Positions 1 through 32,822 of a stretch of 32,822 nucleotides of DNA are shown here, piece after piece. Made by a program: the position numbers and the translations under genes. The notes under the pieces are model-generated. The model was not told the DNA's origin. It ran no database searches and saw nothing but the letters and a program-made list of their open reading frames with translations. How positions within the stretch are numbered: the first letter of the stretch is position 1; every line of letters begins with the position of its first letter. Source of the DNA: Ignisphaera sp. (GTDB lineage: Archaea > Thermoproteota > Thermoprotei_A > Sulfolobales > Ignisphaeraceae); NCBI GenBank assembly GCA_038889075.1, contig JAWAHS010000008.1:1-32822 (forward strand), written 5' to 3'.

Positions 1-187
1 CAGCTGGATGTACATATGTTCATCCATTTAAGGGAGATGCTATGGTCTATTGATAGGTAAATAAAAAGACGAAGAATGTGGATCTACTAAACATATCCGT
101 GTTACGGTGTTGGGGATGTGTATGGCTAGTAGCCATCTTTGATATGTACAGCCTATCTTTAACCATAGTTATTCGGTATCTCTATCC

Positions 188-676
188 CTATCTGCCTACC
201 ACTCCTATCTCAACCAGCCATCTATGGACTCTATCTTTGAGGTTTCCTCTTCCACCTCCATAGACTACAAATGGTTGTAAGATCTTTGCATTGGGGCATA
301 GCTTCTTAAGATCATCTAGCATCCTCTGTAGACCTCCACCTCCATGTGTAAAGAAGGGTGCAATTGTTTTTCCAGAAAGGTTGTACTGGGATAGAAATGA
401 GGTAATAGGTGGTGCTATTGTTCCCCACCAGTTGGGGGAGCCGATAAACACTGTACCGTAGGTCTCTATTTTTTCTATTTTTGTCTTTAGAGGAGGTCTG
501 TATCCGGACTGTATCTCTCTTTTTGCACGCTCTAAGGTTGCATTATATGACTTAGGATAGGGCTCCTCTGGCTCAAGCTCAACAATATCTCCTCCTACAA
601 TTTCATGGATTATCCTCGCTACCTTTCGAGTATTACCAGACCAGCTATAGTATACAATAAGGGTTTGATCCACCAT
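188..676 (-). CDS. Flavodoxin (Flavodoxin_4-type)
   Basis: FMN phosphate-binding loop YYSWSGNTRKVA, plus FIGSPNWWGTIAPP and FFTHGGGG motifs; 162 aa. Confidence 0.9.
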   Translation of the reverse strand: MVDQTLIVYYSWSGNTRKVARIIHEIVGGDIVELEPEEPYPKSYNATLERAKREIQSGYRPPLKTKIEKIETYGTVFIGSPNWWGTIAPPITSFLSQYNLSGKTIAPFFTHGGGGLQRMLDDLKKLCPNAKILQPFVVYGGGRGNLKDRVHRWLVEIGVVGR

Positions 677-1377
677 ATAAACCCCCTACATGCTTATCTT
701 AGAAGGCTTCCAGTATTTAAAGATTCTACATGCTGTGGATCTATCATTCTCTAATCATTCTAAGCACTAAGACATCCCATTATTAGCGGTACTGTTCTAG
801 ATTACAGCTATAACGAGTGGTGATGCTGATGCCATCTCGTGCCCTGTGGTACAGAGTATAGAGCTATTGCTATTGTAGATGCCGTCTTCAGATTGATCCC
901 ACTCCTCTACAGAACCACATTGTATGCATTGATACAGAGTATGATGAAGAGTTTTATCCTAAACAGAATGTTTTGGTCTACCGATTAGTTCCATTTTTAA
1001 TGGCTAGCATCTTACATTAAGGATGGTAGCTAGCACTATTTTGTACACTTATACGCTCTGTTTCTCTAGTAATGCGCCTCTGCAAATCCATAGCCATTGA
1101 ATAGTACGCTAAGCTTTATCAGCTCATCTACAGCTCTGCTTCTCTTACCATATAGGATGTGGAGATAGAGATATGGAGGAAGGTTTTACAGATCTAGAAT
1201 CTAGAAGATTGGCGTATCTATGGCAGCTCTCTACTATAGTACTTTACCAATCTAAACTATCGGGTTTTTCACCAATATCAGTAACATCTAGATTCGACGT
1301 AGTGCCACTAATAGCTGAACAGTATTTAAGAAAACTGCTAATTTTATTAGATTCCAGTAGGCTCTATTGGTGTCTCT

Positions 1378-2154
1378 ATGTCTATGGATGGCTGTATTGA
1401 AGATCTGCGCTTTATAGAGTTCGACGGCTTTAGACTTGCCTCAACTATACATAGACCGGCTATAGCTACATCATCTGCTGTTTTAATGCTTCACGGTTTT
1501 ACAGGCAATAGAATTGAGGTCAATAGGCTGTATGTTGATATTGCTAGAAGGCTGTGTAGTGAGGGTATGGCTGTACTCAGACTTGACTATAGAGGCCACG
1601 GTGAGAGTTCTCTACCATTTGAGGAGTTTAAGATCGGCTATGCATTGGAGGATGGTGGAAAGGCTCTAGAGGTGTTACAGAAGCTGTTTAATCCAGTAAG
1701 GATAGGTGTTGTTGGATTTAGCCTTGGTGGATATGTAGCAATACACCTTGCATCAAGATATAGGGGAGCCATCTCTTCACTAGCCCTACTAGCACCTGGA
1801 ATAAAAATGGATGAACTTGCTACAGAATTGGCTAGAAAGCTATCCTTGGAGGGAGACTTCTATATTGTTAGAGCTTTGAAGATTAGGAGAGAGGGTATAG
1901 AATCGATGATTAGAAGCCCAAGTGCAATGATATACGCAGACACAGTAGATATACCTGTATTGATAATACATGCAAAAAATGATTCAGCTGTACCCTATAT
2001 ACATTCAATAGAATTCTATGAAAAGATTAGGTCGCAGAAAAAGAGGATTGTAATTCTAGATGAGGGTGGCCATACATTTGAGCTACACCACATAAGAGAT
2101 AGGGTTATAGAGGAGGTTGTAGCATGGTTTAGAGAAACCCTCCTATATACATAG
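1378..2154 (+). CDS. Alpha/beta-fold hydrolase (esterase/peptidase-like)
   Basis: LHGFTG oxyanion segment, DYRGHGES, nucleophile elbow GFSLGG, and Asp (KNDSAV) and His (GGHTF) triad positions. Confidence 0.9.
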   Translation: MSMDGCIEDLRFIEFDGFRLASTIHRPAIATSSAVLMLHGFTGNRIEVNRLYVDIARRLCSEGMAVLRLDYRGHGESSLPFEEFKIGYALEDGGKALEVLQKLFNPVRIGVVGFSLGGYVAIHLASRYRGAISSLALLAPGIKMDELATELARKLSLEGDFYIVRALKIRREGIESMIRSPSAMIYADTVDIPVLIIHAKNDSAVPYIHSIEFYEKIRSQKKRIVILDEGGHTFELHHIRDRVIEEVVAWFRETLLYT

Positions 2155-2438
2155 AGCTCGCACCATAAATTATGAAGTACTTTGATGTCCGAACCCTACA
2201 CCCTCCATCCAATCAATGATATCCCTTGGATGGATTATAGGATCCCACCTCTGGCTATCTCCTCCCTCTATACACCCAGGGGATGCTGGTAGCTCTATAG
2301 GCATTCTAGGATTTATAGACGTATACTATGTATAGAACGACTCTAGCTGAGAAGGGTATCCCGAGATCCGGCAGTAAAGCTTAATTATAATGCTAGCTTT
2401 TCTTCCTTCTGTTACCACAGCCTGTAGGTGAATCCACC

Positions 2439-3005
2439 TTGCTGACTAGGGAGGAGGCTTTAGCTCTACTACATAGGTATCTAAAGGATGAAAAGATGGT
2501 TAAGCACTGTATAGCTGTTGAGGCTATTATGCGCTCTCTAGCCAAGAGGTTTGGTGAAGATGAGGCTCTATGGGGTTTGATAGGCCTTCTACACGATATC
2601 GACTACGACTATGTTGGGAGGGATATGGCTAGACACGGTCTGGAAGCTCTAAATATTCTAGGTGATAGTGGACTTCCCCGCGAGGCTCTAGAAGCTATAG
2701 CTGGACACAACGAACATAATGGATTTAGAGCTGTGGATGAGAAGGCTATAAGAATTTTACATGCTCTTAGAGCATCAGATCACGCCTCCGGATTGGTTAT
2801 AGCTACTGCGCTTGTAATGCCTAGCAGAAAGCTTTCTGAGGTGAAGCCTGCAACACTTCTAAGGAAGTTTAAGGCTAAGGACTTTGCCAGAGGCGTTGAT
2901 AGGGAGAGGATTAGAGAGGTAGAGCTTCTCGGTATAGGTCTAGAGGAATTTCTATCACTTTCACTAGAAGCACTCCAGAAGATATCGGATGAGCTAAGCC
3001 TATAA
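2439..3005 (+). CDS. HD-superfamily (HDIG-type) metal-dependent phosphohydrolase
   Basis: KHCIAVE...GLLHDID motif, H-x-x-H (GHNEH) and KDFARGVDRE C-terminal signature; GGTGA RBS upstream of the TTG start. Confidence 0.88.
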   Translation: MLTREEALALLHRYLKDEKMVKHCIAVEAIMRSLAKRFGEDEALWGLIGLLHDIDYDYVGRDMARHGLEALNILGDSGLPREALEAIAGHNEHNGFRAVDEKAIRILHALRASDHASGLVIATALVMPSRKLSEVKPATLLRKFKAKDFARGVDRERIREVELLGIGLEEFLSLSLEALQKISDELSL

Positions 3006-3134
3006 CGATGGAACCCCTCCGTGATCCGGCTAACCATCTCCCTACTAGGGTTTGGTAGCTGTTTCTTTTCTCTAGGTTTTTTGTATGTCTCTCTAGGGTG
3101 TTTGGAGCTCTTGGTGTGATTGGGTTAGGCAAGG

Positions 3135-3142
3135 TTTATAAA
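3135..3142 (+). promoter_or_regulatory. Archaeal TATA box upstream of the candidate ncRNA
   Basis: TTTATAAA inside the palindrome GGTTTATAAACC, about 25 nt before a GC-rich structured segment, with no convincing protein start downstream. Confidence 0.55.
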
Positions 3143-3166
3143 CCAATGGGTGCATATAGATGCTCT

Positions 3167-3280
3167 GGTGACCCTGGGTTTCCGAGACCCACGGCAGACC
3201 GTGGGGAGGGGGCTCAGGGAAACCGTGATGACCCACCCCAGGAAAACCTACAGAAACCTTGGAACGGGAAACGGTTCTAC
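3167..3280 (+). ncRNA. Candidate structured small RNA (long hairpin with K-turn-like motif; omegaRNA/H-ACA-like, unassigned)
   Basis: GC-rich island in an AT-rich intergenic region. Nested helices GGTTTCC/GGAAACC, GAG/CTC and CCCACGG-CAGA-CCGTGGG; C-box-like GTGATGA at 3225-3231; 3' hairpin GAAC..GAAA..GTTC. Confidence 0.5.
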
Positions 3281-3364
3281 AAAATATACAGAATGTTTTG
3301 CCCAGTGATGTACTAGTTTCATCTTGTTCAACTTTATATACTCTTCTAGAGCCTTTAGCCTAAG

Positions 3365-4216
3365 GTGGCTGTATTGGCTAGAGATATCAAGTGTTTTAGA
3401 AATATAGGCTGTGTATCATCCATAGGCATGGGGACCTGGGGCATAGGGGGAGGATTTTGGGAGCCCGACTATAGATTCGATAGAGAGTGGATAGAGGTTC
3501 TTAGAAGGGGACTCGAGCTGGGGCTAAACCTTATAGATACAGCAGAGATGTATGGTGGTGGACATAGCGAGGAGATTGTTGGACAGGCTATAAAGGGTTT
3601 TAAAAGAGATGAAATTGTTATAGCTACAAAGGTTTGGCAGACAAATGCATCGTATGAAAATGTTCTAAAGTCGGCTAGAAGGAGTATGGAGAGACTCGGT
3701 ACATATATAGATATATACCTCCTCCACTGGCCAAGCGAATCGATACCTATATGTGAAACTATAAAGGCTTTTGAGAAGCTTGTAGACGATGGGGCTATAA
3801 GGGTTTTCGGCCTAAGCAACTTCGACGTTGATGGTATTAAGCAGGCTAGGGAGTGCTGCAGGAAGTACGACATTGCTGTAGTGCAGAATCGCTTCAGCCT
3901 TATACACAGAGATGACGAAAGAGCGGTTATACCATATATCCAGACTGAGGGGCTGATGTACATGGCCTATACCCCGATAGAAAGGGGAGCTCTTACCCAA
4001 GACACCTATCTAGCTGAGGTGGGTAGAAAATACGGAAAAACGGCTACACAAGTTGCACTAAACTGGCTTATATCCATAGAAAACGTCGTGCCGATACCCA
4101 AGACATCAAATCTCAAACACCTTGAGGAAAACATTGATGCTCTCGGCTGGAGGCTTGAGAGAGAAGATTGGGAGAAGATATCCATCGAATTCCTAAAGAG
4201 GATATACAAAATATAG
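3365..4216 (+). CDS. Aldo/keto reductase
   Basis: IGMGTWG, IDTAEMYG, IATKV, YLLHWP, GLSNF and IPKTS motifs. TTTATATA TATA box at about 3333; the true start may be the TTG at 3374. Confidence 0.95.
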   Translation: MAVLARDIKCFRNIGCVSSIGMGTWGIGGGFWEPDYRFDREWIEVLRRGLELGLNLIDTAEMYGGGHSEEIVGQAIKGFKRDEIVIATKVWQTNASYENVLKSARRSMERLGTYIDIYLLHWPSESIPICETIKAFEKLVDDGAIRVFGLSNFDVDGIKQARECCRKYDIAVVQNRFSLIHRDDERAVIPYIQTEGLMYMAYTPIERGALTQDTYLAEVGRKYGKTATQVALNWLISIENVVPIPKTSNLKHLEENIDALGWRLEREDWEKISIEFLKRIYKI

Positions 4217-4416
4217 CTATAGGTACTATTCATCTAAAGATCCGATGCAGTAACATGTAAAATGCTTATGCAAGCTATACTACTCTTCATAGATGGATTG
4301 GAACTGGATATGGAAGGGCTAACAACCGTTAGCGGTTAAGTACAGGGATCTTTAAAATAATGTTAGAAGAATTTTCGACTCTAGAGTAGATTGAGATAAG
4401 AGGTATCCAGCTGGCC

Positions 4417-5457
4417 ATGGCCATTGAATGCATGTTGAGGCTACAGGGCTATGAGACTTGCGGCTGTGTTGTAGAGACCTATACCGGTTTTGACCGTCCT
4501 TGTAGAGCTGGGCTTAGGTTTACTAGCGGTGAGATCTATCGGCTTATATATGATGTGGTGCTGTCTAGACCTGAAGACTATCTATCAATATATCAGAGTG
4601 GATGTAACCATAATTGTCTGAAATGCCATAGCTGGTACTTTGCCCAAAGAATTAATGGTTACTGGGCCTCGCCGAGGGATATTCTTGAAGAAGTTCTGAG
4701 GTATAGAGGGATTGTAACTGTTTGGGAGCCTAGGGAGAGGGCAACAATGTGGCATGCATCGGATCTCTGTGCCCACTGTGGATTATGTGTTGCTGGTGGT
4801 AGAAGGGGGCTGTTCTGCCCTGGTAGGCTAAAGTCTGAGCAGATTCTTCTGTCTCGCCAAGGATGGGGCCCTGCAAGAAACATAGTCTCCTTCACTGGTG
4901 GAGACCTCTACTGCCAGCCCAGCTTCTATACCAAGACATTTGGATTGGTGAAGCGTGAGGCTCCTGATATGTGGATACATATAGAGACCAACGGCTATGG
5001 TCTAACGCCGAAGAACCTTGAGCTTCTCTATGAGGCTGGGCTGGACTCTGTATGGCTTGATATGAAGGCCTTTGATGGAGATAGGTATAGAGCTCTGTGT
5101 GGAACGTCGAATAGGTGGATTTTAGATCTACCAGTGCTTTTAAAGGATATGGGGATGCTGTTTGAGGTGGTCCTCCTATATATACCAACACTGGTTGAGG
5201 TAGACCAGATAGAGAAGTTTGCAGAACATCTTTCTAGAATAGATAGGTCTATACCTGTTATGCTTTTAGCCTTCTTTCCAGAGTATAGGCTATCCCATCT
5301 CCGGACACCTACTACTGAAGAGATGCTTACAGCATACAGTATCTTGAGGAGCAAGCTACACAATGTAAAGGTGGGAAATGTAACTGTCTTCTGTAAAACA
5401 ATTGAGTGCATTCGAGGCCTTATCGACACAGTAGGTAGGGATGCTGTATCACTCTAA
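4417..5457 (+). CDS. Radical SAM protein (PFL-activase/AmmeMemoRadiSam-like) with extra Cys clusters
   Basis: GCNHNCLKCHS (CxxxCxxC), SFTGGD, IETNG and WLDMK motifs; inserted CAHCGLC-x10-C. Confidence 0.85.
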   Translation: MAIECMLRLQGYETCGCVVETYTGFDRPCRAGLRFTSGEIYRLIYDVVLSRPEDYLSIYQSGCNHNCLKCHSWYFAQRINGYWASPRDILEEVLRYRGIVTVWEPRERATMWHASDLCAHCGLCVAGGRRGLFCPGRLKSEQILLSRQGWGPARNIVSFTGGDLYCQPSFYTKTFGLVKREAPDMWIHIETNGYGLTPKNLELLYEAGLDSVWLDMKAFDGDRYRALCGTSNRWILDLPVLLKDMGMLFEVVLLYIPTLVEVDQIEKFAEHLSRIDRSIPVMLLAFFPEYRLSHLRTPTTEEMLTAYSILRSKLHNVKVGNVTVFCKTIECIRGLIDTVGRDAVSL

Positions 5458-5541
5458 ACACGATTCGTACCAACAACATTTACTGAGCTGTAACGGTATA
5501 GCACCTAGACAGAATGTGGTAGTATAACACAGTGTTTCCAG

Positions 5542-6162
5542 TCAGATGCTCTGTGCTACCATTTTTCTAAGCTCTTCTAGATAGCCATATACACTCTCTT
5601 CCCTAGCCCTCTCCTCCAGGTACCCTAAATCAATTCTATCCTTCCACACAGTATAGAGCCATAGAGCCTTGTCCCTATCCTCAGTTGCACCCCAGAACTT
5701 CCAGCCAGCTAGGTACGTTACAATAAGCTCCTCCACAGTCTCTACATAGAGATAGAGCTCCCCCACTACAATCTTGGTTGGCTGAGCAGGTTTTGTATAC
5801 ACCGTTGATACAATGTCTATAGATTTGAGCTGGAGCAGCTCGTATTTAGGTAAATACCCTCTGCCAATGCTCTCAGAAAACCTCTTTAGAAAGAGTTCTA
5901 TGGCTTCTCTAGCCCCTGTACCCTCGACAATTATATCGACATCCATGGTTCTATAGACTCTGCCAGTATAGACCTCTACAGCAAAACCCCCCGTTAGTAT
6001 GATCCTTCCAAGACCTCTATCGATCAATTCCCTATTTAGCCAGGCTAGAAAGTATAGATACCTTCTACCCTCATCAGCAATCTGGGCAAGCCTAGGCAGA
6101 ACATCACTATGGAAAACTCTGTACAGCTCCTCAACGACACACTCAATACTACTACACAACAC
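5542..6162 (-). CDS. Nucleotidyltransferase-fold protein (DUF6036/AbiEii-like)
   Basis: ILTGGFAVEVY...RTMDVD (GG..DxD Pol-beta-type NTase motif) and C-terminal D-x-D-K-A. Confidence 0.7.
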   Translation of the reverse strand: MLCSSIECVVEELYRVFHSDVLPRLAQIADEGRRYLYFLAWLNRELIDRGLGRIILTGGFAVEVYTGRVYRTMDVDIIVEGTGAREAIELFLKRFSESIGRGYLPKYELLQLKSIDIVSTVYTKPAQPTKIVVGELYLYVETVEELIVTYLAGWKFWGATEDRDKALWLYTVWKDRIDLGYLEERAREESVYGYLEELRKMVAQSI

Positions 6163-6194
6163 ACATCTCCCTAGCTAGGATATCTCTACAGAAT

Positions 6195-6383
6195 CTAAAT
6201 CTCTACCTCTAGAACTCTCTTAAAACCATCCCAGCAAACTACTCTTATATAGGATTCGGCAAGCTCCTTTGCAATTAGCCCAAGCTTAACAGAGTCTTCA
6301 ACGCCTCTCCTAGTTGTTCTATATCTACCTCGTAAAAGATAAGACAGCTTATACACTATTCTAAACGCATCTCGGTTAGCCAT
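6195..6383 (-). CDS. Small basic hypothetical protein, probable partner of the downstream NTase
   Basis: Co-oriented and 32 bp upstream of the NTase gene. GAGG-containing RBS before the ATG at 6383 (MANRDAF..., 62 aa); the ORF track start at 6440 is probably too long. Confidence 0.55.
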   Translation of the reverse strand: MANRDAFRIVYKLSYLLRGRYRTTRRGVEDSVKLGLIAKELAESYIRVVCWDGFKRVLEVEI

Positions 6384-6893
6384 GGATATACCCTCTGCCT
6401 CCAGCCATATAGTAGAACGCCGTGCAAAAATTGTTTGCACTATCTTCTTTCCACGAGAGGTATTAAATTTTTACCTACTATTCCAATACAGAGTAGCATT
6501 TTATAGAATGTAGATGGATTCCGATACACATTGATATTCTATTTAAAACAACAGTTAAAGAAAATGCACCTTTAGAACAATAAATTAGAGAATCTACTGT
6601 AGCTAAAAGCCCTAGTCTTTAGAAATGGTGAAGAATTGGCTGAAGGCTTGCAAATACAGGTAAATAATCCCTATAGCAGTAGCAATGTTTGTGTAGTAGG
6701 CTAGAAACCTGTAGATGCTCTATAACTGCATAGTGAAAAATTGAGTGGATTGTGGAGGAGGTTCCATCTTTCATTTAAGATGCTTGTATATTGGCTGGGA
6801 GTTTCAAGAATATGGTACAGTAGTGCAGTTGGGTAAAAATGTAGCAGATACTATAAATAGTGATTTGCTATCTGTATAGCATGTTGCAAACCC

Positions 6894-8099
6894 TTATGCC
6901 TGCTGTAAACATCTACATCTATAGAATAGATATAGAGATGCTGTACCTAGGATGGTTAGTAGTGCTATAGCCATTGGGAAGAGGGGTGTATAGCTCTTAA
7001 AGCTATCTTTAATGAACCCTGTAAGGGCTGTACCTGTAAATACTGCTGTAGCGTATCCGGTCATTATGGCTGGCCAACCCAGTGGGTAGTTTCTCGGATC
7101 TGATAGTCTTCTCACCTCTGTTGGGGCTATAACAAGCCATCCACCTAGGTGTATATATAGTATAATTGATGATGCTGTGAATATGTAGGGTGATGGGTAG
7201 AGCCATAGTAGAGCTAGTGCTATAATGGTTAGTAGATATGCGATTGTTGCTGAATATCTAAAGCCCTTTACATCGATAATTCTGCCATAGATAAGCCTAC
7301 CTAAACCATTGAATAGAGCGAATAGAGCCATTAGAAATACCAGTAGATCTGAACTGATTTTAGCTAGCTCAATTCCTATCTGCTTTATGTACCCAACATA
7401 TGAAAGTGGGATGAGTAGACCAGTGAAATAGGCTATCCAGATAATCCAGAAGCACCTCCTAGATAGAATTTCAAGTAGAGCTCCTTTAATATCGGAATGC
7501 CCTCGGCCATCATCTATCCTAGGATTTCTTTTTAGGAGTAGAGCAAGCAATATAGCGAGAAATAGATAGGCTACACCTACAATTCTCAATCCTTGATTAA
7601 ATCCATATCTTCCGATCACATACTCAAACAGAGGTGTAGCGAGAAGGGAGGCTATACCGAAACCAGTCCGTGCAATTCCTATAGCAAGTCCAGGTCTCTC
7701 AGGCATCCACGATGTTGCTATAGGAAGGGTCATACTGTCCATAAGGGCTATACCGAAACCTGTAATGAAAAATAGAATTGAAAATAAGACTATGTTTCTC
7801 TCGACAAAGCTTGCTCCAACAAATCCCAACCCAAATAATACTGACCCCAGATATAGAGGTATCTTCTCCGAACCGAATTTCCTATCGAGAACACCGCCAA
7901 CAATCATAAGATAGCCATATGCACCCAAAGCAGCAAAGTAAGGAAAACCAGCCTCTGCTGTCGATAGATTCCACAGTCTCTGAAGCTCGTAACCAATTAC
8001 ACTATAGGAATAAAATGTACCGCCCAAGAACGTCACTAAGAAGCATAAGGCTAGGTGCAGCCATTTACGGTATCCATGGCCGTTATCTCTACCATCCAT
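6894..8099 (-). CDS. MFS transporter, oxalate/formate antiporter (OFA)/monocarboxylate-like
   Basis: About 12 hydrophobic segments; GGVLDRKFG motif A; WMPERPGLAIGI and FNGLGRLIYGRIID are typical of the OFA family. Confidence 0.85.
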   Translation of the reverse strand: MDGRDNGHGYRKWLHLALCFLVTFLGGTFYSYSVIGYELQRLWNLSTAEAGFPYFAALGAYGYLMIVGGVLDRKFGSEKIPLYLGSVLFGLGFVGASFVERNIVLFSILFFITGFGIALMDSMTLPIATSWMPERPGLAIGIARTGFGIASLLATPLFEYVIGRYGFNQGLRIVGVAYLFLAILLALLLKRNPRIDDGRGHSDIKGALLEILSRRCFWIIWIAYFTGLLIPLSYVGYIKQIGIELAKISSDLLVFLMALFALFNGLGRLIYGRIIDVKGFRYSATIAYLLTIIALALLWLYPSPYIFTASSIILYIHLGGWLVIAPTEVRRLSDPRNYPLGWPAIMTGYATAVFTGTALTGFIKDSFKSYTPLFPMAIALLTILGTASLYLFYRCRCLQQA

Positions 8100-8464
8100 T
8101 GTTTCTCACATTTCTTTGGAAATCTATTGAATACTACGGCTTAATTCCGTAAGCAGTTCTATGGTGAAGTTAAAAAGACTTTCCTTCTACATAGCTATAC
8201 AGCCAGCAGTCTACAATTTCCATCTCAATGAAATATGGTCTAGGGGATGCTGATCTGATTAGCTTGATTGTTATAGATAGTAGAGCATATCACTTTAATA
8301 GAGGTGATATTGATAGGCCGTGTATCGATTTGATCTATTCACAAACCTAATTATTTTTAACCTATTCTCCCGTTCTATTTTTCATCATTTAAATGCCTTG
8401 GTACGTAACTAAGATAATAGTGTAACATATTTTACTTTTAGATTTAGATACAGTATTTACACTG

Positions 8465-9631
8465 CTATATGTTTAGTGCCTGGGATAGGTCTTCTATTAT
8501 ATCATCTGCATTCTCCAGCCCTACAGATAGCCTCACCATATTCTCTGAAATGCCTAGCTTAGCTCTATGCTCAGGCTCTATAAACATCGCACCTGCCTTA
8601 ACTGGTATAACAGCCATGGATTCCGTTCCCCCTAGGCTTGGGCATCTCTTAACTATCTTCAGCTTTTTCATGAAGTTTACAACATCCTGGTACGATCCTT
8701 TTATCTTAAAGCTTACAACTCCTCCAAATAGTGGTTTCTCAAAGATCTTCTTTGCTATATTGTGATATGGGTTGCTCTGCAACCCTGGGTACATGACCTC
8801 CTCAACCCTACTGTGGTTCTCTAGATATTCAGCAACAGCCTTGGCATTACTGCTGTGTTTCTCAAATCTGATTTCAAGGGTCTTCACCCCTCTTAGAATC
8901 ATGTAGGCTTCGAATGGCTGTAGAATTCCTCCGAGCATCCTCCTCCACTCCCATAGAGCAGCAGTATCCCTTCTACATCCAGCTATAGCACCACCAACGG
9001 CATCGTTGTGTCCACCGAAATACTTTGTCATACTGTGTATAACGAGTCTTGCACCGTATTTAACAGGCTTTAGTATAACTGGTGTTGTAAATGTATTATC
9101 TATAACAAGTGCAGTTCTATCCAAATCAATGTGCTTAGATACGTAGTCTATATCTATAATCTTGTTTGTAGGATTCGTCATAACCTCTAGAAACACCATC
9201 GATGTAGTTCTATCGACAGCTTCAGCTATAGCTTCAGCCGATGGCCATACCTTCCTAATCTCTATACCGAGTTTAGGTGCAATGCTGTTGAGTAAAGCAA
9301 ATGTTGAGCTGTAGAGCTCCATAGGTAGAACAATCTTATCACCAGGCTTCAAACTCCATATAAATGCCGTTGACTGTGCCGCCATACCGCTATTAAAGGC
9401 TAGCGCATCCTCTGTAGCTTCAAGTTTAGCAACAACTTTCTCTAGGGCTCTCGTAGTCGGATTTTCTTCTCTTCCATACCTGAGGTAGTTTCCTCTATCT
9501 GTAAATATAGCCTCCCCCAATTCATAGTCTATGTATTCGTACACTACACTGAGGTAGATAGGTGGTATATGCGAACCGATGCCATCCCTATGTCCATGCC
9601 CATGGATAGCATTTGTAGAGAGTCCGGCCAA
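8465..9631 (-). CDS. Cystathionine gamma-synthase/gamma-lyase family PLP enzyme
   Basis: YGREENPT, FNSGMAA, EVMTNPT, IDNTF, PLP-lysine HSMTKYFGGH, SLGGTES and VRLSVGLE motifs. Confidence 0.92.
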   Translation of the reverse strand: MAGLSTNAIHGHGHRDGIGSHIPPIYLSVVYEYIDYELGEAIFTDRGNYLRYGREENPTTRALEKVVAKLEATEDALAFNSGMAAQSTAFIWSLKPGDKIVLPMELYSSTFALLNSIAPKLGIEIRKVWPSAEAIAEAVDRTTSMVFLEVMTNPTNKIIDIDYVSKHIDLDRTALVIDNTFTTPVILKPVKYGARLVIHSMTKYFGGHNDAVGGAIAGCRRDTAALWEWRRMLGGILQPFEAYMILRGVKTLEIRFEKHSSNAKAVAEYLENHSRVEEVMYPGLQSNPYHNIAKKIFEKPLFGGVVSFKIKGSYQDVVNFMKKLKIVKRCPSLGGTESMAVIPVKAGAMFIEPEHRAKLGISENMVRLSVGLENADDIIEDLSQALNI

Positions 9632-9757
9632 AGCCTAGCTCACCAAGCCTAAAAGCCATTAGAAGAATTTTTAAGTTTTATTTCGATAACACTGTTATAG
9701 ATGCTGGATATAGGCTACCAATACCATCCATCGTATACAGGCTATCCCCCAGAGCAT

Positions 9758-10657
9758 CTATCTCGATATCGCTACATATGCACAGCACTCCTCTATAATT
9801 TCAAACCGTGTACCACTCTCAATAAGATACTCCACGGTTGAGTACGAAGGAAATGATAATCCATCGAAACCCAGCTCTAGAGCTTCAACCTCAAGTGGTT
9901 GATAGGCCTCTCCGTGAGGCTTCATACATCCATAGGAGAGCGGTATATCCTTTAGAATCCTTCTAGCATACCTTAGTATTTCAGAGACGTAGCTTGGTTG
10001 TGGAGGGCTGCAATTTTCAAATGGTGTGTTAGAAAGTGGACTGAATACCGCCAGCACTACTGCATTAGGGTACAGCATATTTAGCACATCTATAGCTTGC
10101 TTCTCACCAGATGGCTTTCCACAGTATATACCAATGATTATGTGGGGTACAACCCTTACGGAAAATCTAATCAGATTTCTAATACTATTTATAAAGCTCT
10201 CTGGTGATTCTCTCAGATTTAAAACCTCCCTTATAACCTTCTCCTCAATGGTAAAATCTATCAGTGCTACATCGATCCCCACTTCCTTTAACAGCTGTGC
10301 CCTATATTCATCAACGAGCCCTACATGCATATATATCCTCATCCCAAGCCTCTTAGCATACCTAATTGCATCTACAAAACCTTCGAATGGCACTCGCCCC
10401 CGTACATCGCTACCACCACTTATCAATACGCTTCTAGCTCCACCTCTATACAGCCTCTCAACTATCCTTATCAGATCCTGTGGTGTTCTAACAGGTGTCA
10501 TTCTCTCGAGAATTCTAGCATTACAGTGCTTACAGCGTAGTGCACAGTGGTGCCCAGTTAGACTAACTGGTGGATATTCGTTGAACTCTCTTCCAAGGTG
10601 GGGAACATATAGATAGTGATTGCTTGGTACGAATATCTTAATGATGACTATCACCAT
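9758..10657 (-). CDS. lipS1: Lipoyl synthase component LipS1 (biotin synthase-like radical SAM)
   Basis: CALRCKHC radical SAM motif; YGCMKP and C-terminal EECCA match the recalled LipS1 GC(M/A)R and CC motifs; divergent from lipS2 and next to a lipoate ligase. Confidence 0.8.
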   Translation of the reverse strand: MVIVIIKIFVPSNHYLYVPHLGREFNEYPPVSLTGHHCALRCKHCNARILERMTPVRTPQDLIRIVERLYRGGARSVLISGGSDVRGRVPFEGFVDAIRYAKRLGMRIYMHVGLVDEYRAQLLKEVGIDVALIDFTIEEKVIREVLNLRESPESFINSIRNLIRFSVRVVPHIIIGIYCGKPSGEKQAIDVLNMLYPNAVVLAVFSPLSNTPFENCSPPQPSYVSEILRYARRILKDIPLSYGCMKPHGEAYQPLEVEALELGFDGLSFPSYSTVEYLIESGTRFEIIEECCAYVAISR

Positions 10658-10682
10658 CTACGCTATGTCTTCCGAGACTGCG

Positions 10683-10698
10683 TTTTTAAATTTTAAAA
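10683..10698. promoter_or_regulatory. Back-to-back TATA boxes of the divergent lipS1/lipS2 promoter
   Basis: TTTTTAAATTTTAAAA is self-complementary. The minus-strand box lies about 25 nt from the lipS1 ATG, consistent with a leaderless mRNA. Confidence 0.6.
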
Positions 10699-10763
10699 CT
10701 TAGAATACAGTCTACTGCAGCACAACTCTGTTAACAGAGCTCTGCCAGTGAAGGGGCTATGCA

Positions 10764-11861
10764 ATGAACTGTGAATCTCCACAGTGTATTAGATTGAGTA
10801 GGGCTTCAGATATCTTCCTAGGATTCAGCCACGGTAGATTCTATAGAAATGCTTTTCCACTTACAATCAATACACTTCTACACTTCAATAGCGGTTGCAT
10901 AGCAAATTGTCTATACTGTGGACAGGCTCGAGGAGTCGCTACCTTGGCAATGTGTAGAACACTGATACGCGTCGATTGGCCTCTAAGACCTTTAGAGGAT
11001 GTTATTGAAAGATTGTTGAAGATTGTTGGAAGCGGTACATCGTTTAGACCTTATAGGATCTGCGTCTCGGATATAGAGCATCCAAAAGCTGTTGATGCTA
11101 CGAAAGAGGTTGTGCGTATACTGTGGCTAAGAGTTGGTATACCGATATCTGCTCTCATAAGTCCTACACAGTTCTCGATAGATGATATGAGGGAGCTGAA
11201 GAGCATTGGTGTTGAGAGGATCGGTATAGCAGTTGATTGTGCAACAAAGGAGTTGTTTGAAATGTTGAGAGGATCTAGGGTTGGAGGTCCACATAGGTGG
11301 GAGAGACACCTTGAGGGGATAGGCGATGCTGTGGAGGCTGTTGGACGCGGAAGGGTAGGGGTACATCTCATAGTCGGTCTCGGTGAGTCTGAGGAGGACG
11401 CTGTTAGACTGATTCAGCAGGTGCATGATATGGGTGCTGAGACCCATCTATTTTCATTCTACCCCGAGCAGGGCACAGCTCTAGAGGGATGGATAAGGCC
11501 ACCGATATCACAGTATAGGCGTGTACAGCTAGCCAGATACCTAATAGATAACAATATATCTAGATTTGAGTGGATGAAATTTGATGCAGCAGGACGGATA
11601 GTCGACTTTGGAATACCTCTACCAGAGCTAGAGGAGGTGGTTGAGAGTGGGCTACCCTTTACCACATCCGGATGCCCAGGATGCAATAGACCATATGCAA
11701 ATGAGAGACCCAGTGAGTTTCCGCGAAACTTTCCATATATACCTAGGGGTTTGGAGATTAAGCGAATAAGAAAGCAGCTCACCACCTATCTACCTATAGA
11801 AAATGGTATCGAAAGTCTCAAGAGTTACCTAAATAGGGTGGGGTATGGATGGAGTATATGA
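10764..11861 (+). CDS. lipS2: Lipoyl synthase component LipS2 (radical SAM)
   Basis: CIANCLYC radical SAM motif; TTSGCPGCNRP matches the recalled LipS2 signature TxGCPxC(N/D)RP; overlaps the ligase gene. Confidence 0.85.
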   Translation: MNCESPQCIRLSRASDIFLGFSHGRFYRNAFPLTINTLLHFNSGCIANCLYCGQARGVATLAMCRTLIRVDWPLRPLEDVIERLLKIVGSGTSFRPYRICVSDIEHPKAVDATKEVVRILWLRVGIPISALISPTQFSIDDMRELKSIGVERIGIAVDCATKELFEMLRGSRVGGPHRWERHLEGIGDAVEAVGRGRVGVHLIVGLGESEEDAVRLIQQVHDMGAETHLFSFYPEQGTALEGWIRPPISQYRRVQLARYLIDNNISRFEWMKFDAAGRIVDFGIPLPELEEVVESGLPFTTSGCPGCNRPYANERPSEFPRNFPYIPRGLEIKRIRKQLTTYLPIENGIESLKSYLNRVGYGWSI

Positions 11862-12892
11862 GAGGTCTATTCCATAGAGCGCCAGCAGACTTTCTGCTAG
11901 CTTCAGAAGAGGTTCTAACACGTGGTGTTGGCCTAGGCCTATCACCTCCAACGGTAAGGGTCAACATCTTTGACCCCCCGGCTGTACTCGTTGGATACAA
12001 CCAAGATGTGTATGAGGAGGTTAATGTAGAGGAGGCAATGAAGCTCGGTTTTTCAGTAAATCGCAGACCGTCAGGTGGTGGTGCTATTCTGATGTATGAG
12101 GATAGCCCTGGCTGGGAGATATGGCTTCCACAATCGTTAGTAGAAGGATTGGATATAGGTCAAATATATGTAGAGTTAGCGAAAATTCCATTAACAGCGC
12201 TGAGGTATCTTGGAATAGAGAATGCAAGGCTTAGGGGGAAGAACGATATAGAGGTAGGGGGGCGCAAGATCTCCGGAACCGGTCTCTACATGGATTCCGG
12301 GGGGATAATGTTCTGCGGTACAGTACTGCTAGATTTCAATACCAGATTAATGCTACAGCTACTTAGGCTACCTATAGAGAAGATGAGTGATAAGGATGTA
12401 GAGACCTTTGAGAAGCGAATAGTTACAGCTAGGGAGATTCTAGGTTCCAAGCCTTCAGTTAGAGATGTTTTAGAGGCTTTTAGAAGAGCGGTAGGCGATG
12501 TACTTAAGGTTGAGGTTGCTGATGGTGATCTGAATGAGTGGGAGTTGGGAGAGTTGCAGAGGACTGTAGAAAAGTATAGGAGTAGCAACTGGATCTATGG
12601 ATACAAAGCTACAGATGGAAGAACCTTTACAAAGATCTGTAAATATAAGACAGCAGCAGGTCTTCTGAGAATCCATGTAAAGGTATTTGAAAATATTTTA
12701 GAACAGATTCTACTAACAGGTGACTTCTTTGCATATCCATCTACTGCAATACATGAGCTCGAAGCTAATCTGAAATGGATAGCTGTAGATGATGTACCTC
12801 AGAAAGTTATAGAGTTTGCAGATAGAATGACGATACACGGACTCTCAATATATGAACTAGCTAATTTGATAGAGAACTGTATAAAGGATTAA
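11849..12892 (+). CDS. Lipoate-protein ligase/octanoyl transferase with fused C-terminal LplB-like domain
   Basis: RRPSGGGA, KNDIEVGGRKISGTG and GTVLLD catalytic motifs; C-terminal GLLRIHV...LTGDFF domain. Confidence 0.9.
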   Translation: MEYMRGLFHRAPADFLLASEEVLTRGVGLGLSPPTVRVNIFDPPAVLVGYNQDVYEEVNVEEAMKLGFSVNRRPSGGGAILMYEDSPGWEIWLPQSLVEGLDIGQIYVELAKIPLTALRYLGIENARLRGKNDIEVGGRKISGTGLYMDSGGIMFCGTVLLDFNTRLMLQLLRLPIEKMSDKDVETFEKRIVTAREILGSKPSVRDVLEAFRRAVGDVLKVEVADGDLNEWELGELQRTVEKYRSSNWIYGYKATDGRTFTKICKYKTAAGLLRIHVKVFENILEQILLTGDFFAYPSTAIHELEANLKWIAVDDVPQKVIEFADRMTIHGLSIYELANLIENCIKD

Positions 12893-12910
12893 AAATAGAT
12901 ATCGGCTACA

Positions 12911-13348
12911 CTACCTTTTAATCAATCTAGCTATCTGGCTTCTATACCACTCTACAGCCTGCGGATCAGAACCTCTAATCAGGTTCTTCAAATCCTCATC
13001 GAGATTCGAGGACTCAATAACGGCTATCCACCCAGCGCCATATGGATCGCCCATAATCAGCTTAGGATTCTTTCTAAGCTCACCATTCACCTCTACAATT
13101 TTCCCCGATACCGGGGATTCCACTGGACCGACCCACTTTGCCGACTCTATTACAGCGATTGGCTGACCCTGTTTAACAACGGTTCCAACAGGTCTAAGAC
13201 GTACAAACACAATTTCACCCGCAGCTTTAGCACCAACATCGCTTAACCCAATCCTAACCCTATTTGAAGCCTCTACCCTTGCCCAGCTAAGACCCCTAGA
13301 CCAGTAGTATAGCTCCTCCTTTAACTCAAATGAGTCCACTCTTACCAT
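12911..13348 (-). CDS. Glycine cleavage H-like lipoyl-carrier protein (LbpA-type motif)
   Basis: Lipoyl-lysine motif IESAKWVGPVESPVSGKIVEVN and DPYGAGWI; no gcvT/gcvP/E3 genes in the window. Confidence 0.9.
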   Translation of the reverse strand: MVRVDSFELKEELYYWSRGLSWARVEASNRVRIGLSDVGAKAAGEIVFVRLRPVGTVVKQGQPIAVIESAKWVGPVESPVSGKIVEVNGELRKNPKLIMGDPYGAGWIAVIESSNLDEDLKNLIRGSDPQAVEWYRSQIARLIKR

Positions 13349-13577
13349 AGGACATCCAGCTAAACTAGCCTTGGATAGGGGTTAAAACTGTTTAGTATTC
13401 TTACAGATCACCTTGATCCAGAACCGTTACAGGTAGAGAATTGCAATCAGCTTACACCATTCCTTTGCATGGGATGCATCCTTCGCTTTTAGGTTTCCTC
13501 AAGTACACTTCATGAGAGATCCTATAGAGGACTATTTGTAGAGGAATGGAATTCGCAGTATGTGTAGTTGAAAGTGT

Positions 13578-14894
13578 TTAAAGGGTCTGCGTCCTATTCT
13601 GTTCCCCCCTTTCTTCAGGAACTCCATATGGATTGCCATACTCTTCAATACTTCTAGCTACATTTACTACAGGTGGTGGTATATATCCTGATTCTACAAG
13701 TGTTTTCCTAAGCTTTAGAATCATCTCTGGAATGTCTATCTCCATAGGGCATACAGATTTACACCTACCACACTGGAGGCATGTAAATGCTAGAGGTGCT
13801 GCTCTATCAAGACCGTATATGAATGACGTCCATATCGCACCTATACCACCTGAGTAAACATAGCCCCAGATTTGCCCACCCAATTCACGGTATACCGGAC
13901 ATATGTTGAGGCATGTACCACACTTTAGACACATTAGAGCTTCTTTAAAGTTTGAATCTCTAAGCATCTTCGTTCTACCATTGTCTAGGAGAACTACATG
14001 AAGTTCTCGAGGACCGTGTGCACCGCGGATAGAGACCAGCTCTATATCTGATGTTGAGCTAGGGCCTGTTATGAGTGAAATGTAGGAGGGCATCTTGAGA
14101 CCAACAGCATTTGGTATTATTAGCATAGATGCTACTACAGCATCCTCAACCGTTGGATACACCTTCTCTATACCTGCAACCACTATATGGATAGGTGGTG
14201 CATTTGAAACAAATCTAGCATTACCCTCGTTCTCCACGATCACTACAGTACCTGTATCAGCTGCAATAGCGTTTGCCCCCGTTACACCTGCATCAGCCTT
14301 AAAGAACTTCTCCCTAAGATACTCACGAACAGCTTTCACACAGCTACTGTGGTCAGGTGGCACCTCCCTATTAAGGAATTTCGATAGAGATTCGGCAATC
14401 TCATCTATGGTTAGATGTATTGCTGGTACAACTGGATGGGAGGGTCTTTCACCCCTTATCTGAATGAGAAATTCACCAAAGTCGGTTTCAATAACATCGA
14501 GACCACCTTCAATAAGTGCCCTATTTAGAAAGATCTCCTCCGTAACCATGGACTTACCTTTTATAACTAGTCTTGCTCCTCTACTACTAAGTACGTCAAC
14601 TACGTATCTAGCTGCCTCCTCACCTGTACTGGCATAGTGGAACACTGCTCCAGCTCTTTCAATATTTTCCCTAGCCATCTCTATCAGATCATCGATGTGC
14701 TCTAGAGACCATAACCTGGCCTCTCTAACACGCTTCCTATAGTATTCATAGTATGGAAGTTCCTTCAGTAGCTGAAACCTTGCTCTAGGAAAGCGGGTAG
14801 CGACCTTTCCAAGGGCACTTCTCAGCATATCGTTTCCAAGAGCATCTACAACTCTTTCAACATACTCACTGAACCACTCTGCCATGGTAATCAA
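13578..14894 (-). CDS. LutB/LldF-like LUD-domain Fe-S protein
   Basis: KGKSMVTEEI, ETDFGEF, HPVVPAIH, ENEGN, ITGPSSTSDIE and GAHGP motifs; two ferredoxin motifs CLKCGTCLNICP and CLQCGRCKSVCP. Confidence 0.88.
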   Translation of the reverse strand: MITMAEWFSEYVERVVDALGNDMLRSALGKVATRFPRARFQLLKELPYYEYYRKRVREARLWSLEHIDDLIEMARENIERAGAVFHYASTGEEAARYVVDVLSSRGARLVIKGKSMVTEEIFLNRALIEGGLDVIETDFGEFLIQIRGERPSHPVVPAIHLTIDEIAESLSKFLNREVPPDHSSCVKAVREYLREKFFKADAGVTGANAIAADTGTVVIVENEGNARFVSNAPPIHIVVAGIEKVYPTVEDAVVASMLIIPNAVGLKMPSYISLITGPSSTSDIELVSIRGAHGPRELHVVLLDNGRTKMLRDSNFKEALMCLKCGTCLNICPVYRELGGQIWGYVYSGGIGAIWTSFIYGLDRAAPLAFTCLQCGRCKSVCPMEIDIPEMILKLRKTLVESGYIPPPVVNVARSIEEYGNPYGVPEERGEQNRTQTL

Positions 14895-15634
14895 CCTAGA
14901 GCACTGTATACAAGATCCACTACATCTCGAACCTCTATAGAGATACCATAGATGGTCTCAGCAACAGAAGCGGCATTATGTAGCGTCTTGACACAAGTGG
15001 GGCAGGCTGTAACAACAGCCTGTATATCGAGACCAGCTAAATCTTCAACTAGTCTATCAACAGCTATTTGAGAAGCCAGTGGGGGTATTACTAGGCGCAA
15101 CAGACCACCACCTCCGCAACACCTTGAGTACTTCCCCATGGCCATCTCAGGTAGCTCGATAAGGGATACCCCCGGTATGGATTTTACAACTTCCCTAGGC
15201 TCGCTATAGATTCCTAGATGCCTACCCAGATCACACGGATCGTGATATGCAACCCTTAGGCTGAGACCCCTCTCTAGCTTAAGAGCACCTCTATCCAGTA
15301 GCTGGTGGAGAAGTTGTGTAGTATGGAGCACTTTCAATTGCTTGAAACCGTATCTAGGGTAGAGCTGCTTAAATGCCCTTAGACAACCAGGGCAGTGTGT
15401 AACAACGAGATCGTACTCCATATTCATAAGACTCTCAACAACTCTCGAAGCATATTTCCTAAACTTTTCTTCATAGCCTGCGAGTAGAAGAGGATAGCCG
15501 CAGCACCATTCATCACTAAGCATTGCTACATTGATACCCGCTTTCCTAAATATGTATCCAATCTTCGATATAGTATCGGAGGCTATATTCCTTAGCGTAC
15601 AACCTCTCCAGAAAACCACCGTTTGATATTCCAC
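14891..15634 (-). CDS. Tandem CCG-domain Fe-S protein (LutA/GlpC/HdrB-D-like)
   Basis: Two CCG modules: FWRGC..WCCG..HCPGC and YHDPC..RCCGGGG..TACPTC; overlaps the lutB-like start by 4 bp. Confidence 0.88.
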   Translation of the reverse strand: MEYQTVVFWRGCTLRNIASDTISKIGYIFRKAGINVAMLSDEWCCGYPLLLAGYEEKFRKYASRVVESLMNMEYDLVVTHCPGCLRAFKQLYPRYGFKQLKVLHTTQLLHQLLDRGALKLERGLSLRVAYHDPCDLGRHLGIYSEPREVVKSIPGVSLIELPEMAMGKYSRCCGGGGLLRLVIPPLASQIAVDRLVEDLAGLDIQAVVTACPTCVKTLHNAASVAETIYGISIEVRDVVDLVYSALG

Positions 15635-15789
15635 TTTTCTACACCATCACTATACACCACTATGTTATAAGTTTTAAACTTATCTACTAGAGGATCAGCC
15701 ATAGCTATATGCCGTATATAGCCATACATAAATCTTCATAGAAAATGCATCTATGGCATCCTAGTCTTTAGAAGAGCGATACTAGGTAC

Positions 15790-16878
15790 CTAGCGTCTGT
15801 GTATGCAGTATGTGTAGCATGCTTCAGCTAGGTACTCTATGTTTTCTAGTGGTGTTGGTGGATATACCTCTATGTGTAGCATTAGCCCTCCCGATTCTGT
15901 ACCAAGCTTTTCTACAGCATTTTTGATGTGGCTATGTATCTCCTCCCGCGTTCCATAGGGTATTAGGTGCTGTCTATCTATATCCAGATCTATACACACC
16001 CTTCCCTTGAGCTTCTGTGCAATATTTTCGATACCATTTATAGTATCCTGTATATTTAGAATATCTATACCGGCTTCAAGAATAGCGTCTACCAGTGGCA
16101 TTACCATTCCGTCGCTGTGGAAGTATATTAGCGCATCCATATCTCTCACCTCATCAAAGAATTTTCTATAGTATGGTAGAAAGTATTTTCTAAGATGCTG
16201 TAATCTAATAAATGGGCTCTCCTGACCTCCCAAATCCTCTAGAAATGCAACCATATGTATCCCTCTATATCTCTTGGCTATCCTAAGCAGCCCGTATTGG
16301 TATTCTGCAACCTTTTCTAGTGCTAGAATAATCCTCTCATCCCCTCTATAGATGGCGTAGACTAGTTTATTCAGTGGGATTACATCCATTAATTTCTGGA
16401 ATAGAAAGTGGTGGAGGCTGAATACAACTAACCTACCCTGCTCTCTAAGCCTGTCAAAATAGCTAAACAGCTCCTCCCATGATATCATAGGTTTTGGATC
16501 AGCATAGCCTATGGGGTAGCCAGCCTCAGGCTCAGGTAGATTCCACTCTCTCACTTTATTCAAATCGTCTAGAGGGTACTGATAGGGTTCACCACCGAGA
16601 CCCTTAATCTTAAACCTCCAGACAGTGCCATATACATCCCTAGTAAACCTATCCTCAAAAACAACACCAGGTCTATCATCAAATACTATAGTGCTGGGAT
16701 CGTGCTCAGGAAAGGTTAGCGGATACCTCTTCATCAACCCGATAATCTCATCCCTATAGGTGTTTAAAACAGGACGCGTTATAATAATTCTACACGGGGT
16801 GAATTGAGGATGGTGAAACCGTGCAGCCTTCAGAAAAGCCTCTCTATATAGGCTAGCAGTGTAGATACCGCTATCCAG
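15790..16878 (-). CDS. Uroporphyrinogen decarboxylase/MtaA-superfamily protein (probable CTG start)
   Basis: DVYGTVW, EDLGGQ, FHSDG, GIDILN and GTREEI motifs. The frame stays open 47 codons upstream of the ORF-track start (16737) to a CTG at 16878 preceded by GAGGTG. Confidence 0.8.
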   Translation of the reverse strand: MDSGIYTASLYREAFLKAARFHHPQFTPCRIIITRPVLNTYRDEIIGLMKRYPLTFPEHDPSTIVFDDRPGVVFEDRFTRDVYGTVWRFKIKGLGGEPYQYPLDDLNKVREWNLPEPEAGYPIGYADPKPMISWEELFSYFDRLREQGRLVVFSLHHFLFQKLMDVIPLNKLVYAIYRGDERIILALEKVAEYQYGLLRIAKRYRGIHMVAFLEDLGGQESPFIRLQHLRKYFLPYYRKFFDEVRDMDALIYFHSDGMVMPLVDAILEAGIDILNIQDTINGIENIAQKLKGRVCIDLDIDRQHLIPYGTREEIHSHIKNAVEKLGTESGGLMLHIEVYPPTPLENIEYLAEACYTYCIHRR

Positions 16879-17180
16879 AGTAACTACACCTCAATAATTT
16901 CTAACCTAGAGCTATGGTTTAAAAATAGTATTGAGGGTTTGCAGTATAGATTGCATTGATATTGCTTAACAGTGGTTCTAAAATATCTACTGTATGAATA
17001 TGCGTAATGTTTACTTAAGTTATTTCCAAATTAGAGATTGTATACGGCATCACTTATTGGGTTAAAGAGTTCAAGAGATCTTCAAATGCTGTACAGTTCT
17101 TCATAGTGTTATAGTGGCTGGAATCTAGACTTATATTTTCATCCTCTAATTCTATCTCTAGATGGGATGATTTTGGAGAG

Positions 17181-19148
17181 GTGGAGAATATGTCTATAGT
17201 TTTAGGCTGTCCTAGAGATTGCTACGATACTTGCAGACTCGGGGTGTATGTAGAGGGTGGTAGGATTTCTAGGGTTGTTGCTGAAAATGATAGATATACT
17301 AAGGGTGTTTTGTGTCCTAGAGCTGCAAAGGATGTTGAGAGAGTATATTCTCCCCTTAGGATTCTGTATCCATCTATTAATATTGGTGGGGGAGTTTTTA
17401 AGAAAATTGACTGGGGCTATGCTATAGATCTCCTGGTATCTAGACTTAGAGAGGTGTTGGAGAGATATGGCCCTAAGTATGTTCTCTTATTAGAGTACGC
17501 AGGTAACAGAGGAATCTTGACTAGGCATGCAAGTAGAAGACTTTGGAACTATCTAGCTGCTACACAAACTGATCGCAGCATATGCAATTACAGTGGTGCT
17601 AGAGCCTTAAAGCTCGTCTATGGCTCGACCTACGGTGTATTTCCCGACGATATCGAGCAGCTTAATATGGCTATTATCTGGGGCTTTAACCCAGCTGTAA
17701 GTGCAATTCATTTATGGAGAAGGATTCTCGGGATTAAAGAGAGAGGCGGACAGATAGTAACGGTAGATGTAAGAGTTACAGAGACGGCTAGACAAAGCGG
17801 TAGCTTCATAAAGGTGCGACCTGGATCAGATGGATATCTAGCGCTTGGAATAGCCAGATACCTTCTAGAGCACAACTATATAGATAGAGAATTCATAGAG
17901 AGGTACACCTATGGATTCAATGAGCTTGCAAAACATCTAGATAAATATGGGCTGGATACTGTAGAGAGAGCTACAGGTGTTCCAAGAAATAGAATAGCTG
18001 AGTTCGCTGAAATGATGGTTCATGGAAAACCCTTTGCCATATTTATTGGCTATGGTCTTCAGAGGAGATATGGAGGTGGAGATATTGTCCGTTCGATATC
18101 AATTCTACCGGCTCTTCTAGGTATTCACCGAGGATTCTACTACAGCAATACAGATGGTCTACCGCTAAATCTTGCAGCTGTTGAAGGATTGGATCTGTGG
18201 CCCAGTAGAAATACCATCAGCATGGAGAAGGTAGGTGAAGAGCTTTGCAAAGGAGTATACAAATTTGTATATATCCACCTCCACAACCCTGTAGCTACGC
18301 TACCAAATGCTAATAAGGTTGCTGAAGGGCTTAGGCAAGAAGATGTTTTTGTTGTAGTTCATGAGACGCACTGGAGCGATACTGCGAAAATAGCTGATAT
18401 GGTTCTTCCAGCACCAACGTTCTATGAAAAACTTGACCTAGTCTATAGCTATCTGCACAATATGGTGTATCTAAATAGACCTGTCATAGATCCCTTGGGA
18501 GAGTCTATAGGTGAATATCAGCTTATGTGTGAAATAGTGAAGCACATTATACCGGATAGCTATGCAGAGCTCTGTCCAGATCCCTATAAACTTTTTGAGA
18601 TAGCTATAGGAAAAGAGAATTTTGAGAGACTTCTCAATGTAGGCTTTATAGAGCTTAAGACTAGACCTAGAGATGAGTACCAAACTCCAACAAGGAGAAT
18701 AGAGCTCTATAGCACAGCAGCAGAAAGGGAAGGGCTACCACCTCTCCCAGTACCGTCAGCAGGAGACTACTGCAATGAAGGAGAGCTTGTGCTGATAACT
18801 TCAGCTCATCCACTATATATACATACACAGTTTGAAGAAATCTATGGTTCAAAGCAGAGCTGTATATACATTAGCCTAGAGGATGCTGAAAGGTTTAAAC
18901 TATCATCGGGAGACCTTGTAAAGGTCTGGAGCAGAAGAGGTACTGCAATAATGGTAGCCAACATAGATTCGAACATCAGTAGAGGTATTGCATGGACATC
19001 TAGACAGGCCCACACAGCTGATGGTAGGAGGATAAATGTTCTTCTCGATGATGGTGTAGATAGCTATGGTGGAGCAGTGCTCAACTCAACATGTATTAAG
19101 ATACAGAAGATAGCCACTACGGACACGATGGAAATACCTACAAGCTGA
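17181..19148 (+). CDS. Molybdopterin (bis-MGD) oxidoreductase catalytic subunit, DMSO reductase superfamily
   Basis: N-terminal CPRDCYDTC...C [4Fe-4S] motif; WGFNP, RPGSD, HNPVATLP, ADMVLPA and PLGES motifs; C-terminal MGD-binding domain; no twin-arginine signal. Confidence 0.9.
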   Translation: MENMSIVLGCPRDCYDTCRLGVYVEGGRISRVVAENDRYTKGVLCPRAAKDVERVYSPLRILYPSINIGGGVFKKIDWGYAIDLLVSRLREVLERYGPKYVLLLEYAGNRGILTRHASRRLWNYLAATQTDRSICNYSGARALKLVYGSTYGVFPDDIEQLNMAIIWGFNPAVSAIHLWRRILGIKERGGQIVTVDVRVTETARQSGSFIKVRPGSDGYLALGIARYLLEHNYIDREFIERYTYGFNELAKHLDKYGLDTVERATGVPRNRIAEFAEMMVHGKPFAIFIGYGLQRRYGGGDIVRSISILPALLGIHRGFYYSNTDGLPLNLAAVEGLDLWPSRNTISMEKVGEELCKGVYKFVYIHLHNPVATLPNANKVAEGLRQEDVFVVVHETHWSDTAKIADMVLPAPTFYEKLDLVYSYLHNMVYLNRPVIDPLGESIGEYQLMCEIVKHIIPDSYAELCPDPYKLFEIAIGKENFERLLNVGFIELKTRPRDEYQTPTRRIELYSTAAEREGLPPLPVPSAGDYCNEGELVLITSAHPLYIHTQFEEIYGSKQSCIYISLEDAERFKLSSGDLVKVWSRRGTAIMVANIDSNISRGIAWTSRQAHTADGRRINVLLDDGVDSYGGAVLNSTCIKIQKIATTDTMEIPTS

Positions 19149-19329
19149 ACTTCTCAATATACAACTATTCTCCGCTTAAACTCTATAGAAAGAGCTAGGA
19201 TAGCTCACTTAGCTCATGCTAAAAGGCACAGCAATTGTAGATGTCTGGAAATAGAACCTCTATAAATTTAATTCGAGTTAAATATTGTGAAGAGTTGAAT
19301 GGAATTGGCTGTTTTGCAATTTAAGGTAT

Positions 19330-19548
19330 GCCTATACTTCTAAGTCTTCTTTATCTATACTATTTATCTTCTATCTTACAGAGCGTCCGATGCACAAGGG
19401 TCGAGAACTTCTACACCACCCCTACTACTTCTACTACTAGCACTCCTATTAGGATACTTTAGCTCTTCAAGTGCTATGGCGTATCCATGTTTTTCACATT
19501 AATACCCCCTTGACCAGCTTCTCTAGAGCAGTCAATGACAGATATTCG
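19330..19548 (-). pseudogene. Decayed tnpB (IS200/IS605/IS607-type) fragment
   Basis: Broken frames translate to RISVIDCSRE..., HGYAIALEELKY (19489-19454, RuvC-II-like 'IxLEDL') and VV*KFSTLVHRTLCKIEDK (19419-19363), in the order expected for TnpB. Confidence 0.4.
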
Positions 19549-19609
19549 GAAAAAATATAGACCCCGAAACAACTGACCTGTTTAAGGATCAATATATGGT
19601 AGGTGGTAG

Positions 19610-20011
19610 GTGGTGCGTGAGGAGGTTCGTAGGCTTTGGCTTCAAGCTCTTGAGGATCTACGTACATCGGAGATTCTTCTAGAGGTAGGTAGATACTATG
19701 CTTCGGTATTCTTTGCTGAACAAGCTGCTGAAAAAGCCTTGAAGGCACTGTATATACATGTTAAAGGCGAACCGTCTCCTAAAACTCATAATCTTGTAGA
19801 ACTGTTAGAGGTTCTCGGTATAGGAGGCGAGGATCTTGTTGATGCAGCTATGGATCTAACTCCAGAGTATATCGTTACAAGATATCCGGATGCTGCTAGT
19901 GGCGTACCTGCAAGTCTATATAATGAGAGAATGGCTAGAGAACATCTAGAGAAAGCAAAACTGATTATAGATTTCTGTAGAAAGTCTCTAGAAGGTGATG
20001 GGGATGGATAG
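19610..20011 (+). CDS. HEPN domain protein (putative toxin of an MNT-HEPN pair)
   Basis: YYASVFFAEQAAEKALKA, KTHNLVEL and YIVTRYPD motifs of the archaeal HEPN family; overlaps the MNT gene. Confidence 0.9.
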   Translation: MVREEVRRLWLQALEDLRTSEILLEVGRYYASVFFAEQAAEKALKALYIHVKGEPSPKTHNLVELLEVLGIGGEDLVDAAMDLTPEYIVTRYPDAASGVPASLYNERMAREHLEKAKLIIDFCRKSLEGDGDG

Positions 20012-20318
20012 AGATATTGAGAAGATAATAGAGGTTTTGAAGGATAGCATACCTGATGTAAAGATAGTTCTATTTGGTTCACGAGCCCGTGGAAATGCTC
20101 TAAAAACATCAGATATAGATATAATTGTTGTATCTAGAGTTTTCGAAACCATGCATTTTACAGATAGAGCTTCCTATATACTAAAGATCCTGTGGAAAAA
20201 CAGAGCCCTACCCAAAGTAGATATAGACATTCTATGCTATACACCAGAAGAATTTGAGAAAAAGAAAAAAGAAATAGGAATTGTAAGAGAAGCACTAAGC
20301 CATGGCATCGAGCTATAG
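19995..20318 (+). CDS. Minimal nucleotidyltransferase (MNT) antitoxin
   Basis: LFGSRARG...SDIDIIVV and DILCYTPEEF motifs; the likely start is the ATG at 20004 after a GGTGA RBS. Confidence 0.9.
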   Translation: MMGMDRDIEKIIEVLKDSIPDVKIVLFGSRARGNALKTSDIDIIVVSRVFETMHFTDRASYILKILWKNRALPKVDIDILCYTPEEFEKKKKEIGIVREALSHGIEL

Positions 20319-20325
20319 CTATACT

Positions 20326-20594
20326 ATAAAAATATCCACAGTCCTTGAACATCACCTCTGTAAGATTCTGCAAATCCATATACTATCAAGTTCTCATGGT
20401 CTTCAATATCGATGAACCAGTTGAAACAACAGTCTTTTCTTCCCTGTCGAGCTCTACCCTATATGATCACCGTAAGCAGAGGAGGATATGGTACCTGATG
20501 CAGGTTTGCCAATAGCTGCTCATTGATAGCTAACAATGCAGTATTTACAGCTAGGGATGGCGATTTCGAACGGATGACTGGTACAGTCTCATGG
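20326..20594 (+). pseudogene. Decayed VapC/PIN-domain toxin gene
   Basis: MVPDAGLPIAA (20488-20520), then a frameshift into LIANNAVFTARDGDFERMTG (20523-20582), matching the PIN C-terminus 'D.LIAA.A...L.T.D.DF'; several upstream stops. Confidence 0.6.
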
Positions 20595-20798
20595 CTATGG
20601 AGGTTTGACTTCTTTAAATCTTTCACTAGCTAGCTCCCCACCTACACCCCAGTTTTCCTTAGAAACTTCGTGAATAACAATCTCGACAGCGTGTCTAGGT
20701 ATTCCAATATCTTCGAAAACCTTTGTAATACCCTTAACAATACTCTCTTTAGCCTCTTTCGAAACGCCACTCCACATATACACATGAACTATAGGCAT
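20595..20798 (-). CDS. 4-oxalocrotonate tautomerase family protein
   Basis: N-terminal catalytic Pro after Met (MPIVHV), IHEVSKENWGVGG signature, 67 aa. Confidence 0.9.
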   Translation of the reverse strand: MPIVHVYMWSGVSKEAKESIVKGITKVFEDIGIPRHAVEIVIHEVSKENWGVGGELASERFKEVKPP

Positions 20799-21053
20799 AG
20801 ACTGTCACCACAATACAATCTACCACTAGGTACAATATATATGTTTGTGAGGTATGGGAGAGGTCCTAATGGTGAAAAGATTGATAGCAATAATTAGTGG
20901 TTAGGAAACAAAGCATTAGAGACAGCATTAGGATTTCTCTCCAGCTATTCTATGTGAGTTTAGGATGGCTAGGTATAGTGTTATAGAGTATAGTAGAAGG
21001 GACTAATATTCTGTCCACTTGGGAAGGATAGAGAGATAAAAAGTTAAAAATCT

Positions 21054-22289
21054 TCAAACTAGGAGTGGAATTTCTCTAATAAATTCACTATCTATTATAT
21101 TTTTATCTACGAGTTTAGCTAGCAACTTCTTGGCCACTTCAGCATTTGGACAACCAACTTGGATAGCAACTCCTTTAATAGTTGATAGCTTCTCCAAAAT
21201 CTCTAAAACCCTAGCATACGGCACGCTTATAACCAGGTTTTTGCCGTATTCAAGAATTTTTCTGTAGAGCGGTATCCAGTATTCTGAGCCACAGTCTCTA
21301 TTCAGTGCTTCCATTGCTGCACCTGGAACCCATTGAATACCATTCAATCTCTCTATTTTTACCAGGAAATCTACATGGGGAAGCTCTCCAGGGCCATCCA
21401 GATGGTATACTGTATTATCGAGTCTAACACAGTGTTCTTCCAATATTGGGAGGACAAATTTTTGGAAGAGCTTTGGTGAAAGTATTGCAGAGAAATCGCA
21501 TTGTATTGGATACCATTTCCCTGGACTCCATAAGCCCATCCAAGCCGATGTACCATACTGTTGCTCTCTAACAATTTCATAGAGCTTATCGTAGTAGATG
21601 TGCCAAAGCTCTAGAATTCTCCATGAAATCTCCTCAACTTTTCGCGGATTGTAGTACATATCCTTAACAAGATTTTGGGTTCCCCGTAGAGAGGCTAGAA
21701 CGTCGTGCACACCCCCTAAATCGGTAAGTCCAACGATATATCTACCTCTACGGTATTTTAAAGCAAGTGTGGTAAACTCGATGGTTTTTCTCCACCAAAA
21801 GTTATCCGGATCGAATCTCACCATGCTATCTATCTCATCCCAATTCTTCACTTCACTGGAGTCTGCAGAGGCTCCAAACCAGACAGTTGCATAAGATTGA
21901 TTCCAACCGGACTTTTCAACCAATTTAGAAACTGTAGAGTCCTCGGGGATAGCCGTTGTCTCCTTAAAAAACACCTTGCTACCGAAGTAGCCTGCTACAA
22001 TACCGGGTCCTAGATTAATCCATAGATTGGGATACGAATCCGCTAGAAATACCATATTCCTACACCATTCGACAAACGATTCAACTGTTTCAATAGGGTT
22101 CCCAGGATTTCTTGCAAAACCCCAGTGCCATCTATTAAAAAGCATTGCCACCCTATCCTCCAGTCCTTTCCTAGGAACGGTTATTTGCACCAGTGGAGAC
22201 CTGAGGTCCTTCTCCCACCATGCTATAAATCTTTCAGTAGCCAAACTCCATAACTCCTTGAATTCAAGAATACTATTGAATATTTTCAT
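21054..22289 (-). CDS. UroD/MetE-like TIM-barrel protein (corrinoid methyltransferase-associated family)
   Basis: NLGPG, DVLASLRG, IQCDFSA, YHLDGPG and IQWVPGA motifs. The ATG at 22289 is preferred over 22337, which lies only about 7 nt from a TTTATAA box. Confidence 0.7.
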   Translation of the reverse strand: MKIFNSILEFKELWSLATERFIAWWEKDLRSPLVQITVPRKGLEDRVAMLFNRWHWGFARNPGNPIETVESFVEWCRNMVFLADSYPNLWINLGPGIVAGYFGSKVFFKETTAIPEDSTVSKLVEKSGWNQSYATVWFGASADSSEVKNWDEIDSMVRFDPDNFWWRKTIEFTTLALKYRRGRYIVGLTDLGGVHDVLASLRGTQNLVKDMYYNPRKVEEISWRILELWHIYYDKLYEIVREQQYGTSAWMGLWSPGKWYPIQCDFSAILSPKLFQKFVLPILEEHCVRLDNTVYHLDGPGELPHVDFLVKIERLNGIQWVPGAAMEALNRDCGSEYWIPLYRKILEYGKNLVISVPYARVLEILEKLSTIKGVAIQVGCPNAEVAKKLLAKLVDKNIIDSEFIREIPLLV

Positions 22290-22602
22290 CACCCTTAAAT
22301 GATTTACTTCACTAAAAGCTATATATCTAGAGTTCATCAGAGGTTATAAAGATTCTCCATCTATGGAGAAGAAGTTCAGCCAAGTTGTCCGCTACACAAT
22401 GAACCTTTCATCAACAGGTACAATATATACAGTTCCCCTCTTTATCTACAATAAAGCTATACATATGTAGAGGTGGTGCTAGAAGTATTAATTAGTGGTT
22501 TGATAGGTGCTGTGTTCCTCTATTTATGGATATCGGCTGATGATCTGTTTGGGATAGTACTATGGGTGTGTCTATCTTGTATTATGTAGTGTTGGTAGAT
22601 TT

Positions 22603-23223
22603 CTATTCAAGGTCCTTTAAATATCTCTCTATATAGTTTGCGTGATCTACTATTCTCTCTATATGCCTCATGACGAGAATTCCCAGAGCCGTCATTCTAT
22701 CAACGCTATCCCTTGATGATACATCTACTAGAAGAGTATTGTAGAGTTTGTCAACTCTACCATCTATCTCTACAACAATGTTCTCATTTGTAGGCTTGAG
22801 CCTTACGAGATCGTCTAAAGCACGTTCCACAGCCCTAGTAGCTTCTTCAAATGCATCTCCAACTACCCGAATATTTGCAACACTGAATTGTGGAGCGAGT
22901 ACCGAGTCTATTCTAGCTATCTCTCTACAGTATCTGGATATTCTATATACATCGTAGGCTATGCTTATTAGTGTATGTGATATTAGAAGCTCTTTTCCTA
23001 GGGGCTGTCGCCTAGCCATAAACACTAGAACCTCATTCACAAACTCTTTTCTAATCCTATCCAACATAGCTGATGTACTATCTATCTCTTCCCATATCCC
23101 CCTCCTCGAATCCATATCGATTTCCTTAAAGAGCTTCGAAGTCTTGCTAACGATATCGCGTATATGGCTAGCCATGTGAAGAATTATCGATTTGAGGCGC
23201 TCAAGTTCAGCGGCCATAAGCAC
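22603..23223 (-). CDS. phoU: Phosphate transport regulator PhoU
   Basis: RRQPLGKEL, DVYRISRY and RHIERIVDHANYI repeats; last gene of the pst operon. Confidence 0.88.
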   Translation of the reverse strand: MLMAAELERLKSIILHMASHIRDIVSKTSKLFKEIDMDSRRGIWEEIDSTSAMLDRIRKEFVNEVLVFMARRQPLGKELLISHTLISIAYDVYRISRYCREIARIDSVLAPQFSVANIRVVGDAFEEATRAVERALDDLVRLKPTNENIVVEIDGRVDKLYNTLLVDVSSRDSVDRMTALGILVMRHIERIVDHANYIERYLKDLE

Positions 23224-23976
23224 CTATATCTCACCTCTAAGAAATTTAGCTGTGTATTCATTTGATGGATGTAGAAATACTACTTGAGCAGGTCCCTGTT
23301 CAATAATATATCCATCGTATATAAGTGTAACGCTATCGGCAACTCTAGCGGCTTGATGGGGTGAGTGGGTAACCATTATGATGGTCACCTCATCTTTAAG
23401 TGAGACTATGGCGTCCTCCAATCTTCTAGCATTTATAGGATCTATATTTGCTGTAGGTTCATCCAGTAAGAGGAGCTTTGGCTTCATAGCTAAAGCCCTT
23501 GCGAGACATAGCCTTTGCTTCTGACCTCCACTAAGCTCGTGCGGATACTTGTTGAGTCTATCCCTAACCTCTTCCCATAGCATTGCCTTCTCCAAAGCCC
23601 ATCTAACAACTTCATCAAGTTCCCTTCTACTTCTCGCAATACCATTCAGCCTAGCAGAGATGGCTACGTTTTCATATATTGTCATATGTGGGAATGGATT
23701 TGGTATCTGAAAGACCATTCCAATATCGCGTCTCAGTATATAGGGATCTGAGCTAAGTACATCTCTGCCAAGAACAGCGATCCTTCCCGTAATTCTAGCA
23801 TTGGGTACGAGATCTATGAGCCTATTGATTGTTCTTAAAAGCGTTGTTTTACCTGAACCGGATGGACCCATTATTACGTGTATAGTATTGTACGACACAT
23901 TCATAAATATGTTTTTGAGTATATGCCTACCATCTATGTATAGATTGAGGTTTTCAATCTCAACAGCATACATCAT
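23224..23976 (-). CDS. pstB: Phosphate ABC transporter ATP-binding protein
   Basis: GPSGSGKT, GMVFQIPNPFP, LSGGQKQRL, LLLDEPT and VTH motifs. Confidence 0.95.
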   Translation of the reverse strand: MMYAVEIENLNLYIDGRHILKNIFMNVSYNTIHVIMGPSGSGKTTLLRTINRLIDLVPNARITGRIAVLGRDVLSSDPYILRRDIGMVFQIPNPFPHMTIYENVAISARLNGIARSRRELDEVVRWALEKAMLWEEVRDRLNKYPHELSGGQKQRLCLARALAMKPKLLLLDEPTANIDPINARRLEDAIVSLKDEVTIIMVTHSPHQAARVADSVTLIYDGYIIEQGPAQVVFLHPSNEYTAKFLRGEI

Positions 23977-24842
23977 AGTCTAACCTCTTTCACAGCAACT
24001 TTAACAGATACAAAGATAGCTAGATAGGCGGCTAGAAGAACCAGTGCAGCTCCCCATGCAATTTCTTGGTATGACTTGAAGGGGGTTGTAATGAAGTCGA
24101 ATATAAGGAGTGGTATGGCGTCGGTAGGAGCTCTTATATCTATGTTTATCCCCATTCTATACCTTCCTACAGTGAAGAGCAGTGCTGCTGTCTCCCCCAT
24201 GGCTCTTGCAAATACCATAAGTATTCCGGTAACGATAATCCTTCTCGATACTGGTAGGAGAACTCTTCTAACAGTTCTCCATCTATCCATACCTATTGAG
24301 TAGGCGGCCTCCCTATATATTTGCGGCACGGATCTGAGAGCTGTTGAGAATGCTGTATATGCATATGGTAGTGAGATGAGCGATAGAGCTATTACACCCG
24401 CTAATGCAGAGAATCCACGCATGGGAACTACAACTGTTGTGTATACAACCATGGATACTACTATTGTTGGTACACTTGCTAGAGATCTCGAAAGTACATC
24501 AACAGCTCTAGATATTATGTTGCTGGGGAATTCTGTTGAGAGAATTGATGCTAGGAGAGCTAGCACGACCGTTATCGGTAGCGATACCAGCGTTATATAG
24601 AATGAGCCGAAGAGTGCTGGAGCTATACCGCCTACATCTCTAGATAGTGGTGCTGGAGGAGTATCTGTAAAGAACCTTAGTCCAGCTTTTGCTATAACTT
24701 GGACGCCGTTTACAGCTATAGTTATCATTATGTGAAACAATGGAACCAGTGATAGAATCGATACGGATGCTATGAACGCTATGAAGAGTCTGTTCTTAAT
24801 TCTTCTAGAGCTATACAACCACCCTCCTCCTCCACTCGTCAA
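23973..24842 (-). CDS. pstA: Phosphate ABC transporter permease PstA
   Basis: GGIAPALFGS, SVPTIV, REAAYSIG and ARAMGETAAL motifs; likely start is the TTG at 24818. Confidence 0.92.
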   Translation of the reverse strand: MTSGGGGWLYSSRRIKNRLFIAFIASVSILSLVPLFHIMITIAVNGVQVIAKAGLRFFTDTPPAPLSRDVGGIAPALFGSFYITLVSLPITVVLALLASILSTEFPSNIISRAVDVLSRSLASVPTIVVSMVVYTTVVVPMRGFSALAGVIALSLISLPYAYTAFSTALRSVPQIYREAAYSIGMDRWRTVRRVLLPVSRRIIVTGILMVFARAMGETAALLFTVGRYRMGINIDIRAPTDAIPLLIFDFITTPFKSYQEIAWGAALVLLAAYLAIFVSVKVAVKEVRL

Positions 24843-25728
24843 GGATTTTCAATCCTATAAAGCTTAGTATGAGAGTAGCTATGAGAATCACCATAGCAGA
24901 TGCATGTAGAACCGATTCTGCATATACGTATAGTCCAGCATTAGCATACTGTGAAGCTATTATCGCAGGTACAGTGTAGCTGGGTGCAAATAGACACCAG
25001 CTCAAAGACATAGAATTACCCACGGTAACAGCAGCTATAGTTGTTTCACCAGCTGCTCTGGCAAATCCAAGTACCGTAGAAGCCACTATTGCAGGTTTCG
25101 ATAACGATAGAAGAATCTTTGTAGTCTCATACCTTGTTGCACCTATGCTGAGACAGCCCTCTCTATATACTATTGGAATAGATCTATAAGATTCAGCTAT
25201 GAGCATCGCCATATATGGTGTGATGGCTATACCTATTGCAATACCAGCTGTAAAAACAGATAGCCCAGTTACTGGTTTGCATGAAAACAGTGGGATGAAG
25301 CTGAGGTACTCGTATAAGGGCTCCATTACGTAGGTCTTTAGATAGGGTGCCAGTGTATTGAGGGACCATATGGCATAGATAACGGTTGGTATACCGCTCA
25401 TCAACTCTATAAGTGATGAAACCAGCTCCCTAGTTCTACCTCTGATAAACTCGACAGTGAATACCGATAGGGGTATCGAGAAGAAGAGGGAGACAGCAAC
25501 AGCTATACCCGATGCAATGAAGGTACCGATGATAGGGGGCAGAATTCCGTACATCTCATTCTCGGGATTCCAAATGCTCTCTATAAAGAGCTTGAGTCCA
25601 AAAACACCAATCGATGTAGAGGCGTGGAAGACTAATATGATTAGAAATAGAATGAGTAGCCCGATGATCGTAATCGATGTTGGTAGAAGGGATATGAAAA
25701 ATAACCTATCGTGTTTAGATTTAAACAT
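24811..25728 (-). CDS. pstC: Phosphate ABC transporter permease PstC
   Basis: WNPENEMYGILPPIIGT, GIPTVIY, SIGATRYET and ARAAGET motifs. Confidence 0.92.
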   Translation of the reverse strand: MFKSKHDRLFFISLLPTSITIIGLLILFLIILVFHASTSIGVFGLKLFIESIWNPENEMYGILPPIIGTFIASGIAVAVSLFFSIPLSVFTVEFIRGRTRELVSSLIELMSGIPTVIYAIWSLNTLAPYLKTYVMEPLYEYLSFIPLFSCKPVTGLSVFTAGIAIGIAITPYMAMLIAESYRSIPIVYREGCLSIGATRYETTKILLSLSKPAIVASTVLGFARAAGETTIAAVTVGNSMSLSWCLFAPSYTVPAIIASQYANAGLYVYAESVLHASAMVILIATLILSFIGLKILDEWRRRVVV

Positions 25729-25741
25729 CCACTACACCTAT

Positions 25742-26950
25742 CTAGCCTGCAATTATAGATGCTGCTTGGAGTAGCAGATCCACCACCTCTGGTGGAGGCG
25801 CAGCGTATCCAGGTACCATACTGCCGTAACCTTCGTAGGCAATCCATCTAAGGAATTCACTGAGAGCCAGAGCCTTTCTACTATCATCGTATTTTTTCCA
25901 TAGGAATATGTATGTAAATGAGGCTATTGGATAGGCATCTTCATTCACAGAGTACACAACTTCGTAGAGGGTATGGCTAAAGTCGTCCATAGGCGAACTG
26001 GGTAGTGCTACACCTCTAGCAGCACTACTTATAGATTCAGCCGTTGGTAGCACAAATCTCCCTGCAGCATTCATTACCATTGCAATGGGTAGCTTGAATT
26101 CTGTTGCATAGCTCCACTCGACATAGCCAATGGAGTATCGATTTTGTAGAACTATAGCTGTAACACCCTCATTACCCTTGCCCCCTACACCTCTACCAGT
26201 GTTGTCAACAGGCCAATTGACCTGCTTACCAACAAGCTCACTAGACCATGTATTAGGAGCAGACTTATACAGAAATACTGTAAACACCTCTGTAGTTCCG
26301 CTGGCATCTGATCTATGAACTGCTATAATGGGTTGGTGGGGTAGCTTATCGGCTATCTCCCTATTCAACTCCTTTATTGCTGGATCATCCCAGTACTCTA
26401 TCTCCCCCCTATATATCTTGGCTATAACTTCACCCGTAAGCCTAAGACTATATCCGTTAGGTATCTCAGGAACGTTGTACACAACTACGACAGCACCCAT
26501 AATCCATGGAATCTGAATAGCATGACCTCTATACTGCTCCCACTGTGATTTTGATAGCGGTGGATCACTACATCCAAAGTCGACTACACGATCACTTAGA
26601 AACATTTTCTGACCAGCACCACTACCAACAGATTGGTAGGTAATTTCAACACCCGAGGCATTCTGGAAAAGCTTTATCCACTGAGCTATCTGTGGATATG
26701 GAAATGAAGCACCTGCACCAGATATGGATACCCCTCTAACCTCTGGACTAGGAGTATATCTGGTGGTAGGCGTTGGCATTATCACTGTTGTCACGGTAGG
26801 TGTTTTGTATGCGGTTTCCGTTATGGTTACAGTCACTGTACGTTCGCTACCAATAGCACCACTAAAACCAAATAATATAGCCGTTGAAGCGAGTATAACT
26901 ATAGCTACTACTATAATAGACAGTACTATAGATAGCTTTCTTGATACCAC
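25742..26950 (-). CDS. pstS: Phosphate ABC transporter substrate-binding protein (N-terminal membrane anchor and Thr-rich linker)
   Basis: GAGASFPYP, YQSVGSGAG, DFGCSD, HRSDASGTT, GKGNEGV and IGYVE motifs. Confidence 0.95.
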   Translation of the reverse strand: MVSRKLSIVLSIIVVAIVILASTAILFGFSGAIGSERTVTVTITETAYKTPTVTTVIMPTPTTRYTPSPEVRGVSISGAGASFPYPQIAQWIKLFQNASGVEITYQSVGSGAGQKMFLSDRVVDFGCSDPPLSKSQWEQYRGHAIQIPWIMGAVVVVYNVPEIPNGYSLRLTGEVIAKIYRGEIEYWDDPAIKELNREIADKLPHQPIIAVHRSDASGTTEVFTVFLYKSAPNTWSSELVGKQVNWPVDNTGRGVGGKGNEGVTAIVLQNRYSIGYVEWSYATEFKLPIAMVMNAAGRFVLPTAESISSAARGVALPSSPMDDFSHTLYEVVYSVNEDAYPIASFTYIFLWKKYDDSRKALALSEFLRWIAYEGYGSMVPGYAAPPPEVVDLLLQAASIIAG

Positions 26951-27164
26951 TTTTTACTCACCTAAGATAAATATCCAGATTGCTGAACTAATAAGAATTG
27001 CATTCAATATACTATAGTCTATCTAATAGCTTTATAGAGTAGCATAAATTAGTATAGCGTCAATGTATAGGATATTTAGAATAGTCTATAGAGTGTTTAT
27101 AAATAACATCTATGTAGTTGCTATACCATATTACTCCAATACCAGATGCAGATAAATATGTAAC

Positions 27165-27776
27165 CTAGGCATTGATGTATTTCTGCATCTTTATATGTAT
27201 TTTCCTTGCTATTGATCTATATATTTTACTTCTACTTGATCTATGTATGCTTTCTAGACAGAGCTCAATGTGCTTTACAAGCTCTGCTCTTTTTTTCTTT
27301 GATGTATATGGTATTTTTGTAAGCCATACAAGAGCTTCTATAATCGATGCTGAAGCCCTTGTAAATCCCCTTGGAATTCTTCTGAGGATCTTAACTGCCA
27401 AAGGCTTTGCATACATGAGAATACTGTTCCTCTCACTATCTGTAGATTCTATAGCGAATTCGATTATTGCATCACATACATCCTCTCTGTTTGTAAATAG
27501 CTTTATAGCTCTATCCTTTTCAAATATCGATAGATAGAACAGCCTGGCATCCTGTGTAATACAGATGCAGCCACTTCTGACCAGATTACCTACAATAGCT
27601 TCATATGTTCTACCACCTCTGTATACCTTTGACACTATATAGCCATCCCTAAGCTTAAACCCGAGGGGTACCACATTAACTATACTACTGTCATCGCCAT
27701 AGAGGAGAGCTACGGCCTCTAGATATGTAGTGCTCGAGAAGCCTATTCTTTTAAGCAACCTCACAGTGTTTTCCAT
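27165..27776 (-). CDS. DUF447-like protein (split-barrel fold), pterin-cluster associated
   Basis: YLEAV..NVVPLG..VYRGGRTYE and C-terminal FTRASASIIEALVWLTK resemble DUF447 'NRA..A.IEA.V..TR'; divergent from mptE. Confidence 0.7.
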   Translation of the reverse strand: MENTVRLLKRIGFSSTTYLEAVALLYGDDSSIVNVVPLGFKLRDGYIVSKVYRGGRTYEAIVGNLVRSGCICITQDARLFYLSIFEKDRAIKLFTNREDVCDAIIEFAIESTDSERNSILMYAKPLAVKILRRIPRGFTRASASIIEALVWLTKIPYTSKKKRAELVKHIELCLESIHRSSRSKIYRSIARKIHIKMQKYINA

Positions 27777-27880
27777 AGCTCTACAACCCAACAGCTAATT
27801 GACTCTATACCACACTACAGTTTATATAGCTATTGAGAATCTGCTTAAGTTAATCGAGTAGCTGTTTAAGGTCCTCTACA

Positions 27881-28627
27881 GTGTCGTGGCTTATAGATAG
27901 AAATTTATGGCTAGAGCTGTACAGCTCTATAAAGAGTATGCTAAACCTCTCCTTTGATCAAGACCAGATGGCTACCGATACACTAAGTAGCATACTCAGC
28001 GCATTGCCTAATGCTATAGATGTTCAACAGCTGAGAAATGCTATAAGTAGTCGCTGTGTGTTTATCTTGGGGCCAGCTCTAAATATAGAGCACGATTTTA
28101 GAAAGGCTATTGAATTAGGATTGACCGACCGACTTCCTACCATTGCCATCGATGGTACTGCGACATTCCTTTATGAAAAGGGTTTTATTCCAGATATCAT
28201 AGTCTCCGATCTCGATGGAGATCCAAACCATATAGTGTATCTAAATAAAAGGGGCTCTATAGCCATAGTTCATGGACATGGAGATAATATAGGTGAGATA
28301 AGGATGTGGGTTCCTAGATTCAGGGGATCTGTAATAGGTTCTACACAAGTTGAGCCAAAGCCGTATGTCTATAATTTTGGAGGGTTTACAGATGGCGATA
28401 GAGCTCTATTCATAGCATATGCACTTGGTGTTAGAAAGGCTATTATCGGTGGTATGGATTTTAGAGGTCCTATAGGTAGGTACTCCATAGTGTATAGGAG
28501 AAAGGATGAGGATATTAAGAGGGTAAAGCTATCCATAGCTATAAAACTTATAAGCATGCTAATCTCATGGGGTATGGAGATAGATGCTCTATCTGATCCA
28601 GGTATTCCAGGTGTTAAGGTGATATAG
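27881..28627 (+). CDS. mptE: 6-hydroxymethyl-7,8-dihydropterin pyrophosphokinase
   Basis: IVSDLDG, HGHGDN, GSTQ, NFGGFTDGDRA and GMDF motifs. Confidence 0.9.
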   Translation: MSWLIDRNLWLELYSSIKSMLNLSFDQDQMATDTLSSILSALPNAIDVQQLRNAISSRCVFILGPALNIEHDFRKAIELGLTDRLPTIAIDGTATFLYEKGFIPDIIVSDLDGDPNHIVYLNKRGSIAIVHGHGDNIGEIRMWVPRFRGSVIGSTQVEPKPYVYNFGGFTDGDRALFIAYALGVRKAIIGGMDFRGPIGRYSIVYRRKDEDIKRVKLSIAIKLISMLISWGMEIDALSDPGIPGVKVI

Positions 28628-28628
28628 T

Positions 28629-29045
28629 TTGAATGATCCAGCTAAAAAGTACTTCTCTCCAAAGATTTCAGATAGAGATCGGGCTATCTTTGAAGCTGGA
28701 ATAGCTCTCGGTATGGCAATCCACCAGTTTACAGGAATACCAATAAGATTTCGTGAAGAGGTAGAGCTTCTAAGGAAGGTTATCGAGTATGCCATAACAT
28801 CACAGCCATTTAAAAAGGAGGCTCATGTAAAAATAGACATCGATATCAACGGTACTGAGAGATCTAGAGACCCCTACAAATATACTACGCTAAAAAGCAG
28901 AAATATGGATATAACAATAGTAGTTGAGTATGGAAATGCTATTGTAAGAGCTAGACTAAAATACATACCTGAACTCGATTACAGTCTCGCATACATTGAA
29001 GATGTAGTTGAGAAATGCTCTACCACAGCCATTTCTACTGAGTAA
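28629..29045 (+). CDS. mptD: Archaeal dihydroneopterin aldolase
   Basis: SDRDRAIFEAGIALGMAIHQFTGIP, SQP, Y-x-x-L and ELDYSLAYI motifs; directly after mptE. Confidence 0.9.
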   Translation: MNDPAKKYFSPKISDRDRAIFEAGIALGMAIHQFTGIPIRFREEVELLRKVIEYAITSQPFKKEAHVKIDIDINGTERSRDPYKYTTLKSRNMDITIVVEYGNAIVRARLKYIPELDYSLAYIEDVVEKCSTTAISTE

Positions 29046-29130
29046 ACAGTTGAAATTAAGAGACGAAGCAATACCATCTATAGTATAGAATCCAGAGCCA
29101 ATACCAAAATGGTACAACCCATATAAATTC

Positions 29131-29172
29131 TAGGGCTACTACGCTGTACTTATAGGAAGTGGAGTAGCCCTA
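29131..29172. repeat. Perfect 10-bp inverted repeat between mptD and dmrX
   Basis: TAGGGCTACT (29131-29140) and AGTAGCCCTA (29163-29172), with a 22-nt spacer that can pair further (ACTT/AAGT). Confidence 0.6.
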
Positions 29173-29257
29173 TAGCAGTGATTCCAAACACATTGGGGAA
29201 AGCATCGTAAAGGTATAAAATAGTAGATGAGTAGCATTATCTAAAGGTGATCTACTT

Positions 29258-29992
29258 TTGATAAATATTGCTTGGTGTATAACTGGAGGAGGTTTGAATC
29301 TGAGAGCTGTAGCCTCTACTCTAGGGGTTATTAGAGAGAGATATCGAGTTAATGTAACGCTATTCCTAACTAAATGGGGGTTTGAGGTGTCTAGAATATT
29401 TGGTGTTCTAAATATTCTTAAGAGTATTGCATCTGGTGGCTACTATCAGGAGTTTCTCGTTGAAGAACAGGGTATGTACTACATTGGTAGACTCAATATG
29501 AAGAGGTACTCTATCCTCATTATAGCACCTGCAACGGCAAATTCTGTAGCAAAGATGGTGCTGGGAATAGCTGACAATATTGCATCCGCATTGTATTCCC
29601 AGGCAATTAAGAGTAGCATTCCGGTGGTTATTCTACCGACCGATATTCCAGGTAACGATGGTTTTATAGAGACTGAAACACCGTGCTATATAGATAGAGC
29701 TGTGTGTAGCCTTGATTCATGCGGTGGGTGTTTGGCTGTAGGGGTATGTCCAGTAAATGCTATCGTTACCGTAGATGGAGTTGTGAGGATAGATCTATCG
29801 AAGTGTATTGGATGTGAACACTGTATATATGTGTGTCCTAGGGGGGCGGTAAGGTGTTGGGAGAAGGTAAAGCTTATGCCAAGGGATGTGGATGTTCAGA
29901 ATATCGAGAAGCTGAGGAGGTCTCCATATACATATGTTGTTAGTAGTGTTTCGGAGCTCGAAGATACTGTGAAGAGGATTCTAAAACTATAA
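29258..29992 (+). CDS. dmrX: Dihydromethanopterin reductase (acceptor)-like iron-sulfur flavoprotein
   Basis: HFCD flavoprotein motifs IAWCITGGG and IIAPATANSVAKMVLGIAD, with an inserted 2x[4Fe-4S] domain (C..CGGC..CP, CIGCEHC..CP); pterin-cluster context. Confidence 0.8.
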   Translation: MINIAWCITGGGLNLRAVASTLGVIRERYRVNVTLFLTKWGFEVSRIFGVLNILKSIASGGYYQEFLVEEQGMYYIGRLNMKRYSILIIAPATANSVAKMVLGIADNIASALYSQAIKSSIPVVILPTDIPGNDGFIETETPCYIDRAVCSLDSCGGCLAVGVCPVNAIVTVDGVVRIDLSKCIGCEHCIYVCPRGAVRCWEKVKLMPRDVDVQNIEKLRRSPYTYVVSSVSELEDTVKRILKL

Positions 29993-29995
29993 CAT

Positions 29996-31162
29996 CTACT
30001 CTTTACATAGATTGGATCTGTGTACTGTTTCTATATACGCTCTTCTAACTCTTTCAACGAAATTCTGTGCCCTTGCATGGATAATGTAGTCAACAGATGT
30101 TCCACAGGCTCCCTCTATATCCATATGCTTAACCAAATCCCTGAAGTATCCACCAACAATACCCTCACCAATAGCTGCATATCCCTGTGCTGCCTCCTTA
30201 GCCTTTGTAACACCCTTTAACCCTCTAAGTGTTGTTACATTGAGATCCTTAAACAGCTCCCTAAGATGCTGTAAAACAGTAGAATTTCTACTGTGCCTAC
30301 CTGTTAGAACTATAGTATCTGCCTTTGGTGATGAGATTCGCATTCTAGCTATATCCTTGGCCACACCCTCTATAAATGCGCTAAACATTGATGTGTAAGG
30401 CTCTTCACCAGCTTCATAACCCTTAACTATGGTCTCTAGATCAAATGTTTTAGCGCCGTGGAATACACCTCCGTAGAAGACATCCCAACGACTCCACATA
30501 CCCACTCCTACGACAACTTCGAGATCTAGTGCTCCAGCTGTGAGAGTACCTATAGAGGCATAGCTACCCCCTATACCATCGACAACGAAACCCCTTTCAA
30601 CGGCTATAGATGCTGCGTATCCAAATCCAAGCTCCGTAACTACTATATTTATCTCTCTAAAGTCTTTGCCAAGCCTTTCACTCATTTCATACACTGCTAG
30701 AAATGCTGAAGCAAGCTTGTCAACGGTACCCATATCAACCTTATTAATCTTTCTATATCTAGGCACGGTACGTAGATGTATTACAGCAGGTAGAAATACC
30801 ACTCTCTCTCTGTAGTTTTTAACAAGGTGCGACACAGTCTTTACAATAGCATCGTAGACCCATATACCCACCTCACCAGCCTTAGCCCCTGCTCTAATGG
30901 CATCTCCTGTGCTAAGTAGTATAATTTCGGTAGAAAACCTCTCAGCATCTCTAATATTATCGCCAAAGGTGATGGGTACACCATAGCCGGAGGGAGCTAC
31001 AATGTACTCTGGCTCTAACCTATCTATAGCTTCAATAAGTATTTGAGGTTCCTTAGCTATTGAAAATGTATCGAGGCTCTGCTCAACCTTAACGGAACCA
31101 TCCTCTAATACAATAATATCAAAGGTCTTTGTACCAGGATCGATACCTACAACTCGCACCAT
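29996..31162 (-). CDS. DUF1464-like ASKHA-fold (acetate/butyrate kinase-like) protein
   Basis: VVGIDPGTKTFD phosphate-1 motif, APSGYG, KINKVDMGTVDK, ELGFGY, VDGIGG and KEAAQGYA motifs; start set at the ATG at 31162 after a GGGGTGG RBS. Confidence 0.8.
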   Translation of the reverse strand: MVRVVGIDPGTKTFDIIVLEDGSVKVEQSLDTFSIAKEPQILIEAIDRLEPEYIVAPSGYGVPITFGDNIRDAERFSTEIILLSTGDAIRAGAKAGEVGIWVYDAIVKTVSHLVKNYRERVVFLPAVIHLRTVPRYRKINKVDMGTVDKLASAFLAVYEMSERLGKDFREINIVVTELGFGYAASIAVERGFVVDGIGGSYASIGTLTAGALDLEVVVGVGMWSRWDVFYGGVFHGAKTFDLETIVKGYEAGEEPYTSMFSAFIEGVAKDIARMRISSPKADTIVLTGRHSRNSTVLQHLRELFKDLNVTTLRGLKGVTKAKEAAQGYAAIGEGIVGGYFRDLVKHMDIEGACGTSVDYIIHARAQNFVERVRRAYIETVHRSNLCKE

Positions 31163-31231
31163 ACCTACCACCCCTAAATCAATAGGATCCACAGGACCGT
31201 ACCACAGTCACTGGCGTAGCGATTAAAAACC

Positions 31232-31239
31232 TTTATAAA
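31232..31239. promoter_or_regulatory. Palindromic TATA box in the divergent DUF1464/mptA intergenic region
   Basis: TTTATAAA located between two divergent starts, each with an RBS. Confidence 0.55.
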
Positions 31240-31298
31240 TACATAAAGCATTTACCAATCTTAGAGCATATCGAGTTGTAGAGTAGGGTGATAGTAGT

Positions 31299-32186
31299 AT
31301 GAATTCCAGTGGTGTTCCACCGGATGTACAGTCCTCTAAACCGTTGTACAGCATTCCCATAGATCAAGTTGGTGTAAAGGGTGTTTACAGAAGGGTGTGC
31401 ATTGGTGGTTCTAGGGGAAGCACTTGTCTAGATACATATATAGACATCCTAGTTGATCTCCCCAAGGCTCAGCGAGGGATCCATGTGTCTAGAAATATAG
31501 AAGCAGCACTAGATGTGTTTAGCATTATTGAATACGCTAGCTTTACATCTCTTGAGGAAGCTATTGAGAGTCTATGTAGAGAGTTGCTCACTAGACATAG
31601 TTATGCTAGTTATGCCGAGGCAAAACTTTCGACAACTTTTCTATATGAGTATAGAGATAGCGATTTAGATTTAAAGGAGAACATACCTGTTAAACTATCC
31701 ATAAAATCCAGGGTTTCTAGAGGGGATAGTAGTGTCCATAGAAAACTGTGTATAGAGGTTATCGGTATGACCGTGTGCCCGTGCGCTCTCCAATTATGTA
31801 GCTATACACTTAATACAGTAGGCTATGCGCCTTCGCATACCCAAAGAGCAAAGCTAAAGATATGCATATCTACAGTGAATAGCTTCATAGATGTTGCAGA
31901 GCTTATAGAGATAGCTTTGAATTCCTTCTCCATACCAGTCTTCAGTTATCTTAAACGTGACAAGGAGTGTAAGATGATTCTAAAGGGATTTGGAAATGCA
32001 AAGTTTGCTGAAGATGTTGTTCGCACTGCTCTCTACGGTCTGTATGAGAGATTCGGTAGGAAATTAGCTCCAGATAGTATGGTGTACATTAGTATTAGGA
32101 GCTTTGAAAGCATACATCCATTCGATCTATTTGTTGCCACTAGGTACAGTATGGGAGAATTGGCTAATTATCTTTCAGCTGGCTAG
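31299..32186 (+). CDS. mptA: GTP cyclohydrolase MptA (FolE2 family)
   Basis: PDVQ, RGIHVSR, GMTVCPCA, SHTQRA, KFAEDVVR and ESIH motifs. Confidence 0.92.
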   Translation: MNSSGVPPDVQSSKPLYSIPIDQVGVKGVYRRVCIGGSRGSTCLDTYIDILVDLPKAQRGIHVSRNIEAALDVFSIIEYASFTSLEEAIESLCRELLTRHSYASYAEAKLSTTFLYEYRDSDLDLKENIPVKLSIKSRVSRGDSSVHRKLCIEVIGMTVCPCALQLCSYTLNTVGYAPSHTQRAKLKICISTVNSFIDVAELIEIALNSFSIPVFSYLKRDKECKMILKGFGNAKFAEDVVRTALYGLYERFGRKLAPDSMVYISIRSFESIHPFDLFVATRYSMGELANYLSAG

Positions 32187-32191
32187 AGACC

Positions 32192-32822
32192 ATGGCTATA
32201 TGCATCGAATCCTCAGCTAGGCTGCATCTAGGTTTCTATAACTTTTTTGAAGATGGTATTGCCTACGGAGGGCTTGGTGTAGCAATTGAGTATCCGAAGG
32301 TAAGGGTTAGGATAGATAGAGATGTGGGATTCAGGATTATAAATAGGGTTGGAAATCTATACATAGATGATGTTATTGATAGCATTAGAAAGCGTCTATC
32401 TATTAGCAATATTGTTATCGATATTGAAGAGGCGTTTCCACGACACATAGGTCTAGGAGGTACAACACAGCTAGCACTATCGATAGGCTATGGAATAGCG
32501 AAACTGCTTGGGCTAGGCTACAGTATTCGGGAACTAGCCGCAATACTTGGTAGGGGAAGGGATTCTGGTATAGGTATAGCCACATTTGAGTATGGTGGTT
32601 TTGTAGTTGATAGCGGTAGAAGGGTTAGAGGTAGTGTTGAGCCTCCGAGAACTGCCGATGACATCCCCCATATAATATTTAGAAGTCCTCTACCAGACAA
32701 CTGGTACTTCATCATAGTAATTCCACACGGTATTAAGGGATTGGATGAGATTAGGGAGAGATCAGCCATGGACTACCCCCGGTCTCTACCAAAGGAGCTT
32801 CAGTACGAGCTCTATAAGCTCG
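32192..32822 (+). CDS. mptG: Beta-ribofuranosylaminobenzene 5'-phosphate (beta-RFAP) synthase, GHMP family; 3'-truncated by the window edge
   Basis: Absent from the ORF track because there is no stop in the window. My translation: MAICIESSARLHLGF..YGGLGVAI..PRHIGLGGTTQLAL..GRGRDSGIGIATFEYGGFVVDSG. Confidence 0.88.
   Translation, partial: MAICIESSARLHLGFYNFFEDGIAYGGLGVAIEYPKVRVRIDRDVGFRIINRVGNLYIDDVIDSIRKRLSISNIVIDIEEAFPRHIGLGGTTQLALSIGYGIAKLLGLGYSIRELAAILGRGRDSGIGIATFEYGGFVVDSGRRVRGSVEPPRTADDIPHIIFRSPLPDNWYFIIVIPHGIKGLDEIRERSAMDYPRSLPKELQYELYKL

Follow-up and report, generated by a model that had tools for sequence, protein, structure and literature searches.

What does a lipoyl carrier protein with its own lipoate assembly enzymes do beside an oxidoreductase of the lactate-utilization type? 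We addressed this question in a window of 32,822 nt (the whole stretch of DNA analyzed) from Ignisphaera sp., a hot-spring archaeon. The initial annotation had described lipS1, lipS2, a fused ligase, a solo H-protein and a CCG protein plus LutB-like pair as lying together, and all six genes were confirmed within positions 9758-15634:

9758..10657, minus strand: lipS1, a radical-SAM lipoyl synthase subunit (NF053742 LipS1, 234.9 bits, cut-off 230; Radical_SAM, 48.1 bits)
10764..11861, plus strand: lipS2, the second radical-SAM lipoyl synthase subunit (NF053743 LipS2, 236 bits, under the cut-off of 270)
11849..12892, plus strand: fused lipoate:protein ligase Lpl(AB) (PF21948 LplA-B_cat, 112.2 bits; LplB-like C-terminus)
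12911..13348, minus strand: LbpA-type lipoyl carrier of 145 aa, annotatable as GcvH (GCV_H, 116.7 bits)
13578..14894, minus strand: LutB-like subunit (LUD_dom, 176.7 bits; Fer4_8, a 4Fe-4S dicluster domain, 50.9 bits)
14891..15634, minus strand: LutA-like subunit with two CCG domains (CCG, 107.1 bits over 2 stretches)

The lutA and lutB genes overlap by 4 bases, and the H-protein gene follows downstream on the same strand, with 229 bases between the lutB stop and its start, exactly as first described. The lipS1 and lipS2 genes are divergent across an AT-rich spacer of 106 bases. The LplB model matched ligase residues 265-325 at 42.1 bits, under its cut-off of 65, and the fused ligase scores higher against LipS-linked ligases from relatives with sHdr (198-222 bits) than against a second type of ligase (78 bits). 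The grouping exceeds chance: synteny of the block extends to the three other congeners possessing the genes, including lipS1 in G009, G012, and G014 and a syntenic lipS2 with 631-644 bits to the congeners' copies; the six-gene order is kept in all four carrying genomes. We read the six genes as one accessory module, as part of an overall explanation that we hold with middling confidence. In a sediment metatranscriptome library, contigs covered lipS2-lpl, the carrier with the 229-base gap and lutB, and lutB-lutA, with one contig spanning 10735-12135 in the lipS2 region and another ending at 15632, 2 bases from the lutA start codon; coverage of this kind is no proof of one transcript, and a library of this type may also contain DNA.

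The carrier is the sole H-protein and the sole lipoyl domain in the 99.58% complete genome, in which the only other biotin/lipoyl-type domain belongs to a BCCP-like protein. Judged by its sequence, it is not a canonical GcvH and is LbpA-type, because it falls in the noncanonical, LbpA-side H-protein clade of the tree (split support 100/100), carries the motif ES-A-K-W-V-G (ESxKW), and has a net charge of +3 and a pI of 9.3 (8.1-9.3 in LbpA-type carriers vs 4.4-5.2 in canonical GcvH). The predicted lipoyl-lysine, K71, is kept in all 38 sequences of the alignment, and we expect the protein to be lipoylated. Neither gcvT, gcvP, E2, 2-oxoacid dehydrogenase, E3, nor hdrA was found in the window, in agreement with the initial annotation, and a profile search of the genome gave 0 matches each for GCV_T, GDC-P, and 2-oxoacid_dh. 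GcvT, GcvP, E3, and an sHdr-type double HdrB/HdrC set, the partners that the annotation had named for a genome-wide check, were all not found there, and neither was E2; the sole Pyr_redox_dim protein is CoA-disulfide-reductase-like (418.7 bits) and reaches only 133.5 bits for Lpd (cut-off 408.8). Since none of the classical partners was found in a genome of this completeness, glycine cleavage, 2-oxoacid dehydrogenase, and E3 roles cannot be open to this H-protein.

The adjoining pair recalls the LutABC/LldEFG system of lactate utilization, reportedly the subject of work by Chai in 2009 and by Pinchuk in 2009. CCG domains of LutA are sites for noncubane 4Fe-4S clusters, and both CCG motifs are complete here, with C44 C45 G46, C84, C134, C172 C173 G174, and C214 invariant in 51 of 51 aligned LutA. 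LutB (TIGR00273, 383 bits, under the cut-off of 444.8) has two CxxCxxCxxxC ferredoxin motifs, and all 5 sequences compared retain their cysteines (322/325/328/332 and 372/375/378/382). A LutA with two CCG domains and a LutB with LUD and ferredoxin domains, encoded in the usual order by overlapping genes, match the bacterial system as it appears in the parts of Hwang et al. 2013 (PMC3924224) used here. Unlike that system, LutC is missing from the genome, because LutB carries its only LUD domain, and LutC was likewise not found beside the 27 archaeal LutB genes examined. Further, LutA shares only 18-26% identity with bacterial LutA, its best solved relatives being EtfD (9ojn_A, 82.9 bits) and HdrB (5odc_B, 29.8 bits), whereas LutB shares 36-44% with bacterial LutB. 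The attached carrier gene is another difference; H-protein, Lpl, and LipS genes were found in 0 of 80 bacterial LutB loci (within 8 kb on either side), examined as a control. LutAB would be a LutC-less two-subunit 2-hydroxyacid/2-oxoacid oxidoreductase, probably acting on lactate/pyruvate.

The initial annotation had set the module in place of an Hdr system, which did not hold. A classical-type cluster of hdrC-hdrB-hdrA/mvhD-mvhG-mvhA lies on the same contig (C8:35969-41579), about 3 kb beyond the window end and about 20 kb downstream of the module. Its subunits, HdrC, a two-CCG HdrB, a 687-aa HdrA-MvhD fusion, MvhG, and MvhA, are those of the methanogen HdrABC-MvhADG that reduces the CoM-S-S-CoB heterodisulfide, and the solved methanogen structures 5odc and 8rvu are sequence matches. 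Unlike in methanogens, McrA was not found in the genome, so CoM-S-S-CoB is not expected and a lipoyl-protein would replace the heterodisulfide; HdrB also reaches 149 bits vs a cut-off of 345. Across 17 genomes of the genus, one per species, LutB, a real H-protein, LipS1, a LutA-type CCG protein, and orthologous HdrCBA-MvhDGA (>500 bits) are all found in one and the same set of 4 genomes (G000, G009, G012, and G014), and lipS1 is restricted to these. The distance from the end of the Hdr-Mvh cluster to lipS1 is 1 kb in G014. In a member of another family (G197), the two are fused into a single co-directional string, DUF72-LutA-LutB-carrier-HdrC-HdrB-HdrA-MvhD-MvhG-MvhA, in which successive genes from LutA through HdrB lie 5-9 bases apart, and the order LutB-carrier-HdrC-HdrB-HdrA was also identified on two metagenome contigs.

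We propose that the dithiol/disulfide of the lipoyl carrier may shuttle electrons between LutAB and Hdr-Mvh, a reading that we consider evenly poised. LipS1, LipS2, and the fused Lpl(AB) would assemble the lipoyl group on K71, and its dithiolane ring would be a protein-bound dithiol/disulfide substrate, a "heterodisulfide analogue," most likely for two CCG subunits. The carrier would meet LutA, working with LutB on probably lactate/pyruvate, and also HdrB of HdrABC-MvhADG, so that electrons could pass along the chain lactate/pyruvate, LutB Fe-S, LutA noncubane clusters, lipoyl-S2/(SH)2, HdrB, and HdrA flavin to ferredoxin and the Mvh [NiFe] hydrogenase (H2), each step being reversible. In one direction, the flow would be H2-driven 2-oxoacid reduction with ferredoxin reduction; in the other, reduced ferredoxin would pull lactate oxidation to H2. 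Standard potentials are about -290 mV for lipoamide and about -190 mV for pyruvate/lactate, and lactate oxidation by the lipoyl disulfide would therefore be uphill.

The annotation's suggestion that the LUD/CCG pair passes electrons to the lipoyl disulfide is partly supported, through the company that the carrier keeps, and a direct exchange of electrons by LutAB with the lipoyl group is what we infer. Among 60 H-protein matches from 61 genomes of the order, 9 of the 16 low-scoring ones have a CCG domain no more than 5 kb away and 0 of 16 are near GcvT; for the 44 high-scoring ones, these counts are 1 and 25. A CCG-type protein is near 16 and GcvT near 2 of the top 40 matches in the phylum sample, and the numbers for 80 metagenome loci are 31 and 4. 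The CCG partners of the carrier clade include TfrAB-like proteins, GlcD with a Fer4/CCG protein, a 676-aa CCG protein, Hdr-Mvh, and sHdr.

It is rather unlikely, yet conceivable, that the carrier is a disulfide substrate of HdrB (Hdr-Mvh) or another enzyme only, with LutAB a neighbor through a shared island or pathway and its electrons going, for example, to ferredoxin, a quinone, or straight to HdrA and not to the lipoyl group. The carrier occurs with Hdr-Mvh but without LutAB in G124, G436, G029, and several metagenome contigs, and LutAB is widespread without the carrier. The pairing of LutAB with the carrier recurs in 3 of 3 congeners with the genes and in one distant lineage, but most archaeal LutAB lack the carrier: at the 20 closest LutB loci of the phylum sample (2 cut by contig ends), LutA adjoins LutB in 20 and the carrier in 0, and in family f20, 29 of 32 genomes encode LutB whereas 0 of 32 give a carrier match (E<=1e-25). 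LutAB is thus not generally in need of the carrier. G039 encodes the closest carrier (63% identity) and the closest LutB (54%) of the sampled order beyond the genus, but not as neighbors: there the carrier adjoins GlcD and a Fer4/CCG protein, and LutAB has PCNA and primase genes after it. The four congeners are kin, and their shared gene set may represent one gain rather than four observations. Further, lutB and the carrier gene are 229 bases apart in this genome, with TTTTAA some 35 bases ahead of the carrier ATG, and a separate promoter for the carrier gene is therefore possible. Against a bystander LutAB stand the complete CCG motifs of LutA, a module for thiol/disulfide chemistry, its far greater divergence from bacterial counterparts than that of LutB, the lutB-carrier gap of at most about 90 bases in the three congeners, and the G197 carrier gene, tightly packed between lutB and hdrC.

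Improbable, in our estimation, is a role like that in sHdr-LbpA sulfur oxidizers, in which the carrier would handle sulfane sulfur or serve a sulfur-oxidizing Hdr-like complex and have nothing to do with the lut genes. The resemblance to that system, as set out in parts of Cao et al. 2018 (PMC6067878) and Tanabe et al. 2023 (PMC10332631), covers a noncanonical GcvH-like lipoate-binding protein, its own maturation by sLpl(AB), LipS1, and LipS2, and a genomic tie to CCG (Hdr-type) proteins; the carrier belongs to the same protein clade as LbpAs of sHdr-bearing relatives, and some relatives pair it with DsrE/DsrH, DsrC, and sulfite-reductase-like genes. In contrast, the only CCG proteins that the genome encodes are two, LutA and a single HdrB, and hence there is no double HdrB/HdrC set; sHdrC1B1AHC2B2 and LipT were not found, DsrE is absent from the genome, and TusA is not linked to the module, its three genes being on other contigs. 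HdrA here is the MvhD fusion, encoded beside a [NiFe] hydrogenase; the carrier has a LutAB-type oxidoreductase and hydrogenase-linked HdrABC as partners and contains no cysteine, unlike one LbpA type. The organism looks like a sugar fermenter rather than a sulfur oxidizer.

Bacterial lipoyl proteins reduce Ohr/OsmC-type peroxidases, and the G029 cluster has an OsmC-like gene between its CCG protein and hdrC. The carrier could on this model be a thiol reductant for peroxide or oxidant defense (Ohr/OsmC or peroxiredoxin type), merely kept reduced by LutAB or Hdr-Mvh, but we give this little credence: neither the window nor the congeners' blocks showed a gene for OsmC, Ohr, or peroxiredoxin, and the recurrent partners are energy-metabolism enzymes. 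That an ordinary glycine-cleavage or lipoyl-relay H-protein has partners absent from the 25-contig assembly or too divergent to detect is barely credible even with a score of 116.9 bits against NCBIfam's model for the GcvH subfamily (cut-off 117), given the genome's completeness, its lack of another lipoyl acceptor for a relay, the placement outside the canonical clade, and GCV_T being found in none of the 17 genomes of the genus vs 29 of 31 genera sampled.

The proposed shuttle between LutAB and Hdr-Mvh has two further parallels. Heim et al. reportedly found in 1998 that TfrAB of Methanothermobacter has a CCG subunit, with a thiol pair donating electrons for organic-acid reduction and the resulting disulfide going to Hdr. 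This thiol logic would match our proposal, and sister genera have the carrier gene directly ahead of TfrAB-like genes (TfrA, 638 bits; TfrB, 297 bits; named from the NCBIfam models NF004900 and NF004898), although the donor here would be a dihydrolipoyl-protein, not CoM-SH plus CoB-SH, and the partner in the window is LutAB. The arrangement had been thought undescribed, which is too broad: for the Ehe/HdrA2B2C2/SdhA/GcvH cluster of Culexarchaeia, Kohtz et al. 2022 (PMC9723716) suggest, in the part drawn on here, that GcvH could carry an unknown disulfide, and thus already voice GcvH as an Hdr disulfide carrier in nonmethanogens. There too, GcvH is encoded together with HdrB, a bifurcating Hdr, a hydrogenase, and a flavoprotein of the succinate-dehydrogenase type, but the hydrogenase is membrane-bound and LutAB does not appear; dedicated lipoate assembly genes, an H-protein clade analysis, and a genome-wide absence test are not reported in that part of the paper. 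Protein-bound lipoyl groups may be an unknown disulfide substrate of Hdr-type CCG enzymes outside methanogens.

The initial annotation had described a lipoate assembly kit beside a LutB/CCG oxidoreductase pair, and domain matches bore out its account of these 6 genes:

9758 to 10657, minus strand: LipS1 (234.9 bits, cut-off 230)
10764 to 11861, plus strand: LipS2 (236 bits, under the cut-off of 270)
11849 to 12892, plus strand: fused lipoate ligase, Lpl(AB)
12911 to 13348, minus strand: H-protein, hereafter the carrier (GCV_H, 116.7 bits)
13578 to 14894, minus strand: LutB-like protein with a LUD domain and 2 ferredoxin-type cysteine motifs
14891 to 15634, minus strand: LutA-like protein with 2 CCG domains

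The lutA and lutB genes overlap by 4 bases, and the carrier gene starts 229 bases past lutB on the same strand, a gap that we inspected by eye. The Lpl(AB), LipS1, and LipS2 genes (9758-12892) are adjacent to the carrier gene, a synteny kept in 3 congeners. The neighboring LutA, with its 2 CCG domains, and LutB, with LUD and 2 [4Fe-4S] motifs, have the makeup of these subunits in LutABC, with LutB scoring 383 bits against an equivalog cut-off of 444.8.

The remainder of the window held unrelated genes, including a Pst-type phosphate transporter, an overlapping, toxin-antitoxin-like pair of HEPN and nucleotidyltransferase genes (19610-20318, plus strand), and a pterin biosynthesis cluster (27165-32186) of DUF447, an MptE-like kinase, dihydroneopterin aldolase, a flavoprotein with a ferredoxin domain, DUF1464, and FolE2 (GTP cyclohydrolase). 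Just upstream of lutA, we identified a UroD-fold, MtaA-like protein (15790-16737, minus strand), with 5 paralogues elsewhere in the genome, and a molybdopterin oxidoreductase of the formate-dehydrogenase/thiosulfate-reductase kind (17181-19148, plus strand; 655 aa), neither of which keeps its place beside the module in the congeners. A PLP enzyme of the cystathionine-gamma-synthase family (8465-9631, minus strand) adjoins lipS1 in this genome (G000) and in the congeners G009 and G012, not in G014. The best model for an MFS transporter (6894-8099, minus strand) was the L-lactate transporter SfMCT, at 192 bits versus a cut-off of 320; having no synteny in the congeners' blocks, this lactate-transporter-like gene is only a hint that LutAB might oxidize L-lactate.

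We searched the whole genome (1.95 Mb in 25 contigs, 99.58% complete) for the classical partners of lipoate. No matches to GCV_T (PF01571), GDC-P (PF02347), or the E2 catalytic domain were found in it, and GCV_T was likewise missing from all 17 genomes that represent the genus, though present in 29 of the 31 genera sampled. Dihydrolipoamide dehydrogenase (E3) was not found either, the genome's only Pyr_redox_dim protein being CoA-disulfide-reductase-like (418.7 bits for CoA-disulfide reductase models versus 133.5 bits for Lpd, whose cut-off is 408.8). The lack of gcvP, gcvT, and lpdA that the initial annotation had seen in the window thus extends to a nearly complete genome, and with GCV_T, GDC-P, E2, and Lpd all absent, a carrier role in glycine cleavage, a 2-oxoacid dehydrogenase, or an E3-dependent reaction was rejected. 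The one further biotin/lipoyl domain belongs to a BCCP-like protein adjoining a methylmalonyl-CoA-decarboxylase-like gene; a lipoyl-relay role was rejected, the genome having no second lipoyl domain. Because the classical partners are missing genome-wide, a complete lipoate assembly line serves 1 carrier without a known client.

Sequence comparison placed this carrier outside the glycine-cleavage type. Across 61 genomes of the order, 60 H-protein matches of at least 70 bits were found, and a dividing line at 125 bits was set after the gap in scores had been seen. Among the 44 proteins at or above this line, GcvT lay within 5 kb in 25 and a CCG domain in 1, whereas the 16 below it had GcvT nearby in none and a CCG domain within 5 kb in 9 and within 20 kb in 11. 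A tree of 38 H-proteins of the order, 18 of them from the 44 high-scoring matches (20 were fetched, 2 of these lying outside the tree, and 24 were not), had a branch with 100/100 support that parts the 18 GcvT-type proteins from 20 others. The 20 comprise the carrier and those of the 3 congeners, the LbpAs of 3 sHdr-bearing relatives, and carriers beside TfrAB-like, GlcD/CCG, and other CCG enzymes. The lipoyl-lysine, K71 in the carrier, is invariant in all 38 sequences, set in ES-x-K-W-[VA]-G in the noncanonical group versus ES-[VI]-K-[AST] in the canonical proteins. Further, the carrier and its congeners' counterparts are basic (net charge +1 to +3, pI 8.1-9.3), where the 18 canonical H-proteins are acidic (net charge -3 to -16, pI 4.4-5.2). 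Its position outside the GcvT-linked clade, its motif, and its charge mark the carrier as an LbpA-type protein and not a canonical GcvH. Its basic charge fits the acidic-versus-basic surface rule for ligase recognition as outlined in a preprint (10.64898/2026.10.01.755906), and it may be lipoylated by the cognate ligase but not by canonical ones.

LbpA with sLpl(AB), LipS1, and LipS2 is known from sulfur-oxidizing sHdr systems (PMC6067878, PMC10332631). The sHdr set was absent genome-wide. A hydrogenase-linked cluster that the initial annotation, confined to the window, could not have seen was identified on the same contig, roughly 3 kb beyond the window:

35969 to 41579 of contig C8 (3147 to 8757 of locus L003): Hdr-Mvh cluster of HdrC, HdrB, an HdrA-MvhD fusion (687 aa), MvhG, and MvhA

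Its proteins matched, in order, a Fer4 protein, a CCG protein, HdrA with FlpD, Oxidored_q6, and NiFeSe_Hases, so that all 6 HdrABC-MvhADG subunit types are encoded together, with HdrA2 at 749 bits and VhuD at 101 bits, every score being under its equivalog cut-off. The genome encodes 2 CCG proteins, the LutA-like one and this single HdrB. Membership in an sHdr complex was rejected, as the sHdrC1-B1-A-H-C2-B2 set calls for 2 HdrB, 2 HdrC, and a short HdrA, whereas here there is 1 HdrB, the 687-aa HdrA carries an MvhD domain, DsrE had no matches in the genome, and the 3 TusA genes all lie on other contigs than the module. The same analysis recognized a true sHdr set in relatives of family f13. 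The subunits are those of the bifurcating heterodisulfide reductase/hydrogenase of methanogens, but the host lacks methyl-CoM reductase: McrA (MCR_alpha) had no matches in the genome, which does not fit a methanogen or alkane oxidizer with CoM-S-S-CoB as the Hdr substrate. In other families, carrier genes either accompany DsrE/DsrE/DsrH and Hdr subunits or lie beside DsrE, DsrC, and a sulfite-reductase-like protein (L134 4107-8561; L135 5328-8759; L160 268-2818), apparently as sulfur-linked forms of the carrier theme.

Within the genus, the module and the Hdr-Mvh cluster occur together. Four of 17 genomes (G000, G009, G012, and G014) encode a real H-protein, LipS1, LutB (80-83% identical), a LutA-type CCG protein, and orthologous HdrCBA-MvhDGA (over 500 bits), and the remaining 13, of which 9 are at least 93% complete, lack these genes; among them, G016 encodes a distant version of the Hdr-Mvh cluster, its HdrB reaching 88 bits only. 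The order LutA-LutB-carrier / Lpl-LipS2 / LipS1 is identical in all 4, so the neighborhood recurs in 3 further species, with lutB-carrier gaps of about 90 bases or less in G009, G012, and G014, and in G014 a distance of 1 kb separates lipS1 from the end of the Hdr-Mvh cluster. As the 4 genomes are kin, the shared gene set may reflect 1 evolutionary event. A DUF72 protein and a fucose-isomerase-like protein adjoin hdrC in 3 congeners, and a different DUF72 protein abuts lutA in genomes G197 and G230 (L003 543-2976; L112 7794-10256; L113 3502-5917; L145 8627-9370; L181 2512-3252).

Beyond the genus, carriers of this kind were found beside several CCG enzymes. In 4 genomes of sister genera (G017, G018, G022, and G023), TfrA-like (638 bits) and then TfrB-like genes (297 bits; Fer2, Fer4, and 2 CCG domains) directly follow the carrier gene; the contig of G020 ends within TfrA, and contig ends break the arrangement in G021, G024, and G025. 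The gaps within these carrier-TfrA-TfrB operons are 4-7 bases (L012 7639-11351; L013 5760-9427; L016 6971-10654; L014; L015), and the operon would encode a candidate dihydrolipoyl-protein:fumarate reductase. The closest carrier (63% identity), in G039, adjoins a GlcD-like flavoprotein and a Fer4/CCG protein. A gene run in G029 reads Lpl, carrier, a 676-aa Fer4/CCG protein, an OsmC-like protein, HdrC, HdrB, and HdrA; the OsmC-like gene (L100 10224-10805), lying between the 676-aa CCG protein and hdrC, may encode a lipoyl-dependent peroxidase. In 3 Sulfolobaceae-like relatives, LbpA and the Lip genes lie 14-16 kb away from the known sHdr set.

Across the phylum, 106 of 401 genomes had a carrier match at E ≤ 1e-25, and among the best 40 of these matches, a CCG-type protein lay within 5 kb in 16, GcvT in 2, and LutB in 1, with an Lpd-like gene adjacent at 3 other loci and 3 more loci that look syntenic with those. 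The 80 closest metagenome loci had a CCG-type protein within 5 kb in 31, GcvT in 4, and LutB in 2, and for pieces of at least 6 kb, a CCG-type protein was found within 5 kb in 21 of 40. In G197, from another family, 1 strand encodes DUF72, LutA (247 aa, 2 CCG domains), LutB (425 aa, 48% identical), carrier, HdrC, HdrB, HdrA, MvhD, MvhG, and MvhA, with gaps of 5-9 bases from LutA to HdrB; on gene order, this is the strongest single case for a carrier/LutAB/Hdr link. The order LutB-carrier-HdrC-HdrB-HdrA was repeated on 2 metagenome contigs. Judged from these neighborhoods, what most constantly accompanies the carrier is the CCG domain itself, above all that of Hdr.

The narrower tie to LutAB, on which the initial annotation had built, was upheld in part: it holds in the congeners, in G197, and on the 2 metagenome contigs, but not in G039, where LutAB and carrier are unlinked, nor at the 20 closest LutB loci (LutA adjoining in 20/20, the carrier in 0/20, with 2 loci cut by contig ends), nor in a family with LutB in 29 of 32 genomes and a carrier match (E ≤ 1e-25) in 0 of 32. 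LutB was present in 167 of the 401 phylum genomes at E ≤ 1e-60, and no general co-occurrence of LutB and carrier was found across that sample. Because LutAB pairs are common without the carrier in other lineages, LutAB can work without it there. In a LutB tree of 39 rows, carrier-adjacent LutBs fell in 2 separate archaeal subclades, so that the tree needs 2 changes of that label.

Unlike bacterial LutABC, the archaeal LutA-LutB pairs, at 27 loci (L006-L009, L011, L145, L174-L193) and in this genome, come without LutC. The genome has a single LUD_dom match (Pfam). An HMM derived from 46 bacterial LutC sequences, able to pick up the LutB LUD domain as well, gave 142 matches in the bacterial set; in the genome and the 27 loci, its matches were all to LutB ORFs. 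The window's LutA is 18-26% identical to bacterial LutA, with both CCG motifs intact. As a bacterial control, we used 80 LutABC loci among the matches listed (36-44% LutB identity), and no H-protein, Lpl, or LipS was found at any of these 80. LutB-LutA fusions of about 700 aa were seen in some lineages, judged from open frames of 697-764 aa, and LutB matches with 1 in-frame TGA were seen in G039:C3, G331:C20, G256:C22, G387:C16, G268:C45, and G375:C1, where the TGA may be the stop of an overlapping lutA at the match edge.

The stretch was found, in whole or part, in 20 of 24 listed sequencing runs from 10 studies, namely, 19 DNA runs (hot-spring metagenome or single-organism, "organism A") and 1 sediment metatranscriptome. 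Contigs of RNA library X17 covered 10735-12135, 12309-14350, and 14321-15632, the second taking in the carrier gene along with the 229-base gap and a large part of lutB, and the third ending 2 bases short of the lutA start; a DNA run extends over 15725-16021, for which X17 has no contig. RNA runs X23 and X24 had no contigs on the stretch. The X17 contigs are a weak hint of module expression, since contigs cannot prove 1 transcript and DNA may contaminate RNA libraries.

Standard potentials are about -290 mV for lipoamide, -190 mV for pyruvate/lactate, and +30 mV for fumarate/succinate, with H+/H2 at -414 mV and ferredoxin at about -450 to -500 mV. From the comparative evidence, we propose that the carrier is lipoylated and binds LutA and HdrB, and its substrate and direction below are likewise proposals. 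The lipoyl dithiolane on K71 would cycle between the LutA and HdrB CCG clusters. The dihydrolipoyl-carrier would reduce pyruvate or fumarate, downhill by the potentials given, and Hdr-Mvh, with H2 as the donor, could restore the dithiol and reduce ferredoxin at the same time. Running the other way, at low H2, reduced ferredoxin would pull the oxidation of lactate to H2, which is the energetic problem that faces lactate oxidizers. The sister genera's TfrAB-type operons fit the same logic, and in them the carrier would stand in for CoM-SH and CoB-SH.

A wider reading, which we regard as possible if on balance somewhat doubtful, is that LbpA-bound lipoate serves as the general physiological dithiol/disulfide substrate of CCG enzymes (HdrB, TfrB, LutA, and GlcF/HdrD-like) in nonmethanogenic archaea, in the part of CoM-S-S-CoB. 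The carrier and HdrABC-MvhADG would together make up an electron-bifurcating hub that links H2 and ferredoxin to the lactate/pyruvate and fumarate/succinate couples and to those of other hydroxyacids, and sHdr-LbpA would be a specialized offshoot of this older arrangement.

The initial annotation knew of no description of such an arrangement, and among the papers listed none was found that joins a lipoyl carrier to LutAB or TfrAB, with the supplementary tables of PMC6067878 (Figure 2-source data 1) and PMC10332631 (S2, S3), which may list such archaea, lying outside the search. The idea of GcvH as a disulfide carrier for Hdr is not new: for Culexarchaeia, where GcvH is encoded together with Hdr, a hydrogenase, and SdhA, Kohtz et al. 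(2022, PMC9723716) suggest that GcvH might carry the unknown disulfide. LutA is called a putative heterodisulfide reductase of unclear role by Hwang et al. (2013, PMC3924224).

The arrangement would make 2 questions testable, namely, which disulfide Hdr-type enzymes reduce in organisms without coenzyme M or B and what the heterodisulfide-reductase-like LutA of lactate utilization complexes acts on, both approachable with a handful of small genes. This genome offers a clean test case, as the carrier is its sole lipoyl protein and the kit is a dispensable island that 4 of the genus's 17 species carry. If the proposal is true, lipoate would have a third role, beside those of acyl/aminomethyl carrier and sulfur-oxidation cofactor, as an E3-independent, protein-bound redox shuttle, and the flavin-based electron bifurcation of Hdr-Mvh could be linked to lactate, fumarate, and hydroxyacid fermentation in thermophilic archaea.

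Follow-up and report, generated by a model that had tools for sequence, protein, structure and literature searches.

Why would an archaeon that does not appear to be a methanogen carry, in one short block, genes for making a methanopterin-type cofactor, and what do the other genes in that block do? The question was raised by the end of the window, the whole 32,822-nucleotide stretch of Ignisphaera sp. DNA analysed here, where a first-pass annotation had reported mptE, mptD, dmrX, mptA and a beta-RFAP synthase gene. All five were found there with open reading frames, Pfam and NCBIfam, and together with two genes left unnamed in that annotation, for a DUF447 and a DUF1464 protein, they formed a cluster of seven pathway-linked genes spanning some 6.1 kb, uninterrupted by any unrelated gene. 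By a rough estimate rather than a computed test, such clustering in a genome of about 2000 genes is far above chance. We consider it highly probable that this is a consolidated cluster for the synthesis of tetrahydromethanopterin (H4MPT), which would supply the cofactor for the host's own Wood-Ljungdahl genes, with the two DUF proteins as likely pathway enzymes.

The DUF447 gene (208 aa, 27165..27791, minus strand, PF04289) and the gene for an MptE-like 6-hydroxymethyl-7,8-dihydropterin diphosphokinase (248 aa, 27881..28627, plus strand, PF01973) started divergently from an 89-bp spacer (27792..27880), which is presumed to be a shared promoter region. The gene for MptD, an archaeal dihydroneopterin aldolase (138 aa, 28629..29045, plus strand, PF04038), started 1 bp past the MptE stop and was followed by that for a DmrX-like dihydromethanopterin reductase (244 aa, 29258..29992, plus strand, TIGR02700, PF02441 and Fer4). 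The DUF1464 gene (398 aa, 29996..31192, minus strand, PF07318) was convergent with the DmrX gene and divergent from the gene for an MptA-type GTP cyclohydrolase (295 aa, 31299..32186, plus strand, TIGR00294 and PF02649), and the 106-bp spacer between these two starts (31193..31298) is also a presumed promoter region. The first 210 codons of the beta-RFAP synthase gene (32192..32822, plus strand, NF040726 and TIGR00144) filled the window to its end.

The family assignments differed in strength. MptD matched PF04038 at profile positions 1-108 of 108 (114.9 bits, E 3.3e-33, gathering score 25), and MptE matched PF01973 at positions 11-167 of 171 (68.4 bits, E 8.4e-19, Pfam gathering score 34.6); because PF01973 also holds members other than MptE, the latter assignment leans on context. 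MptA matched TIGR00294 at positions 1-299 of 302 with 200.6 bits (E 3.2e-59, curated cut-off 220) and PF02649 with 168.5 bits, while the FolE2 model NF010200 gave only 114.3 bits; its orthologues within the genus scored 168-221 bits against TIGR00294. With 177.3 bits (E 2.7e-52), TIGR02700 was by far the best NCBIfam match of DmrX, ahead of AfpA at 93 bits, but it fell short of its curated cut-off (251.35). TIGR02700 had matches in 20 of the 81 genomes of the order, and since none reached the cut-off (best, 225) the model seems to be tuned to methanogens. The DmrX protein consisted of PF02441 at residues 3-134 followed by Fer4 families at 144-200, and its translation contained eight Cys residues and two predicted 4Fe-4S motifs, CX4CX2CX5CP and CX2CX2CX3CP.

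The window ended at a 96-N scaffold spacer (C8:32823-32918) inside the beta-RFAP synthase gene. The fragment before the spacer matched NF040726 with an E value of 5.4e-31 and held the GHMP N domain, and the part after it, the last 109 codons (about a third of the gene) ending near C8:33246, held GHMP_kinases_C. As the two parts aligned to residues 35-244 and 245-353 of an orthologue from the same genus with no gap, the gene is taken to be intact across the spacer. Against TIGR00144 (cut-off 113.5) the halves of this split gene scored 96.2 and 36.7 bits separately, roughly 133 in sum, and its cluster orthologues in the genus scored 142-158 bits. The cluster had been said to continue past the window edge, but only those 109 codons did so; the genes beyond them were unrelated, namely DUF72, one resembling fucose isomerase, and hydrogenase genes of the Hdr/Mvh type.

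In methanogens, MptA converts GTP to dihydroneopterin cyclic phosphate, and MptD converts dihydroneopterin to 6-hydroxymethyl-dihydropterin, which MptE then diphosphorylates; PRPP and p-aminobenzoate are the substrates from which beta-RFAP synthase builds the aryl-ribosyl half, and DmrX reduces the finished dihydro-cofactor. Judged by family membership, the cluster would encode early and last steps of H4MPT synthesis: MptA would form the cyclic phosphate from GTP, MptD would cleave dihydroneopterin and MptE diphosphorylate the product, beta-RFAP synthase would join its two substrates into the aryl-ribosyl half, and DmrX would reduce the cofactor once finished. The condensing dihydropteroate synthase (DHPS)-like enzyme and a CitG-like/nucleotidyltransferase pair would come from elsewhere in the host genome. 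The adjacent sequence had been proposed as the place to look for mptB and a DHPS-like gene; a DHPS-like gene of the TIGR00284 type does exist, but at C12:2930-4525, on another contig, and the CitG-like gene with its adjacent nucleotidyltransferase-like gene lies on C2. The profile search of the host genome gave no match to TIGR00295, which we take to be the MptB phosphodiesterase family, so no gene is assigned to the step after MptA.

The host genome, 99.6% complete, had no match to McrA (PF02249), and its closest named relatives were metagenome-assembled genomes titled Desulfurococcaceae, Sulfolobales and Ignisphaera. The host is therefore a non-methanogenic, hot-spring member of the Thermoproteota that resembles Ignisphaera, in agreement with the non-methanogenic crenarchaeote of the first-pass annotation. 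Profile searches found Mch (361 bits), Mtd (388 bits), Mer (443.5 bits, above cut-off), Fae (237 bits) and a hydantoinase-like TIGR03123 protein (307.6 bits, above cut-off), and Ftr, FwdA/B-D/C-like genes, MfnB, CofC/D/E, a ThyA-like gene and a complete CODH/ACS operon (CooC-CdhA-CdhB-CdhC-CdhD/E-RACo) were also present. All components of the archaeal, H4MPT-dependent Wood-Ljungdahl set (Fwd, Ftr, Mch, Mtd, Mer and CODH/ACS) are thus present as genes, with Mcr absent, and profile searches of the same genome found no SHMT, GcvT or ThyX. Because the former genes and Fae are present and the latter three absent, the cofactor most likely serves the archaeal Wood-Ljungdahl pathway; its users would be the host's own Fwd-Ftr-Mch-Mtd-Mer-CODH/ACS proteins, Fae and the ThyA-like enzyme, rather than a Sulfolobus-style SHMT metabolism. 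The earlier proposal that the host makes a methanopterin-type cofactor is very probably right.

The surprise implied by that proposal has faded. The archaeal Wood-Ljungdahl pathway is already published for Ignisphaera in the available text of two papers: one describes H4MPT/methanofuran-linked C1 genes as present in some Ignisphaera genomes and absent from others (PMC5020050, 2016), and the other reports all Wood-Ljungdahl genes, Fae and HdrAB in Ignisphaera metagenome-assembled genomes (PMC6421429, 2019). Like the host, these published genomes had Cdh, Fwd, Ftr, Fae and Hdr and no Mcr, and the patchy pattern in PMC5020050 agrees with our finding of Mch in seven of the eight other genomes of the genus. 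As such genes are already on record for Ignisphaera, the host belongs largely to a lineage in which they are routine, the situation that had been named as refuting the proposal. The main text of PMC6421429, as available, contains none of the words methanopterin, H4MPT or pterin and does not describe the cofactor-biosynthesis cluster. Since the host carries a carbon-fixation pathway that needs H4MPT, the cluster is expected rather than surprising.

The guilt-by-association value claimed for the cluster was borne out by the presence of two candidates, DUF447 and DUF1464. DUF447 matched PF04289 with 34.7 bits (E 2e-8, gathering score 24), and its AlphaFold model (pLDDT 93.3) had 2ptf (TM 0.70), 2iml and 2nr4 as best PDB matches, followed by flavin reductases; on this model it is a split-barrel, flavin-reductase-like protein with predicted FMN binding. 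The solved FMN-bound DUF447 proteins (2ptf, MTH_863; 2iml, Archaeoglobus fulgidus; 2nr4, MM1853; 3b5m, Rhodopirellula baltica) shared its fold over the full length but only 13-22% identity with it; their sources by entry title were methanogens, Archaeoglobus and a planctomycete, and none has an assigned reaction. DUF1464 matched PF07318 at profile positions 1-326 of 327 (267.8 bits, E 1.7e-79). A profile search of the PDB with it reached butyrate kinase 2 (E 5e-8, covering residues 159-296 only), and Foldseek with its predicted model (pLDDT 90.9, pTM 0.91) found butyrate, acetate and propionate kinases as best matches (E 1e-15 to 1e-10, TM 0.5-0.6). The motifs DPGT, DMGTADK, GGT and TGR were conserved, and D18, G20, D153, G155, T156, G208, G209, G298 and R299 were invariant in 17 sequences. 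The model makes DUF1464 an ASKHA-fold, acetate/butyrate-kinase-like candidate phosphotransferase. It shared the two-domain fold and phosphate-binding motifs with its nearest solved relatives (butyrate kinase 2 and acetate/propionate kinases; 1saz, 1x9j, 1g99) but only 12-17% identity, and its context was a cofactor pathway rather than fermentation.

The cluster recurred among relatives. The seven families occurred together in six of the eight other species of the genus sampled and in G032, G070 and G027, with different orders and orientations, and sub-clusters as well as full clusters were common in the order; the view that these genes are usually scattered does not hold here, where the same families recur together, shuffled. 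DHPS-like, CitG-like and nucleotidyltransferase genes were added to the cluster in some relatives. Two genomes of the genus (G006 and G012) had Mch and none of the six pterin-branch/DUF families. The divergent DUF447-MptE pair recurred in families f2, f3, f10 and f12, and DUF447 and DUF1464 were adjacent on the same strand in seven named loci, their reading frames overlapping at L004, L010, L011, L012 and L013.

The methanogen H4MPT set, which comprises MptA, MptB, MptD, MptE, beta-RFAP synthase, a DHPS-like enzyme of the MJ0301 type and DmrX, has the MptA, MptD, MptE, RFAP synthase and DmrX families in common with the cluster and the DHPS-like enzyme with the host genome outside it. Unlike in that set, the genes here stood in one block with DUF447 and DUF1464, and unlike methanogens the host lacked McrA and a TIGR00295 match. 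Methylotrophic bacteria use an H4MPT pathway for formaldehyde oxidation, with bacterial folate enzymes in its pterin branch. We take orf19 of their H4MPT gene islands to be DUF447, orf20 TIGR03123 and orf21 CitG-like, and the host also has a TIGR03123 and a CitG-like gene. In the available text of PMC3615186, the Methylosinus trichosporium islands 'orf19-orf20-afpA-orf21-orf22' and 'pcbD-mptG' resemble the cluster in combining an AfpA/DmrX-type flavoprotein, genes of unknown function and RFAP synthase (mptG); DUF1464 is not named there.

These results also bear on what the cluster makes and where it came from. One reading, implicit in the first-pass annotation, is that its product would be a Sulfolobus-type modified folate, sulfopterin-like and serving only biosynthetic C1 transfers (such as serine/glycine), instead of genuine H4MPT. 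Sulfopterin is a modified folate used with SHMT in Sulfolobus according to the available part of PMC3697235, and the beta-RFAP synthase family was present in 76 of the 81 genomes of the order, mostly without Mch. Such a product is nevertheless highly improbable in a host that lacks SHMT, GcvT and ThyX and encodes Mch, Mtd, Mer, Ftr, Fwd, Fae and CODH/ACS, which use H4MPT in methanogens; moreover, the MptD, DmrX and TIGR03123 profiles, all matched by the host, matched the controls Methanocaldococcus jannaschii and Methanosarcina acetivorans and not Sulfolobus acidocaldarius. Recent horizontal acquisition of the cluster as an island from a methanogen-related or Bathyarchaeia-like donor would fit its patchiness, with MptD in 13 of the 81 genomes (only in families f1 and f10), DmrX in 20 and Mch in 12, and the absence of the genes from some genomes of the genus. 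We judge it very unlikely, since the G+C content of the cluster (0.40-0.42) matched that of its surroundings, neither flank showed a mobile-element gene, and retention in six of eight species despite rearranged order argues for long residence; the Ignisphaera pattern is read as recent losses in the available text of PMC5020050.

A further alternative is that DUF447 and DUF1464 catalyse no step and are bystanders whose position next to pathway genes reflects chance or regulation. No pathway neighbour was found at 52 of the 80 named DUF1464 loci, among them L025, that of the closest relative (73% identity), and loci titled Methanoperedens and Thermococci. DUF1464 also had no match in the two methanogen controls, which make the cofactor, and is therefore not a universal step of the pathway. 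Against this, at least one other pathway family stood at the remaining 28 loci (RFAP synthase at 23, DUF447 at 16, and MptE, MptA and DmrX at 15 each), and by manual reading of the match coordinate tables, of the 56 genomes of the order with a strong DUF1464 match at least 26 had this gene less than 2 kb from RFAP synthase, MptA, DmrX or DUF447. Its partner changed with the family: RFAP synthase in f2, f8 and f10, MptA in six of seven genomes of f11, and a CitG/nucleotidyltransferase pair in the single f13 locus examined. The association extended to loci titled Bathyarchaeia, Nezhaarchaeota, Nitrososphaeria and Archaeoglobi, and the same-strand, partly overlapping DUF447 and DUF1464 genes also speak against mere proximity, so that we regard the bystander role as unlikely.

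Most likely, then, DUF447 and DUF1464 are pathway enzymes too, DUF447 as a candidate FMN-dependent reductase and DUF1464 as a candidate phosphotransferase that would use ATP and act on an aryl-ribosyl-branch intermediate. To our knowledge, enzymes have yet to be assigned to several steps of methanopterin synthesis, and phenol-to-aniline and ribofuranosyl-to-ribityl conversions have been proposed from methanogen extracts. We suggest tentatively, as a conjecture that may well prove wrong, that the kinase-like DUF1464 and the flavoprotein DUF447 form a coupled pair for a so far unassigned step of methanopterin-type cofactor synthesis in many archaea other than the classical methanogens. Activation and reduction on the aryl-ribosyl (RFAP) branch is a possible step for such a pair, and the two conversions just named are another possibility. 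Both families were matched in Sulfolobus acidocaldarius, which is genetically tractable.

The cluster itself is of small import, in that an Ignisphaera-like Wood-Ljungdahl archaeon also encodes the synthesis of the cofactor it requires. Its value is comparative: despite repeated rearrangement, DUF447 and DUF1464 stay linked in this lineage to MptA, RFAP synthase and DmrX, and the cluster and its relatives provide a short list of candidate enzymes for expression and assay. If the reading of the DUF1464/DUF447 pair is true, they would name missing enzymes of the pathway.

The cluster, which runs from position 27165 to the end of the window, consisted of seven ORFs, uninterrupted by any unrelated gene. 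Profile matches bore out all five genes named in the first-pass annotation: an MptE-like gene (27881-28627, forward strand; PF01973, 68.4 bits), MptD (28629-29045, forward; PF04038, 114.9 bits), a DmrX-like gene (29258-29992, forward; TIGR02700, 177.3 bits, below the cut-off of 251) whose product combined a flavoprotein domain with two Cys4 motifs, MptA (31299-32186, forward; TIGR00294, 200.6 bits, below the cut-off of 220, with FolE2 at only 114.3), and beta-RFAP synthase (from 32192, forward; NF040726, E 5.4e-31). Two further genes had been missed, DUF447 (27165-27791, reverse; DUF447_N, PF04289, E 2e-8) and DUF1464 (29996-31192, reverse; PF07318, 267.8 bits). MptD and MptE were reportedly defined in a 2012 paper. 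The spacing of the genes suggests four transcription units, namely DUF447, MptE-MptD perhaps together with DmrX, DUF1464, and MptA-RFAP synthase. The G+C content of the cluster was that of its flanks, and no mobile-element genes were seen on these flanks. Directly upstream lay a pstSCAB-phoU phosphate ABC transporter operon (22603-26950, reverse), comprising a PstS-like binding protein, two permease-like genes of which only one had a Pfam match, an ATPase, and PhoU.

The window corresponds to C8:1-32822, and its end coincided exactly with a run of 96 N (C8:32823-32918), which is read as a scaffold spacer because it is one of 28 similar-sized runs (92-99 N) in the host assembly (25 contigs, 1.95 Mb, rated 99.6% complete). 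Past this spacer, a 109-codon frame carried a GHMP C-terminal domain. The N-terminal and C-terminal parts of RFAP synthase corresponded to residues 35-244 and 245-353 of a same-genus orthologue with nothing missing, and by this alignment the gene is very probably intact across the spacer. The cluster had been expected to continue beyond the window edge, but only the remainder of RFAP synthase was found there, followed by DUF72, a fucose-isomerase-like gene and, 3 kb downstream of the cluster, HdrC-, HdrB-, and HdrA/MvhD-like genes and the small and large subunits of a NiFe-hydrogenase (positions 8970-14580 of the mapped locus L002, C8:35969-41579 on the contig). Since these downstream genes are unrelated, the cluster ends at RFAP synthase.

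The closest named homologues of the DUF1464 protein came from MAGs titled Desulfurococcaceae archaeon (73% identity), Sulfolobales archaeon (67%), and Ignisphaera sp. (56-59%), most of which carried the same cluster (loci L026, L027, L029, L030, and L033), and these relatives place the host among Ignisphaera-like Thermoproteota. The supposition that the host is not a methanogen also stood, with McrA not found in this 99.6% complete genome. A 21-kb island of the host genome (contig C1:161525-182830, loci L023 and L024) contained a RimK-type ATP-grasp gene, Mch (361 bits), FwdC-, FwdA-, and FwdD/B-like genes, Mtd (388 bits), Ftr, an FrhB-like gene, MfnB, an ADP-forming acetyl-CoA synthetase, CofC/D/E, an amino-acid-kinase-family gene, a HisA/F-like gene, and a hydantoinase-like TIGR03123 gene (307.6 bits, above its cut-off). 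Mer (443.5 bits, above its cut-off), Fae, a CooC-CdhA-CdhB-CdhC-CdhD/E-RACo operon, and a ThyA-like gene were present as well. SHMT, ThyX, and GcvT were not found in the same genome, while the SHMT profile matched 14 of 14 control genomes. Because the Fwd-Ftr-Mch-Mtd-Mer-Cdh and Fae genes are present and SHMT, ThyX, and GcvT were not found, the gene content indicates that the most likely use of the cofactor is in an archaeal Wood-Ljungdahl pathway and not in Sulfolobus-style SHMT metabolism; the Hdr and hydrogenase genes downstream of the cluster could be the source of reduced ferredoxin for this pathway. In the portions of the two earlier studies available, Ignisphaera is listed among the Crenarchaeota with C1 genes associated with tetrahydromethanopterin (H4MPT) and with methanofuran, present in some of its genomes and absent from others (PMC5020050), and Ignisphaera MAGs are described as carrying the whole set of Wood-Ljungdahl genes together with Fae and HdrAB (PMC6421429). 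Our draw from the order Sulfolobales agreed with the former pattern: besides the host, 7 of 8 genomes in the genus had Mch, as against just 4 among the 72 from other families. Neither methanopterin nor pterin is mentioned in the main text of PMC6421429, and the biosynthesis cluster itself is therefore undescribed there.

Several genes of the pathway lay elsewhere in the genome. The clusters of relatives added a DHPS-like protein of about 520 aa (TIGR00284, 370 bits), a CitG-like protein (PF01874, E 4.6e-57), a nucleotidyltransferase-fold protein (PF01909, E about 1e-7), and a MetE-like protein, and those of genomes lacking MptD also had a PTPS/QueD-like protein. The dihydropteroate synthase-like gene that the first-pass annotation had proposed to look for was located in the host on another contig (C12:2930-4525); the CitG-like gene and an adjoining nucleotidyltransferase-like gene were at C2:248137-250235 (L106, 5137-7235), and the MetE-like gene was at C2:208371-209333. 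This genome gave no match for a PTPS-like gene or for TIGR00295, which we take to be the MptB family. In a Sulfolobaceae-like genome (L020, 7974-10598), the CitG-like/nucleotidyltransferase-fold pair formed an operon with DUF1464. Such a pairing resembles CitG/CitX or MdcB/MdcG chemistry, and the pair may assemble the side chain's ribose-phosphate portion.

The distribution of the seven families was surveyed by running each family profile on 81 genomes drawn from 13 families of the order, the host included. Matches were obtained for RFAP synthase in 76 of the 81 genomes (45 above the cut-off), DUF1464 in 60, MptE in 51, DUF447 in 39, MptA in 30, DmrX in 20, and MptD in 13, the last restricted to families f1 and f10; bacterial HPPK was matched in 4, all in f13. 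The pathway in this order is a patchwork of alternative enzymes. In two Mch-bearing genomes of the same genus (G006 and G012), none of MptA, MptD, MptE, DmrX, DUF447, and DUF1464 was detected by profile, and the RFAP synthase match of G012 was weak (47.8 bits); apart from a single weak DmrX-profile match (24 bits), no replacement genes were seen beside RFAP synthase with the family profiles used. Two genomes of family f7, genus g23 (G039 and G058), had Mch above 400 bits while the same six families were not found; RFAP synthase had no match in G039 and only a weak GHMP-type match in G058 (E 6e-5). By these profiles, both encode an H4MPT-type enzyme while no pathway for making the cofactor is recognisable.

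Coordinate tables of the same draw showed that linkage of pathway genes is common in the order. In 7 of 8 f3 genomes, DUF447 and MptE stood divergently with RFAP synthase next after them; f10 had RFAP synthase-DUF447-DUF1464 operons and MptD-DmrX pairs, RFAP synthase adjoined DUF1464 in f2 and f8, and MptA-DUF1464 pairs occurred in 6 of 7 f11 genomes. Full consolidation was seen in the window's genus, G032, and G070, and partly in G027, while truly scattered genes were confined to the Sulfolobaceae-like family f13. For this group it is wrong to call such genes usually scattered, since linked arrangements recur in f2, f3, f8, f10, f11, and the genus. Within the genus, the seven families stayed together although their order and orientation varied between species, an argument that proximity is under selection. 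More complete clusters than the window's exist, with 8-10 genes, in loci titled Bathyarchaeia (L039), 'Candidatus Scotarchaeum' (L059), and a Thermoprotei MAG (L062). In G003 (C2:267968-269999), G004 (C9:13798-15829), and G021 (C1:598364-600389), a second RFAP-synthase paralogue (129-133 bits) directly adjoined DUF1464, apart from the main cluster; the host had only the cluster copy and one distant GHMP match on contig C9.

The predicted structure of DUF447 (pLDDT 93) matched the FMN-bound structural-genomics proteins 2ptf, 2iml, 2nr4, and 3b5m, and then flavin reductases. In the part of a 2026 paper available (PMC13140500), DUF58/DUF447 proteins of a Pyrodictiaceae MAG are attributed to cannulae formation; the FMN-bound structures together with the pathway synteny point to a cofactor-pathway flavoprotein rather than to that role. 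The DUF1464 model (pLDDT 91, pTM 0.91) resembled butyrate, acetate, and propionate kinases in both profile and structure comparison, and the ASKHA nucleotide-binding motifs were kept across 17 homologues, none of whose cysteines was invariant. By the coordinate tables, at least 26 of the 56 strongly positive genomes of the draw had DUF1464 no more than 2 kb from a pathway gene. Among 80 named DUF1464 loci, 28 had at least one pathway family and 52 had none, including the closest homologue (L025) and loci titled Methanoperedens and Thermococci; these 52 loci, and the methanogen controls, in which DUF1464 was not found, speak against a link to the pathway. It is named in a paper on serpentine soils, as seen in part of that paper, and the literature searched, with most subscription journals outside it, yielded no publication connecting DUF1464 with methanopterin and no mention of COG2441.

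Three other functions were considered for DUF1464. As a crenarchaeal stand-in for the hydantoinase-like Orf20/TIGR03123 it was rejected for this genome, which has both. Replacement of the diphosphokinase would fit family f8, in which MptA, RFAP synthase, and DUF1464 each occurred in 8 of 8 genomes and MptE and bacterial HPPK, by profile, in 0 of 8, leaving this step without a known gene; it was not adopted, as most other families have DUF1464 alongside MptE. A role as an electron-transfer activator of the HgdC/BcrAD type was rejected, as the matches were weak (E 0.005-0.15; TIGR00241, E 0.003) and the 17 sequences had no invariant cysteine. In our best reading, DUF447 would serve as a reductase in these lineages, and DUF1464 as an ATP-dependent phosphotransferase of the aryl-ribosyl branch; that the two act together as a pair is a tentative and rather doubtful proposal.

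The cluster belongs to a known type, the archaeal genes for H4MPT biosynthesis, and its lineage has already been described in print as having H4MPT-linked C1 genes. The surprise first attached to it is removed by the host's own C1 pathway genes and by the prior literature, as far as the available text of PMC5020050 and PMC6421429 goes. Its remaining value is a set of candidate enzymes for testing, DUF447 and DUF1464.
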